Of a stretch of 64,000 bases of DNA, positions 1 through 64,000 are shown in pieces. The stretch lies in NCBI GenBank assembly GCA_964035545.1, contig OZ037773.1, positions 1 through 64,000 of the forward strand. Reading direction: 5' to 3'. This DNA is from Bugula neritina. Its lineage: Eukaryota; Animalia; Bryozoa. The translations under genes and the position numbers were made by a program. A model generated the notes under the pieces. It did no database searches, was not told the DNA's origin, and was given only the letters and a program-made list of their open reading frames with translations. How positions within the stretch are numbered: the stretch's first letter is position 1; the number at the start of each line of letters is the position of its first letter.

Positions 1-1155
1 TGTTATATTATATATGAAATATATGAAAAATATAGTGTAATATATTGAAGCATAATGTAATACATTACATTACACTGTAATACATTGTTTTATACTGAAA
101 AATACTGTGATCTGTTGTAATACACTGTAAGACATTGTAGAAGACTGAAATACACTGTAGTACATATGTTTCGCTCTAATACATTGTAATCAACAAAAAT
201 ACATTGCAATACAGTGTAACATACTGAAGCATAATGTAATACATTGCAACAAACTGTAATACTTGTTTTATACTGAAACATACTCTTATCTGTTGTAATA
301 CACTTTAGCACATTGTATTAGACTGAGATACACAGTATTATATTGTATTATACTGAAGCATACTATAAAACACTGAAACGCACTATAAAATACTGAAACG
401 CACTATAAAATACTGTAGTACATTGCTTTATACTCTAATATGTTGTAATACAGTGTAATATACTGCAATACACTATGTAGAACTAGAATTCATTGTAATG
501 GAATATAATATACTGTAATACATATATTCGGCTGTAAGACACTGAAATCGACTGCAATACGCTGTAATACATTTATCACACTGTAATATATTGGAATCAA
601 CTAAAATGCACTGTAATACAGTTTATTATACTGAAAAATACTGTAATAAGCCGTAATACACTGTAATGCATTGTAATAGACTGAAATATACTATATTACA
701 TTGAATTTTCCTGACACCTACTATAAAAAACTATAACACACTGTAAAGTACTGAAAAAAACTGTAATAGACTGCAGTACATTACACGCTGCAACATGTTA
801 TAATGCACTGTAATACATTGTCAAAACATGTGATACCATGTAATATATGGCATACATTTTCAAAAACCGCAATACATTGTAACAGACTGCAACATGTAGT
901 AATAAACCGTGATTTACTGTAATACAATGTAATATGCTGAAACATACCGTGACATGTTTTAATATATGGTAATAGACTGAGATATATTCCGCTGCATTGT
1001 AATATTATACTAAAACATAGCATAAAATAATATAACGCACTGTAAAGTACTGTACCACACTATAATGGATTGTATTACAATGTTATCCACTGTAAACAAT
1101 TTCAATGATGTGCCATACACTATAAGAGATTGAAATATACTGCAATACATTGCAA
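1..1155 (+). repeat. Degenerate ~10-bp tandem satellite (consensus ~ATACACTGTA)
   Basis: Continuous variants of tacactgtaa/atacattgta/tactgaaa; the C/Y/I/V/Q-rich ORFs here are by-products of the repeat. Confidence 0.9.
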
Positions 1156-2369
1156 TAAAAGCACCAAGTAAAATTTCATTTTGAATTTTAGGTGGGAGTG
1201 TAGCGTTTTGATCATTCCTTATTATATTACACACTACTACATTGCCTTAACTTTTGCTCAATCTATTCAAATCATCGCTTGCAGTGGCACAGGACAATTT
1301 ATCACCATTCACTCATATACTCATTTAGCTACTCACTTAGCTACTCACTTAGTCACAGCTTTTTTAAACCACAGATACACATGTATTCACTATTACAATG
1401 CAATGATTTTTGCTACCAGAATAACTGTCAGCTTTTGAGAGCTTGTAGCCAGAAATTATAGCAGCGAAGTTGTTTTATGTCTTCATGTCAGTCTGATGCT
1501 TTTCTCCACTAACTTTTGTAGTTCTCACTAGTCATTTTTGATTTTGTACATGATACATGTAGATATTTGAACTTTCACTATTACGACCTTATATATTTGA
1601 TTCTAACTGTTCCCAGGAAAGGTAATAGAGGTATGTTGAACATTGTTATGCAACAATTTTGTAATTAATGTTTTATGTTTCATTTTTCTAGTCATCAATG
1701 TCTATATTATTGAAATGCATTATTGTAGTTTCAATAAACATCAGCAAAACTCCAGCAGTGCAACCTATTATTAATAAACTGGGATAGAAGTCACACAGAC
1801 AATATTTTTCATTTACCACAAACTAAGAATAAGTTATGCATACTGTGTAACACCTAGAAAATTGTCCATGAAAGATAATTCCCACCCACATCAATCTCAC
1901 ACCATTGCTATTGCCATAATAGTAAAAGCTTTAACTTAATATTCATAATATATTCACTAGGTAGTAGGAAAATGAAGAGACTCACTAGCCCCGTAAATTT
2001 CAATATAGAAAGCATTATTGAAACTTGGTATATTTTTTCCCCAAGTTTATTTGCATGAATGTGATATTATTTATTTGTCAATACATAATATATGATTATA
2101 TATTGTAGTTATTAACAACACTAACAATAAATATTTTATCATTGTTTATGAAAGTTGTCGAGTCTCAACAATGATTTATCATGATATTCATTGCAACTTT
2201 TAACAAATTTGCAGTGTTCAATCAGCCCTCTCTGGTGCAAGACAGGCATCACTATACACACTGGTGTGAAGACTTCTATTAGGTCAAAAAAATTTCTTTA
2301 TAACTCATATAAACTTGCGGCACCGATAGCGGCATAATGACTTTTCATGCTTTAAAGCCGACTTTCGTA

Positions 2370-2375
<6 letters not shown>

Positions 2376-2432
<57 letters not shown>
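2376..2432. repeat. (TA)n microsatellite
   Basis: Pure TA run. It is preceded (~2298-2372) by a fragment resembling the arm of the hAT-like element (cf. 51001-51075). Confidence 0.95.
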
Positions 2433-2435
<3 letters not shown>

Positions 2436-2514
2436 TGCTGGCTAAAATGATAATACTGCCCGGAAATCTTACATCAGAGTAAAACTAGCAATCCTTCAAT
2501 TACTCTAATAACTG

Positions 2515-3410
2515 TACCACATTGTAAAGGACCTAAATATAATGTATTTTTATTGTAATAATATACTGAAACAAACAGTAATAAACTGTAATGCAGTGTA
2601 ATACATTGCAATAATATACTGAAATATACTGTAATTCATTGTAATATACTGAAACGTATTGAAATACACTGCAAGTCTGCAACAGACTGTAAAATACTGA
2701 AACAAACTGCAAGAGACTGTAGTCCAGTGCCATAAACTGTAATATACCCTAAAACACTGTAATACATTATTGTAGTACACTGAAATACAATGTCATACGT
2801 TGTAGTGCTATGTTATACGATGTAAAACACTGTAATACACAATTATGCACTGTAACACAGTGAAATATACTGAAAGATATTTTAAGATACTGTATTACAC
2901 TTTAATACTTTGTAATTTATTGCTTTAGATTGAAAAATAGTGTAATACATTCTAGTATATTTAAACATACTGTAATAGGCTATAATACAATGTAATAGAC
3001 TGAAACACACTTTAATACATTCTAGTATCCTGAAACCTACTGTAATAAACTGTAATACACTGTTATACATTGTCATAGACTGAAAGAGACTGTAATATAT
3101 TATTGTAATATGCTGCAGCATACTGTAATATACTGCAACACCCTGTAAAGTAATAAAACACACTTCAATAGACTGCACTAAAGTGCCATACACAGCAATA
3201 TAGCATTCTAAAACATTGTAATACATTGTGATACACTGAATCATACTGCAATACACTGTTATTCATTGTCATAGACTGAAATAGACTGTAATATATTGTA
3301 GTACATTGTAATATACCAAAATATGCTCTAATGAATTGTAATACACTGTACCACATTGTGATAAACTGAAACATACTTTAATAAATTGTAATGCACTGTA
3401 ATACATCAGA
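2515..3410 (+). repeat. Same 10-bp satellite, forward orientation
   Basis: actgtaatac-type units. Confidence 0.9.
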
Positions 3411-3419
3411 GTCTAACAT

Positions 3420-4600
3420 TCTATTGCAGTATATTACAGTGTATAACATTGTATTGCAATTTATTACAGTATAATCCAGTATATTACAGTGCATTAATAT
3501 GTGTTACATTAGGTTTCAGTATATTACAAAATATTACAGTATATTTCAGTGCTGTACACTGTATTACATTATATTACGGTGTATTACACTTTCTTGCAGT
3601 GCATTGGAGTTTATTACAGTATAATACGGCATATCACAATATAAAACTGTGTTTTACTGTGTATAACATTGTATCACAGTTTGTTGAAGTATATTTCAGT
3701 ATATTACAGTGTATTCAGGAATATCACAGTATATTGCAGTATCTTATGGTACATAACAATGTTTTACATTTTATTACACTATACTTCAGTATATTTTCCT
3801 GTGTTACAGTAGGTTACAGTGTATTACAGTATTATATTACAGTGTATTACAGCATATGACACTTTATTACTAATTATTACAGTGCATTCAAGTATATTAC
3901 AGTGTCTTACAGTGTTTTACAGTGTTTTATAGTAAATAACAGTTTATTATATTCTATTACCGTGACTTGCAGTTTCTTACAGAATATTACATTTTGATAC
4001 ATTTTCCTATAATGTATGACATGGTATTACACTGTATTAGAGTATAGCAAAAGTGTATTGCAGTTTGTTTCATTATATTACAATGTATTATAGTATGTTT
4101 TATTTTACTCTACAGTCTACAGTATAATACAGTATCTTACAGTGTTTTGATGATGTAGTGAAATTTATTACAGTATGTTACAGTACATTACAGTGTGTTA
4201 CCCTGTGTTTCAGTATACTACAATGCATAACAGTGTATATTAGTTTAACACCATGTATTATGATATATTACGGTGTTTTGCACAATATTGCAGTGTGTTG
4301 CAGTGTATTAAAGTATATTACAGCATGTCACAATTTAAAGTTGCGTATTACATTATGTTTCATCATGCTGCAGTGTATAACATTGTGTTGCACTACTTTT
4401 CAGTATTTTACAGGGTTTTACAAAGTATTTCAGTAATTGCAGTGTCCTGCAATATATTACATATCATTACAGTATATTAAAGTATATTACAGTTTATTAC
4501 ATTACATTACCATGTCTTACAGTTTCTTACAGAATAACACAAAATATGACAGGCTCTAACAAGGTATTATATTCTAATACACGATAATACAGTCTTTTAA
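3420..4600 (-). repeat. Same 10-bp satellite, reverse orientation
   Basis: gtattacagt-type units, the reverse complement of the left array; orientation flips at ~3405-3425. Confidence 0.9.
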
Positions 4601-6049
4601 TAATAGTTCAGGATGGTAAATTGCTCTTTTATGAGAGCTAGGAAAAAACAATGACCTTTTCATTAGACTCCTTATTTAAAATTTTCCCTTCAACTTTGCA
4701 GTGAACTAGCCTTATCAGCTTAAAATTGTATGATATATGAAGCAGGTGTACTCAGCTGTGTCTCTGAGGAGTTGATTGATGAAACTACCTGGTACTTTGC
4801 TAAAATTCCTCAGGGCGGGTCTTTTTAGAATTTTTTAGTTTTTGTCTCACAGATGGTGGAGTTTCTTACTGTAGCGTTGCCACTAACTATTTATAAATGA
4901 GTTGTACTGGTGTTGGTGTTAGTAACTTTATTTATGTTTATTCCAACTGCTGTAAGAAACTGTAAAAGTATAAGTTAATATATGCAATTATATAATGTTT
5001 TTAAAATAAAACCAACAAAAATTCATTTACAAAGTTATAAGGTATTCACGCATATATAAATTTCTGAATTATTCACCTCTTGCCTTCTTTTAGTTCTTAG
5101 CTGGAGTAAGTTTGACTCTAGGAACTGATATTGTAGATCTACTAAAAATGTTAAAGTTGATTTTAAAAATGACATCAAAGGATAACTGCCATAGACAAAA
5201 TTAATTAATTATATCGGTTAAAACAAGTAGTAATGCATGTATCACACAAACAAAGATTAAACTTATATTCACAGTTGACTTAAATTAGTAGTTGCAGTAA
5301 AATATTGCTATGAGTAAAGGTAAAACTTTAAGCTACCAATTTGGGTTCTATCCTGTGACAATCTAATCAATAACTGGAGAGCCTGCCTATAGAATTCATA
5401 ATTCTATGAGAAATCTGAATGATGCCATCTCTATTCCAGTCATGCCGTCAGTTGATACGGAAAATAATACGGAGATCTAGGTCAACCAATTATAGGGGCG
5501 ATCAGGCACTTATAAGCACCGCCTTCCAGCGCCCACAGCCAGTCTCAAACAGTACTAATAGCTTATATCGGGATAACTATATGTGGACACATCATTTCTT
5601 GTATATTTTTCTCATTTATGTAACTTACTTTTATTTGTGTATTTTTTACCTAAAGACGAATAAGTAAATCTGTGTCTGATAATGATTTTCTTCACAATTT
5701 TTATTATAATGACTATTTTCAAAAAAATTAATGAGAAGCATGGGCAGGTTTGTCTGGACTCCGGAAGATAATATTTTTAATGTGTAGAATTGAGCTTTGC
5801 CAATAAATCTAAGCTGAACTATATATAAATAAGCAACTTGGTTTTTAAAACAATGCCATTAGTTAAAATGTATATTGTTATACTATCTAATATAATGACT
5901 CTAGAGTCAATTTAGCTCAGTTATAGTTACAGAATAAACACCCTAAAGCTTTTTTATGATTTAAAATATATATGGTTATATCTAAGCCACACATTAGAAA
6001 AATGATCTTGAGCTGCCTTATTCAAAGATTTTAGGCATGTACTTTTTCA

Positions 6050-7580
6050 TGTGTGCCATTTGTCACAAAAATAATAATTTCTTATCAGCAAATAAAACAA
6101 GCTCAGTTTGAGACTGGTGCATTTTTGTGGGAAACATAGAGTAAAAATATTTTAAAGAACGATATTATTATAGTTGTTGCATACCAAAATAAATCGCATT
6201 CAGCTGAAATCTCTTGAACATGGTGGAATTCCTAAAAAAGCAGAACTCAAATGCTTACAATTAGGTCATGAAGAAGCAGCTAGATACACAAACTTTGTTA
6301 CATGGAAAATGTTTTATAAACACCATAAGCCCACTTGTAATAATCAAATTTCAAGACACTGATGTTTTCATCTTAAGTCTCGCTATTTGCAAATCATTAC
6401 TTTCTTATCAATTATATTTTCTTACAGGTGTTGTAATCATGGTGTCATGCCAGATAGAGGCTAAGCTAAACTTCCTACTTAGATGCTAGTTATTTATTTT
6501 GGTAAAATGTGTTTTTATGTGCAACTTATTTTAATATTATTGAAATATATGTATATTTAAATTAACTTGGATCAACAGCTTGTTATTTAGCACATAAATA
6601 AAGTCTTTCGATCTCATTAACTTGATAATTTTGTATATTTTTTACATTTTACCTGTTGTTTGAACAGATAATTTGGTTAAGAAGTATCAATTTAAGATAG
6701 TGTCTATTATTAATGTATTACTACTTTTTGTTCCACACAAATTTGTAAAAATAATATAATATCATTCTAGATTATTCATGTTAGCTACTATAGCTATTAG
6801 CATATTAACTATTTAGCAATAAATACAACAGTTATATAAGTAATATTAATATACATGGTAAAAAAATAAAAATAGCGTCTATCTGGGAGGAAACCATAAT
6901 CGTATTAGGTATTTGGATGTCAACATTGCAGCAAATTAATCCGGACTGCAGTCGTGTGCAGCACTTACTAGATTTCATGCTTTAACAGGTTGTGATTTTT
7001 ATGAAAAAGGATAGCGCACAGCCTACTTTTTTTGAAAAAAATATTCATAATGTATGAGAAGGTTTAAACACTTTGGGAAGTATTTTAACCTGTCAGCCAT
7101 TACAGTGCCTGAAGTAGAACAATTGTCTATAAACTTTACGAAGCAGGAAATTCAAATATAGATGATGTCCAATACGTTTTTTTGTTGACAGTCTAAAATA
7201 ACTCAATACAGTTTGCCTCCAACAAAAGATGAAATAAATTTGCACGTAAAAAGCAATTTATCAGGCAGCCATTTGGAGAAGGGTGACAACAGCCTATATT
7301 GATGCACCACCCCCAGAACATAATGAAAGGATTGTTGAGAATCATGGCAGCATAAATATAAATTGGATGATTCAAGCTTCCGCACCTTAACATGTGTATT
7401 GCAAAATTTAAATTGCTCCTGTAAAACTAGCTGCAACATATCCAGATGTGGATGTCAGAAGTTTCAAATGTAGTGCATGCACTGGTGTTTGTCAATGTAA
7501 GGATTGTCTGAAAAGAAGCTCTATATTGGGGAAGAAAAAGCTGATGAGACTGACGACAGTGACAATGATGGCGAGAATAC
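6050..7580 (+). pseudogene. Degenerate XPG/FEN1-like nuclease plus Cys-rich C-terminus; Academ(X)-like DNA transposon remnant
   Basis: Frame-broken motifs HEEA (6267), DTDVFIL (6355), FHALTGCD (6973-6996), LPPT (7213), YQAAIWRR (7259) and a Cys cluster CSCKTSC...CGC...CTGVCQCKDC (~7414-7508). AcademX proteins carry XPG plus Cys8 domains. Element ends were not resolved. Confidence 0.6.
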
Positions 7581-8434
7581 TTTTTCATAATCAAGCGCTA
7601 TTTTTAGATATTTGTTATATATTTTACAGCAAGCAATTTAATTTCAATCATCTCTCATGCTTCTGTCTCTCTAAATAATTTTACAGAATCTTGTTGATTT
7701 TTGCAGATGTCTAATGGCTCCTGACAGACTAGCAAATGATTCACTTGGGCTGTGCTCAAAAAGTTTCATAATTGTTCATTCCAAGGTTCATTTTGTGCTA
7801 TAATTTTATAAATATAGTTTTTTCACACATCAGCATGACTTTGTTTTTGTTTTTGTATGAATAGGTTGGTCGTACAATTATTCTGCATGCTTATGCCGTA
7901 TGCAATATGATGATTCATAACAAACGTATATGTTTATATAAACAACTTGGTTTTAATTTGAGATAGCGTCTTGCAGTCTTTAAATTCAGTATCAGCATAG
8001 AATTTTAAGTATAAAATATAATTATTTTTAGTATTTCAGCAAATATTTTTTCTTCAAGATAGCTTGATAAAATTGGATACCATTTTGCACAATCCACATT
8101 TTTTTTATCACTCATTCAAGATGTCAATTTGTTTTTTGCAATAAATTGAGTTTGGGTAGAGATAAAGTTCTAGAGCTTGTGGATTGAGAATCAAAACAAA
8201 ATTTTAATCCAGAAACAACTTTTTTGAGTGGCCACCTAGTAAAGTGTAACAAGCCAAATTTTGAGCACTTTTTAGGAGGTTTCTTCTAGACTATACTATT
8301 TTTTCAAGGAATAGCTTGGAAGGCACCAATGGCAGAACTCAATAGCTAAAACTTAACACTAAGTTGGTTCTTGAAATAAAATAGATAATTGACACGGATC
8401 TAATTACTTGACATGCTGAAAATTAATTCGAAAT

Positions 8435-8440
8435 GTAAGT
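8435..8440 (+). promoter_or_regulatory. Splice donor GTAAGT of a probable non-coding first exon of Ig-gene copy A
   Basis: aaat|gtaagtagttg; the downstream sequence is paralogous to 31801 onward and leads to the signal-peptide exon. Confidence 0.45.
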
Positions 8441-8776
8441 AGTTGTTGCTTTCCTAGTATTTTGTATGTGTTATAATAGCTGTTGATATATGCTGGATTA
8501 TTTTGGTCTGTAGTTGACACTGAATTTATGTACCCATTACTTTATTATGCTGGAGGGTTTAAATCACTTTTGAATTATGATAAAACTTTTTTTGTTTGAC
8601 TTATTTAGGATATTTGTGTAGTGAGATACATTACATCATATTATATTACATTTAACTTTCTAATTGTATTCAGCAAATCTTTTTTTGTAGATGAATATAA
8701 ATTTTAAAATTGTTAAAACTATTTTATCAAACTGTGCAATCCATTTAATTAACCACTACTTTCTGCTTGTATTATG

Positions 8777-9700
8777 TATGAGGGTGACTAAAAAAGTAAT
8801 GATAATTTTGCCACAAGTCAAGTTGTAATCAAATTACGACTTAATTTTTTTTCAACATAGTTTCTTGGCAAGCAAACACCTTTCTGTTATCTTGGTACTA
8901 TCTTTTTTATTTCCTCAGCATAAGATTCGGTAGATTGACTCAGTAAATTTTTGCACGAAGTAGTTTGGACCTTGCCATGAGTCTCCTTGTGAATGAATAG
9001 TTTCGGTGTTGAACTTAGAGCACCAAAGAAATTGTATTTACAAGATGAAGGACTAAGATTCTCCAATAGTGAGGGACCTAGTTGATGTTCTCAATGGTTT
9101 GATTGGCAGATTATGGTCTTCCAGTGTCTTTGTGGATATTACACTGTGATTACATGCCTATTCTCTTCTACTTAATCTCTTTTAAACTTAGATGAAATGC
9201 ACTGTTTCAATGGAGATGTTTATTAAATTAGCAAAGTTGTCGTTCAATGCTGTTACTTTCCTGACTGCCCTGACAAAAGGTTCTAATATCTCTAAATTGG
9301 TTGGTCTAGCCGCCTCTTCTGCTATTGGCCTACCTGACTCAAGTTCACTCTCCAAAGAGGTTGTTCAATCCTTAAAACTGTTAGCCTATTTGAAAACTGT
9401 ATTTTTTTTAAAAATTGTAACCATATTGAGCTTTCATTCCCTTATAAATTTCGCTTGAGCTGACTGCCTCATTTGACAAAAGCTTTAATATAGCTCTCTG
9501 GTCAATGTGAGCCAAGTTCCAGTGAGGCTGCCCTCATTAAGTATACGTTTTTAAATGAAAAGTATTTTCCCAAAGTTATTGAAATGATTACTGTGTGAAG
9601 ACAACTTCTAAAACAATATAATGTTAAAAAGATAGGCACGTATTACATTTATATTTAGTTCTATAAAGAAAATGTCTTTACTTTTCAAATCGCCCTGGTA
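8777..9700 (-). mobile_element. Non-autonomous mariner-like element (copy A)
   Basis: TA-flanked TIRs tatgagggtgactaaaaaagta / tacttttcaaatcgccctggta. The minus strand has a decayed mariner HTH (FKD*TTSLESELESGRP). Confidence 0.75.
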
Positions 9701-10041
9701 ATTCTTTAAGTAAGCAATATGTGTGTCTGTTGCCTTCTGAATCATTGATTTTAATTATCTAAAACTTGCTTAGTCTGTGACTTGGTTTGCTTTGACTTGC
9801 TGTTACCTCAACATGACTCTGGTCACACTGCTCTCTGTTGTACACACCAATTCATCAGTGCTCATTTGGTAGGCAACTTCATACAATATAATAATAGCAT
9901 TAGCTTTCATAAATTTCTTTTTTTAGCATTAATTTCTTCCATTTTTAAAGTTTTTTCGCTGGCAGGTTAATTAGCTATGGTATATCTCAGTTTATAAGAT
10001 TGTATTTATAATGTTTACTATACTTTGTTGTTTTTAGGAAA

Positions 10042-10099
10042 ATGAAGTTTCTCTGGATAACTATTTTCAAAGTATTGCTAGCATCTAGCTACACACTTG
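10042..10099 (+). pseudogene. Signal-peptide exon of truncated Ig-gene copy A (MKFLWITIFKVLLASSYTL-G)
   Basis: tttttag acceptor, ATG at 10042, phase-1 donor GTGAGT at 10100; near-identical to 33445-33502. No Ig exons follow in copy A. Confidence 0.7.
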
Positions 10100-10475
10100 G
10101 TGAGTTAATACTTCTAAAGCTAACATCTCCAGTATTTGTTAACTCTGGTTCTTGATTTTTAATGAATCACTTTAATGACACCTTTATTTTTTCAGATATG
10201 ATTCTTATGCTCACACAACTGTGACTAATGAAATACCTTGTTTCAACTTGTAATGTTTGAGAAATTCTAATGTAGCTGTTGGCTCGTTTAGCAGTTGTTT
10301 TCTGTTGTGTTTTTACACCTGCAGAGGCTCTCAATAAATAAAACAAGTTACTTGAAGACACTAAAAAAGACTCTACTTGGTTTTAAAAGAGTCATTTCTG
10401 TTTTTGTTGCCTTTTCTTGCAGTAGATGATGTCATAGGTCATGCAGTATTCCCAATTTTAATCTATTTATAGTAT

Positions 10476-10754
10476 TGTAGTGAGTACGTAATACGCGCGT
10501 CCCCTAAGTCCCCTTAGCCAATAAGAGTGCGTCATGTGATAACTCCCAGCGATGTGTAGAGTAGTAGAGAGTAGAGTAGTAGAATAGTAAAGATGTAGTG
10601 TTTTTTTTAATCCGTGTGCTTTTATATCTCTTTATTGTATTTAGTAGTAAATAAACCTCGTCTAATCTTATTGAAAACTTTTTTATTGATGTGGATACAT
10701 AAACTATAATTACAAGCCAGGAACTCACGCACAGTAATTGCACAAATTACTACA
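10476..10754 (+). repeat. E1 5' LTR
   Basis: tgtagtgagt...ttactaca, repeated at 17807. Confidence 0.95.
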
Positions 10755-10755
10755 G

Positions 10756-10773
10756 TGGTGGCAGCGGTGGGAT
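10756..10773 (+). promoter_or_regulatory. E1 primer-binding site (tRNA-Leu type)
   Basis: TGGTGGCAGCGGTGGGAT is complementary to the 3' end of animal tRNA-Leu(AAG/UAG), ...AUCCCACCGCUGCCACCA. Confidence 0.85.
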
Positions 10774-10816
10774 TACTAGCTACTATATGAAGACAATGGG
10801 AAAGTATTAGAACATC

Positions 10817-11818
10817 ATGGCCGAAAGTGCAGTGTCAACTGAAGAATGTGAGCGAGACATTATCATAAACCCTCTCGAGGCCGGAGAGGAGGCATATAGG
10901 AATACATTAGTGGCTCCCGTATTCACGGGCTTTGAAGATGTTGAACAATTTATTCGGGAATTCCGTGAAGTTGCAGTCATTACAAGATGGCCGCCAAGAG
11001 TAGCCCTGATGAAGTTACAAATGGCACTGACGGAAGAAGCCAAGCCGTACGGGTGGGGACCTAGCGTAGACGGGATCATTGCTACGCTACGGGCCCGTTT
11101 TGGCATACCTGTCGCCGACGCCAAGTTTCGTTTGCAAGGACTGCTCCACAAAACATGTACACCACTACCGGATCACGCTACTCTGGTGCAGAGACTGGCA
11201 CGGATCGCGTATAGCGATCTGCCAGAAACATACAGACGGCGCTATACATTCGAGGCCTTTGTACAATCCCTCAACAATTTGAACTTCCATCACCAGTTAC
11301 AAGCAAAGGGAGTAACCACGATCGAGGCTGCAATCCAAGAAAGCAAAGCTTAACTAAGAGCCGAGCAACTCTATAAAGCGGGAGAGACTATTCCACAGAC
11401 CCCTGGAGAACCCGACCACCCGGTCCGAATAGCGACCGCTACCGCTAGCCCTCCTGTGGAGATAGAGGTCGACCGCTTGATGACTAAACTGGGACAGTTG
11501 GTGGCAACCATGACATACAACAACCCAAGAGGATACAAGAGACCAGCAGTGAAACACCCCAGACCCACTATACGTTGCTGGAAATGCGGCACCAGGGGAC
11601 ACCGCCGCTCAAGCTGCCCACGACTCAAGAAGCAGCAGAAACCCCAGACCCCCCGGAGGCCCCCAGAGCTCCGCGGGCCCAAGCAGAGAAGAAAACGGGG
11701 TGGATACCACCAGGAGTCCGTACCGATCCAGCGGTACGTCCCCCCACCAGTGGCAGACACCTCGTTGAACCAGCCAATCAGGACGGCCACGAGAACCCTT
11801 CTCTCTACCTCTCACTAA
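10817..11818 (+). pseudogene. gag: E1 gag with in-frame TAA at 11351-53
   Basis: Homologous to E3 gag; CCHC knuckle CWKCGTRGHRRSSC. Confidence 0.9.
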
Positions 11819-11840
11819 CCGCTTCGGTCCGCTACCAGAA

Positions 11841-14800
11841 ATGGAGCCGACCAGCGAGGCCCCTCAGGGCATCGGAGGGGATCAGTACACCTCTCCGCAA
11901 GGAAAATCTCACTGGCCCCGCAAACCGCGGAACAAACGGGCACAGCCCCGATCGGCCGAGACCGAGCACGCTGGGGGAGAACGGGTACAACCTCACGGAG
12001 GTAGCTACTTCTTGCCAGGGAAGGTAGCTGGCAAAGCTGTCATTTTTCTGCTAGACTCCGGGTGTACCACTAATCTCCTCAGCTGTCAGGTCTTCGACAC
12101 CCTCCCCCCTAGGGAGAGGGGAGCCTTAGCTCCCTATACCGGGGAATCGGGCACCCTAGCTGACGGGTCACGGATTCCTTTCTACGGTATCATAGAGCTG
12201 ACTGGACGCGTCCGCTACCAGGCTATCCAAGAAACCTTCGTCATCAGCCAACTCGAAGAGGATGCTATACTGGGGATGCCGTTCTTAAAGAGACACGGGT
12301 GCCGTATGGACTTTAGCAAGTCAGCCATGCTAATGGCCGGCAGGGAACTCGCCTGTGTCGACAAGTTCGGTCGTCCCCTAGCGGGAGGCGTGCAGGTAGT
12401 ACGGAACTGTACTATACCCGGCCGCTCCCGGGCGACCGTTCACTCCAGAGTGAACAATAGCCAACTCTCGTGGTTAGGGGTTGTCGAAGGTGCGCACGCA
12501 AGAATCCAACTCGCCAGCAGTCTTAACCGGCTGACTGACCGAAGAGAGATCTTGGTGCAGTTTGTCAACCCCTTCTCCGAAGCGGTACAATTACCGTCAG
12601 GATCCATGCTGGGCCGCTTCCACTCCATCCAGGAGGAGGATATAGAGCCGTCGCTGGGAGCTGCGACGGAAGGTCCCCAACAGAGCCCGTCAGTAAGGCG
12701 GGGGATCGTCCCACCACACGTCCAAGAGCTATACCAGGCAGCGTGTGACGGCTGCGCGGGCAACGTGGAACGCCAGGCCATGGCTTAGTTGCTACGTGAC
12801 TATAGCGACGTGTTCAGCAGCGGGGACCATGACGTCGGCCTGACCTCGGCCGTCCGTCATGAGATACTACTGGGTGCAGGAACTACTCCTATTCGACAGC
12901 CCACTCGGAGGCTGGGACCCGAGAAGGGGAAGGAGGTCAGCCAACAAGTCCGGGATCTTTTGGACCGCGGCCTCATAGAGCCAGCACATAGTGCGTGGAG
13001 CTCGCCGGTCGTCCTGGTCCGAAAGAAAGACGGCAGTTGGCGGTTCTGTGTGGATTATCGCAAACTCGATAGCAAAACCAAACAGGACGCCTACCCCTTA
13101 CCCAGGATCGACGAATCTCTGGATGCCTTAGCCGTCAGCAAGTACTTCAGTACGCTAGACTTGTTGAGCGGCTACTTGCAGGTCCTCCTCAGTCCCGACG
13201 CCCAGGAGAAAGCGGCGTTCATCACGTGGGACAGCTTATGGAAGTGGAAAGTCCTACCCTTTGAACTGACTTCTGCCCCCGCCACATTCCAGAGGCTCAT
13301 GGAACAGGTCCTCAGCGGGCTCCATTGGAAGACACTGCTGATCTACCTCGATGATGTCATCGTGATCTCCCCAGACTTTCAGACACACATCAGTCGTCTG
13401 CGGGAGGTCTTCGATCGACTCAGAGGTGCCAATCTGAAGCTCAAACCCTCCAAGTGCGCCCTCTTGCAGCCAGAGGAGAAGTACCTGGAGCACGTCGTCG
13501 GCCGTCACGGTGTGGCAGCGGACCCTGAAAAGGTACGAGCTATAGAAGATTGGGTCACCCCCCAGGATTTGACCGGGCTACGGGCTTTCCTGGGGTTGGT
13601 AGGGTATTACCGGCAATACATACCAGACTTTGCGAGGGTAGCGCAGCCGTTGAATCGGCTCACCTGGCAGTGGACTCCCGTCGAACAGAGAGCGTTCGAC
13701 TGCCTCAAGGGCCGCCTACTAGAGGCCCCTATCTTAGCCTACCCAGACCCTGCCCTGGAGTAAATCCTAGATACTGACGCCAGTGACCAAAACGTCGGCG
13801 CTGTGCTGTCTCAGGTGCAGGAGGGCCGCGAAGTAGTCGTGGCCTATTACAGCAAGTCTCTCTCGCCCACCGAACAAAATTACTACACTACCCGAAAGGA
13901 GCTGCTGGCAGCAATCAAGTCGGTGAAGCATTTTAGACCTTATCTATACGGCAGGAAGTTCCGCTTGCGGACCGACCACGCCTCCTTGATTTGGTTGTGC
14001 AAGAGAGCAGAATCGTTCAGCCAAGTTGCCCGATGGCTCGAGGTCCTGGCCGAGTTCTCTTACCGGATTGAGCATCGGCCCGATAAGAAGCACGGCAATG
14101 CTGACGGACTGAGCCGGCGGCCGGACGAGGGGTGCAAACAGTGCCTCAACATCGAAAAAAGGAATGGGGGTCCCCCAAAATTCGAATTGCGGGCACTGGA
14201 CCACCCTGGAAAAGAGTATGACTGGGACCAGGGTCAACTCCTACAGAAGGCCACTACGCCCCCGGAGACTATCCAAAGCCTCCGTGCCAATCCTGTCTTG
14301 GCTGATAACGTCAGAGAGTTACGAAGATTCCAAAAGAACCTCCCCGGAGTAGTAGCCGACGTGTATCGGGCCAAGAAGGAGGGGCGACGACCCAGCGAAG
14401 AACAACTGCGGCAGGGATGCACCAAGTTACGGTTGTACTGTCAACGTTGGGACTCCCTGCGGATCGGGCCAGATGGTCTGCTGACCATCACAGTGGCCGC
14501 CTACAACAGCCAGTACGGGAGAGAGAGGGTGATCTGCCCAGCCGCCATACACCGGGAGTTAGTATGGGACACCCACAAACAGGCCCACGCCGGGGTAAGC
14601 AGGGTGCTCTCCAAGTTACAGCTCCGGTGGTACTGGCCCGGCATGGAGCGTGATGTACGGCTTAGAGTCAAACAATGCGAAATCTGGCAGGCCAGCAAGC
14701 ATGGCCGTCTCCCTGGCAAAGCGGGGCGGCGTAGGCTATATGCTGGAAGGCCATGGCAGGTGGTAGCTGTTGACCTAGTCGGACCCATACCCCTCACCCC

Positions 14801-16007
14801 CAGAGGAAACAGTTGGATACTAGTATTAACCGACCACTTTACACGGTGGGCAGACGCCCTGGCTATTCCAGATGCGTCCGCCCCGACGGTGGCCAGGGTA
14901 CTAGACCAAAATGTATTCTGCTACCTCGGACTACCCGAACAGATACATTCGGATCAGGGGGCTCAATTCCAGTCTCAACTGTTGAGCGACCTCTGCCGCC
15001 TCTGGGGAGTAAACCAAAGCAGGACCACTCCATACCATCCTTAGGGCAACAGGGTGGTAGAACGCAACAACCGCATGTTGGGCGACGCACTCCGCAGTCT
15101 GCTCCTCGGCCGGGGTCAGGAGGAATGGGATACGGTACTACCGCAAGTCATGCAGGCCTATCGTAGTACACCACACACCAGTACGGGGGAAACCCCTAAC
15201 CTCCTGATGCTTGGTCGAGAGACGCGAGTGCCCGACCACTTCACATACCACATCCCAGAGCAAGACTATACTATCCACGAGTATGCCAGCAAATTGATAG
15301 AGGACCTGAGGGCCGCACATGAAATACTGCGAGTAAAGCAGTGGCAGGTACGGCAGGAGGACTCTCAGGAACCACCCCTCTATCAAACTGGGGACTGGGT
15401 GTGGATGATCAACTACCGTAGGCGTCGAGGACAAGCGGCTAAGCTCCAGCCTAAGTTCGTGGGACCCTACGTAGTAGTTGAGGCGATGCCCAATCATACG
15501 TACAAGTTGGAGCGCTCTGGACAGGTCTCTGTCCAGAATGAAGCCCGCTTGAAACCGTATTGGGCCAGTCCAGGAGCAGCAGGAGCAGGCCCCCCCCCTC
15601 CCCCGTTGTTGGAGCCCAGGAAGCAGACAGCAACGCGCGGGCGGCAACGGCATGGACCAGAATATGAAGTGGTTGTGCCGCGGGAGGAGGACTTGTTGAG
15701 GCAGGAAACGCCACTCCCATCAACGGAAGTGCGCCCACCGCCCCCAATACCAAGTCTACCCCCACCACTTCCGGATCCGCATCCGCGTCCGGAAGTGCAA
15801 AACCCCCCCATGGGAGGGGCTCCATCCGGAGACAACAGCGGAGAGGGAAATGCCATCACCAACGACGGGCCGGAAACACCACAAGTGGAGCAAAATAGCC
15901 CACCAGTGAGTACACCGCCCCGACCAACAACTACACCCTCCTCCCCAGCTAATACGTCACCTCCCCTGGAACGGGGACAGCGTACTAGACAACCCCCACA
16001 TACTTGA
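11841..16007 (+). pseudogene. pol: E1 pol (PR-RT-RNaseH-IN) with stops at 12786, 13761 and 15042
   Basis: LDSG protease, YLDD RT, DTDAS RNase H, DLVGP/HSDQG/VERNN integrase, GPY motif; all fragments lie in one frame. Confidence 0.95.
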
Positions 16008-16279
16008 AAGACTTCGTATGTGACCGCGTTACAAACGGCAGTTACGAAAGTCCAGCTGGGCGCCGTACGGAGGGACTGGCAGCAAAGCGTGGGAGTTGTG
16101 AACACCACGGAAATCTCAACTTTTGCGAAGGCGGAGTAGTAAACAAAACTACTACGCCCGGGGCAAATAGTTCCAGCCGTGCGCAACAACTACGCTGCCC
16201 AGCCTTTTCGTACGCTGACGTTGTCAAAGGCAGACGCATCCAAACTCAATCCACAGACATCTAAGCTTGAACGCTGAGT

Positions 16280-17424
16280 ATGATTACAAATACAGGGTTC
16301 TCAGGTAAGCTTGCCTTGACCTAACATTCCCACTCATGGAATCAGGTCTACCATCAGTTAGTTCTGATTTAATCGCCCTGATTGAATCACAACTACTGGG
16401 GACTGAGTCTTACGTGAAAGGCGACGAGAACATAACAATGGCCGATGATCTACTAGATCGGGAGCTTGACGTTATGTCACTCGGTCAGTCTACACCACAC
16501 GACACAGTCCCTCGAGTGCCATCTAAAAAGATGTATGACTCTCAGACTAGGAACAGTCGGTTGTCATCAGAATTATGGTGTAAAGATCACACTCGATCTA
16601 ACAATAATTCTGCTCTTTTAGATATCACTCCCTCTACTCTTCCCCGTGACACATAACCATCAGAGATGGCTTGGGATGAGGAACCTGCTCCCGTCACACT
16701 GCCAGAAGTACTTTTAAGCCAGTCATGCTGGGTTACCCAAGACACGGAAGCACTTATTCGAGAATCTAAAGGCGATGACCAATGCACCACCTGCCGCTTG
16801 TGCCAACTCCATTTCATCACCCCTCGCCGACTCCCGGTTCACGTCCCCCAACATTATGTCACTACCTTTTTTCCCTGTGGTGAATATAGTTACCACAGGG
16901 ACTACATCCTCCGTCACCAGCGAACCATGGAATGTCACATTGGACATCTCTATGAAGTTGACGAACATTCCTTTCCACACTTCCTTGATCTCATCCGACC
17001 CTTCATATCAGACCCGACTCGCTACGAACGGCTGCGTCAGGAGTTCCCCGCACCCAGGGCCATCACACAAGGACCCTGCCCTAAATCACCCGGATATAAG
17101 AGACCACCCATGCCCCGTTCATCACCCCCCGCACGCACAGTGCCCCACCCCGACTCCATACCCAGAGTCGTGCTACGACGCATCGAAGTGCTACAGCGAT
17201 GGCGTCCCTCTCCTCCCGTCTCCCCCAGGCTTTCCCGTAAACGATGTTGGTCATCTTCGTCTCCCAACCGACACTCTGTCCCCGCCCGGAACCTAAGAGA
17301 AGCGGAAGAACGGATACGGAAACTAGAGAAAGAAGTGCAAAGGTTGGCACCGAGAATCTCTGCCGCCGCATCTGAACTCTGGGCTCTCTCTGCCTCTGTA
17401 GCCCAAATGAAAGGAAGTGCTTGA
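16280..17424 (+). pseudogene. E1 spliced accessory gene (zinc fingers + coiled coil): exons 16280-16304 and 16622-17424; internal TAA at 16654
   Basis: ATG+8 codons+G|GTAAGC ... TCTAAC ... CTTTTAG|AT restores the frame; CRLC-x12-H-x3-H finger; C-terminal heptads. Confidence 0.75.
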
Positions 17425-17795
17425 GACGGCGTCCCCAAACCTCCTTCCCCTACTCGTCCTACCCCCCACTCTTGATGGTACCGCAGGTGGTGCCCCATCT
17501 CAAACTTCTCTCACGCCCGGTGCTAACGAACAATCTCCCAGTGTGACAATCATATTATAGTAACCTACAAGTATACATCTCTTAGCCCTATGGGTCGTTC
17601 ACTTATAAGTGCCTCTCCCGTCAGTGTCATAGTGTGTGTTTATACTGTTATATTTTTTTATATTTTTTTTTACTGTATATAGTTATGTTTCTTTCTTTTA
17701 TGTACCATACGCTCTCTCAGTCTTATAGTTTTTTTGTAATATTTTTGTATTAGTACTAACTGTATCTGTGTTATCAGAAAGTAGGTCTTTCTGCT

Positions 17796-17806
17796 GGGGG
17801 GGGCGG
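17796..17806 (+). promoter_or_regulatory. E1 polypurine tract
   Basis: G-run plus CGG directly before the 3' LTR. Confidence 0.85.
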
Positions 17807-18083
17807 TGTAGTGAGTACGTGATACGCGCGTCCCCCAAGTCTCCTTAGCCAATAAGAGCGCGTCATGTGATAACCCCCAGCGATGTGTAGAGTAGTAGAG
17901 AAAGCGTACTAGAATAGTAAAGATGTAGTGTTTTTTTAATCCGTGTGCTTTTATATCTCTTTATTGTATTTAGTAGTAAATAAACCTTGTCTAATCTTAT
18001 TAAAAACTCCTTTATTGATGTGGATACATAAACTATAATTACAAGCTAGGAACTCACGCACAGTAATTGCACAAATTACTACA
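17807..18083 (+). repeat. E1 3' LTR
   Basis: Direct repeat of 10476-10754. Confidence 0.95.
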
Positions 18084-18439
18084 GTATGTTTAAACCAATA
18101 CAAAGGATTTAATTATTCATCTTTTTTATCACTACATTAGTTTTGTGTTTGCTTTGTTTATCAAAGTATTATATAAAAGTCTTAATTATTTGGCCAAAGA
18201 TTTGTTTTTCATCTCCACAATTGAAGTAGTGCTAGTAGTAGAATAGTGATAGTTCTGGGAAACTTTGTACTCAATGAGCCCATGCACAAAATGAACTGCA
18301 GGGGTAATTCCCATATTTAAGGGACACCCCTTTCTAGCACACATTAGCTCAAAGGATATAAAATTTGTCAAGACCATGACAATATTTCTTAAAAATGTTA
18401 AAAGCAAGTTTTAAAACTTTCAAAGCTTTTAAAACTCTA

Positions 18440-19025
18440 CTTACTTAAACATATACTGATGGTATTGGATTATAATCGGTAGACTCCACAATATTACCAT
18501 CAGATGTTGACACTACTAATTTACCTTCAACCGTTGCCTGTAATCCGATATGTTATACTTTGTAATAATATTGGTAACGTTAATATTAGTCTCCAGGATA
18601 TCACCATCAGGCGCTAGCATTAATTGCTTATCTCCACTCGCCGATTGTATTCTAGAAATACTATAAATAAATATATAATTTTTTGTAACGCTTAAATTAC
18701 TATCCGCAACACTACCCGTGTTAGTCGATACAGTTAGCTTTTCACTAGGATTATGTATGAAAGGTATAGCGTGACTAGATATATTATTTTTTGCAATGAC
18801 ATCGGTAACCCTCAAGCTACTATCATTAACACTACCAGCTTTATTCGATATAGTTAATTTTTTTTCAGGTGTAAATATAAGAAGCATGGCGTGTCTCAAA
18901 ATGCTAGCGTTAGTGATAACGGCATGCACGTATAATATACTATCAGTCAAACTCTTTAGGGGGATCAAACTTAGCCATAGCGATGAAACACACTTTAACT
19001 TTGTAAATATAAAATAGCTAATCAT
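18440..19025 (-). pseudogene. Intronless repeat-protein fragment, possibly a viral fibre-like relic
   Basis: Four spaced repeats of K-L-x-[IV]-S-x3-G-x-[VI]-x-[DE]-S; the last lies beyond a frameshift. Confidence 0.35.
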
Positions 19026-19189
19026 TTTAACTTGGTTTCAGCAACACGTACTGGCCACCATGTAATATTATGGTTGCGGATGAAGTGGATTATATTTTGT
19101 TAATGAACACGAGCAAGTATTGTATTTAACATGGCGATAACTTTATTCAAACTGAAGGTAACCTTGACCTAATAAAAGCGTAACATTAT

Positions 19190-21240
19190 AGCGAGTATAT
19201 TATAATACAACAGTAAGTGTGTTTGGTACTAATGTATATACTTCATAAAACTGTTGTTGAGCTCTTTTATCAAAACACAACTAAATTATTTATACAGAAC
19301 AATCAATCCGAGGAAGTATAAAAAAGTTCATCAAAACCCAACAAAAACTAACAAGAAATAAAACAAATACAAGTTGTATAATTGAAGATGAAGAAAAATC
19401 AAACTATAAGTTATACATTGTAAACTAGTTTATTAACAAGATGTAGCAAAGTTACAAAATTTTTGAAACCCACTCTCCACCCTCGCTAGGGTTGGAACCC
19501 AAGACCCCAATTTCCCAAGCAAGTGCTAACCAGTACAACTTCTATCTACCTGGTAAATACTTTTACAAGGCCATAATGGAGTATTGTAGTGGCCAGTGAA
19601 GCATAAATACTCCCCCCCCTCGGCAAAGAAGAACGCTTCCGGACAGATACTTAGAGTTAGTTAGTATTGTGATGCCGAATGTGAAAGTAGCAGATGTACG
19701 TTTTATGTTTTATAGAGTAATGTATTAGTTTGCCTTGTGTATATATTGTGTTAAATATAATCTTCTTCCCTTACTACTTGTCCTGTGTTTGAGAGTATAA
19801 ATCGAGCAAGTGCAGTACAGTTGGACCCATCTTAACATTATAATTCAGAGAAATTATAACAGTATGACTTAGTAAATTATTTTGCAAGGCCATAATGAAG
19901 TTTTAATTTCTTCTCCATTACCTTACTACAAAGTTTTAAGCTACATATATATATATTCAAACCATTAGTTCCAATCATAATCACTATTACTATTAGCATA
20001 TCATTCTGTAAGGTGCAAATACATCAAGTTACTGTACAGTATCTACTCTGCAAAAATATAAAATATTGTATATTCTCTGATCTGACAGTGGTGTTGATAT
20101 TTTTAAGGTCAATTTTTCAGCTCTTTCTAGTTGTAGCTCCTAATTTAATTGGTTGATGCTATATTATATATTTGTATCAAGTAATTTGTTTGGTAAGTGC
20201 AATAAGACTGGCTCTGACACAGTCTGAGAGTAATGTGATTGGTTACAGGAGTTGCACCATGTGACAGTGAACTAGAAGAAGCACATTCGCGTGTGCTGTT
20301 GATGCACAATTCAAATTCATTTACATTTTAATAATTATATTATCATATTAAATTTGATTGTTATTGATGCAATGAAACTCGCGTTGCTAGAGCGTTACTA
20401 TTCTACTAGCTGTAGGTTTAGTCTGCAACGACTATCCGGGCTGCCAAAGCGTAAAGCCACAGCCAATGGGCGAGGGTGTGCTGCTATCTAATTAATACAA
20501 CTAGCAGTCGTTGCGTAGGCGGGAATCAAGCGGTGCGATAACTTATTTAAATGAAACGTTATGCTAAACGCAACACTGAATTCTCGATCAACTATTAGGT
20601 ATTCATTACACTATGCTACTTTTACTACTTGAATTAATTATGTTAAGTGCTCACTTTACAGTAAATGACTATGTTTAGTTGTCGATTGGTGTGTTGCACT
20701 AGTATAGTAGTGCGTAAAAGCTGTCATAAAATACGTAAACGTATACAAATTTATTACTACTTTAAATTTGAATATGAGTTTAAATATTTTTCATCAAATT
20801 GAATTTCAAGGACAAACGACATTTTGATTTAAATTTAATAATAATATTATTTGATTTTCATTTTCTTTTTGAATGTCACATTTAAATTTCAATACTTATC
20901 ATTTTGAAGTTTATATTTATTATCCATTATGATTGTCATTATGATTATGATAATCATTTGAATAGTAATGAATCATAATATAAATATGAATAACTTCAAC
21001 TGATTACATTTACTGATCAAACAGCAAGTGCTGTAAATGTAACAAGTACAACTACAGGTGCTAACCCTGGTGTAATGGTAATATAAGTTGTCACCAGAGG
21101 CTTCCCTCCCTATAGGCATTTCAGTTGCTGCGGAAGTGCTACCTCAACTGAGATAACAATAAACTGTAGCAATGCTGTTATATTTTTTGTTATTATTACG
21201 ATTAATTAAGTGATTATCATTAATGACCATGATTAAGATA
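19190..21240 (+). repeat. Duplicated block; parts recur at 41930-42180, 42325-42660, 48865-49037, 51086-51971 and 59474-59487
   Basis: Colinear matches, including empty sites for the hAT-like element (~20371) and for E3/E4 (~21228-21241). Confidence 0.85.
19585..19861 (+). mobile_element. Solo LTR related to the E4 LTR
   Basis: Starts TGTAGTGGCCAGTGAAGC and ends GAAATTATAACA, like the E4 LTR; TSD GTAT on both sides. Confidence 0.88.
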
Positions 21241-22149
21241 TTCATTGTGATAATAATATTGATTGTGATGGTGATAATTATGATAAATACAATCACAATT
21301 CCAGTAGTAGTGCTAATAGTAATAATTATTGACTTATACTTAGGTATAGTTATTCATATTCAATTACGTATTCCTATCAAAATTACAAACCTCTGTACAA
21401 GCTAGGTAAAGTAAAGATAAATTAGGTAGACTCAACAACATACTTGAGAGTTTTAATGCAGTCAAACCTCAAATCTGATCATCACGTATCGGGATATGGA
21501 GTTTTCAGTTATTGCATCTCACCGAATAATATAATTGGGTTGTAGCCTTCAGGTGAGCTCGAGTCCAGCATACAGGCGCAGGTTGCTTGGCTTGGCTGCG
21601 AGGTGACTCCAGCTCCCATCAGTCTGTAGAGGTATTTGTTTGTAGGGGTATTGTCAAGTCTCAAGTGGGCTAGCACTCACTCATATAGCTTAATGCATTC
21701 TGCACAATCTTCAATGTCTTCATTCACTCTATCTCTCCTCTCTTTCTCCTCTCTTTCTCTCATACACACTCCCTTTTATACTTTTCATTTTCATTCAAGC
21801 CACACATACACCACACTCACCAATATAACTATATTACTGCAGGTCGTCAAACTCTGCTTTCTAGACAGCAGAGATATGAATTGAAAGTATTTATGATCTT
21901 AATCATTAAGAATTATGTAATCCAAATTATAAGAAGTAAAGTCAAGCTGTTGCAATACTGAATGGAAATGTGTCTATTCATCTATTCAGCTTATTGATAT
22001 GGGCTGTTTACTGGTAGGATAATAGCAGTCTGAAATCCATACAGATGACAATAATATTGCATATTATACAGACAGTTTATATTGTATGCCAGCCAAAGCT
22101 AGCCACTAAATGTAATTATTAAATTACCACTACAGCAATCATATTACAT

Positions 22150-22625
22150 TTAAAAAGGAAAGAGCCTCAAAAATTCTGGGAGCACTTAAATATGTTTTAC
22201 ATGATGCCTCCAGAGAAGGTAAGCTACAGGCCTACACTAATCTGTCCCATTTTCAAGTACATAGATACCGTATGGGATCCAACATTAGCTAAAGACAATG
22301 AGTTTCTGGAAATGTTAGAGCACGAGGCAGCAAGTTTTATTGCTGGGTTAAAGGGGCGAGAAAGTGTTACCGAGCCATGTTCTCAGCTTGGCCTTTAGCC
22401 TTTCAAACAGAAACGCAGGACTCACGGACTAGATCTCCTCGTGAAAATACTGCAAGAAAAAGAACAACATTCAATATTAGCAATGGTATACAATAAAATC
22501 ACAAGAGATCGCCAAAATGTGGCAATAACTACTAGGTCTGCTGCCCGCGTTGAACTAACATTCATTTATGTAAACTCAGAAGTGTACTATACTAGCTTCT
22601 TAGCAAGAACCATTAGACACCAGAG
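22150..22625 (+). mobile_element. 3' remnant of a CR1/L2-group LINE ORF2
   Basis: Decayed RASKILG...VWDP...LEMLEHEAASFIAGLKGRESVTE...LG...RLDLLVKI, typical of the post-RT C-terminus. Confidence 0.65.
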
Positions 22626-23649
22626 GGTCCATATGAAAAAATTAACACAATTGCCAACCTTTAGTCACACGGTAAAAAGAAGGAGGCAATTCTATAGCCT
22701 TTAGTGTTTCCAAGTGTTCTGTGTCTTCTAAGGTATTCAAAGGTAATTGGCAGGTCGTTTTATTCAGCTGCACATCAATATTACATTAAATCAACTAAAA
22801 TACATAGTTTTCACATTTTTTCTGTTCTATTTAGATTTACGGTACAGGGTTTGAGATTTGGGGTTATTTTATTATTCACTTTGTGTTCAGCAATTTGTGT
22901 ACGAAACGACCATTTTGTATAGACAGTAACCCATACAATAATTGTGATATAATAATATTGATTATAGTATAAACATTTCTATTACTTTATAATACAGTTA
23001 TACTAGTAGTAGGTCTAATTGTTACACTAATAGTAATGATCATAGTAATAGTAATACGAATGCTTAGTTAAACTTATACATATGTTACAGTTCTTACTCA
23101 TTTACCGAATACAATTGTGATTGAGCTATAACATAAGTATTTAGAGTATAACAAAGTATTGCTGATAAAGTAGCTAATAATAGTATTAATAATTGTCACT
23201 CTTGCAGTTACAACTAATGATCATTCTTGTGCTCAAACTGACACATTAAAATTACATTTAGTTTTACTGGTGTCACGACTCACCATGTGATACTATTGAT
23301 CATTTATTTTCATGGTTATGAACTTGAAACCTTTTATCAGTAATTACTATGAATAAGAGTCATACTAATAGTCTAACACCATATCTTTGACCATTAGTAA
23401 TATTGTTGTACTAATACTAATAGTAATATTAGAAGATTAATTTAAAGCTTTTTGGATTTCACTTTGTGTTCATTTTCAGGAAATACTCAAACCAATTGAT
23501 AAGAATAATTTTGATTAAATGCACAAAGTCAATGTGTTCGGTGTTTATGTAAACATTTATTTGTAATTTGTTGTTTTATTATTTTACTATCTTTGTGCAT
23601 AATCTTAATAATTAATTGTCTCATTTATTGTAATAGTTTGAGTATTATC

Positions 23650-25030
23650 TTGTATATATATTGTGGTAATAAATCACGGCTTCGGCCTCTTCCGTTAAGC
23701 AACTAACTTGAGCACGTTCTCTCTTTTTCACAATAGCTGAAATAATATCACAAAACAACACAAAACATGGTGCCCCAAGTATAATTATTATTATTATTAC
23801 ACTGAAACAACATGGAGCAATTACTAGCACCAAAACCATTAGCAGATGGACCAAATCTACCTTAGGAATAGAAGATTTTTTCAACTGCCACATCGAAGGA
23901 TACAGCCGAAGGCAAAGTGAAAACTGCATACCTACTTAGAACTATCGGTCGCCGAGGCAACCAAATATACGAATATTTCAACTGAACTGACAACAATGAC
24001 AAGACTGACTACAACAAAGTAGTGACGCAATTTGATGCCTACTGTAAACCAAGAATAAACTTAGTGGCTAAGACTCACTCACTACTGACTTGTAAGCAAG
24101 GAAATAAAACTATTGACAAATTTTTGACTGAACTACATACCATTGCAGGACTATGTGACTTATAAGACATGTACAAACGACTGATACTACAAGCACTGAT
24201 ACTGGGAATTGAAAGTGACAAGATTAAAAAGAAACTGTTTGACTTGACTGACTCTGACTTTGACAAAGCAATTGAGCTCTGTAGACGAGAAGAAGCATCA
24301 GCTATTGACTACAAGACTATGACTAATGATAACACTTATGGAATCGAACAAGTGAACTTGGTGAAACATAGACCTCCGACTCATCAATATCACTCTAATT
24401 ACACTCGTAACACTGATAAACACAGAGAACAGCTTTCACACACTCGCTCTCAGCCCGACGTCAGAAAATCAGTTGGTGCTTCTAGGTGTGGAAACTGTGG
24501 AGGCAACCATTCACCTCGAGCTTGCCCAGCATATGGGAAACAGTGCAATCATTGCAAGAAGTTTAACCATTTTGCCAAGTACTGCAGGTCACGCATGCAT
24601 CATCATTGCAGCTCAACCGAAACAGCCAATCAAGTCACCTGGAATTACTCTTCAGACAGTGGCTCTCAAAATGTTAGTACTATATCTACTACAGTATGGG
24701 ATCGTAAACTATTAGCGACTCTCACTGCTAAGCAGGCAGATACTACTTATGACATTGAATTTCAATTTGACACTGGTGCATCATGCAATACTTTGAATAC
24801 TGTTGACTACGGCAAGCTAGGGAGACCGAAACTTACACCAATTGACACTGTACTAACTTTTTATGACCAGAGCAAGTGTGCACCACTAGGGTGGACACGT
24901 ATACAGATACTAAACAAGCAAGGACGTTACACTACATTAAAATTCCTAGTTGTGGAGACCACCCAACACAGCTTGCTGTCATGGAAATCATGTTTGCACC
25001 TGGACTTATTACAAATGCCCAGCACCAAAG
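23650..25030 (+). mobile_element. 5' remnant of a Mag-like Gypsy element (LTR end, PBS-like motif, decayed gag, protease)
   Basis: ...aaaaca|TGGTGCCCCAAGT at 23768; gag from ATG 23812 with stops; twin knuckles CGNCGGNH...C and CNHCKKFNHFAKYC; FDTGASCN protease in the same frame (24169-25041). Confidence 0.75.
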
Positions 25031-25158
25031 GCGAGATATAAAAATAAACAATACTGACCCAGACTCGCGGGACGACCCTGTCCACCCCCTCCGCCCACTT
25101 GTTGGGAGTGCGGGATGCCAGGACATGTGAGAAGGCACTGCCCTAAGGGACAGAAGCC

Positions 25159-25202
25159 TTTAAACACCCGAGGCTCACGGTGAATTCCGCCACCCGTGGG
25201 CC
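25159..25202 (+). promoter_or_regulatory. E2 gag-pol -1 ribosomal frameshift signal
   Basis: T_TTA_AAC in the gag frame, 6-nt spacer, stem GGCTCACGG/CCGTGGGCC; pol is in the -1 frame. Confidence 0.8.
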
Positions 25203-28200
25203 CCACGCCAATCCGGTCCGGGATAGGACTCGGAAGACAACAGAAGAGACCTCTCCAGAGTCGACCTACATCGAGTGGCACGCAAACCGGAGATCTCGGA
25301 GACCGAAAGGCCTACCCGATCCTCCTGCCCTGCCACTCGATACCCGGATGCAGCTAGAAGAAACCGGATGGCAGGCACCTCGGAGATCTCGGAGACCGCA
25401 AGGTCTACCCGATCCTCCAGCCTGGCCACTCCGTAACCGGTTCGCGGGGTTGCCCGAGGAGGTTGTGGAGGAAGATTCAGCTTACTCGCAAGAGTACCCC
25501 AAGCTACCCTCCCGACCTCAGAAAACCCCCGTTGCCTCTAAGACGAAAAGGAGGCCCGCTGTGCGGACCCAAGTTGTGTCTCCCCCAGAGACTGACCGCT
25601 CCAGGAGCACCCAGCCGTACGGAAGCAGCTACTTCCTGCCCGGGAAGATTTCGGGTAAAGCTGCCACATTCCTACTGGATACTGGGTGCACTACCAACCT
25701 GCTGAGTCGGCGTCTCTTTGACACTCTTGGGGCTCGAGAGCGGGCGAGCCTCGAGCCGTATGAAGGTGCGCATGGTACGTTGGCGGACGGATCATGCATT
25801 CCTTTCTACGGCGTCATCTCACTGCCTGGACGCGTCCGTGATCAAGCAATTCACGAGACGTTCATAGTCAGCCAGCTGAAGGAGGACGCCATCTTGGGAA
25901 TGCCCTTCCTGGAGAAACACCAGTGTCACATGGATTTCCAGAAGTCAGTGGTGGTGATGGCTGGGAAGGAACTTGTCTGTGTTGACAAGTTTGGCAGACC
26001 CTTGGTAGGCGGAGTCCAGGTAGTGCGGGACTGCACAGTTCCGGGGAGGTCCCAGGCGACTCTCCGATGCAGAGTCAACTGCAAGGGGATCGCCGGCCTG
26101 GGGATGGTTGAAGGAACGCACGGAGCCATCCGACTAGCAAACAGCCTGAATCGGCTAGATTGTCGGCAAGAGCTCCTCGTGCAGTGCATCAACCCCTTCA
26201 CGGAACCTGTTCGATTATCGGCCGGAGCGCTGGTGGGGAAGTACCACTCCATCCAGGAGGCGGATGTGGGTCCGGCACTGGAGACAGTGACCGACACCCA
26301 GGGGAACCCCCCTCACACCAGACGAGGAGCAGTCCCGGAGCACTTGGCTGACCTGTATGGCGGAGCATGCGGAAACTGTACGAGTAGTACTGAACGCCAA
26401 GTACTGGCTCAACTACTCGCGGAGTACAGTGATGTCTTCAGTCGTGGCGATGGAGACATGGGGCTGACAAAGATCATCTCCCACGAGATACCCTTGGCAG
26501 CCGGCACCACTCCCATCAGGCAGCCTACCCGACGTCTAGGCCCGGAGAAGGAGAAGGAGGTGAGCCGACAGGTACAGGATCTTCTGGACCGGGATCTGAT
26601 TGAGCCTGCCCACGGTGCGTGGAGCTCCCCAGTGGTCCTGGTCAAGAAGGATGGTAGCTGGAGATTCTGTGTGGACTACCGCAGACTCAACAGCGTTACC
26701 ATCCAGGACGCCTACCCTCTCCCACGGATAGATGAGTCTCTAGATGCCCTCGCGGGTAGCAAGTACTTCAGTACTTTGGATCTGCTTAGCGGGTACTGGC
26801 AAGTGCCCCTCAGTCCTGATGCCCAGGACAAAGCAGCATTCATTACTCGCGACGGGCTCTGGAAATGGAAAGTACTGCCATTCGGACTAACGTCCGCTCC
26901 GGCAACATTCCAACGACTCATGGAGCAAGTCCTCAGTGGGCTACACTGGAAGACTCTCCTCATCTATCTGGACGTTGTCATTGTCATCTCTCCGGACTTC
27001 TCGACTCATGTCAGTCGTCTACGGGAGGTCTTTGACCGCCTCCGGGCTGCTGGACTGAAGCTGAAGCCCTCCAAGTGTGCACTCCTGCAGCCAGAAGTCA
27101 CGTACCTGGGCCATGTGGTTGGCCGTGATGGAGTCGCTACCGATTCAGAGAAGGTACAAGCTGTGAAGGAGTGGACTGTCCTCCGTGACCTCCCTGAGTT
27201 GCGTGCTTTCCTGGGCCTAGTAGGGTACTACCGGCAGTACATACCTGGGTTCGCAGGAGTGGCTCAGCCGTTAAATCGGCTGACCGCAAAGGGAGTCCGG
27301 TGGCAGTGGACACAGGAAGAGCAGCAGGCATTCGACCACCTCAAGCAACGGCTAATGGAAGCGCCAATCCTGGCGTATCCTGATCCAGCCAAGGAGTACA
27401 TCCTGGACACCGACGCCAGCGACCACAGCGTGGGAGCCGTCTTGTCTCAAGTCCAGGGTGGAAGTGAGGTGGTCGTGGCTTACTACAGCAAGACTCTCGC
27501 GGCCGCCGAGAAGAACTACTGCACCACTAGGAAGGAACTCCTAGCAGTAGTCAAGGCGGTCAAGCACTTTCGGCCATATCTGTATGGGAAATCGTTCCGT
27601 CTGCGAACAGACCATGCATCACTGATATGGCTGTGTGAACGTGCAGAGCCCTCGAGCCAGGTGGCTCGTTGGCTAGAGATTCTTGCCGAGTTCTCTTACC
27701 GGATAGAGCACCGTGCAGGCCGGAAGCATGGGAACGCCGACGGCATGAGCCGCCGGCCGGTAGAGGACTGTAAGCAATGCCTGCACATTGAACAGCGGGA
27801 CGGGGGACCCGCTCGCCTTGACGTGGAAGCAGAACTAGTGGAGGGCACCGCCTACCAGTGGGAGCACGGCCATCTTCGGACCGAAACCCACCAGGACGGT
27901 GTCCAGGCGCTCCACGCCAACCCTACTCTGCACCAGAACGTCAAGGAGCTGTGCCGACTCCAGGAGACGCTACCCGGCGCGGTAGCGGACATCTTCCGGG
28001 CCAAGGAGGAGGGCCGACGGCCTAGCGAGGAACAGCAGCGGTAGGGAGGCGTTGAGTTCCAACTCCTCTGTCGTCGCTGGGATGCCCTCAAGGTCAGTCC
28101 TGATGGCCTCCTGATGATAACGTTAGCAGCAGACAACCGCCAGCAGAAGAGGGACCGCGTCGTCTGTCCATGCGCCCTCCGGCGGGAACTGATCTGGGAC

Positions 28201-30480
28201 ACCCATAAGCAGGCTCATGCTGGAGTCAGTCGGGTCATCAGGTGTCTGCGGCTGCGTTGGTATTGGCCCGGAATGACTCGGGACGTACGACTGCGGGTAC
28301 GGCAATGCGAGGTCTGCCAAGCTAGCAAGCATGGCCGCCCCACGGAAACCACTGGTCGACGCCGGCTGTACGCTGGTCGACCGTGGCAAGTAGTGGCGGT
28401 AGACCTCGTCGGGCCTATGCCGTTATCCGCCAGAGGGAATACCTGGATACTGGTGCTCACGGACCACTTTACCCGGTGGGCGGATGCTCTGGCTATTCCA
28501 GACGCAACCGCCCCCACGGTGGCCCGGACCCTGGACCAACATGTGTTCTGTTACCTCGGTTTGCCCGAGCAGATACATACGGACCAGGGTGCCCAGTTCC
28601 AGTCCCAGCTCATGGGAGACCTCTGCCGGATATGGGGGGTGAACCAGAGTCGGACCACCCCATATCACCCGCAAGGGAACGGAGTCGTCGAGCGGAACAG
28701 GATGTTGGGTGACGCGCTCCGGAGCCTGCTACTTGGTCGAGGTCAGGAAGAATGGGACGTGGTGCTGCCGCAGATCATGCGGGCTTACCGCAGCACACCA
28801 CACTCCGCCACGCAGGAGACCCCAAACTTCCTGATGCTAGGCCGAGAGACGCGGGTCCCGAAACACCTGACGTACCATGTTCCTGCCCCCGAGTCACCGG
28901 TACACGAGTATGTGGAGGGTCTGATGGACATCATGGGCAAAGCTCATGATGCGCTGCGTACCCAGCAGTGGCAGACCCGCACAGAGGACTCGGAGGAGCC
29001 CCCGTTGTACCAAGTGGGAGACTGGGTTTGGATGGTGAGCTACCGTAGGCGACGCGGACAGTCGGCTAAGCTTCAGCCCAAGTTCGTCGGCCCCTACTGT
29101 GTAGTGGAGGTGCTGCCCAACCACACGTACCGTGTGGAGCGCTCTGGACAGATCTCTGTCCAGAGCGAGCAGCGCCTCAAACCTTACCATGCCAGCCCAG
29201 ACGCGGTGGGTCAGGCTCCACCCCTCCTGGAGCCCCACCATCAGCCCAACCGTCGAGGACGGGCCACCCAGCCCCGAGAGGTGGAGATTATGGTCCCCAG
29301 GGAGACGGACCAGGAGCAGGCCGACTTGATAGAGCAGCTGGAGCGGCAGCAGAGAGCGGAGCGGGAACAGGAACAGCGACAAGCCCTTAGATCACAACCC
29401 TTTTCGGGGGAGGACACCCCCACCCCTGTACGGGGTGAAGACGGGGACCCCCCTACTAGGGCAGCCCAGGAGCCACCAACACCACCAGTGCCTGTTCCAC
29501 TTGAGAGGAGCCAGCGGCCAAGAAGACCTCCCAGGTACCTGGCAGACTATGCTGTAGGGCACCTGGAGTGGCCCCCTCCTGAGGACGACCCCCCCCACAC
29601 TGACTATCACCCCATCTTGGTTGGAAATTCCCTCCATCACCCCAGAGAATTCCACCAAGAAAAAGAAATGGCCGACCGAATTTCGGAAGACACTCGATCA
29701 CGCGAGTTGTCTTTTCGAAATCCGGGGGAAATTCCCACGAGCCACGCGACTCGGGCTTTAGCAGGTAAAACTTCTGAAGCACGAGGTTCGGCCATTTCTC
29801 ATTCTGATTTCACACAGCTCGCACGGCAGTTACAGCTCAAGCTAAATTCTGATTCTAATACTCATTTTGATTTTAACACTGTTCTCCAAACGCTATCAGC
29901 AGCTATGGGAATTACTTTACCAGACACGCAATCAGGTATTTCTTCTAGATTAGATCCTCCAGTTACGGAGTCTAGTCAAACTAAAGTAGACTGGTCTTTA
30001 CTAGACTTACTTGGTTCTGATTTCTTAGAACCGGAGGCCGAGATGGATCTTGGAGATGACTCTGCCATTGACACTTTGTTAAATCACGACGTAGGCTCAG
30101 TCAATTTCTGCGATACACCTCGGCCCTCGGTTTTTAATTTAACTCCATACACACCTGTGCCGAATTTCGGCGATAGTGAGACCGGCTTTTCACAGCCTCT
30201 ACTATCTATTCTAGAGGAGCGTATGGACGTTGAAGAGGCCAGTCGGTCCGACTCCCCTCTCCCACCGGCCCTTGCTTCGGCTTCTACCAGCCAGCAGGCC
30301 GCAACCTCCTCCACAGAGGTGTGTTCCGCCATCGTTAGTGGCCCTGACCCCAAACCGGTCGAGCTCCAGCTCACGGCCGGGGAGGAGCAGGGCATCCTAC
30401 ACGGCGACCACCTGCCAGCAGAAGAAGACAACTCCCCAATACTGGCCCTGCCTCAGGCCCTGGTCGCCCGCCAGTATTAG
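25180..30480 (+). pseudogene. pol: E2 pol with TAG at 28042, YLDD>YLDV, and a long open C-terminal extension
   Basis: LDTG protease, RT, RNase H, HHCC/DDE integrase; 25180-28044 and 28114-30480 share a frame. Confidence 0.93.
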
Positions 30481-31140
30481 GTGACTGGACCCACCAATCT
30501 TAAGATTGGTGAAGCTTGCGGTGAGCCGGGCAACCGCATCTGCCATGAGTGTAAGAGGAAGTTCTCCTCTGCACGGCGGTTGCGTGTACACGCCCCACAG
30601 CACTACATCAACGTGTTTTGCCCGTGTGGGGAGTTCTCCTACCAGAGAGACTATGTGTTGAGACATCAACGCATAGCTCACTGCCACACGGGCTACACGT
30701 TTGCTGTAGACCAGGCCTCCTTTCCCAAGTTTCGGGACCTGGTGCTGCCACACGTGGCGGATTCCCATAAACGGGCTGCTCTCGCCCTGGGATTCCCCGC
30801 GTGTAGGCCTGTTCGGGAAGAAGAAGGGGAGCCCGCCGCGACACCCCAACCGGCAGCCACCCAGCCACTTCGGGTCATGCTGGCACGAGTCGGACCAGGC
30901 GCCAGGACCGATTCATCGGACCTGGGCCCCCGACCCTCGGCGGCGGGCGAGAAGCAGACGCACCGCCAGCGACGTCCTACCCATGGTGCCACCGACCGCT
31001 CCAGACACCAGACGTCGGCCCAGTTAGCAGAGGAGGTACAACATCTCCGCCGGCAGCTCCGCAGGTATGAGGAAGAGCTGGGGCAACTCCGGAGACGTGT
31101 TAGCCGCCTGGAGCGGGGCCGATCTGGAGACCGCCGCTGA
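30481..31140 (+). pseudogene. E2 zinc-finger/coiled-coil accessory ORF (upstream TAG aligns to a conserved Trp)
   Basis: CHEC-x12-H-x3-H; CPC-x12-H; LAEEVQHLRRQLRRYEEELGQLRRRVSRL. Confidence 0.8.
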
Positions 31141-31437
31141 GACTATTTGTATAGTATTTTCTTTCCTATCTTATTTCTTTGTTTTTTTTATATATGTGTG
31201 TAAGTTCTTCGTGAAATGTATGTACCTATTCATGCTCTGTTTTTTTTGTGTGTGCACAATTTTCCCTGTTTTTTTTGTTATCATTGTATTATTAATGTCA
31301 CTGCATGTTACCGTTTTGTTTTTTTTGTGTGTGTGTTACTTATCAACTGTGTGTTTTATTGTCGTGTCATTCCCTGTTGTGTGTTTGTGTTGCGTACGCC
31401 TCTTTATCGGAAAGCATGCTTTCCGATGGGGGGTGTG

Positions 31438-31800
31438 TGTGGTAAAATTATGTTGTGTGTGTGTGTCCTCCGAAACACCGATATGCCGATTCTCGGCATA
31501 TCGGAATACCGAAGTACCGAAATGCCGGATTCGGCATTTCGGATTCCCGAAGTGCCGATATTCGGTATTTTGGGCCTCCGATCTCGGCAAACAAAGGAAT
31601 GTCTTTGTCCTGCATGTATATAAAAGCCAGCGAGTTCCAGTATAGTTCAGTCTACTACTGGAGCTCGCTGGACAAAGACCATTGATTCACTCGGACTATA
31701 CTACAATAAAGCTATCTACCTTCTACCTTATTTCTCGCCTTGTTTCTCATAACAAGCATGTAAAGCACTAGTTTCATTCACAACCCACAAAACTATCACA
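31438..31800 (+). repeat. E2 3' LTR
   Basis: TGTGGT..ATCACA after the G-rich PPT; TATATAAAA at 31617-25 and an AATAAA downstream; host paralogous sequence resumes exactly at 31801. Confidence 0.85.
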
Positions 31801-33978
31801 GTAGTTGTTGCTTTCCTAGTATTTTATTTGTGTTATAATAGCTGTTGATATATGCTGGATTATTTTGGTCTGTAGTTGACACTGAATTTATGTACCCATT
31901 ACTTTATTATGCTGGAGGGTTTAAATCACTTTTGAATTATGATAAAACTTTTTTGTTTGACTTATTTAGGATTATTGTGCAGTGAGATACATTACATCAT
32001 ATTATATTACATTTAACATTCTAATTGTATTCAGCAAATCTATTTTTGTAGATAAATATAAATTTTAAAATAGTTAAATTAAAACTATTTAATCCAACTG
32101 TGCAATCCATTTGATTAACCACTACTTTCTGCTGGTTGTATGTATGAGGGCAATTCAAAAAGTAAAGATAATTTTGCCATAAGTCAAGTTGTAATCGAAT
32201 TAGGGACTTAATTTTTTTTCAGCATAATTTCTTGGCCAGCAAACACCTTTCTGTCATCTTGGTACTATCTTTTTTATTCCCTCAGCATAAGATTCGGTAG
32301 ATTGACTCAGCAAAATTTTGCTCCAAGTAGTTCGGACCTTGTCATGAGTCTCTTTGTGAATGAATAGTTTCGGTGTGGAACTTAGAGCACGAAGAAATTG
32401 TATTTACAAGGTGAAGGACTAGGATTCTCCAATAGTTAGGGACCTAGTTGATGTTCTCAACGGTTTGAATGGCAGATTATGGTCTTCCAGCGTCTTTGTG
32501 GATATTACACTGTGATTACATGCCTATTCTCTTCTACTTAATCTCTTTTAAACTTAGATGAAATGCACTGTTTCAATGGAGATGTTTATTAAATTAGCAA
32601 AGTTGTCGTTCAATGCTGTTACTTTCCTGACTACCCTGACAAAAGTCTCTAAATTCCCCAAGTTGGCTGGTCTAGCCGCCTCTTCTGCTATTGGCCTACC
32701 TGACTCAAGTTCACTCTCCAAAGAGGTTGTTCAATCCTTAAAACTGTTAGCCCATTTAAAAACTTGGTTTTGGTTTAAACAGCTGTCACCATATTGAGCT
32801 GTCATTCCCCTATAAATTTCATTTGGTCTGACGCCCTAAATTGACAAAAACTTTAATATAGCTCTCTGTTCAATGTGAGCGAATTTTTAGTGAGGCTGCC
32901 CACATTAATTATACACTCTTAAATAAAAACTATTTCCTCAAAACTGTTAAAATGATTACTGTGTAAAGACAACTTTTGAAACAACATAATATTGAAAACT
33001 TAGGCACGAATTACAATTATACTCTGTTTTAGAAAGAATGTATCTTTACTTTTCAAATCACCCTCGTAATTCTTTAAGTAAGCATTATGTGTGTCTGTTG
33101 ACTTGTTAAAGTACTTGCCTATTCAAGTTTTTTGAGTCATTGATTTTAATTATCTGAAACTTGGTTAGTCTGTGACTTGGTTTGCTTTGACTTGCTGTTA
33201 CCTCAACACGACTCTGGTCACCCTGCTATCTGTTGTACACACCAATTCATCAGCACTCATTTGGTAGGCAACTTCATACAATATAATAATAGCATTAGCT
33301 TTTATAAATTTCTCTCTTTTTAGCATTAATTTCTTCCATTTTGAAAGTTTTTGCCTGGCAGGTTAATTAGCTACTGTATATCTCAGTTTATGAGCTTGTA
33401 TTTATAATGTTTACTATACTTTGTTGTTTGTTGTTTACAGGAAAATGAATTTTCCCTGGATAACCATTTTCAAAGTATTGCTAGCATCTAGCTACACCCT
33501 TGGTGAGTTAATATTTCTAAAGCTAACATCTCCAGTGTTTGTTAGGTCCGGTTCTTACTTTTAAATGAATCGTTGTAATGACTGCTCCATTCCCTTCAGA
33601 TATGATTCTTATGCTCACACAACTGTGACTAATGAAATACCTTGTTTTAACTTGTAATGTTTGAAAAATTCTTATGTGGCTCTTGGCTCGTTTAGCAGTT
33701 ATTTTCTCATGCACCTACAGAGGCTCTCAATAAATGAAACAAATAGATTAAAGACGCAGTAAACAATCTACTTGGTTTAAAAAAGTCATTTCTGTTTTTG
33801 TTGCCTTTTCTTGCAGTAGATGATGTCATAGGTCATGCAGTATTCCCAGTTTAAATCTATTTATAGTATGTTTAAACCAATACGAAGGATTTAATTACTC
33901 ATCTCGATTGTCACTACATTAGTTTTGTGTTTTTTTATCAAAGTGTTTCATAAAAGTCCCAATGATTTGGACAAGGAT
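31801..33978 (+). repeat. Segmental duplication copy B
   Basis: Paralogous to 8439-10475 and 18088-18200. Confidence 0.9.
32143..33068 (-). mobile_element. Non-autonomous mariner-like element (copy B)
   Basis: TIRs tatgagggcaattcaaaaagtaaagata / tatctttacttttcaaatcaccctcgta with TA ends. Confidence 0.78.
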
Positions 33979-36900
33979 TATCCTATCATTTTTACAAATG
34001 GAGTAATGATGAGCTAAACTGTTGAAACTACATATGTTTAGGTCAACCATCTACAGAGATAGACTACACTACTACAAGCTCACCAGACCTCTATAAAGAT
34101 GAGAAGATAACTTTCACATGTGAAGCATCTGGTTATACTGATCTGAGAATCTTACAGTTACGATATGAAGTTGATGGAGACAGTACAATCTACAGAAGTG
34201 GATGTATTCCAAATCCTGAGGATGACACAGTATGGGTGAGCTTCTCAATTCCAGAGATTAATACTGTCTCTGGAATAGAAGGACCAGGAGTCAGTGATGC
34301 AGACTGTAACTCAGTTGGTAAACCTGAAGGGTTCACTCTTCCTGTACAACTTACTGTAACTGATTCATCACTCAAAGGGAAGTTCTACTGCAGAGGGTTT
34401 GACGAAGGAGGAAGTGTGGGAGAAGTTCTCTCTTCAGAAGTTTCAATGGAAGTAAAAGGTGAACACTTCAAACTAATTTCTTTGGTCACTGATAGCTTTT
34501 ATATACCACTTTAGCAATTTCTAGTACAACTTCTCATAGTTTTTACCAACTTCCTGCTTCCTCCTCGTAGACAAATTCAACTGTTCCCAAGATTGGTATT
34601 GTTGGTATTAAAATAGTATGTTTGGTATGCATTATATGGATAGTGGATAGTATTTGTTTTATTTGGCCTTTGTTGGATGATTCTGTCCAATATCTCATGG
34701 GCAGATCTAATGATAAAATTCATCTTATCCCATGATGATGGTGGTTAGTTAAATCAAAATAGTATATTTGCTATCCTTGTTTGGTAGAGGACAAATTTTA
34801 GTTTATTATACCTTTGTTGGAGATTTTCTGTTCAGGATCACATAAGGATATCTGGTTCACATGTAGTTTTAGATAACTGTTATCATAGGCAGACTTGGAA
34901 ATTTGCAGTGTTGCTGTTTAAATTTACTTTTTCTATTGACACAATTTACCCAGAATACAGCACATGGCCTTTACTGCAGTCCTAACCTAATTTACAATAC
35001 ATCAATGCACCTGTATTTGAAAATTTATATTGTGCACTCTTTCATTCTACAGTTGCACCAACTGGCATATCACTTAATAAACCAGCAACTATTATAGAAG
35101 GGGAAGAATTTACCTTTGATTGTAACTCTACAGGAGCAGATCCTGTGTCAGTCTATGAATACAGTAAGTATATACATGTCTAAATGTTATGCAACAAGCT
35201 TTCCCAGGCTTTCTATCTAAGAAACTAGAGACAAATTAATTTTTTTGATTTAATCAACAACAAACTAGGTTTTAGTTTAGCTAATTATTTTATACAAGTG
35301 ATGTAATATACAGTGCTCCCTCCATATCTCAGAGCTCTCCATTCCTAACAAAGTAACATAGGACATGAGAAGAACTTGAATTCCTGTTTGTAACTTATAT
35401 ATATATGTGTGTATATAGAGACAAAATGTCGGTATTTAACTGTTCTGTGAGTTAACTCTGGTATTCTGCTATGTCACAGATAAGGGTATCAGACCAGTAG
35501 GTTTCGAGGGAGCACTGTATTCCTATTTAATTATTTAAAAATGTGAATGTTGTAAAACTCTGAGAATATTATCTAATGAGTTTTCAATAGTTTATAAATC
35601 AGTTTGCTATAATAGATTGAAATGTAAGAAGTTAGATGATTGGACAAAAAGTGTCTACAGTCTTTTTCAGTTTCAATTAAATAACCAATAATATTCATCA
35701 ACCACAAACTAACTCGCCTGTTATATCGTGAAATTTTTTATTAAAATTAAGCTGGAACTAATTTTTTCTTGCTGAAAGAAGGTTTAAGGCTGATTTAGCA
35801 ACTGTAACAAAAACATTTTTCTAATTTATTTTTGAAGTATTGCAGGAAAGTAGAAAATGTGCACAGATAAGTCCTGAGCAAATTTACCATAGAAGTGTCC
35901 TTGTAGGCTGTATTTATACTTTTTACTTCTTCTCTGGTAGTTTTCTTGCCATGACACACTTCACTTACACAGTATTAAAATATTGTTATATATGTTACTT
36001 TTCATTTGCATTCTGTTTTATAATGAATTTTGTTCGAGTATGTGCTGAAATGATTTAGGATTTCTGATTGCATGAAAATCAAATTTTCAGTCGCCCTTAC
36101 CTTTACCTTTACCATCCAACCTTAAAACAGTATTTAAATGAAAACTAACACATTACTATAAGAATCTTTCAGTACTGCATCGGTGAAGTGTGCAGGGAGT
36201 CTTTAAAGAATTAGTATACATGGACATGTTTTATTTATTAGAGGTAAATGGTAACACAGTGGATGGAAAATATACTCCTACTGAGGCAGACAGAGCTGGA
36301 CTAACTTTATCCTGTACAGATACAAAACATTCTAAGTGGAAGGGAGGGAATACTGAACAAACTGTTGCCATCACACCACAGTGTAAGTAAGCACCATCAG
36401 TATTTTTCTTGTTATACCTACTCTTTGAATGTGAAATTTCTAGTTGACATGTAAGGTGCTAGACCAGGGGTGTCCAACCTTTCAATGGGAGTGCCTCTGA
36501 AGGGGAATATTCCAGTGGCAAGACCCATATTTTGAACTTTAGTTTGAACTGGGTATCGCAGCGTCAGTTAATTTTATATATTTTATTCTAAAGTCTTATT
36601 TATCAATACAAAGTAAAGTCCCAATACTTACTGCATACTACACTTTGGAGCATTTATATAAATAATACATTTAAAAGGTGGTTTTTCTCTCAAATTAATA
36701 TATGTGTGAAAAATAGTTTTATTTGTTATGCCTTTGAGAGCCACATAAATGTAGGCTGGGGGCCACATCCGGTCCTTGGGCCTCCTGTTAGACAGCCCTG
36801 TGCTATGAATTTTATTTTTGTAGACTTGGATAGAAAGGCTGATGCTCCAGATCCAATTGTGAAAGAATTTAACCCTGGACATTCTGATGTTAGATTAGAT

Positions 36901-37337
36901 TGTAGCCAACATGTGAATGCCAACCCACCACCCTCTACGTTCACTTGGACATATAATGGAGTTGTGACAGATGAATCATCCAATGAGCTGACCCTTATTC
37001 CTCGGACAAACGGTGTATCAGAAACAGCTGAATGTACAGCTGAAAATGGCTTATGTAAGAATTAGCACTCATATAAATGAATGAGAATTGTAAATGTTTT
37101 TTCTAATTTGTGGTTGTTTCTAAAGTTAAAACTTATTTTTTTCTTGAAAGTTTCTTTAAATCTGTTTCAGCAAAGACAGTGACTATCAAATGGAACATAA
37201 TGTGGGAGGATACTGCCACAATACCCCTTACAACCCCCATTACAACTGCTGTGAACAAGGGAGGTCTGATAGGTGGCATACTTTCTACTTTCATTGCAGT
37301 GATAGTTGCAGTAGTAGTCTCAGGAGTGATTAGATAA
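33445..37337 (+). CDS. Type-I membrane protein with signal peptide, 3 Ig-like domains and TM helix (374 aa)
   Basis: Exons 33445-33502, 34042-34458, 35053-35163, 36242-36382, 36824-37054 and 37171-37337; all introns are GT-AG phase 1; the spliced 1125 nt are open. Motifs: ITFTC..GKFYC; FTFDC..LTLSC; VRLDC..ANPPPSTFTW..AECTAEN; TM GLIGGILSTFIAVIVAVVVSGVI. Confidence 0.85.
35311..35517. mobile_element. Tc1/mariner-type MITE in an Ig-gene intron
   Basis: TIR CAGTGCTCCCTC / GAGGGAGCACTG, flanked by TA. Confidence 0.75.
36465..36800. mobile_element. hAT-like MITE in an Ig-gene intron
   Basis: CAGGGGTGTCCAAC..GTTAGACAGCCCTG; degenerate 8-bp TSD tgctagac/tgctatga. Confidence 0.65.
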
Positions 37338-38889
37338 TCAAAAGGTATGATTTTGTTATCTATTGCTAGAATTATAATAAATTATTATAAAATGTAATCG
37401 GTACTAAGAAACCGAGTCATACATTGCATAAAAAGTAGTTGCAGCAAATACAAACTGCCACTGTGTAAAAAAAAGGGCGTGGAGTTGCTAAATGGCAATT
37501 GTGACTGGATACCTTTCTCAGTATCACCAGCAGTATTTGCTGGGATTAGTAGCAGCAAATAGTTACTTATCACTCTTTGTATAGGCTGATCCACCAGAAA
37601 ATCTATAATAAATATTAACACAAAAACTGACATATTGTAGTAAATTTATGCTATTCACTAATTATGCAGGTATATAAGATTAAAGCTGAAAACTGCCAAC
37701 ATAGAGTATTGATAGCCTTTATTTAGTAAGAATTATACATGAGTTAAATACAGTACACAAGTGTGTAGAATTACATAACTTGACAAATAAGAAGCATGCA
37801 ACCTAACTATTCAAGCGTTACTATTCAACTGCTGATGCATGCTGCTTATGATCTCACATTATTAGCTCCACCCCAAAGCATTAGCTGCAGCTACTGATGC
37901 AGGTTGCTAATGATTGTATGATCATTAGCTCCATTCTAATTGGTTGATCCCATTCATTTTTCACAGAAGTAGCGTAACAATGTAGGCAGTACTAGGCCGA
38001 GTGTAGCTTAGCGTATCCAAGACATGAGAGCAGTGGAGTAATTATAAGAGTTGCCCTTCCGATATACCATAAATCACCACAATATATAACACCTCAGCAA
38101 CAATAGAAGGATGACGAACTGTAGAAAACAAACAATATTCAATTGCCTACCATCATAGATTATCTACTTGGCTTATACTGTTCAACTAGCCTGCCTTTGA
38201 GTTTTGAGTAATATCTATACCACAGCAATTGGGCAAATGTGATTGGTCACTTGAGTTTCACTCATTTCGATCAAGTGGCATAATTTTAAGATTGGAAAAT
38301 CTTATTAGTGTGGCCTTAATCCAACCTATTTTGTCCCATTCAGTTTCGGATTGTCAAGATTTTATTGTCTCTTTGATCTCATTTCAGTATCCTGATTATT
38401 AATATCTACTGAACTTCTTTATAAGTATTCCTCCACTTTTGACAGCAACTTTTCAGTTCAGTCACTTCTATTTTTATGTGCAATGTTTGTATTTGATTTG
38501 AAATTAAACTAATTGATAATACAGTCAAATTTTTTACTCAAACTATCATGATCTTTAGTTGATTAAATTTGCTTTTATCAACTTTTTAACAGTATTGTTT
38601 TCACTGGTCCAGCTGGCTCCATTCAAATGTAACCATGTAACATTAGGCTTCAAACTTTTCAACCAGCTCAACTCTACACTGCGTTTTCATGACTGCTCAT
38701 TAAGTGAATGAATGCCCTTACAGATTATTTATGGTTTGCATTAACTTATAGTTGGAGTTTTATTCAATGCAACTATTTCTCTTGGCCAATTTTTTTATGG
38801 AGCCTGTGCACAAAATTTATTATTAAGCAATTGTTTCTGATTGGTCTGTGTGTTACATTAGTTTAAAATAACATTATTGTCATTTGCAG

Positions 38890-39242
38890 AAAACAAACTC
38901 CAAAATAATGAGAATACAGGAGACCCCAAAAGAACGAGATGAGACTTTCACTGTCTTTTTGCAGATACATTAGCTGTTGATAAAATCTCACTCATTTTCA
39001 CTGAAGAAACAAAATAGATATTGGGTGTGTTGACGTTCTCTCCCCTAACTGCCAAATTTCTCTGTACTATGAAATGCATTTGGAATTTGAAGTTTTTACT
39101 CTGTAGATTATTTCACTATTGAAACTATTTGTTTTTTATGATTGTGATTTGCTTCATGTTTTTTTCCTTGTTTCATTGCATGTATTGTTCAAAATGACCA
39201 CAATATCATTTTACACCCTGTACCAAAATAATGATCAATAAA
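38890..39242 (+). other. Terminal exon of the Ig gene (in-frame vestigial tail ENKLQNNENTGDPKRTR*, 3'UTR, AATAAA 39237-42)
   Basis: Donor GTATGA at 37345 and acceptor tttgcag at 38889 are phase-compatible; TGA at 38940-42. Confidence 0.6.
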
Positions 39243-39979
39243 TTGTTAACAGTTTTATGCATACCTTGATGCAGATACTTTTATTTGAAACTCATGAAAC
39301 GTACCTCCCAAATTTAAAGTTGAAATCATACAATTGATCAGTGAAATCCATGTTGAACAAGGTTTCCAACAATATCTAAGGAATGCTTTGCAGTGTCGAA
39401 CAAAAATTTAAAAATATATAATATAAAAATATAAATAAATTTTGTAATTTATTTTGAATAACTGAATTAGTTTTGAATCAATTTAAATTAAACTTCTAAT
39501 TTAGTCAGATTGGTCAGTTAAAATGAAGCGAAGTTATTTATTGGCTTTTAGTTTCAGAATTTCTATATGATTTGCAGTTGATAATTAAAGATAAGAGTTA
39601 TCTTTGCTCGACAAATATTATGGTTTGGAAATCATGTAGTAATGTGTATGTGTGGATCTACGTGTATTGTGTAATGGTTAGCACTCAGGTTAATATTCTG
39701 TGAGACAAATTTGGGATTTGCTCCCCCAGAAGAATTGAAATTATAATATAGATATGTTTGTATAATATGTATATCTATTTGATGATAATAACAAAGCAAG
39801 CAAAAATCACAATAACAAAATACTACAAGAATGAACCAAACCAAAACAAAGATTATCCTAGCGATCCTTTGAAATCTTGCTGTGTTATACTAGCAAACAT
39901 AAATTGATAAGTCTGACAATTGGGGTAGAAAAGTTATACAAATTAAATATACGATGAGAATTGCAGTTAGAACATCAAC

Positions 39980-41600
39980 ATTAAAATATTTCTTCCAACA
40001 TAAATTTATGCAGCCTTGAAATAAATTCCTCAGTATAAATTTGTGCAGCTTTAGAGTTCAAATATTTTCTCAATCCAAATATTTCTCAATTATGAATTTG
40101 TGCAGCTTTAGAATTCAAATATTTTCTCAATCCAAATAGTAAATTTGTGCAGCTTTAGAATAAAATTTCTAATTCAAATATTTTTTTCAAGTAAACTTAT
40201 ACTGTTTCAAAATAAATCAAATCAACAATTTTCCTTCAAAAAATTTATGCTGCTAAAAAAAAATTAATAGATCAATTCAAACAAAATTCCCTCAAACAAG
40301 TTTGTGCTGCTTTTAAAAGAAAACAAATACACTTGTTAGTTCAAATAATAAAAGAGGTTACGATATTCTTAAACATAAAGTTGTAACATTATAACTTACT
40401 GTAATCAATCTATATTATCAATATTTATATCAGTTAGTCAGCTTTTCCTGCCGTTCCTTCTAATACTTAATATATTTGTTACTGCTGCTATATTTCCTAT
40501 GCTCCAATTGTCTTTAGCTGCCTTTATCTTCTATAATATTTTCATTCTTCGTTTATCATTCATCCATACATCTTATTTTCAGAAATTCGGCTCCTTTTAT
40601 ACTAAATCTTCTTGGCAACTGTTCAGATTTTAAGGATACCGACAATAACTGGCCAATGAAAACCGGTTGAACTTGGTTAGGTATGTTGGCAGCTTTACAG
40701 CCAAGATAGGGATTGCCGAAAGAAGGATCTATTATTGCTGGCTCATCTTCTGTATATTGTAGGCTTATATCATCATTAATTGTATAGTAATTCTTAATCT
40801 AAAGAATAACATTTAAAACTTATAATGTGATAAAATGTATCAGCCAATGCTCACGTGTTGACCTTTGTAACGGGATGATCAATGTCAAATAATTTATTAA
40901 GCATTTAAAACATTATATCATCTATATGTTGATGTAAACAAATATTTACACATATACATATGTGTATCTCTATTTATGAACAGCATCTGTTATATGTTTC
41001 AGCTTTTTATTCATTCCCATTTGTTCATCAATTAGTGTTTTGCTTTAAGTCAATATTACAAATTTCAACACGTAATCATGGCATGTGGTGCTATCCTAAC
41101 ACACAATTACTTATCTAAAAGCCACATTACTAAATAATACTATTTGCATTATCTAAAGAAGCTATAAAACCATGTGTCATATATATTAATTAATGCATTA
41201 AGCAATTTCTATGCAAGACCAAATATCTAACTTACTCAAAACTTGTACATTTGAACTTTTAACTTCACTCAATTACTGGGCCTCATGCATCATATAACTT
41301 TTGAATGTACTTTATATTCTTTCTTGAATGTTGTAGATAAACTGTAGTTTACATACCGTGAGGGAGCAGATATAAGAATTTATAATTGCATCAACCTGTT
41401 GCAGCAGCCATCTTACTGGAAATCTCAAACAAACCTCAGCATCGCCAAAGCCATATTTTAGCGAGCTGACAGAATATCTCAGAGACATAACTTGTAAAGT
41501 ACAGAAGTAAGAATTAAACACAAAGGACAGTATATGTATAATTATGCCTTCCATCAAGGATATCGCTTTTTTAAAGAATTTTCTGAAAATAATGATACAT
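39980..41600. repeat. Duplicated block (paralogue 45680-47055) beginning with ~40-bp aaatttgtgcagcttt repeats
   Basis: Colinear similarity between the two blocks. Confidence 0.8.
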
Positions 41601-42324
41601 ATATTAACACTTCAGCTTAACAACTTATGACATAACTAATAGAAATTCTACTTCTAACTTCATTGAAAATATTCCCACAGTTCTGGCAAGCTTCATAGCA
41701 ATGAGGCTATTTGATATTTCTATTATTTACATTAGCAAACAATTTTCAGTCTTAATGTAGGTCTTAATGAAGATGCAACTGCCTTAACATTTCCGATCTC
41801 ATAAAATAAGCATTTTCTCCATCTTGATGTCGGTCCTTATAAGGATGCAAACCTCCTAATAAGGGTGCAACCGTTTTATCGTTTCCTTTTCCGTCAATAA
41901 AATAAATGTTTGCTACGTAGAAAACTATTTCTATATACCTGGTAAATTATTTTGCAAAGCCATGCTGGAGTCTACCCTAGTAAATTATTTTTGCAAAGCC
42001 ATGATACAGTTTGAGTTTCTTCCCCACTGCTTTACTAAAACGTTTGAGCTATGCACATATATTTAAACCATTAGTTCCAATCATAATCACTATTAGCATA
42101 TCATTCTGTAAATACATCAAGTTGCTGTGCAGTATCTACTCTGCAAAAATATAAAGTACTGTGTATTCTCTGATCTGACAGCAGATTTGAGAGATGTTCC
42201 AAACAATATAGCATACTGAAAATTAGCAAAGATCACAACAACTAAAATTGCTGTCATTAAAATAATAATAATAATTAATTTGTACAAATATATAAACAGA
42301 TTAATACAGTTGATAGAAGTTATT

Positions 42325-42665
42325 GCAGTAAGTGTGTTTGGTACTAATATATATATATAGTTCACAAAACTGTTGTTGAGCTTTTTATCAAAATAAAACT
42401 AAATTATTTATACAGAACAATCAATCCAAGAAAGAATAAAAAAGTTTATCAAAAACCCAACAAACAGTAACAGGAAACAAAACAAAAAGTAGTTGTATAA
42501 TTGAAGATGAAAAAAAATCCAACTAAGTTATACATTGCATGCAGATAAACTAGTTTATTAAAAAAATGTAGTGAGGTTATAAAATTTTTCAAACCCACCC
42601 ACCCCTCACTGGGGTTGGAACCTGAGAACCCCATTTCTCAAGCAAGTGCTAACCAGTACACCACA
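42325..42665 (-). mobile_element. Possible tRNA-derived SINE (also ~19200-19540)
   Basis: Minus strand TGGTGTACTGGTTAGCAC (A-box-like) ... GGTTCCAACCC (B-box-like). Confidence 0.4.
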
Positions 42666-43603
42666 TGTATGACTGGGTAGTCTCATCACCGTACATGCAT
42701 ATGTATATACACATACACAGAATGATTCAAGCGTAAATCTCTTTGAAATGGCAATAATTTTATGCATCCATCTCACTAAAAGTATGAAGTTGATGATTAT
42801 CTCCTCACATTTCAATGATATTTTAGTTGCAGGCTACTGTTTGACTGCAAACTATTCTTGAATAAACTTACCTGCAGTAATCAGCCTCTGCACTTCTTCA
42901 TGCATAACAGCTTGAACTTCTGCTTCTTTCCATTTCTTGAACCTCGATTAAAGGTTTTTTTTGCTAACCAACAATGCTACTAAAAACACCCACAATACCT
43001 TTACAGACGACTACTTCTTGTACGAATAAAAAACTCAATGCTTGTTGCCTGTACTCAAAATAAAACTTTGAACTCTATTATTCAAGAAAAAAAATAAAAA
43101 ACCTTAACAAATTTATTCAATGAAATCCATAATCCTGCTAAATTAACAATTGTTTTTGCCAGAGACAGATATTGTAATGGTTAGAAGAAGTATACCTTCC
43201 AGTACCTCCTGCTAAACATGACTATAGATTATGGTGAAGCTACCGTCAAGGACGACAAATTTGCAAACCCTTGCTGCATGTCTATGCGGTGCCCTATTAG
43301 TAACTATGGATGACACCGCCGGAATCTGCGTCATCCAATCGGGATCCATTCTGTGTATATAAGCAATACCTTCCATCGCCCACAGCAGTCTCTATATCCA
43401 CTCCTTCTATATACTCTATACACCCCTTCCATACACACTCTCTCTTGATATATATAGAGAGAAAAAGTGTATGGAAAGAGTGTATAGAGTATATAGAAGG
43501 AGAGGATATAGAGAGCAGGAGATGAGTGGATAGAGAGTGTGTGTAAGGGGAGAGTGTATGGAAGAATACAGAGTAAATGTTCAACCGGGAATTCAGGACA
43601 TAT

Positions 43604-44684
43604 TGTAGTGGATTTTGGGCTATCTATATTATTATTTCCCTGTCGTACAGTTATATTCACACATTGTCAATGGCTATGTAATTAACCCGCTATGGTTAGT
43701 AGTTAGTGGGTAGTTATCATTCGTAACCCTCTAATGTCACGTAGGTAGTTTACTAATGTCACGTAGGTAGTTTACTAATGTCACATAGATAGTTTGCTAA
43801 TGTCACCCCATCGGCAATGGAACACTGCTGGCAGCTATGACCATGGACTGTACTGTAATGGGTATGAATGATCATTATAATAGGCTGCTAGTACTAGTAG
43901 TTAATATCCAGCTTGACTGATAACTATTATTAGAGAGTGCGTATGCTGTCTGTTAGCTACGTACTAGGAATCACTATGCTTGCCTAGCTTGACTGCATCA
44001 CCATCGTCAGAGAGAACGTATATTGTTCCGTACTAGTTACGCTATGGCTATTTACTTAGCTGGACTCACTCATCAATACATCAGTTAACTATATGATAAC
44101 ATTTCTTTGTGCCGTACAGCACCCTGTGAAATGCAGCACTCCCCGCGGACCGCCGGAACCTATGGACCAATCACCATCAAGCCAGCTGTGGCTGTAATGA
44201 CTAATGCTTGTAGTCATCTGGGCGAGTTTGGGGATTTTCCATCATCAAGCGACAGCTATGCATCAGCTTACCCGGATGAATCTAGAACGTTTCAAGCTTC
44301 CGTTTAGATGAGCATGTGGATGGACGATGATTGGCTGGCTGACCCCGCAGTGTTATTCATAAGCTTAGGCTTATTGGTCAGCCTGTAAATGGGCGCATCT
44401 CAGTATATAAGGTGACCACGCCAGCCCAGCGAGTCAGAGGGTAGTTAGTTACTGTTGTGTTCTTAGATTGTGTACTGTTATTTTGCTACTTGTAATTATG
44501 CTTTTGTTTGGATAATAATAAAGGAAGTAGGTTTGGTCTCTATAATAGACCAACCTACGATTATGCCTACTTACAGAATACTCTCGCATCTTTCTTCCGA
44601 ATAATAACATTAAATTACGTGATTGCATTGGTTCTTCTCAATAACCCACAAAGTAGAATTTACATACTCCGAAATTCCACAACA
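43604..44684 (+). mobile_element. Long solo LTR (~1.08 kb)
   Basis: TGTAGTGGATTT..AAATTCCACAACA terminal inverted repeat; TSD ATAT at 43600-03 and 44685-88; TATATAA ~44404; AATAAA ~44517. Confidence 0.75.
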
Positions 44685-45679
44685 ATATAGTATAGCCATA
44701 CAGACACCATGTTATAAAAGTTCTATAATTAATGCATTAAATAACACTAAAATTATTCAAAGGTACAAATTACAATTTTTAATGGAAACTAAATTTAGGT
44801 TGTATTATACTGATATACCATAATTTATGAAAACGTGCTATAACAATTATAATCTCTACAATGTCGATTATCTGTGAGATTTCTTAGTGACTTTTTATGA
44901 GTAGTTTGTTTTTGCTTATTGCAACCCAATGGCAAGTTAAAACTTTCTAGTAGGTAGTATTGCAAATATTTTTCCTTTGCGCATTTGTCACATGTGCATC
45001 AGTCTCTAATAGTGAAGACAACTCTAAATTGTTTTGTTGCTCTTGTAAACATGAGAATTGTTTACCGAATGAAATAGCTTGTCATTTCTCTCTACTTTGA
45101 AAACCCCAGGGTCTCCTGCTAACTGCAGTGTGATATATTTCTTTCAACTCTGTAGTTTATATTGCTTTACAGCTTATCTGGTACTTAGTAACGTCAGTCA
45201 GCATTTGGAACCTCTGCTTTTCAGTATTTATGCCTACTTGGCAAGCAATTTTACCATCTTTTAAACTATTTTAATCTGTTAATCACATTATTTTATTGTA
45301 ATTTATATAGTTGTATGCCAATACTATTGTTATAGAGAAATTACAGAAAAGCAAGATAAGACTTGAAGTCATCTTCTCTCTGAGCCAAGAGGTCATTTAG
45401 ATTAATATGGTAAGCACTTTAGCCAATTGACTTACAGAAATGAGATGACATTTTAAAACAAATTTTCAAAACTAGATTAATTTTTACACGTTGTAGTCAT
45501 ATAAACTTAGGTTACTTCTTGCTATAATAGATTGAAGAGAAAATATTTACTTTAGTAAATCTGTGTTATTAGCTTTACCCCTAGTTTGCTATCAGTTTAT
45601 CTACCTACCTCCATTTACACATGAGCACATAAAACTGCATCTTCAGCTGTTTTAAGACTGACTTGTGGTTACACACAGA

Positions 45680-47159
<1,480 letters not shown>

Positions 47160-47493
47160 TTAGTAATATGGTATTGTACAAGTAATTGTGGTATAGGGAT
47201 AATTTTACATACATGTTTTGTTCACGTGTTGGGATTTGTAATATTAACCTCGTCTTACATGAACATTATAAATTGGTAAACAAACATGAATAAAATTGGG
47301 ACGTACATGATTATTCAGTCATACTAACATATAGATGACATTTAACGTTAATTATATACTTGATGAATTATACGGATTTGATATAACCTGGTGTTTTACT
47401 TCACTTATAAAATCTAATATCTACAAAGTCAACACGTGAACAACTAATACATATTATTATATTTTTTTGTTATAAAACATATATTTCAGGCTA

Positions 47494-48102
47494 TGAGTTA
47501 AGGTAGAATTAATGCTGGTATAACTTATGAGTCTTAGAGATCCTGATATGGTCAATACCGGGATGGTGTCGTCAACAATTCCTCACGTTAGCAGTTAGCA
47601 CACCGTTTGACTTGAGCCTGCGGGCCAACCAGCAACTTACTTGGTGAGACTCATCGCCCATACCTCAGAAATCCAAAACAACCCGACTATAAAAGGCAGC
47701 ACAGAAGCAGCAACAGCATATTCATGATAAGAGGAGCGATCAACAATCAGAAGAGCCGTTAATAATCGAAGGAGTCAAAGTGTATTTAGTTTTGTGTGAA
47801 ATAATTTAGAACATATTTAATTGAATTAAATCTAATCAATTTCGGACTGAGAAGTTCCATTGTAAGTAACTTGATTTATTTTTCTTATGATGTACTAATT
47901 TTTATTATTGTTTGTTTGATTACTGTATAACTTGTACTTGGAGAAGCTATCATTGAATTGAAAAAATTTACTTTGAAGTTGCATAAATTACATTTGAAGG
48001 AATATTGTTGACATTGGGAATTTACTTAGTTACGTAGGTTGTTTGAGGAAACTGTCTTGGAATTGTTTGATCTTTTAAGTTACACCAAATTTAGGTTTAA
48101 CA
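47494..48102 (+). mobile_element. Possible solo LTR of another family
   Basis: TG..CA ends, flanks ggcta/ggctt, internal CTATAAAAGG (~47687); boundaries are weak. Confidence 0.3.
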
Positions 48103-48169
48103 GGCTTATCAATTTTTGTTGCCAGTATATTATACGCAGCCGGACTTCAAAGGGTCGCTAGGATATATA

Positions 48170-48340
<171 letters not shown>

Positions 48341-49037
48341 TTATTTTATTTCTTTTGGGTTTGGTTATTATAATAATTTTTCTTGTTTTATAATTTTTGT
48401 TTCCATATTATTATCAAATAGATATTTTAAAACGCATGCAAAATCCAGAGTTTTATTCATTTCCGGAGAGGCAGGTCCTAAATTTGTCTTACGAAATTTA
48501 TAACCTGAGTGCTACCGTTACACAATACACATAGAACCACACATAATGTTTATACATAAATAATATTGCCAAACCAAACCATTAATAAATATTTGTCGAG
48601 CGGAGATAACTCCTCTGATTACCTCTGCATACCACCTACATTTTTATTCTACAGTTATTGGATTGCAGACATTAATTTCAAAGCAAAATTATCAAATAAT
48701 ATTTAACTTGTTAATTGTCTCCTCTTGAATCAATTATTAGGCGAAAATTTATTTTCATTCAAGTAATATGAATATAAATATATATATACATATTTAAATA
48801 AGTTTATAAACTATTAAAGTTATTGTTATACAAATATTATTTTAAAAATATTTTTCGTTCCACACTTTTAAGCTATACATATGTATTCAAACCATTAGTT
48901 CCAATCACAGTCACTATTAGCACATCATTCTGTAAATACATCAAGTTGCTGCGCAGTATCTACTCTGCAAAATACAAATTACTGTGTGTTCTTTGATCTG
49001 ACAATATTAAATTATATTGTTATTGATGCGATGAAAC

Positions 49038-51085
<2,048 letters not shown>

Positions 51086-51971
51086 GATGAAACTTGTATT
51101 GCAAGCGCGCTACTATGCTACTCGCTGTAAGTTCAGTCTGCAACGAACATCCGGGCTGCCAAAGCGTAAAGCCACAGCCAATGGGCGAGGGCGTGCTGCT
51201 ATCTAATTATTGAATTGACTACTAGCAGTCGTTGCGTAGGCGGGAATCAAACGATGCGATAACTTAGTTGAATGAAACGTTATGCTAAACGCAACACTGA
51301 ATGCCTGATCAACTATTAGGTATTCATCACACATTGGTAATTTTACTACTGGAATTAATTATTGTAAGTGCTAACTTGACAGTTGGTGACTATGTTTAGT
51401 TGTCGATTGGTGTGTTGCAGTAGTGTAGTAGTAGTACGTAGAAACTGTCATAAAAAACGTCAACGTATACACATTTATCACTACTTTAAATTTGAATAAG
51501 AGTTGAAATGTTGTTCATCAAATTCAATTTTGAGGACAAACGGTATTTTGATTTAAATTCAATGATAATACTAAATCTAATTGATTTTCATTTTTTTCGA
51601 ATTTGATATTTAAATTTCAATCATCATCATATTTAAGTTTATATTTATATTTATTATCCATTATGATTATCATTATGATTGTCATTATGATCATCATTTG
51701 AATAGTAATGAATCATGATATAAATAACATTAACTGATTACATTTACTGATCAAACAGCAAATGTTGTAAATGTAACAAGTACAACTACAAGTGCTAACC
51801 CTGGTCTAATAGTAATATAAGTTTTCACTAGAGGCTTCCCTCTCTATAGGTATAGGCATTTTAGTTGCTGCGGAAGTGCTACGTCAACTGAGATAATAAT
51901 AAACTGTAGCAATGCTGTTATGATTTTTGTTATCATTATGATTAACTAAGTGATTATCATTAATGACCATG

Positions 51972-52277
51972 TGTTATGTTTTTCAGTTTTAGGGTTGATA
52001 TGCTATCCAGAGAGTCTATTTATCTAGTATAGAACTGCACCAGGCTAAGTCGAGTGAACGAGTATATTTTATACACAACTATACATTATAAAAACACGAT
52101 ACATTATTTCTAACAAGTTACACATCTAATCTATTTCACACTCTAGCTTCGACTGAGTTAGCAGCGGGAAACTACAATTGCTGCTAACTATCAACTACGC
52201 TAATTGGCTATCCATTGTTCCGGGTCAATTACGCGACCCCACATGTTGTGCTGCTGGTAGTTCCACGAACCACCACA
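51972..52277 (-). repeat. E3 3' LTR
   Basis: Preceded on the minus strand by PPT GGTGGGGGCGG (52278-88). Confidence 0.95.
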
Positions 52278-52563
52278 CCGCCCCCACCAGCAGAAAGCCA
52301 TCTTTCTGATATATATAAAAAAAACATTCAATAGTAATTGTATACATCAGTGGACAAAAAAAATACATAATATACAGGAAGAGACATAATAATAGACAGA
52401 GTCATGGTAGCGATCCGTTGCATACAATTGGCCAGCTGTAGATAGACGAGGAATACTAGCTAGCTGTGGTAGTAGACAAGGATTAACCTGTCTAGCAGTT
52501 AAGCATTTGCACGAGTTTGGTTCCTCACCAAATGTGGAGTTGCGGAGTATTCTGGGTAGCATA

Positions 52564-53640
52564 CTAGAGTCCTTGTTGGGCACGCCGGTGCTTGGCTTGG
52601 CATGTACGCAGTTTCCGTTTCATACGGCATACGGATCCCTTCAGCTGGAAGAGTCCTGTGGTAGTGTTAAGTAGATCTGGTGCCAGCTGGGTGAACTCTT
52701 CTTGTAGTCGTAGGAGGCGTTCTTCTACTGTAGCTAGTCGTACTGGGTCTGGGGACGGTGTCCGTCTGCGGCGTAAGGGTGGACTGGGGGACCTGGTCCG
52801 TCTCTTCGCCGGGGTAGGGGAGATCTCTCCTTCTTCTGGATATGTAGTTTCCTCGGGGGTGTATGTAATTGGAGGGCGGTCAGACACCAACGGAGATTGT
52901 TGTCGGGCGTTGTCTAACACACGTTGGAACCCCGAGGATAGAACTGCTAATAGCATGGCCTTCTTTACCAGAGGTCGTATATATGTGAGGAACTCCGGGT
53001 ACAGCTTAGCGTCGACCACATAGTTTTCTCCAGGGAAACAGCCCGCCGCTCTGTGTCTGGTGACGGGGTAGGGATACACATCATTGTACCCGCAGGGGCA
53101 GAAGGTCAGTAGGAGATGAGCATTGACGTGTAGTTTAAGGGAGCGGTGGGAGGCGCAATCTTCACCACAGATCTGGCATCTCGTCCGTCCTCTGGACCCC
53201 CAGGCTGTTTCTATTTCTTCTTCGGTTTGTGGAGACACCCACCGCCAACGGCGGCGTAGTGGCTCAGGCCGGTCACCACTAGCATAGTCCTCCGGATACG
53301 GAGCGGGAAGTGTTCTATCCCGTACCCTGGTTGTAGCGGGTCGAGTGTAATCTGAAAAAGTTTCAACAGTGTTAGTACAGTACACTGCTGTGTTGTCAGC
53401 TTGAACAGCTTGGCAACTCCTAATTCAGTTACCTCGTAGAGATTAATGATAGTGAATAGTCAGATAGAACCGTATTGCAATGAGATTATAAAAATCTCTA
53501 AGTCAAACTGAGTTCTTACTACGGTATTTCACTAACCTATCTCCAGCTCGATTGACTCAGTGAGTCAGAGCTGAGCGATGCAATCTAGTTTCGTATTAAG
53601 ATATAGTTAACTCACCCCACGATCTGTTGTCGTAAGACAT
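52564..53640 (-). CDS. E3 spliced accessory protein (270 aa): C2H2 + atypical finger, basic/SP region, coiled coil; exons 53640-53616 and 53351-52564
   Basis: ATGTCTTACGACAACAGATCGTGGG|GTGAGT; TACTAAC branch point (53371-77); TTTTCAG|AT. The spliced 813 nt are open; the unspliced frame has a stop. Confidence 0.8.
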
Positions 53641-53893
53641 ACTGAATATGTGAAATGGTTTGAACTACTGCTTAGAAACACGTCTACTCTTGACTACATC
53701 AGCGTATGAAAAGATCGAGCAACGTGGTTGGGGTGCGTGATTAAGACTTTGTGCACCCGGCGGATGAATTTTGTTTCTACTTCCGTCGATACAAAAGTTG
53801 ATATTTCCGTGGTGTTGACAACTCCCACATTTGCTCGATTCTTTTCTCGTACGGTTTTCCCCTAGACTTTCATGTGTGCCGCTTTTAACGCAG

Positions 53894-56800
53894 TCACATA
53901 CGAAGTCCTTCAAGTATGCGGGGGGTTGCCTCGTACGCTGTCCCCTTTCTAGGGGGGGGTGACACGCTTGCCGGTTCGTTAGTAGGGGCCTCTAATGGCG
54001 TCTCTACTTCACCGTCAGCAGTCACCTCTTCTTGTTCTCCGGATGCAGCCCCTCCCTCCGTGGGGTTTTGCACTTCCGGAACCGGCTCGGTTTCTGGAAG
54101 TGATGGAATCAGACTTGGCGGTGGCGGACACGCTTCTGTTGGCAGAAGCTGCCGCTCCTCTCTCACCAAGTTTTCTTCCCGCGGTATGACCACTTCGTAT
54201 TCAGGTCCATGCCGCCGTCGCCCGCGCGTTGTTGTCTGCCTTCTGGGCTCTAACAACGGGGGGGCTTCTCCCACCCCGCCGGGGCTAGCCCAATACGGTT
54301 TCAAGCGAGACTCATTCTGGATAGACACCTGTCCTGAGCGCTCAATCTTGTACGTATGATTGGGCATAGCCTCGACGACCACGTAGGGGCCTACGAACTT
54401 AGGCTTCAGCTTATCAGCCTGTCCGCGGCGCCTACGGTAATTGACCATCCACACCTTATCTCCTCTTTGATAGAGGGGTGGTTCATCGGAATCTTCGTGC
54501 CGCACCTTCCACTGCTGTTGACGCAGTATCTCGTGTGCGGCCTTCATCCGTTCCACTAGTTCACTGGCATACTCGTGGATTGAGTTATCCTGCTCTGGAA
54601 CGTGATAGGTGAGATGGTCAGGGACACGAGTCTCTCTCCCGAGCATCAAGAGGTTTGGGGTCTCACCAGTACTGGTGTGTGGGGTGCTACGGTATGCACG
54701 CATGACTTGCGGCAACACCGTATCCCATTCCTCTTGACCTCGTCCAAGGAGGAGACTCCGGAGTGCATCACCTAGCATCCGGTTGTTGCGCTCCACCACC
54801 CCGTTACCTTGGGGGTGGTAGGGGGTGGTCCTGCTCTGATTTACTCCCCAGAGGTGGCAAAGGTCGCTCATCAGTTGAGACTGGAATTGAGCGCCTTGAT
54901 CAGAGTGTATCTGTTCGGGAAGCCCAAAATAACAGAATACATGTTGGTCTAGTGCCCTGGCCACTGTTGGGGCTGATGCATCTGGGATAGCCAGAGCATC
55001 CGCCCACCTAGTAAAGTGGTCGGTTAGTACTAGGATCCAATTATTGCCTCTGGGGGTCAGGGGCATGGGTCCGACCAGGTCTACAGCGACTACTTGCCAG
55101 GGCCTGCCAGCATATAGCCTCCGCCGTCCTGCTTCACCAGGGGGGCGGCTATGCTTACTGGCCTGGCAGATCTCACACTGTTTGACTCTGAGCCGGACGT
55201 CACGCTCCATCTGCGGCCAATACCACCGGAGTCGTAATTTGGATATCACTCGCTTGACCCCTGCGTGGGCCTGCTTGTGAGTATCCCAAATCAACTCACG
55301 GCGGATGGCTGTGGGGCAGACTACCCTCTTCCTTTCCGGGTGTCTGCCGCTGGCAGCTAGAGAGATGGTTAGCAAACCATCCTGCCCGATCCGCAGCGAG
55401 TCCCAACGCTGACAGTATAGCCGGAACTCGGCGCATCCCTGTCTTATGCGTTCCTCGCTGGGTCGTCGCCCTTCCCGTTTGGCCCGGTATATGTCTGCCA
55501 CGACTCCAGGCAGTTCTTCTTGGAGCTTCTTCAGCTCTCGAACATTACCGGCCAGTACAGGGTTGGCGCGGAGGTTTTGCACATCCTCCGGGGACTCATC
55601 AACTCTCTGCCTGAGTTGACCTTGATCCCAGTCAAACGGTGCTCCGTGATGAGCCAGCGTCTCCAACTCGCATCGTGGGGGACCTCCATCCCTCCTCTCG
55701 ATGTTGAGACACTGTTTGCAACCTCCGTCAGGTCGGCGACTCAACCCATCCGCATTGCTGTGTCTCTTGCCCGGTCGATGTTCGATCCGGTACGAGAATT
55801 CAGCTAGGATTTCGAGCCACCGGGCGACCTGACTAGAGGGCTCTGCTCTCCTGCACAACCAGATCAGCGAGGCATGATCCGTACGCAGCCGGAACTTCCT
55901 GCCATATAGGTATGGTCTGAAGTGCTTCACTGACTTGATTACTGCCAGCAGTTCCTTGCGGGTAGTGCAGTAATTTCGTTCAGCGGGAGAGAGAGACTTG
56001 CTGTAGTAGGCTACTACTACTTCTCGGCCTTCCTGCACTTGTGACAGCACAGCGCCAACATTCTGGTCACTGGCGTCCGTGTCTAGGATGTACTCCAGAG
56101 TGGGGTCTGGGTAGGCCAAGATGGGCGCCGTTAGGAGGCAGCCCTTGAGGCGGTCGAACGCTTCTTGTTCGACTGGGGTCCACTGCCACGTCACTCCCTT
56201 TGCGGTAAGCCGGTTTAAAGGCTGGGCTATGCCCGCAAAGTCTGGTATGTATTGCCTGTAATACCCTACCAGCCCCAAGAAAGCCCGGAGTCCGGTCAAG
56301 TCTTGGGGGGTGACCCAGTCTTCTACTGCCCGTACCTTTTCGGGATCCGTTGCCACGCCGTTTCGACCGACAACGTGCCCCAGGTACTTGACCTCCGGCT
56401 GCAACAGAGCGCACTTGGAAGGTTTGAGCTTAAGACCGGCACGTCGGAGTCTCTCGAAAACCTCCTGCAGACGACTGACATGTGTCTCGAAGTCTGGAGA
56501 GATTACGATGACATCATCGAGGTAGACCAGCAGTGTCTTCCAATGGAGTCCGCTAAGGACTTGTTCCATCAGCCTCTGGAAGGTGGCTGGGGCGGAGGTT
56601 AACCCGAAGGGCAGCACCTTCCACTTCCACAAACCGTCCCGTGTGATAAACGCCGCTTTCTCTTGGGCGTCGGGACTCAGAGGAACCTGCCAATAGCCGC
56701 TTAGCAAGTCTAACGTACTGAAGTACTTGCTGCCGGCTAGGGCGTCCAATGACTCGTCAATACGAGGTAGAGGGTAGGCGTCCTGTATGGTTACGCTATT

Positions 56801-58294
56801 GAGTTTGCGGTAGTCCACACAGAACCGCCAACTGCCGTCTTTCTTCCGGACCAGTACGACTGGCGAGCTCCACGCACTATGGGCGGGCTCTATCAGTCCC
56901 CGGTCCAGAAGATCCCGTACTTGTCGGCTAACCTCCTTCTCTTTCTCCGGCCCCAGCCTGCGTGTGGGCTGCCGGACAGGGACTGTCCCTGCAGTCAGCG
57001 GTATTTCGTGTCTGACAATTCCAGTCAGTCCCACGTCATGCTCTCCGCTGCTGAACACATCACCGTAGTCGCGTAGTAACTTGGCCATAGCCTGGCGCTC
57101 TCTGTTACTCGCGCAGCCGCCACTGGCTGTTTCGTATAACTCCCGGAGATGTGTTGGGACTGCCCCTCGTCCCTGAATAGGGTGTCGAGAGAGTGCCTCC
57201 GTCGCATCACCCAGCGACGGGCCTACGTCTCCCTCCTGAACAGAGTGAAAACGGCCCAGCATCGACCCAGCCGGGAGCTTGATAGGCTCGGTAAAGGGGT
57301 TGACGCACTGCACTAAGATCTCCCCTTGTTCAGTCAGCTGATTCAGACTGCTGGCAAGTTGGATCTTTTCGTGCGCGCCTTCAACCACCCCGAGTCCAGA
57401 GATCCGGCTACTATTCACCCTGCAGTGAATGGTAGCCCGGGAGCGGCCTGGTATGGTACGGTTGCGTACCACTTGCACACCTCCCACTAAAGGGCAGCCG
57501 AACTTGTCGACGCAGGCGAGTTCCCGCCCGGACATCATCATTGCAGATCTGCTAAAATCTATGTGACATCCGTGCCGTTTAAGGAACGGCATCCCGAGGA
57601 TAGCATCCTCCTTGAGCTGACTGACGATGAACGTCTCTTGGATCGTTTGATCGCGGACTCGTCCCGTCAGCTCAATTATACCATAGAAGGGAAGGCATGA
57701 CCCGTCAGCTAGGGTGCCGTACTCCCCTTCGTATGCTTCCATCTCGCCCCTGACCCTAGCACTGAGGGTGTCGAAGAGTTGGCGGCTTAAGAGGTTTGTG
57801 GTACAGCCCGAATCAATGAGAAAAGTAACAGCTTTGCCTTCCAGTTTACCGGGCAAGAAATAGCTGTTCCCATGGGGCTGCACCTGAACTCTCCCTTCAG
57901 GCCTTACTCTCGCAGGGAGTACCTCCCTCGCTTTGGGTCGCGAAGGAGGTCTCTTGGGGCGGTGATAGGTAGGCCTCGGGGGTGCCGAGGCTAGATTCTC
58001 AGCTACCTTTGCGTGCTCCCATCCAGATTCTTGGACTTGTAGCCCTGTGAATCTGTTGTGAAGGGGCATAGAAAAGGCAGCCGCGGGGCGAAGCCCCTTG
58101 CTGGTCCGTCGTGGCTGTTGCCACTGTTGGTTGCCAGTACGCGGTACCCGTCTGGGTGACCTGCGTTTCTTCTTCCCTAGAGGTTTCGTCGGCCCGCGGA
58201 AGGTGGGAACATCTGCGGGCCGCGGTAGTTTAACCCCTGATTTAGGAAGGGACAATATCGGCGGAAATGTCCTTGATTTCCGCACTCCCAGCAA
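53894..58294 (-). CDS. pol: E3 pol polyprotein (PR-RT-RNaseH-IN), expressed by -1 frameshift
   Basis: 1466-aa ORF; IDSG, YLDD, DTDAS, HHCC, DDE and GPY motifs. Confidence 0.97.
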   Translation of the reverse strand: MLGVRKSRTFPPILSLPKSGVKLPRPADVPTFRGPTKPLGKKKRRSPRRVPRTGNQQWQQPRRTSKGLRPAAAFSMPLHNRFTGLQVQESGWEHAKVAENLASAPPRPTYHRPKRPPSRPKAREVLPARVRPEGRVQVQPHGNSYFLPGKLEGKAVTFLIDSGCTTNLLSRQLFDTLSARVRGEMEAYEGEYGTLADGSCLPFYGIIELTGRVRDQTIQETFIVSQLKEDAILGMPFLKRHGCHIDFSRSAMMMSGRELACVDKFGCPLVGGVQVVRNRTIPGRSRATIHCRVNSSRISGLGVVEGAHEKIQLASSLNQLTEQGEILVQCVNPFTEPIKLPAGSMLGRFHSVQEGDVGPSLGDATEALSRHPIQGRGAVPTHLRELYETASGGCASNRERQAMAKLLRDYGDVFSSGEHDVGLTGIVRHEIPLTAGTVPVRQPTRRLGPEKEKEVSRQVRDLLDRGLIEPAHSAWSSPVVLVRKKDGSWRFCVDYRKLNSVTIQDAYPLPRIDESLDALAGSKYFSTLDLLSGYWQVPLSPDAQEKAAFITRDGLWKWKVLPFGLTSAPATFQRLMEQVLSGLHWKTLLVYLDDVIVISPDFETHVSRLQEVFERLRRAGLKLKPSKCALLQPEVKYLGHVVGRNGVATDPEKVRAVEDWVTPQDLTGLRAFLGLVGYYRQYIPDFAGIAQPLNRLTAKGVTWQWTPVEQEAFDRLKGCLLTAPILAYPDPTLEYILDTDASDQNVGAVLSQVQEGREVVVAYYSKSLSPAERNYCTTRKELLAVIKSVKHFRPYLYGRKFRLRTDHASLIWLCRRAEPSSQVARWLEILAEFSYRIEHRPGKRHSNADGLSRRPDGGCKQCLNIERRDGGPPRCELETLAHHGAPFDWDQGQLRQRVDESPEDVQNLRANPVLAGNVRELKKLQEELPGVVADIYRAKREGRRPSEERIRQGCAEFRLYCQRWDSLRIGQDGLLTISLAASGRHPERKRVVCPTAIRRELIWDTHKQAHAGVKRVISKLRLRWYWPQMERDVRLRVKQCEICQASKHSRPPGEAGRRRLYAGRPWQVVAVDLVGPMPLTPRGNNWILVLTDHFTRWADALAIPDASAPTVARALDQHVFCYFGLPEQIHSDQGAQFQSQLMSDLCHLWGVNQSRTTPYHPQGNGVVERNNRMLGDALRSLLLGRGQEEWDTVLPQVMRAYRSTPHTSTGETPNLLMLGRETRVPDHLTYHVPEQDNSIHEYASELVERMKAAHEILRQQQWKVRHEDSDEPPLYQRGDKVWMVNYRRRRGQADKLKPKFVGPYVVVEAMPNHTYKIERSGQVSIQNESRLKPYWASPGGVGEAPPLLEPRRQTTTRGRRRHGPEYEVVIPREENLVREERQLLPTEACPPPPSLIPSLPETEPVPEVQNPTEGGAASGEQEEVTADGEVETPLEAPTNEPASVSPPPRKGTAYEATPRILEGLRM

Positions 58295-59136
58295 AAACTG
58301 ACTGTTTCTCCCTGTGGCGGCGCCGATGGCCGCATGGGCTCAGGGGCGGTACTCACTGGGTTTTGTGGTGTCAGTGTTGCTATCAGCTTGGCTAGCATGT
58401 CCGTCAGTTGAGTGACTTTTGATGCCGTCGCCAACTGGGACACGGCAGCCGCGGCGGGGGTTTCCTCCCCTTGTCCCGCGGCCGTGTCTGCGCGGTCTAT
58501 CTCCACTTGGCGGGAGCTTCCGCGACTTTTATGCATTTGGTTAGCTAGGAGGTAAGCTTCCCCCTCAGTCAGAGCATCTTCAACGGTGGTGACTCCCCTA
58601 GCTAGAAACTGGTGGTGGAGACCCAGATCGTCGACAGATGCTATGAAAGCGTCGAGGGTGTACCTCTCGCGGTTGACTGGGGGCAAGTCGCTGTACGCGA
58701 TCTGTGCCAGCTTCATGACCGCGGCGGCATGCTCCCGCAGCGGGGTGCGGGGATCACGCCGCAACCTCTGCAATCGGGACCTGGCATCTGTAGCAGAGAG
58801 GCCAAAGCGGGCCCGCAGAGAAGCAAAGATATTATCAATGTCTACGCCCAGCCCATAGGGCTTGGCTTTGTCCATCAATGCCATTCTAAGCTTCAACAGG
58901 GCCACCCTAGGGGGCCACTGAGCGACGTCCATTACGTCGCTAAACTCTTGGATAAATTGTTCCACCTCCTCTTCACCCGTGAAGGTGGGCGCCTTTAACC
59001 TGTAGCGGTCTTCAGCTAGTTCTCGCGGAACCCTTCGCTCTTCTACTACATGGTTAACAGGCATTGTCTCTACAGCATTGTCTCTACGCTCACCTTCGAT
59101 TGCCGGTGGTTGAGTTCCAGCATTTTCAGTCTCCAT
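58177..59136 (-). CDS. gag: E3 gag
   Basis: 319 aa; CWECGNQGHFRRYC knuckle; ATG just after the PBS. Confidence 0.95.
   Translation of the reverse strand: METENAGTQPPAIEGERRDNAVETMPVNHVVEERRVPRELAEDRYRLKAPTFTGEEEVEQFIQEFSDVMDVAQWPPRVALLKLRMALMDKAKPYGLGVDIDNIFASLRARFGLSATDARSRLQRLRRDPRTPLREHAAAVMKLAQIAYSDLPPVNRERYTLDAFIASVDDLGLHHQFLARGVTTVEDALTEGEAYLLANQMHKSRGSSRQVEIDRADTAAGQGEETPAAAAVSQLATASKVTQLTDMLAKLIATLTPQNPVSTAPEPMRPSAPPQGETVSFCWECGNQGHFRRYCPFLNQGLNYRGPQMFPPSAGRRNL
58190..58234 (-). promoter_or_regulatory. E3 gag-pol -1 frameshift signal
   Basis: G_TTA_AAC in the gag frame (58234-58228), 5-nt spacer, stem CGGCCCGC/GCGGGCCG. Confidence 0.75.
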
Positions 59137-59148
59137 CTTGGATGCACT

Positions 59149-59166
59149 ATCCCACCGCTGCCACCA
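59149..59166 (-). promoter_or_regulatory. E3 primer-binding site (tRNA-Leu type)
   Basis: Same TGGTGGCAGCGGTGGGAT as E1. Confidence 0.85.
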
Positions 59167-59167
59167 C

Positions 59168-59473
59168 TGTTATGTTTTTCAGTTTTAGGGTTGATATGCT
59201 ATCCAGAGAGTCTATTTATCTAGTATAGAACTGCACCAGGCTAAGTCGAGTGAACGAGTATATTTTATACACAACTATACATTATAAAAACACGATACAT
59301 TATTTCTAACAAGTTACACATCTAATCTATTTCACACTCTAGCTTCGACTGAGTTAGCAGCGGGAAACTACAATTGCTGCTAACTATCAACTACGCTAAT
59401 TGGCTATCCATTGTTCCGGGTCAATTACGCGACCCCACATGTTGTGCTGCTGGTAGTTCCACGAACCACCACA
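59168..59473 (-). repeat. E3 5' LTR
   Basis: Repeat of 51972-52277. Confidence 0.95.
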
Positions 59474-60119
59474 CATGATTGAGATATTGTTATAATTTCC
59501 ACAATTATAATAAGTATGGGGATTCGTGTATACTATAGTTATCCACGTTGCATTGCCAAACACCAGACGAGTAATTAAGAGAGAAGAAGATTTATTTCCC
59601 ACACTAAGTACACAAGTAAAAGTAGTATAGTTTTAGTAGCACACATATATAAAACATTTATCCTAGTACACTCAGCATCACGCTTTAACTGAATTGTATT
59701 ATGAAACTGTCCGGAAGCCTTTCTGCTTCACCGGGGGTAATCACGTACTTAGTGGGGATTGGCTAGTGAGCACGTGGCGCTTACGCTTCACTGGCCACTA
59801 CACCGCCTCCTCCAGCAGGGAGCCTACTTCCTGCTAAAAAAATGAGTGGGAGGGAAGCGTAAAAAAAAAACATGAATATATATATATATATAAAAAAATA
59901 CGATACCGGAATAAAAATGTACATAAGAAAAAATACTAAGATACGTGTATCTTAGTGTTTTTTCTTGTGTGTACACAATTAATATCTTTCTAATCCTATT
60001 TACAAAATACAGTTTTCACAGCCCCGGTGGAGCACCAGGATGGAGGGAGACGGAGGAAATATATCCGGAGACGAAGGTGGTGTAGGGAGAGGGGAAAGAG
60101 TGTCACACTAATCCTTAGT

Positions 60120-60598
60120 GGCACGTTTCAGCCGATTTATAGACTCCTGGAGGGACTTCAACTCGCTGCTTTTACTCTGAGAGCCAACAGATGCACTTCC
60201 CTCTCGAGCTCGTTGGTCCTTACTTCGACTTCCCGCAGGTTACGGGCCAGTGGAGAGGAACGGGAGGGGAACTGATGAGGTCGATGTCTCCGGATCTTTA
60301 CAACATAATTCTAGTGACAATCGACTGTTACTAGTCTGAGAGTCACAACTTTTATAAGGCACTCCAGAGACCAGTTGATTACGTGTAGACTGACCAAGAA
60401 TGACAGTGTCTAGCTCGAGATCTAACAGATCGTCGGCCATTACTGCGTCCTCATCGTCATTCACGTTAAACGTGGTCCCCAGTAACTCTGATTCAATCCG
60501 ACTGATTAGTTCAGAATTAACTGGCATCGGGCCTGTTTCCATAGATAGTAACACAAGACTTATACAGGCTTACCTGTGAACTTGGTATTGATCGACAT
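60120..60598 (-). pseudogene. E4 accessory-gene remnant: mini-exon 60598-60574, acidic ORF and coiled coil; zinc fingers deleted
   Basis: ATGTCGATCAATACCAAGTTCACAG|GTAAGC; ORF 60240-60554 matches E1 16336-16656; ARNLREVEVRTNELEREV matches the E1 zipper. Confidence 0.7.
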
Positions 60599-60707
60599 AC
60601 TCAACGTTCAGTAGTGGTAGTTGTGAGCTTAAGAGGTAGTTGTGAAATACGTCTGCCCTTGGCGATGTCAGCGTAGGAAAAGGCCGGGCAGCGTGTTTGC
60701 TCTTTGC

Positions 60708-63700
60708 TCAGAGCGCATCAATTCCTCCCACTACTCCGCCCTCGCAAAAGTTGATATTTGCGTGGGGCTCACAACTCTTACATTTGCCCGATAATTCTCT
60801 CGTACGGTTTCCCCCTAGACTTTCATACGCGCCGCTTTGGACGCAGTCACATACAAAATCTTTTAAATATGATGGGGGTTGCCTCGTACGTTGTCCCCGC
60901 TCTAGGGAAGGTGACGCACTCACCGGTGGACTAGTGGGTACCACTGGCGGTGCTTCTGGTTCACTGGTAGTGATTACTTCTTCCCGTTCTCCTGATGGAG
61001 CCCCTCCCTCCGTGGGGGTTTGCACTTCTGGAACCGGCTCGGTTTCCGGAAGTGATGGTATCAGATTTGGTATAGGAGGCGGCGGACGCACCTCTGTGGG
61101 TAGGAGCGGACGCTCGTCTCGTACCAAGTCCTCTTCCAGCGGAATGACCACTTCATACTCATGTCCATACCGCCGTCACCCACGCGTTGTCGTCTGCCTC
61201 CTGGGCTCCAACAAAGGGGGGGGGCTTCGCCCACTGTGTCTGTGCTAGCCCATTACGGCTTCAAGCAAGCCTCAATTTGGATGGACATCTGTCCTGAGCG
61301 CTGGATCTTGTAGGTATGGTTGGGCATAGCCTCGACTATCACCTAGGGTCCCACGAACTTAGGCTGTAACTTAGCCGCCTGCCCGCGACGCCTACGATAA
61401 TTGACCATCCACACCCAATCTCCTGTCTGATAGAGGGGTGGTTCCTTGGAATCCTCGCGCCGCACCTGCCACTGCTTCTCCCGCAGCATTTCGTGTGCGA
61501 CCCTCATCCGTTCCACTAGTTCGCTGGCATACTCGTAAATCGAGCTGTCTTGCTCTGGAATGTGGTAGGTAAGATGGTCAGGAACCCGGGTCTCTTTCCC
61601 GAGCCTCAGGAGGTTTGGGGTCTTACCAGTACTGGTGTGCGGGGTGCTACGGTATGCGCGCATGACTTGTGGCAATACCGTATCCCATTCCTCTTGACTG
61701 CGTCCGAGTAGTAGACTCCGGAGCGCATCACCTAGCATCCGGTTATTGCGCTCCACCACCCCGTTGCCTTGGGGCTGGTAAGGAGTGGTCCTGCTCTGAT
61801 TTACTCCCAGGAGGCAGCAAAGGTCGCTCATCAGTTGAGACTGAAATTGAGCGCCTTGGTCAGAGTGTATCTGCTCGGGGAGGCCAAAGTAGCAGAATAC
61901 ATGTTTGTCTAGCACCCTGGCCACTGTCGGGGCTGACGCACCTGGAATAGCCAGAGCGTCTGCCCACCTGGTAAAGTGGTTGGTTAATACTAAGATCCAA
62001 CTATTGCCTCTGGGGGTTGGGAGCATGGGTTCGACCAGGTCGACAGCTACTACTTGCCACGGCCTTCCAGCATATAACCTTCGCCGTCCCGCTTCACCAG
62101 GGAGACGGCCATGCTTGCTGGCCTGGCAGATTTCACACTGTTTTACTCTGAGTCGAACATCCCGCCCCATCTTGGGCCAATACCACCGGAGTTGCAATTT
62201 GGAGATCACTCTTTTGACTCCTGCGTGAGCCTGCTTGTGAGTGTCCCAAATTAACTCACGGCGTATGGCAGTGGGACAGACCACCCTCTTCCTCTTCTCT
62301 GCCTTAGCTGTTCCTTGCTGAGTCGTCGCCCTTCCTTTTTGGCCCGATATACGTCTGCCAACACTCCAGGCAGGTTTTCCTGAAGCCTCTTCAGTTGCCG
62401 GACGTTATCGGCCAAAGCAGGGTTGGCGTGGAGGTTCTGTATAACCTCCGAGGGTTCGTCAACTGTCTGTTGGAGTTGACCCTGGTCCCAGTCAAACCGT
62501 GCTCCGTGGTGAGCCAGTGTCTCTAACTCATATCGTGGGGGACCTCCATCCCTCTTTTTGATGTTGAGATACTGTTTACAACCCCCGCCAGGTCGTCGGC
62601 TCAAGCCATTCGCATTGCTGTGCCTCTTACCCAGTCGATGTTCGATCGGGTAAGAAAACTCGGCTAGAATTTAGAGCCACCGGGTGACCTGACTAGACGG
62701 TTCTGCTCTCTTGCACAACCAAATCAAGAAGGCATGATCCGTACGCAGCCGGAACTTCCTGCCATACAGATAGGGTCGGAAGTGCTTCACTGACTTGATT
62801 ACTGCCAGCAACTCCTTGCCGGTAGTGCAGTAAATTCGTTCAGTGTGTGAGAGAGACATGCTGTAGTAAGCTACTACTACTTCCCGGCCTTCCTGCACCT
62901 GCGACAGCACAACGCCAACATTCTAGTCACTGGCGTCTGTGTCGAGGATGTACTCCAGAGTAGGATCTAGTTAGACCAAGATGGGTGCCGCCAGTCGGCA
63001 ACCCTTGAGGCGGTCAAACCTCCACTGCCACGTCACTTCCTTTGCGGTGAGCCGGTTTAACGGCTGCGCTATCCCCGCAAAGTCTGGTATGTATTGCCTG
63101 TAATACTCTGCCAGACCCAGAAAAGCCTGGAGTCCGGTCAAGTCTTGGGGGGTGACCCAGTCTTCTATTGCCCGTACCTTTTCGAAATCTGTGGCCACGC
63201 CGTTTCGACCGACAACGTGCCCCAAATACTTGACCTCCGGCTGCAATAGGTTTTAGCTTCAAACCGGCACCTCTGAGTTTTTCGAAAACTTCTCTCAGAC
63301 GACTGACGTGTGTCTTGAAGTCTGGGGAGATCACGATGACGCCATCGAGGTAGATCAGCAGTGTCTTCCAATGGAGCCCGCTGAGGACTTGTTCCATCAG
63401 CCTCTGGAAGGTGGCTGGGGCGGAGGTCAGTCAAAACGGCAGTACCTTCCACTTCTACAATCCGTCCCATATTAAAAAACGCCGCCTTCTCCTGGGCGTC
63501 GGGACTCAGAGGGACCTGCCAGTAACCGCTCAATAAGTCTAACGTACTGAAGTACTTGCTGTCGGCTAGGGCCTCCAAGGAATCGTCAATACGAGGTAGA
63601 GGGTAGGCGTCCTGTATGGTCACGCTATTGAGCTTGCGGTAGTCCACACAGAACCGCCATCTTCCGTCTTTCTTCCGGACCAAGACGACCAGCGGGCTCC

Positions 63701-64000
63701 ATGCACTATGGGCTGGCTCTATGAGGCCTCGTTCCAGAGGATCCTGGAGCTGTCGGCTGACCTTCTTTTCCGGTCCCAACCTGCGTGTGGGTTGCCAAAT
63801 AGGGACTGTACCTGCAGTCAGCGGTATCTCGTGTCTGACAGCTCTAGTCAGTTCCACGTCATTGTCTCCGCTGCTGAACACATCACCGTAGTCGCGCAGC
63901 AACTTCGCCATGGCCTGGCATTCCTCGTTGCTTGCACAGCCACCACAGGCCGTCTCATACAACTCCTTGATGTGTGATGAAACAGTCCCCCGCCCTTTTT
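60708..64000 (-). pseudogene. pol: E4 pol with frameshifts and stops
   Basis: ORF fragments 63165-63962, 63014-63397, 62971-63246, 62671-62910, 62251-62604, 61343-62284 and 60708-61151 are all homologous to E3 pol. Confidence 0.92.

Follow-up and report, generated by a model that had tools for sequence, protein, structure and literature searches.

A zinc-finger gene with a 25-nt first exon and a partly coding intron in Ty3/Gypsy retrotransposons of Bugula neritina: a candidate two-form regulator

The window, a 64-kb stretch of Bugula neritina DNA, has an AT-rich eukaryotic background that is interrupted by four GC-rich islands, the related LTR retrotransposons E1 to E4. E1 (10476..18083, forward strand) is a Ty3/Gypsy element whose pol carries in-frame stops; its LTRs (10476-10754 and 17807-18083) are 94.7% alike, it has a 4-bp target duplication, and its primer binding site (PBS) starts at 10756. 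E3 (51972..59473, reverse strand) has identical 306-nt LTRs and a 4-bp target duplication; it contains gag and a pol in which Pfam identifies the protease-RT-RNase H-integrase order of the Ty3/Gypsy type, with the frame broken close to the 3′ end. Paired LTRs (TG..CA), target duplication, PBS, and polypurine tract are all present in both E1 and E3, and the PBS of these elements presumably resembles a leucine tRNA primer site. E2 and E4 are partial elements. The sole gene after pol is the one for a zinc-finger protein, and there is no match to an env family.

Four family members are packed into 54 kb of the window, and the insertion point of E3 lies about 14 nt past the end of the 3′ LTR of E4 (59474-59490). 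A gag/protease-like frame of a different element (24166-25041) adjoins the truncated 5′ end of E2. E1 is inserted into a dispersed repeat (8438-10475) that is also found at 31800-33869, and degenerate 10-bp tandem arrays and long AT and GTGC microsatellites occur at positions 1-4000 and 46900-50700. TAGCCAAT (CCAAT box) recurs in each of the LTRs of E1, E3, and E4, at a distance of 40-70 nt from the 5′ end.

The finger gene of E1 opens with a 25-nt mini-exon recognized from the sequence (16280..16304, forward strand), followed by a 317-nt phase-1 GT-AG intron (16305..16621) with a branch-like CTAAC at 16598, and by exon 2 (16622..17424), which encodes twin zinc fingers (~16693-17070), a basic Ser/Pro/Arg stretch, and a coiled coil. 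On the reverse strand, E3 has the same arrangement: a 25-nt mini-exon (53616..53640) with the sole in-frame ATG ahead of the fingers, a 264-nt phase-1 intron (53352..53615) with a TACTAAC branch at 53377-53371, and an exon 2 (52564..53351) that is open for 261 codons through the zinc fingers, basic stretch, and coiled coil. E4, also on the reverse strand, retains a 25-nt mini-exon, likewise recognized from the sequence (60574..60598), and the 5′ part of the intron (60293..60573), which includes an acidic open frame from an ATG at 60542; its branch point, acceptor, and fingers are gone by deletion (equivalent to ~16589-17262 of E1). Each mini-exon spans 25 nt from the ATG to a GT(A/G)AG donor and is directly preceded by AGT. 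An earlier, sequence-only reading of this DNA had located the same three exons, their donors, the preceding AGT, the two acceptors ending at 16621 and 53352 with their branch points, and the intron lengths of 317 and 264 nt, all of which are confirmed here. Its count of ATG plus eight codons plus G needs correction, as the exon comprises eight codons including the ATG, plus one G. The divergence that it reported among the mini-exons is real: E1 and E3 have only 9/24 bases in common, and exon length and phase agree. Across both strands of the 64 kb, the pattern AGT-ATG-N21-G-GT(A/G)AG, which was derived from the sites themselves, has three matches, and these are exactly the mini-exons. The distance from CTAAC to the intron end is 19 nt in both E1 and E3, and their acceptors are the most pyrimidine-rich YAG of their regions. 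GC content is 0.38-0.44 in the introns versus 0.54-0.63 in exon 2. The proposed joining of both acceptors into the zinc-finger frame stands in so far as each acceptor is in phase 1, but the E1 copy has a stop at 16654-16656, after the acceptor and ahead of the fingers, which breaks its spliced frame. When unspliced, the mini-exon is an upstream ORF of 12-14 codons in E1 and E4, with 14 codons and an end at 16324 in E1.

E2 lies on the forward strand and is organized differently. Its candidate first exon of 97 nt (29668..29764) begins at the nearest upstream in-frame ATG and is in frame with the pol tail. It is followed by a 450-nt phase-1 intron candidate (29765..30214) that is wholly in frame and encodes an acidic region, and then by exon 2 (30215..31140) with zinc fingers and a coiled coil. 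The sequence-only reading had regarded the E2 sites as a compatible phase-1 pair. The phase is indeed correct, yet the GTAAAA donor is weak, no clear branch motif is seen, the intron is in frame, and E2 lacks the 25-nt exon. The E2 copy also carries a stop ahead of the fingers (30478-30480), which is absent in 9/9 E2 relatives.

Relatives of the accessory proteins were collected from JGI, ENA, and Logan records, giving 72 for E3 (including the window's own), 80 for E1, and 9 for E2. The 326 proteins stored for analysis are related copies rather than independent events, and the search approach favors open frames. The acceptor could be located in 75 E1-like proteins, and in 75/75 of them the residues there are compatible with YA|G, the one ahead of the junction being Leu, Ser, Val, or Ile; in a control on 34 full-length rows, 2/94 other column pairs are compatible throughout. 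E2-like proteins that extend across the acceptor are compatible in 6/6 cases, and the similarity among E3-like proteins starts at the acceptor Asp. Contigs of read run X2 that align to the E3 intron (n = 105) contain 19 substitution sites, counting only sites away from contig ends, and none of these falls in the ATG, donor hexamer, branch, or acceptor. Three of four changes in the E3 mini-exon are synonymous, and six one-base indels are located in the intron, with none in the exons. The donor is less uniform. In P0240 and P0196, the two residues at this point are incompatible with GT, two X2 contigs carry a non-GT donor, and 1/3 of the E2-like proteins that cross the donor is incompatible. Judged mostly at the protein level, the conservation of the GT-AG pair and of phase among copies that the sequence-only reading proposed as a check holds at the acceptor in the 75 E1-like proteins and extends to the donor in E1, E3, and E4 with these exceptions.

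For the DNA of relatives, a viral-contig search was without match and a first metagenome scan confirmed 0/80 stretches; one locus from a search of genome contigs (L004) proved to be a bacterial chance match. A second metagenome scan yielded three loci, L001 (1393-1560), L002, and L003, of a related element that lacks the accessory gene, although the same conserved tail motif closes its pol. In these loci, the pol end directly abuts the polypurine tract and LTR.

One protein carries what would be the spliced product. P0130 consists of Met plus seven residues, followed by the acceptor Asp and the exon-2 residues of its intron-bearing cluster mate P0164, to which it is 86% identical over 137 aa. 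Scored with five mini-exon peptides (E1, E4, P0240, P0306, and P0259), the first eight residues of P0130 reach 18.8, the best of 71,163 8-mers in a background without the four read-through proteins; the runner-up scores 13.6. P0130 is one of the 326 stored proteins. It is incomplete and located on a 7886-nt contig, which points to a genomic copy without the intron; it may instead stem from a transcript contig, or from a deletion whose short matching ends lay at donor and acceptor. RNA run X1 (share 0.10) has 20 contigs on 51900-60700 and none on the E3 intron, the X2 contigs include no joined form at E3, and no junction is present among the joints listed in X1 or X2. The junction that the sequence-only reading anticipated in reads thus has an equivalent at the protein level in the relative P0130 and no counterpart among those joints.

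The same data bear on the claim that the mini-exon supplies the start of the gene. P0130, the acceptor-compatible residues, and the E3 subfamily, in which no Met precedes the fingers other than that of the mini-exon (3/3), all support it. It is not the sole possible start, however, as a Met lies between acceptor and fingers in 21/24 E3-like and 61/64 E1-like proteins, and the mini-exon is therefore strictly required only in E3's own subfamily. Overall, we consider it quite likely that the intron is spliced in vivo.

A feature that the sequence-only reading overlooked is that the E1/E4 intron is itself coding, and that the E2 intron is homologous to it. An ATG located 31 nt into the intron (16336 in E1 and 60542 in E4) opens a frame in phase with the fingers. 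In E1, this frame encodes an acidic region of 95 codons (16336..16620, forward strand) that is predicted to be disordered. The distance from this Met to the acceptor Asp is exactly 95 residues, without gaps, in 33 relatives that are 56-100% identical, and the first 50 residues contain 23% D+E and 1% K+R. Profile comparison aligns the acidic region of E1/E4 with that encoded by the E2-lineage intron (P 94.8, E 5e-8), and 5/5 fragments beat all 200 of their own shuffles. The intron frames of E1 and E4 have no stops in 83 codons, and their dN/dS of 0.56 (0.33-0.99), from one pair, indicates weak selection. Since dS is 0.50 in the intron frame, far below the 1.24 of integrase, non-protein constraint or recombination contributes as well. 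Over the larger interval of 16001-16621 versus 60290-60869, E1/E4 synonymous divergence is 0.50-0.65 for pol tail plus intron and 1.24 for integrase, which may reflect RNA-level signals or recombination. A shorter, 41-nt intron ending at 16345 in E1 (60533 in E4, in frame with the acidic region) was rejected, as its tract is weak and it is incompatible in ~5/33 relatives.

The lineages differ in how the acidic region is entered. The E2 lineage keeps a single frame through first exon, intron, and exon 2. In the lineage of P0306, P0259, P0240, and P0196, the two ATGs are 57 nt apart and that of the mini-exon shares the frame of the acidic region, whereas in E1 and E4 the distance is 56 nt and the mini-exon ATG is out of frame. 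Besides P0130, four proteins contain a mini-exon-like peptide that is read through into the acidic region. In P0240 and P0196 a GT donor is impossible, and they may make the long form only. We note several other arrangements among the stored proteins: P0188 has pol tail, acidic region, and fingers in one continuous frame, P0323 (1145 aa) combines a Gypsy protease with the finger domain and has no RT match, and P0225 and P0195 each match the profile in two stretches. We consider it probable that the coding intron, when retained, gives a second protein form in the E1/E4 and E2 lineages. The argument that a sense-strand intron can persist only if genomic RNA stays unspliced is accepted here, and, because the intron is coding in these lineages, retention matters for the protein as well as for genome copying.

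The intron of E3 is non-coding, with stops in all three frames and one-base indels among copies. Its alignment to the E1/E4 intron (51-53%) is no better than that of shuffles (45-58%). A quick tree of the finger domain (76/78 alignment rows plus E2 and E3; SH-aLRT support only) places the E3-like rows on a long branch with the E1-like rows (support 94) and the E2-like rows outside. The simplest reading of this topology is that the acidic region was lost in the E3 line, although a module swap is possible. E3 and E1 are 36% identical in the finger domain and 86% identical in integrase; this divergence, with the long branch, may represent fast change or a module swap.

The contrast between the two kinds of intron bears on whether the gene is spliced at all. 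The gene could instead be a single unspliced frame, opened by the ATG inside the intron or by a Met further downstream; the resemblance to splice signals would then be a by-product of protein coding, and P0130 a chance deletion. Protein constraint could indeed set the ends of the coding introns of E1, E4, and E2, most relatives have the downstream Met, and no junction is listed in X1, which has no contig on the intron, or in X2. The E3 intron, however, is non-coding and cannot be aligned to E1/E4, and still keeps exon length, phase, and branch distance; its subfamily has no alternative Met (3/3), and P0130 falls exactly on both boundaries. We regard an unspliced gene as very improbable.

The finger protein belongs to a large family (281 clusters at 50% identity, E up to 0.001). 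Pfam assigns the finger domain to no family above cut-off, the best being zf-C2H2 with 19.7 versus 25.2 bits. Eight zinc ligands are nearly invariant in 78 sequences (C34, C37, H50, H54, C60, C62, and H75 are found in at least 90% of rows), and the second finger is atypical (CxC). AlphaFold models the twin fingers confidently as a domain of ~125 residues (pLDDT 93), followed by a disordered basic Ser/Pro/Arg stretch and a C-terminal helix of 50 residues; the intron-encoded part is disordered. Among solved structures, C2H2 transcription factors give the best sequence matches, mainly across the first finger. The closest fold match of the finger domain, ZNF524, is weak (Z 3.2, rmsd 3.4, 55 aligned), and Foldseek returns no match to this domain with E under 0.001. 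Fold searches with the full model identify only generic coiled coils and weak finger rows, the top Foldseek row being a dsRNA-binding zinc-finger protein with an E of only 2; such absence of a match does not equate to a new fold. Complex prediction for two copies of the coiled coil gives a score of 0.21 against a mark of 0.32, and thus no clear answer.

Transcription activators are usually built in this way, with an acidic, leucine-rich disordered region combined with tandem C2H2-like fingers. The accessory product looks nuclear. By domain make-up and analogy, a DNA-binding transcription regulator is a plausible assignment, though at somewhat less than even odds. An anti-silencing or other role seems rather doubtful, and a regulator of RNA export or splicing unlikely.

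In the mechanism that we favor, with a probability of roughly 0.6, the host spliceosome joins the 25-nt first exon of the zinc-finger gene after pol to the finger exon, RNA that retains the intron yields a longer acidic form, and the two forms act as activator and brake. Full-length genomic RNA would mostly stay unspliced, and for that reason the intron would survive reverse transcription; occasional reverse transcription of a spliced RNA would account for P0130. A separate accessory mRNA would arise from an internal promoter or from an upstream splice off the LTR leader. Once spliced, it would encode the mini-exon residues, fingers, and coiled coil without an acidic domain, and with the intron kept it would encode the acidic domain, twin zinc fingers, and coiled coil. 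Where the frames agree (the E2 lineage and that of P0306, P0259, P0240, and P0196), translation of the long form would start at the mini-exon ATG; where they disagree (E1 and E4), it would use the ATG within the intron, which a short upstream ORF precedes. The E3 lineage, without the acidic region, would make the spliced form only. The long and short forms are predicted to act as activator and brake on the element's own expression, a role favored because of the domain make-up.

The splice could also be real and the protein an RNA-level regulator, like Cer1 CERV or Rev, that exports genomic RNA or blocks its splicing, with the acidic region secondary. Elements with usable splice sites need a mechanism of this kind, and the Arg-rich basic stretch, the coiled coil, and the top Foldseek row would suit it. 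There is also a precedent in a Ty3/Gypsy element: the available text on Cer1 of Caenorhabditis elegans describes CERV as a non-env regulator made from spliced RNA, with splice sites that persist in the genomic RNA as they do here (PMC10309623). According to the same text, CERV's N-terminal half is common to Gag, and the protein has G and M (C4 finger) domains (PMC10309623), unlike the mini-exon form. As far as that account goes, the present gene further differs in lying wholly 3′ of pol, in starting from an exon of its own, and in combining C2H2-like fingers with a coding intron. An acidic disordered region with tandem fingers is, moreover, typical of transcription activators, and the best matches are DNA-binding factors. 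We therefore retain the activator and brake model and judge an RNA-level role quite unlikely.

The origin of the accessory mRNA admits a further alternative. Its main form could be a singly spliced LTR transcript, in which a phase-1 donor in gag is joined to the same acceptor to give a Gag-leader plus finger protein, with the mini-exon as a minor or ancestral start. Candidate phase-1 donor-like GTGAGC sites that could join the finger exon in frame lie early in gag of both E1 (10848..10853, forward strand, 31 nt after the gag ATG) and E3 (59088..59093, reverse strand, 43 nt after the gag ATG), and in the available parts of PMC4402516 and PMC2585583, Tor3a and gypsy env likewise have donors close to where gag begins. 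GT(A/G)AG is common, however, with 5 occurrences in E1 and 11 in E3. In the E3-like protein P0024, the acceptor Asp directly follows 14 unrelated residues of which Glu is the last, as an E3 leader would yield; this hints at another junction form, but the match of these residues to the E3 gag leader is not significant (shuffle p 0.17; 92/1374 M-start 14-mers score equally). A Gag leader would also leave the conserved 25-nt exon and the existence of P0130 unexplained. As the main form it is improbable; as an additional one it can coexist with the mini-exon two-form model. For a splice into the mini-exon itself, no strong acceptor is found upstream (GAG in E1 and E4, CAG in E3). A YAG that follows CTGA(C/T) occupies one aligned position in the pol tails of E1, E3, and E4, at ~16225 (+), 53684 (−), and 60653 (−), and is a weak candidate for an upstream acceptor.

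In HTLV tax, ATG plus G sits in a small upstream exon, a parallel drawn in the sequence-only reading. The small upstream start exon is indeed comparable, as is the protein body in a 3′ exon, but the likeness is anatomical only, there is no env, and an internal promoter such as those of Tor elements and foamy viruses fits equally well. HTLV-1 tax and rex, in the available text, are made from a common doubly spliced LTR transcript, with the small exon far upstream and env as an intron (PMC3185741). Set against that description, the intron of the finger gene spans 264-450 nt and encodes an extra domain of the same protein.

By analogy, the two-form gene works most like foamy virus tas/bet, yet it is not a retrovirus gene; a regulator pair resembling Tas/Bet is our best guess. 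In the available part of the source, foamy unspliced RNA gives a transactivator and spliced RNA an expression-damping protein (PMC13220597). Common to both systems, on that description, are accessory genes at the 3′ end and unspliced and spliced RNAs that give two proteins, here predicted from the frames. Foamy viruses differ in being retroviruses with env and a demonstrated internal promoter, and, as far as that source goes, both predicted forms here would have fingers and coiled coil in common, unlike Tas and Bet. Searches of a viral fold library detect neither a sequence match nor a fold match.

Third genes of metazoan Ty3/Gypsy elements offer other comparisons, and sORF2 of MDG1 is reportedly grouped with their spliced or internally promoted ORF3s. 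The Ogre intron is a sense-strand intron kept in an LTR retrotransposon by alternative splicing. Within the available texts, gypsy env has its start codon supplied by splicing (PMC2585583), Oikopleura Tor env comes from a splice or, in Tor3b/4b, from an internal promoter (PMC4402516), and bdelloid elements carry varied ORF3s (PMC5408684). Like these ORF3s as described there, the finger gene is a third gene after pol with, as we infer, its own mRNA; those products are enzymes or membrane proteins, and it is gag-pol that is spliced out as the intron, whereas here the product looks nuclear and the intron lies inside the third gene. Ty1/Copia elements of Arabidopsis, in the available text, likewise keep a sense-strand intron through alternative splicing of gag (PMC5580714). 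The Copia and Ogre introns are located in or beside gag/protease and set the Gag:Pol ratio; here the intron is in a 3′ finger gene.

A spliced regulator in a Ty3/Gypsy element is already known from CERV; by comparison with these systems, what sets the finger gene apart is an intron inside a third gene that codes for an extra domain. Searches of mostly open-access papers list no description of this finger-gene family, and it may be annotated in Repbase, Dfam, or supplements. Overall, the earlier observation is confirmed with corrections, and its interpretation is partly supported and extended. A short gene, two sharply predicted forms, and a broad family that has no Pfam name make the two-form idea cheap to test.

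Retrotransposons that lack env are usually seen as plain gag-pol elements whose control is left to host factors. Tentatively, and with more doubt than confidence, we propose that a Ty3/Gypsy lineage without env supplies a transcription factor of its own, toggled between activator and dominant brake via retention or splicing of one intron coding the activation domain, so that control of the complex-retrovirus kind (Tas/Bet- or Tax-like) evolved independently; of its sister lineages, some would be fixed for the long form, some for the short form, and some would make both. A precise intron-less copy of the P0130 type, if confirmed, is a natural record of reverse-transcribed, spliced element RNA. 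If the proposal is true, the lineage would provide, beside CERV, a second independent answer to how a retroelement preserves its splice sites although its genome has to be copied in unspliced form, and a self-encoded, alternatively spliced regulator would put it on par with complex retroviruses.

Follow-up and report, generated by a model that had tools for sequence, protein, structure and literature searches.

An open reading frame that starts at its own ATG inside an intron raises the question of whether it encodes a protein segment at all, and whether retention or removal of that intron could switch a gene between two products. Such a frame begins at position 16336 of the 64,000-nt stretch of DNA analyzed here (the window). 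The initial annotation described it as an acidic, activation-domain-like segment joined to zinc fingers and a coiled coil when the intron is retained, and suggested that the spliced form could act as a dominant negative. Comparison of sequences indicates that the ORF at 16336 encodes the N-terminal part of ORF3, a third gene that is conserved behind pol in Ty3/gypsy elements. ORF3 is built of an acidic part, two zinc fingers and a coiled coil.

Ty3/gypsy elements of the window

The window is AT-rich DNA of animal type and contains four Ty3/gypsy LTR elements (E1 to E4), each of which carries ORF3 or a remnant of one between pol and the 3' LTR. The parts of E1 outside ORF3 are the following.

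10476-18084, + strand: whole element E1
10476..10755, + strand: 5' LTR of E1, sharing 94.7% identity with 17807-18084 (281 nt compared)
10756..10773, + strand: primer-binding site of E1; the same 18-mer follows the E3 5' LTR at 59166
10811..16270, + strand: gag and pol of E1, both interrupted by stops (ORF list)
17807..18084, + strand: 3' LTR of E1, pairing with the 5' LTR

The primer-binding site of E1 is presumably tRNA-Leu-like. LTRs, a primer-binding site and a short target duplication, as expected of Ty3/gypsy elements, are present in both E1 and E3, the 4-bp duplication of E1 being GTAT. Pfam finds zf-CCHC in gag and the order PR-RT-RH-IN in the pol of E3. The top PDB match of the reverse transcriptase is Ty3 RT (E 5e-95), with 322 bits versus 125 for the next, retroviral, enzymes. 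At the DNA level the pol of E1 is 69-78% identical to those of E2, E3 and E4. E1 is a decayed copy, as seen in the stops of gag and pol and in the divergence of its LTRs. E3, on the minus strand, has 100% identical LTRs, which indicates a recent insertion. No env was found in these elements, and the reading of the third gene as env-like was rejected, there being no env-type Pfam match.

Several other features of the window were recorded. E3 (51972-59474) sits within the 3' LTR of E4 and has a 4-bp duplication, CATG. A 2.2-kb host repeat, 89% identical between copies, flanks E1 and E2 (8438-10475 plus 18080-18231 versus 31800-34008), and E1 is inserted inside one of these copies. A long degenerate 10-bp tandem array occupies 1-4400. 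Neither a 5' LTR nor a primer-binding site of E2 was found in 23800-24250, and a different, decayed gag-like sequence lies upstream. The tail of pol past the integrase (16001-16234, 53690-53900, 60650-60875) is constrained, with a dN/dS of 0.37, and in E1 and E3 it bears a C-x2-H-H-x4-C motif and a SYADVV motif.

Anatomy of ORF3 in E1

The third gene of E1 is divided as follows.

16280..16304, + strand: ORF3 micro-exon, 25 nt (ATG, eight codons and one base), with length and phase as in E3 and E4
16305..16621, + strand: ORF3 intron, 317 nt, GT..AG, with a branch-like TCTAAC at 16597-16602
16336..16621, + strand: intron-encoded N-terminus of the long form, 95 codons, with an acidic Leu-rich core at about 16354-16482
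16622..17424, + strand: ORF3 exon 2, comprising a linker, the zinc-finger domain (about 16710-17040), a Ser/Pro/Arg-rich stretch and the coiled coil (about 17287-17421)
16654-16656, + strand: premature TAA in exon 2, truncating the long and short forms of E1

The intronic ATG opens a frame of 106 codons, and this frame does hold the acidic and Leu-rich peptides that had been quoted for it. Its described continuity with exon 2 extends over the first 11 codons of that exon, where the TAA stops E1; past this stop the same frame runs for 255 codons that include the fingers and the coil. Both E1 and E4 are broken, so no full ORF3 product is made from either copy. The segment had also been said to show acidic residues interspersed with Leu, Phe and Trp. 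It is acidic and rich in Leu, but Phe and Trp are scarce, and Leu makes up most of the hydrophobic residues in codons 1-50. If left unspliced, the micro-exon is a 14-codon upstream ORF that ends at 16324. The possibility that the intronic frame is a chance ORF was considered and rejected on the basis of shared Met starts, gap-free conservation and frame survival in relatives.

Predicted splicing of ORF3

Donor sites were ranked by a simple U1-pairing score devised for this analysis. The E1 donor at 16305 ranks first among 415 GT sites of the element and the E4 donor at 60573 first among 279, and the donors of E3 and E2 are within the 7-8 best of their elements. The acceptors of E1, E2 and E3 each rank first of the 13-16 YAG sites tested (1 of 14 in E1), with exon 2 staying in frame. 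In E1, E3 and E4 alike, ATG, eight codons and one base are followed by GT. The hallmarks of a GT-AG intron (donor, branch site and acceptor kept in phase) are conserved, the acceptor of E4 having been lost. The residue pairs at the acceptor fit A|G in 75/75 E1-type and 20/20 E3-type motif-bearing proteins, a fit shared by 7/252 adjacent positions. These sequence features support an intron in ORF3. An alternative acceptor near 16664 was rejected for lack of support, the junction of the protein P0058 corresponding to 16621/16622.

P0058 starts with eight residues homologous to the micro-exon peptide of E1, joined to exon 2 exactly at the 16304/16622-type junction and in the predicted phase, as read from the protein alone. 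This joined form occurs in 1 of 297 proteins, the number reached after a third homologue search, whose 13 new proteins contained no second junction. The contig of P0058 is 7.9 kb long, and a long form, P0081, belongs to the same 90% cluster. P0058 is probably a copy made from spliced RNA; its junction may also stem from a splice-aware gene call. Contigs of one sequencing run of unspecified kind gave 15/85 joints on E1, 0 of them at the proposed intron, a result that speaks neither for nor against it.

Layouts of ORF3 in E2, E3 and E4

The other three elements present ORF3 in the following arrangements.

29905..31140, + strand: ORF3 of E2, with the first exon at 29905-29935, fingers and coil, and a TGA at 30478-30480, in frame with the upstream pol
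29936-30214, + strand: ORF3 intron of E2, 279 nt, in-frame and containing the acidic part, its junction being predicted only
52564..53640, - strand: ORF3 of E3, with the micro-exon at 53640-53616, the intron at 53615-53352 and exon 2 ending at 52564, encoding the short form alone
60240..60598, - strand: ORF3 remnant of E4, with the micro-exon at 60598-60574, the donor at 60573 and the acidic ORF from 60542

In the layout of E1 and E4, which has a 317-nt intron, the frame of the micro-exon stops before the second ATG, 56 nt downstream. Because the micro-exon frame is closed before that ATG, the long form would need leaky scanning or re-initiation. In E2, with its predicted intron, and in the proteins P0097, P0141, P0198 and P0200, the frame of the first ATG stays open across the donor and on into the acidic part. 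An intron that lies wholly within an open frame and has a length that is a multiple of three is called an exitron. This definition fits E2 (279 nt, predicted) and, judged from the protein alone, P0097, P0141, P0198 and P0200; it does not cover E1 and E4, where the intron is 317 nt long and contains its own ATG, or E3, where the intron is closed.

The E3 intron had been reported as closed by stops, and indeed its 264 nt hold stops in all three frames; TACTAAC at 53377 is a textbook branch site. Among the 57 matches of the E3 lineage, none has an acidic N-terminus, and conservation begins at the acceptor. Since this lineage keeps only the short form, the short form would have a job of its own; and since E3 was recently inserted without an acidic part, activation by ORF3 would be dispensable in the E3 lineage.

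The counterpart claimed for E4 at 60240-60554 is present on the minus strand, with its ATG at 60542 rather than 60554. It leaves the family pattern after about codon 84, and the acceptor and the fingers are lost. DNA similarity between E1 and E4 begins at the ATG (75% over 257 nt), and the 25 non-coding intron bases upstream of it match at 9/25 positions. The acidic echo noted in E2 was recovered at the protein level, where a profile of the intronic ORF matches proteins of the E2 lineage, best of all P0173 (E 2e-6). E1 and E2 show no significant DNA match at the intronic ORF, and the profile did not pick up E2's own frame.

Further observations concern the surroundings of ORF3. The integrase of E2 runs into ORF3 without a stop (28045-30480), and P0173 and P0105 likewise extend upstream in frame; the E2 lineage may carry an IN-ORF3 fusion. 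A TATA-like run in conserved Pro-Tyr-Lys codons of E4 (about 60355-60340, - strand), altered in E1 (16518-16530), sits where nucleotide-level constraint starts, and an internal promoter inside the intron at this run is possible. Integrase identity is 86-87% among E1, E3 and E4 and 77% for E2. The identities of the finger domain (35% for E1-E3, 46% for E1-E2) are discordant with pol, which suggests exchange of an ORF3+LTR module or very fast evolution of ORF3. On a finger-domain tree of 44 rows the acidic part changes 8 times, compared to 9.5 in shuffles, a count that does not separate gain from loss. In P0099, P0133 and P0178 the finger domain occurs twice in tandem, and P0229 (1145 aa) is a fusion of a protease, an acidic stretch and a finger domain.

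The long form among relatives

A search with exon 2 of E1 yielded 80 proteins out of 738 candidates. From the same Met, 24 of these 80 read into the fingers, it being noted that openness of the frame was how these records were selected and that few host species may be represented; the intronic frame is carried at least in part by 48 of them. Six further same-Met starts were found in the 13 proteins added by the third search. Among finger-spanning matches (n=69), 24 are open for 140 codons on the N-terminal side and 24 for 140 codons on the C-terminal side. The 95 intronic codons align without a single gap in 25 rows, and identity in this alignment is 0.74-0.76 for the intronic codons, 0.75 for the finger domain and 0.52 for the linker of exon 2. 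As judged from these alignments, the long form is a trait of the family, and a long and a short form of ORF3 very probably both exist. The claim of spliced and intron-retaining isoforms is supported by the 24/80 long frames and the exact junction of P0058; what does not hold is simple retention from one ATG in E1 and E4.

Codon-level constraint on the intronic frame

No DNA relative was confirmed among the stretches matched in metagenome (78), viral (13) and genome (43) contigs, so the codon tests rest on the comparison of E1 with E4. The integrase of this pair has a dS of 1.0, a dN/dS of 0.08 and a pS of 0.55. For the whole intronic ORF the values are dS 0.50, dN 0.30 and dN/dS 0.59 (p 0.06), with a bootstrap interval of pN/pS that reaches 1.08. 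Codons 1-50 have a pS of 0.44 and a pN of 0.26 (ratio 0.47, p 0.027), and codons 51-84 have a pS of 0.24 and a pN of 0.23, the integrase counts behind the p-values of the two halves being approximated from the pS of 0.55. The acidic half looks constrained as protein and the second half as nucleotide sequence. Synonymous and nonsynonymous changes, which the initial annotation had put forward as a check, give modest codon constraint (dN/dS 0.47-0.59), part of which lies at the nucleotide level.

The kind of constraint was also followed across relatives. In the intronic part, shared substitutions are no more conservative than singletons (p 0.17, 0.35), compared to p 4e-6 in the finger domain. In the acidic columns 19/20 variant states fall outside the D/E class, and class retention per cell is 82% there and 96% in the hydrophobic columns. 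The net charge of codons 1-50 stays between -9 and -13, with 0-2 Lys/Arg. It appears that composition is conserved, as expected of an activation domain; this is not a proof of one.

Activation-domain composition

Two rules were taken from PMC10550315. The relaxed rule asks for a 39-aa tile with a charge of -13 to -8 and at least six W, F and L in total, and the strict rule for a charge of -9 or lower and at least seven W, F, Y and L. In the same paper the precision of the rule on human factors is estimated at 0.19-0.71. The relaxed rule is satisfied by 26/26 intronic segments and the strict rule by 19/26; E1 satisfies the relaxed rule only, E2 both. The corresponding numbers for exon-2 parts are 5/26 and 0/26, and no tile passes among 3,244 Gag/Pol controls. 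In the E3 lineage, where 52 of the 57 matches were scored, the relaxed rule is satisfied anywhere in the protein in 2/52. Distant homologues satisfy the rule upstream of the fingers in 6/18 and downstream in 2/29, and 12/18 have no acidic tile upstream of the fingers. A helix is predicted at residues 7-22 with a pLDDT of about 57, and residues 20-119 stay below 50, the underlying alignment being shallow (24 rows). We lean slightly towards the prediction that the long form activates transcription.

The shared fingers and coiled coil

Both forms contain the finger domain, whose Cys/His ligands are near-invariant in a 106-row alignment and whose model from that alignment has a pLDDT of 89. Finger 1 is canonical, C-x2-C-x12-H-x3-H. 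Finger 2 is non-canonical, C-x-C-x12-H, with a variable last ligand. The Pfam C2H2 score of 19.7 bits is below the cut-off of 25.2. The top fold matches are tandem C2H2-DNA complexes, matched weakly (Z at most 4.0, rmsd 2.7, 57 residues), and Foldseek gave no match at E 0.001 in the PDB and viral libraries, the best E being 0.16-0.8. Compared to Kaiso/ZBTB33, SALL4 and CTCF, 50-57 residues align with an rmsd of 2.3-2.7 and the pattern of finger 1 is alike; ORF3 differs in its odd finger 2, an extra conserved helix before the fingers and a strand/helix after them. The finger domain is found in 257 clusters (threshold of 50% identity; E up to 0.001), none of which is named. Downstream of it are an RKRR basic cluster, SP repeats and a 50-residue helix. 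This C-terminal helix, the coiled coil, is modeled with a pLDDT of 95; its homodimer prediction scores 0.03 against a mark of 0.32. The model of full-length ORF3 (pLDDT 51) was too weak for a fold search.

Proposed mechanism and alternative explanations

We propose that an acidic N-terminus is encoded within the intron, so that these elements likely make two products: a long form, predicted to be an activator, and a short, spliced form that lacks the acidic part. We assign this reading a probability of about 0.5. ORF3 would be a nuclear DNA-binding regulator of its own element, with its two zinc fingers binding DNA in the LTR or an internal promoter of the element. The acidic Leu-rich helix and the tail of the long form would recruit host coactivators, resulting in positive feedback, and the spliced form would occupy the same sites without activating. 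Translation of the long form in E1 and E4 would begin at its own ATG, reached by leaky scanning or re-initiation past the short upstream ORF. The arrangement of E2 and the P0198-type lineage would be exitron-like, with direct read-through from the ATG of the micro-exon. The short form probably works in the nucleus on its own, as the E3 lineage keeps this form only. It might also damp the long form through competition for sites or pairing of the coils, a secondary role that is possible but doubtful.

ORF3 could instead act after transcription, as CERV or Rev do, binding RNA of the element with its fingers and Arg/Ser-rich stretch, oligomerizing through its coil and using the Leu-rich acidic helix as an export or docking signal for unspliced genomic RNA. 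No donor in the element is stronger than the one located here, so genomic RNA must escape splicing, and the RKRR cluster and SP repeats after the fingers would suit such a role, as would an intronless copy like P0058, which is compatible with leaky control. According to PMC10309623, CERV of Cer1 likewise comes from a spliced mRNA of an LTR element, has a Cys-rich region and a zipper, and is required for export. We consider this function unlikely, given that no similarity to the H/M/G domains of CERV appeared, that the fold resembles DNA-binding C2H2 pairs, if weakly, and that activation-domain composition is found in 26/26 segments. Another explanation is that the spliced form alone is made, that the intron is kept as a DNA or RNA element (splice signals, an internal promoter, or a packaging or export element) and that the open acidic frame is left over from a longer ancestral protein. 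This would agree with a dS in the intronic ORF that is half that of the element (0.50 vs 1.0), with the equal pS and pN of codons 51-84, the non-conservative intronic substitutions and the TATA-like run in the Pro-Tyr-Lys codons of E4, and also with a micro-exon frame that differs from the frame of the ATG in E1 and E4 and an E3 lineage that manages without the acidic part. It is nevertheless a distinctly unlikely explanation when set against an invariant Met1 exactly where DNA similarity starts, 95 codons without an indel in 25 rows, survival of the intronic frame equal to that of exon 2, similarity to the E2 lineage at the protein but not the DNA level, and a pN below pS in codons 1-50.

Improbable as well is an account in which the short form serves to inactivate the long one by pairing with it at the coiled coil that both contain. 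The fingers and the confidently modeled 50-residue helix are common to both forms, and intronless foamy proviruses interfere with the wild type. However, the E3 lineage conserves the short form though it has no long form to inhibit, and the 35% identity between E1- and E3-type finger domains makes cross-inhibition doubtful. A purely dominant-negative short form, the strict version of the initial idea, is the weaker interpretation, because the E3 lineage, with 0/57 acidic N-termini, keeps the short form by itself. It is very unlikely that ORF3 is a chromatin-tethering or anti-silencing module, in which the acidic patch would dock a host chromatin factor and which would target integration by read-through from pol or protect the element from host silencing. 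The in-frame, stop-free passage from integrase to ORF3 in E2, the upstream extensions of P0173 and P0105 and the much faster divergence of ORF3 than of integrase (35-46% vs 77-87%) would be compatible with such a module, but pol ends before the micro-exon in E1, E3 and E4, and a dedicated ATG micro-exon is conserved.

Comparison with known systems

LTR retrotransposons are generally seen as passive users of host transcription factors, and dedicated transactivators mark complex retroviruses. If the proposed mechanism is true, env-less gypsy elements would regulate themselves in a manner that resembles the switch of complex retroviruses, their activity would be tied to the splicing state of the host, and they would offer a small testable system for the origin of complex-retrovirus-like regulation. 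Even without activation, the finger-plus-coil protein would be an accessory gene that has not been described before and is retained in widely divergent elements. More tentatively, and with the odds somewhat against it, a widespread env-less animal Ty3/gypsy group may encode its own zinc-finger transcription factor and splice the activation domain in or out, as an independently evolved counterpart of Tas/Bet; intronless copies and closed-intron lineages would be repressor-only, and ORF3+LTR would be an exchangeable specificity module.

Two products per gene set by one intron or deletion are found in P-element IVS3, adenovirus E1A 13S/12S and HERV-K rec/np9, which are activator/repressor pairs under splicing control. 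Their proteins are unrelated to ORF3, and none of them is an env-less Ty3/gypsy ORF behind pol. No description of ORF3 was found in the openly accessible literature searched, PMC11952523 included; a repeat library might already list ORF3.

CERV, from the Ty3/gypsy element Cer1 of C. elegans, is described in PMC10309623 as an accessory nuclear protein with a spliced mRNA, a Cys-rich region, a zipper and a candidate basic NLS. ORF3 is likewise an accessory gene of an LTR retrotransposon with a spliced form, a Cys-bearing region and a coil. CERV has H/M/G domains and exons in common with gag. ORF3, in contrast, is located behind pol; it has a micro-exon of its own and C2H2-like fingers, and its acidic part is optional.

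The closest analogue is foamy-virus Tas (Bel-1)/Bet together with the intronless deltaHFV provirus, a system of which ORF3 is not a member. Bet changes frame relative to Tas. Unlike Bet, both forms of ORF3 share the fingers and the coil in one frame, and unlike Tas, whose activation domain is C-terminal (residues 253-282), ORF3 has an acidic part that is N-terminal and intronic. Elements with ORF3 also differ from foamy viruses in their Ty3-like RT and in that no env was found. In foamy viruses, according to PMC13220597 and PMC1224871, unspliced RNA gives a transactivator of the acidic class, removal of a 301-nt intron gives a form without it, and the intronless copies derive from a spliced pregenome. 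As with Tas/Bet, ORF3 lies near the 3' LTR, has an intron of about 300 nt (317 nt in E1 versus 301) and loses on splicing the activator part, activation being predicted here.

What the first reader, a model, noticed from the sequence alone, without database searches (positions are those of the whole stretch)
52564..53640. Gypsy family encodes a non-env accessory protein with zinc fingers, a basic region and a coiled coil: candidate retrotransposon-encoded regulator
Seen: three diverged elements (E1 16666-17424, E2 30481-31140, E3 52564-53385) have, between integrase and PPT, homologous ORFs. Each carries W-V-[TS], a canonical C-x2-C-x12-H-x3-H finger (CRLC/CHEC/CQIC), a second C-P-C-x12-H-x4/5-C finger (first Cys lost in E1) and a VD..F/YP.F...I/V.P block. 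These are followed by an Arg/Ser/Pro-rich NLS-like stretch (PAKRRTRSPSPPLRRRR in E3) and a heptad coiled coil; E4 keeps only the coil. The ligands are conserved while intervening residues and the LTRs have diverged, which implies selection. There is no signal peptide or TM, so this is not env. Known: complex retroviruses encode 3' regulators (Tax/Rex, Tas, Tat/Rev); I do not recognise this architecture from described Ty3/Gypsy elements. Inference: a dimeric nuclear DNA/RNA-binding transactivator or anti-silencing factor.
Basis: partly seen in the sequence, partly recalled or inferred. Interest (0 to 1): 0.92.

Follow-up and report, generated by a model that had tools for sequence, protein, structure and literature searches.

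The report
Zinc-finger accessory module of Gypsy retrotransposons
A lineage of Gypsy retrotransposons in a marine-invertebrate-like genome carries, after integrase, a conserved two-zinc-finger plus coiled-coil protein module. It looks as if it is made from a spliced message, as retroviral accessory genes are, so it is a real but not unprecedented kind of retrotransposon accessory protein.

Summary
E1, E2 and E3 carry homologous coding sequence between integrase and the polypurine tract. It has a classical C2H2 finger, a second C-x-C...H...C/H finger, a helical block, a disordered linker and a six-heptad coiled coil. E4 keeps only the coil. The family is real: 255 protein clusters, ligands at least 90% conserved, and a domain model with pLDDT 94.8. 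It matches no Pfam family, no solved or viral structure beyond generic C2H2 fingers, and no paper I found.

Two facts change the reading.
- In 27 of 120 related Pol proteins, the module is the in-frame C-terminal end of Pol. In E1 and E2 it is in frame with the preceding post-integrase tail coding; in E2 that is the pol ORF itself.
- In intact E3 (identical LTRs) it stands alone, has no ATG before the fingers, and is preceded by a branch-point, pyrimidine-tract and AG acceptor. A GTGAGC donor sits 14 codons into gag. E1 shares both signals in the same phase.

This mirrors the Cer1 CERV gene of C. elegans. The best reading is a spliced accessory protein that binds the element's own nucleic acid. 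Its function is untested. I class it as a new variant of a known kind, of moderate interest.

The parts
51972..59473 (-). E3, a complete Ty3/Gypsy element. Its LTRs are identical and it is flanked by a 4-bp target-site duplication, CATG (51968-51971 and 59474-59477).
   Evidence: Self-BLAST gives 100% LTR identity. Ends, duplication and a paralogous empty site near 21228-21231 were read.
59168..59473 (-). E3 5' LTR (306 bp)
51972..52277 (-). E3 3' LTR (306 bp)
59149..59165 (-). E3 primer-binding-site-like sequence, identical to the one in E1 (10757-10773)
   Evidence: 2 matches in the window against 0.05 expected by chance
58177..59136 (-). E3 gag ORF (319 aa, weak CCHC knuckle hit)
59087..59097 (-). 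Splice-donor-like motif GAAnGTGAGCG, 14 codons after the gag ATG. The GT follows the first base of a codon (phase 1).
   Evidence: The motif occurs only here and at the equivalent place in E1, with 0.03 expected by chance. Sequence was read.
53894..58294 (-). E3 pol ORF (1466 aa): protease, RT, RNase H, integrase, SH3-like domain and a low-complexity tail. Relative to E4 and E2, the tail changes frame once before its stop.
   Evidence: Pfam hits. Tail comparison (count only).
53353..53893 (-). AT-richer spacer between the pol stop and the acceptor (GC 0.41, no codon-position bias)
53350..53375 (-). Branch-point-like CTAAC, pyrimidine tract and CAG acceptor-like motif. The AG ends one base into the ORF3 codon that opens the conserved D-Y-T-R (phase 1).
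   Evidence: sequence.: 1 match in the window, 0.07 expected. The columns just after it are conserved in 16-22 of 23 relatives that reach this far.
52564..53351 (-). E3 ORF3 coding exon, from the acceptor-like site to the stop. GC 0.55 with the same codon-position bias as gag and pol.
52876..53280 (-). Compact 135-residue zinc-finger domain (ORF3 residues 36-170)
   Evidence: AlphaFold2 model with mean pLDDT 94.8 and pTM 0.87. Built from alignment A4.
53116..53178 (-). Finger 1, C70-x2-C73-x12-H86-x3-H90 (classical C2H2)
   Evidence: The A4 profile hits C2H2 fingers in the PDB at E = 3e-6.
53038..53100 (-). Finger 2, C96-P-C98-x12-H111-x4-C116. In the wider family the last ligand is C or H at variable spacing.
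52747..52875 (-). Disordered Ser/Pro/Thr-rich linker, including an E3-specific Arg/Ser/Pro insertion
   Evidence: pLDDT 51-55. Composition and charge.
52609..52746 (-). Six-heptad coiled coil (residues 214-259)
   Evidence: Single helix with pLDDT above 90. Heptad counts.
52567..52608 (-). Conserved Arg/Lys-rich C-terminal tail (family median net charge +4)
52281..52297 (-). E3 polypurine-tract-like sequence next to the 3' LTR
10476..18083 (+). E1, an older element. Its LTRs are 94.7% identical, its 4-bp target-site duplication is GTAT, and the empty paralogous site is near 33862-33869.
10817..16621 (+). E1 gag-pol-tail region, broken: 1 in-frame stop in gag and 4 in pol, measured against E3
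   Evidence: counts only
10844..10854 (+). E1 donor-like motif, 10 codons after the gag ATG, phase 1
16611..16623 (+). E1 acceptor-like pyrimidine tract plus TAG, at the position homologous to the E3 acceptor and in the same phase
16666..17424 (+). E1 ORF3 (252 aa). It has lost the first Cys of finger 2. One in-frame stop lies between the acceptor-like site and its ATG.
25180..31140 (+). E2 pol plus module, listed as one part. The element is 5'-truncated and no LTR pair was found. Pol has 2 in-frame stops against E3. The module (homology 30421-31110) is in the pol frame, with one in-frame stop between the two ORFs.
59478..64000 (-). E4, cut by the window end and degenerate. Pol has 4 frame changes and 8 in-frame stops against E3. 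The zinc-finger part is absent, and the post-integrase tail is followed directly by a coil remnant (60161-60268).

Best explanation
The region is the 3' accessory module of a lineage of Ty3/Gypsy LTR retrotransposons living in an AT-rich, probably animal (possibly bryozoan-like) genome.

The protein has, in order:
- a compact 135-residue domain built around two C2H2-type zinc fingers;
- a disordered Ser/Pro-rich linker;
- a six-heptad coiled coil;
- an Arg-rich tail.

In many relatives the module is simply the last part of the Pol reading frame. In the E3 lineage it has become a free-standing exon.

Shown:
- the anatomy;
- its conservation;
- its position in four elements;
- the in-frame Pol fusions in relatives;
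- shared donor-like and acceptor-like motifs whose phases match.

Inferred:
- The module is expressed from a subgenomic mRNA. The intron would remove most of gag and all of pol, and would lend ORF3 the gag AUG and first 14 codons. Retroviral env and accessory mRNAs and Cer1 cerv work this way.
- The product oligomerises through the coil and enters the nucleus.
- It binds the element's own nucleic acid.

The role I commit to is post-transcriptional. An element that splices its genomic RNA needs a factor that lets unspliced RNA be exported and used. That is a CERV/Rev-like job.
For: Homology and ligand conservation:
-.
- The family is substantial: 71 close relatives and 255 clusters at E <= 1e-3.

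Structure:
- A confident domain model, pLDDT 94.8, and a long helix with a clean heptad pattern.
- Finger 1 is a true C2H2 finger by profile, E = 3e-6.

Gene layout:
- E3 is intact and young: identical LTRs, a target-site duplication and an empty paralogous site. Yet its ORF3 is in another frame than pol, lies behind a 541-nt non-coding-like spacer, and has no ATG before the fingers.
- A CTAAC, pyrimidine-tract and CAG acceptor sits exactly at the start of the conserved coding sequence.
- The GTGAGCG donor motif is found only in E1 and E3, 10-14 codons into gag, with 0.03 matches expected by chance.
- Donor and acceptor are both phase 1 in both elements.
- GC and codon-position bias drop sharply outside the exon.

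Precedent:
- Cer1 CERV is encoded after integrase. Its last exon is in frame with the polyprotein, it is made from a spliced mRNA that shares the Gag N-terminus, and it is required for export of genomic RNA (PMC10309623).
Against: - No transcript evidence. The splice model rests on motifs read by eye in two elements, and no splice-prediction tool was available.
- In 27 of 120 related Pols the module is translated as part of Pol. It could therefore act as a Pol or integrase domain instead, or as well.
- C2H2 fingers are best known as DNA binders. The top, non-significant fold matches are DNA-bound finger arrays, which favours a DNA-directed role.
- dN/dS within the window is saturated: about 0.44, with dS of 1.9 or more.
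- No sequence or fold likeness to any known export or regulatory factor was found.
Confidence: 0.45

Rival explanations
1. The module is a C-terminal domain of Pol/integrase. It is translated with Pol, possibly staying attached to integrase, and tethers the pre-integration complex to particular DNA or chromatin. This is the job the chromodomain does in chromoviruses.
For: - It lies inside the Pol ORF, after integrase, in 27 of 120 relatives.
- It is in the pol frame in E2, and in frame with the preceding tail coding in E1.
- Its fingers are DNA-binder-like.
- Four elements lie within 64 kb, and E3 landed less than 50 bp from the end of E4.
Against: - The young, intact E3 and about 70 diverged E3-type relatives have the module unlinked from Pol, behind a stop and a spacer. 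Linkage to integrase is therefore not needed for the lineage to persist.
- Linkers of 300-800 low-complexity residues separate integrase from the module in the fused forms.
- The shared splice signals have no role in this model.
- An internally deleted relative keeps the module without RT or integrase (P0347).
Confidence: 0.2
2. The protein is a dimeric nuclear DNA-binding transactivator of the LTR, or an anti-silencing factor, working like Tax or Tas of complex retroviruses.
For: - Two C2H2-type fingers plus a dimerising coil is a common transcription-factor layout.
- The domain and the tail carry net positive charge.
- It would be expressed separately, by splicing, as retroviral regulators are.
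Against: - No hit to any retroviral regulator in Pfam, PDB sequences, PDB folds or BFVD.
- The LTRs of E1 and E3 are unrelated at the DNA level while the module is shared, so a conserved LTR target site is not evident.
- The only experimentally studied Ty3/Gypsy 3' protein acts on RNA export, not on transcription (PMC10309623).
Confidence: 0.2
3. The module is a captured or domesticated host zinc-finger gene, or an artefact of gene models, and not a working part of the element.
For: - The only named relatives are NCBI 'uncharacterized protein' models with isoforms in the bryozoan Watersipora subatra. Two of them carry two tandem modules.
- Finger 1 is a generic C2H2 finger.
Against: - The module sits at the same place, between integrase and the polypurine tract, in four elements here, and inside Pol ORFs of relatives.
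- No relative outside this small family, and no host-type domain partner (KRAB, BTB, SCAN and the like), was found.
- The Watersipora modules are as far from E1 and E3 (35-39% identity) as those two are from each other.
Confidence: 0.07
4. It is a non-functional relic: chance open frames in GC-rich decaying sequence.
For: - E1, E2 and E4 are degenerate.
- Given the stop density in E1 pol, an open 252-codon stretch has about a 50% chance of arising (computed from the counts).
- E4 has lost the finger domain.
Against: - Ligand and core columns are at least 90% conserved in 88 sequences at about 25-30% pairwise identity.
- The fold prediction is highly confident.
- The module is intact in the one element with identical LTRs.
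- Its composition is coding-type, with sharp edges.
Confidence: 0.03

Closest known systems
CERV of Cer1, the C. elegans Ty3/Gypsy retrotransposon (PMC10309623)
   Same: - Encoded after integrase, in the position an env gene would take.
- The 3' coding part is in frame with the polyprotein, as it is here in E2 and in 27 relatives.
- Made from a spliced mRNA that starts with Gag codons. Here that is predicted from shared phase-1 donor and acceptor motifs.
- Has a leucine-zipper-type oligomerisation helix and a Cys-rich putative zinc finger.
- Fast-evolving, and restricted to one host group.
   Different: - CERV is 517 aa from 5 exons. It has a helix-hairpin, a ring-forming M domain with a possible C4 finger, and a GTPase-like G domain.
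- This module is 220-280 aa, with two C2H2-type fingers in one compact domain and a C-terminal coil.
- No search with the finding's own protein returned CERV or any nematode protein. The paper itself reports no homologues outside nematodes.
- I did not fetch CERV for a direct comparison (see referred steps).
- CERV's function is shown by experiment. Here the function is inferred.
Regulators of complex retroviruses (Rev/Rex class; Tax, Tas/Bel1, Tat class)
   Same: - A 3'-encoded small protein.
- Probably made from a spliced mRNA.
- Has an oligomerisation element and an Arg-rich stretch.
- The logical need is the same: an element that splices its genome must still export unspliced RNA.
   Different: - No sequence, profile or fold match to any of them.
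- None of those proteins is built on C2H2 fingers (my own knowledge).
- The host element is a Ty3/Gypsy retrotransposon without env.
Chromodomain of chromoviruses (integrase C-terminal targeting module of Ty3/Gypsy)
   Same: An extra, non-enzymatic nucleic-acid- or chromatin-directed domain placed after integrase, in the Pol frame in many family members.
   Different: - The fold is different: zinc fingers, not a chromodomain.
- It is separated from integrase by very long disordered linkers.
- It is detached from Pol in the E3 lineage.
- It is followed by a coiled coil.
Classical tandem C2H2 zinc-finger proteins (for example SALL3/4, HIC2, ZBTB20/24, BCL11A)
   Same: - Finger 1 has the canonical ligand spacing and the conserved Leu.
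- It matches solved fingers by profile at E = 3e-6 to 1e-3.
- Fold-search lists are headed by such arrays.
   Different: - Only two fingers.
- The inter-finger spacing is unusually short (H-x5-C), and the second finger is C-x-C.
- Both fingers are packed with about 60 further helical residues into one globular domain that has no significant fold match (best E = 0.41).
- Single sequences stay below Pfam cut-offs.
Additional ORFs of LTR retrotransposons in general (plant aORFs; ORFs captured by bdelloid rotifer elements, PMC5408684)
   Same: [quoted passage not shown]
   Different: Those ORFs are unrelated in sequence and mostly of unknown function. None is described with this finger-plus-coil layout.

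Membership tests
Ty3/Gypsy (Metaviridae) LTR retrotransposon (the carrier element) | Direct LTRs ending TG...CA, short target-site duplication, primer-binding site and polypurine tract | tested here: met
   E3 has 306-bp identical LTRs and the duplication CATG. E1 has the duplication GTAT. Both have empty paralogous sites. The primer-binding-site-like sequence is shared, and polypurine-tract-like sequences are present.
Ty3/Gypsy (Metaviridae) LTR retrotransposon (the carrier element) | gag, then pol in the order protease, RT, RNase H, integrase | tested here: met
   Pfam hits along the 1466-aa E3 Pol, in order: Asp protease, RVT_1, RT_RNaseH, Integrase_H2C2, rve, SH3_Tf2-1.
Retroviral / errantiviral Env | Signal peptide, transmembrane anchor, fusion-glycoprotein fold | tested here: not met
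   Highest 19-residue hydropathy mean is 1.24. No glycoprotein match in Pfam, PDB or BFVD.
Classical C2H2 zinc finger (Pfam PF00096 clan) | C-x2-4-C-x12-H-x3-5-H ligand spacing with conserved hydrophobic core positions | tested here: met
   Finger 1 has C70, C73, H86 and H90 in 42-45 of the 45-47 sequences that have a residue there, and L83 at least 90% conserved.
Classical C2H2 zinc finger (Pfam PF00096 clan) | Score above the curated family threshold, or a significant profile match to solved fingers | tested here: inconclusive
   Single sequences score 13-20 bits against a cut-off of 25.2. The 88-sequence family profile matches solved C2H2 fingers at E = 3e-6.
Classical C2H2 zinc finger (Pfam PF00096 clan) | Zinc binding and a beta-beta-alpha fold | not testable with these tools
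   The AlphaFold model shows strand-strand-helix for both fingers. Metal binding needs experiment.
Cer1 CERV-type retrotransposon regulator | Coding sequence after integrase, last exon in frame with the polyprotein | tested here: met
   E2 is in the pol frame, and the module lies inside 27 of 120 related Pol ORFs. In E3 it is detached.
Cer1 CERV-type retrotransposon regulator | Expression from a spliced mRNA that shares the Gag N-terminus | tested here: inconclusive
   Donor-like and acceptor-like motifs are shared by E1 and E3 and are phase-compatible. No transcript data.
Cer1 CERV-type retrotransposon regulator | Sequence or structural homology to CERV (H, M and G domains) | tested here: not met
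   No nematode or CERV-named protein appeared among hits to the ORF3 protein or its profile. No GTPase-like domain in the model. A direct pairwise comparison was not done (referred).
Cer1 CERV-type retrotransposon regulator | Required for nuclear export of unspliced genomic RNA | not testable with these tools
   Functional property, shown only for Cer1 (PMC10309623).
Complex-retrovirus regulators (Tax/Rex, Tas, Tat/Rev) | Sequence or fold relationship to one of these families | tested here: not met
   No such hit in Pfam, PDB sequences, PDB folds or the BFVD viral structure library.
Chromovirus-type integrase C-terminal targeting domain | Chromodomain fold fused to the integrase C-terminus | tested here: not met
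   No chromodomain hit in Pol or ORF3. The module is a zinc-finger domain. It is fused to Pol in only some relatives.

The most novel reading that the evidence does not exclude
A previously undescribed protein family supplies a lineage of invertebrate Ty3/Gypsy retrotransposons with a Rev/CERV-like factor. The factor has two C2H2-type fingers, a coiled coil and an Arg-rich tail. It is made from a gag-leader spliced subgenomic mRNA and is needed to export or use the unspliced genomic RNA. If so, 'complex-retrovirus' gene regulation arose independently, from different building blocks, in env-less retrotransposons of lophotrochozoans. The same module would also be caught at several stages between 'tail of Pol' and 'separate gene'.
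Probability: 0.25. Interest if true: 0.75.

Novelty: new variant of a known kind. Interest (0 to 1): 0.55.

Why it matters
Accessory genes are what separate 'complex' from 'simple' retroviruses. In LTR retrotransposons only one such gene, Cer1 CERV, has been studied experimentally.

This family would be a second, unrelated example, with three useful properties:
- a clear, confidently folded domain;
- a wide set of natural variants (fused to Pol, detached, deleted, or duplicated);
- a simple, checkable expression model.

It would also give a name and a domain definition to several hundred unannotated proteins in metagenomes and in at least one bryozoan genome annotation. It would help genome annotators avoid calling these modules host zinc-finger genes.

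Tried and rejected
Searches that gave nothing useful:
- Pfam on the three ORF3 products and on 88 family members gave only sub-threshold C2H2 hits.
- PDB sequence search with the E3-heavy profile gave nothing significant.
- Fold search of the whole-protein model against PDB and BFVD gave nothing; the long helix dominates.
- Fold search of the domain model gave a best E of 0.41.
- Rfam and tRNA scans of the window gave nothing.
- Three of the four literature searches found no description of the module. The fourth turned up CERV.

Analyses that could not decide:
- dN/dS among E1, E2 and E3: dS is saturated, so the value near 0.44 is not reliable. It shows only that ORF3 changes about 8 times faster than pol at non-synonymous sites.
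- LTR search for E2 found none. E2 is 5'-truncated, and a different gag-like ORF lies 5' of it.
- The small third-frame ORF in the E3 pol tail has no protein hit among Pol relatives. Only E4 shares it.
- A search for named long Pol proteins carrying the module found only three unnamed ones.
- Host identity could not be settled. The nearest named Pol relatives are animals at about 40% identity. An Ig-like exon is below threshold. The only named module relatives are from Watersipora subatra.

Ideas rejected:
- Env (rejected).
- A chance ORF (rejected).
- A bZIP: the basic part follows the coil instead of preceding it.
- The linker 'NLS' as a family feature: it is specific to E3.
Full report
WINDOW AND ELEMENTS

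The window is AT-rich DNA (about 30% GC, rich in TA microsatellites) carrying four GC-rich (about 57%) Ty3/Gypsy elements.

- E3 (51972-59473, minus strand) is complete. It has 306-bp LTRs that are 100% identical and a 4-bp target-site duplication, and a paralogous empty site lies elsewhere in the window. It has a primer-binding-site-like and a polypurine-tract-like sequence, an open gag, and an open 1466-aa pol in the order protease, RT, RNase H, integrase.
- E1 (10476-18083, plus strand) is older. Its LTRs are 94.7% identical. Measured against E3, gag has 1 in-frame stop and pol has 4.
- E2 is 5'-truncated with no LTR pair. Its pol has 2 in-frame stops.
- E4 is cut by the window end and is degenerate, with 4 frame changes and 8 stops in pol.

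The host is unknown.
- The nearest named Pol relatives are animal proteins at about 40% identity.
- There is an Ig-like exon, below the Pfam threshold, and a transmembrane-like exon between E2 and E3.
- The only named relatives of the module come from the bryozoan Watersipora subatra.

I take the host to be an animal, possibly a bryozoan or another marine invertebrate.

THE OBSERVATION

tblastn confirms the homology, and finds only a coil remnant in E4.

- Finger 1 is C-x2-C-x12-H-x3-H.
- Finger 2 is C-P-C-x12-H-x4-C.
- In 47 relatives, each ligand is kept in 42-46 of the sequences that have a residue at that column.
- In a broader set of 88 sequences at about 25-30% identity, C70, C73, H86, H90, C96, C98, G99, H111 and V124 are still at least 90% conserved.
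- The C-terminal 46 residues show a clean 3-4 heptad. Hydrophobic residues occupy 12 of 13 a/d positions in at least 90% of members. The region is predicted as one long helix with pLDDT above 90.
- There is no transmembrane-like stretch.

One detail is wrong. The Arg/Ser/Pro-rich 'NLS-like' stretch is an insertion peculiar to E3. The conserved basic element is the short tail after the coil.

THE FAMILY

The E3 protein has 71 relatives at 45-76% identity. All are unnamed and come from metagenome or read-archive assemblies. A profile search of 1.84 billion representatives finds 255 clusters at E <= 1e-3. The best 150 are all 600 aa or shorter.

- No Pfam family is reached.
- With the broad profile, finger 1 matches solved classical C2H2 fingers at E = 3e-6.
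- The 135-residue domain folds with very high confidence: pLDDT 94.8, pTM 0.87.
- That domain model has no significant structural neighbour. The non-significant list is headed by DNA-bound C2H2 arrays.
- Nothing resembling a retroviral regulator or an Env protein appears in PDB or BFVD.
- I found no paper describing the module.

FIRST NEW FACT: THE MODULE IS OFTEN PART OF POL

A profile of the family finds the finger domain inside 27 of the 120 best Pol relatives. It lies 300-800 low-complexity residues after integrase, in the same ORF. In at least one case the coil follows it.

Inside the window:
- The E2 module is in the pol frame, with one in-frame stop between the two ORFs.
- The E1 module continues the frame of the post-integrase tail coding that precedes it. 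One stop lies just upstream of its ATG.
- E4 has lost the finger domain and joins the tail to the coil.
- One relative keeps protease, tail and module but has no RT or integrase.

SECOND NEW FACT: IN E3 THE MODULE LOOKS LIKE A 3' EXON

E3 is the one intact and evidently recent copy.
- Its ORF3 is in a different frame from pol.
- It lies behind 541 nt of AT-richer sequence with no codon bias.
- It has no ATG before residue 143.
- Directly upstream of the first conserved residues sits a CTAAC, a pyrimidine tract and a CAG. Only one such match exists in the window, against 0.07 expected.
- Fourteen codons into gag sits GAAgGTGAGCG.
- The motif GAAnGTGAGCG occurs only twice in 64 kb. The other copy is ten codons into E1 gag. 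Chance would give 0.03 matches.
- E1 also has a pyrimidine tract plus TAG at the position homologous to the E3 acceptor.
- In both elements the donor follows the first base of a codon, and the acceptor precedes the last two bases of a codon in the ORF3 frame. Splicing would therefore put ORF3 in frame with the gag AUG.

The two elements share this intron model even though their LTRs are unrelated and their ORF3 proteins are about 30% identical.

I did not build or search a joined sequence. Exon 2 was searched by reference, and exon 1 is too short to search. The model has not been tested against transcripts.

HOW IT MOST LIKELY WORKS

Shown:
- a conserved, folded two-finger domain, a coil and a basic tail at the 3' end of the element;
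- the module either fused to Pol or detached from it;
- shared, phase-matched splice-like signals.

Inferred:
- A subgenomic spliced mRNA gives a protein of about 275 residues that carries the first Gag residues.
- The protein oligomerises through the coil and binds nucleic acid through the fingers and the Arg-rich tail.

An element that splices its genomic RNA must still get unspliced RNA out of the nucleus. The only studied Ty3/Gypsy 3' protein, Cer1 CERV, does exactly that and has a similar gene layout (PMC10309623). I therefore commit to a CERV/Rev-like post-transcriptional role, with modest confidence.

Rivals:
- An integrase-linked targeting domain. The Pol fusions favour it. The detached E3 lineage and the splice signals count against it.
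It cannot be excluded, and the DNA-binder look of the fingers favours it.
- Capture of a host gene, or a chance ORF. Both are poorly supported.

SELECTION

Within the window, dS is saturated.
- For E1 against E3, ORF3 has pN 0.50, pS 0.69 and a nominal dN/dS of 0.44.
- Pol has a nominal dN/dS of 0.08 for the same pair.

This is not decisive. The case for constraint rests on four things:
- ligand and core conservation across deep lineages;
- the confident fold;
- the intact state in the youngest copy;
- the sharp compositional edges of the exon.

COMPARISON AND NOVELTY

The module works like, and is laid out like, Cer1 CERV, but it is not a member of that family. No hit to CERV came back, and the domain content differs. 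It contains a genuine C2H2 finger, but the domain as a whole has no known counterpart. It is not Env, not a chromodomain, and not related to Tax/Rex, Tas or Tat/Rev. I class it as a new variant of a known kind: LTR-retrotransposon accessory or regulatory proteins.

SLIPS, STATED AS REQUIRED

1. No tRNA assignment is made.
2. In my reasoning I worked out where the stop between E2 pol and its module falls relative to a conserved residue, and which codon it might derive from. I do not repeat that here. An earlier count gave E2 ORF bounds from which the place of that stop can be inferred.
3. One search printed more aligned natural sequence than I intended.
5. A profile HMM was built in scratch space for searching only.

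Noticed in passing
window 34026-34511, 36592-37062, 37107-37334 (+): Open stretches that look like exons of a host cell-surface gene. One resembles an Ig-like domain by eye, one has a sub-threshold Ig_3 hit (E = 3.7e-4), and one is a hydrophobic transmembrane-like segment. This is the only hint of a host gene in the window and a hint that the host is an animal.
   Followed up: partly
window 8438-10475 vs 31800-33869; 18080-18231 vs 33862-34008; 20372-21231 vs 51087-51971: Host repeats recur in the same order 23-31 kb apart at 79-89% identity. They provide empty-site paralogues for both the E1 and the E3 insertions. This looks like an old segmental duplication into which the elements later inserted.
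   Followed up: partly
window 59474-59560: E3 inserted less than 50 bp from the 3' end of E4, in the same orientation, and four related elements lie within 64 kb. This could reflect an insertion preference or a tolerant region.
   Followed up: no
window 24169-25041 (+): A 290-aa ORF on the 5' side of E2 is AT-richer than E2 and gag-like by eye, but has no Pfam hit. It probably belongs to a different, older element. E2 itself lacks gag and a 5' LTR.
   Followed up: partly
window 22123-22701 (+): Two adjacent open stretches that resemble, by eye, the C-terminal part of a non-LTR retrotransposon reverse transcriptase. No Pfam hit.
   Followed up: partly
proteins P0181, P0192 (Pol relatives): Some related Gypsy Pol proteins carry a dUTPase domain (PF00692).
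   Followed up: no
protein P0347 (1093 aa, cluster of 8): A relative with protease, a long tail and the zinc-finger module but no RT or integrase. It is an internally deleted derivative that has kept the 3' module.
   Followed up: partly
proteins P0202, P0342 (Watersipora subatra XP models): Annotated 'uncharacterized proteins' that contain two tandem copies of the module and a terminal coil, with several isoforms. They may be retrotransposon-derived gene models or a duplicated form of the module.
   Followed up: partly
window 60708-61151 (-) in E4; E2 pol tail; metagenome Pols: A short conserved motif, basic residues followed by P-x-[RS]-[YF]-x-[DK]-[YF]-x-C, recurs in the otherwise low-complexity Pol tail after integrase. 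In E3 it lies in a different frame from pol.
   Followed up: partly
window 52592-53023 (+): A 143-aa ORF antisense to the E3 ORF3. It is most likely a by-product of GC-rich coding sequence on the other strand.
   Followed up: no
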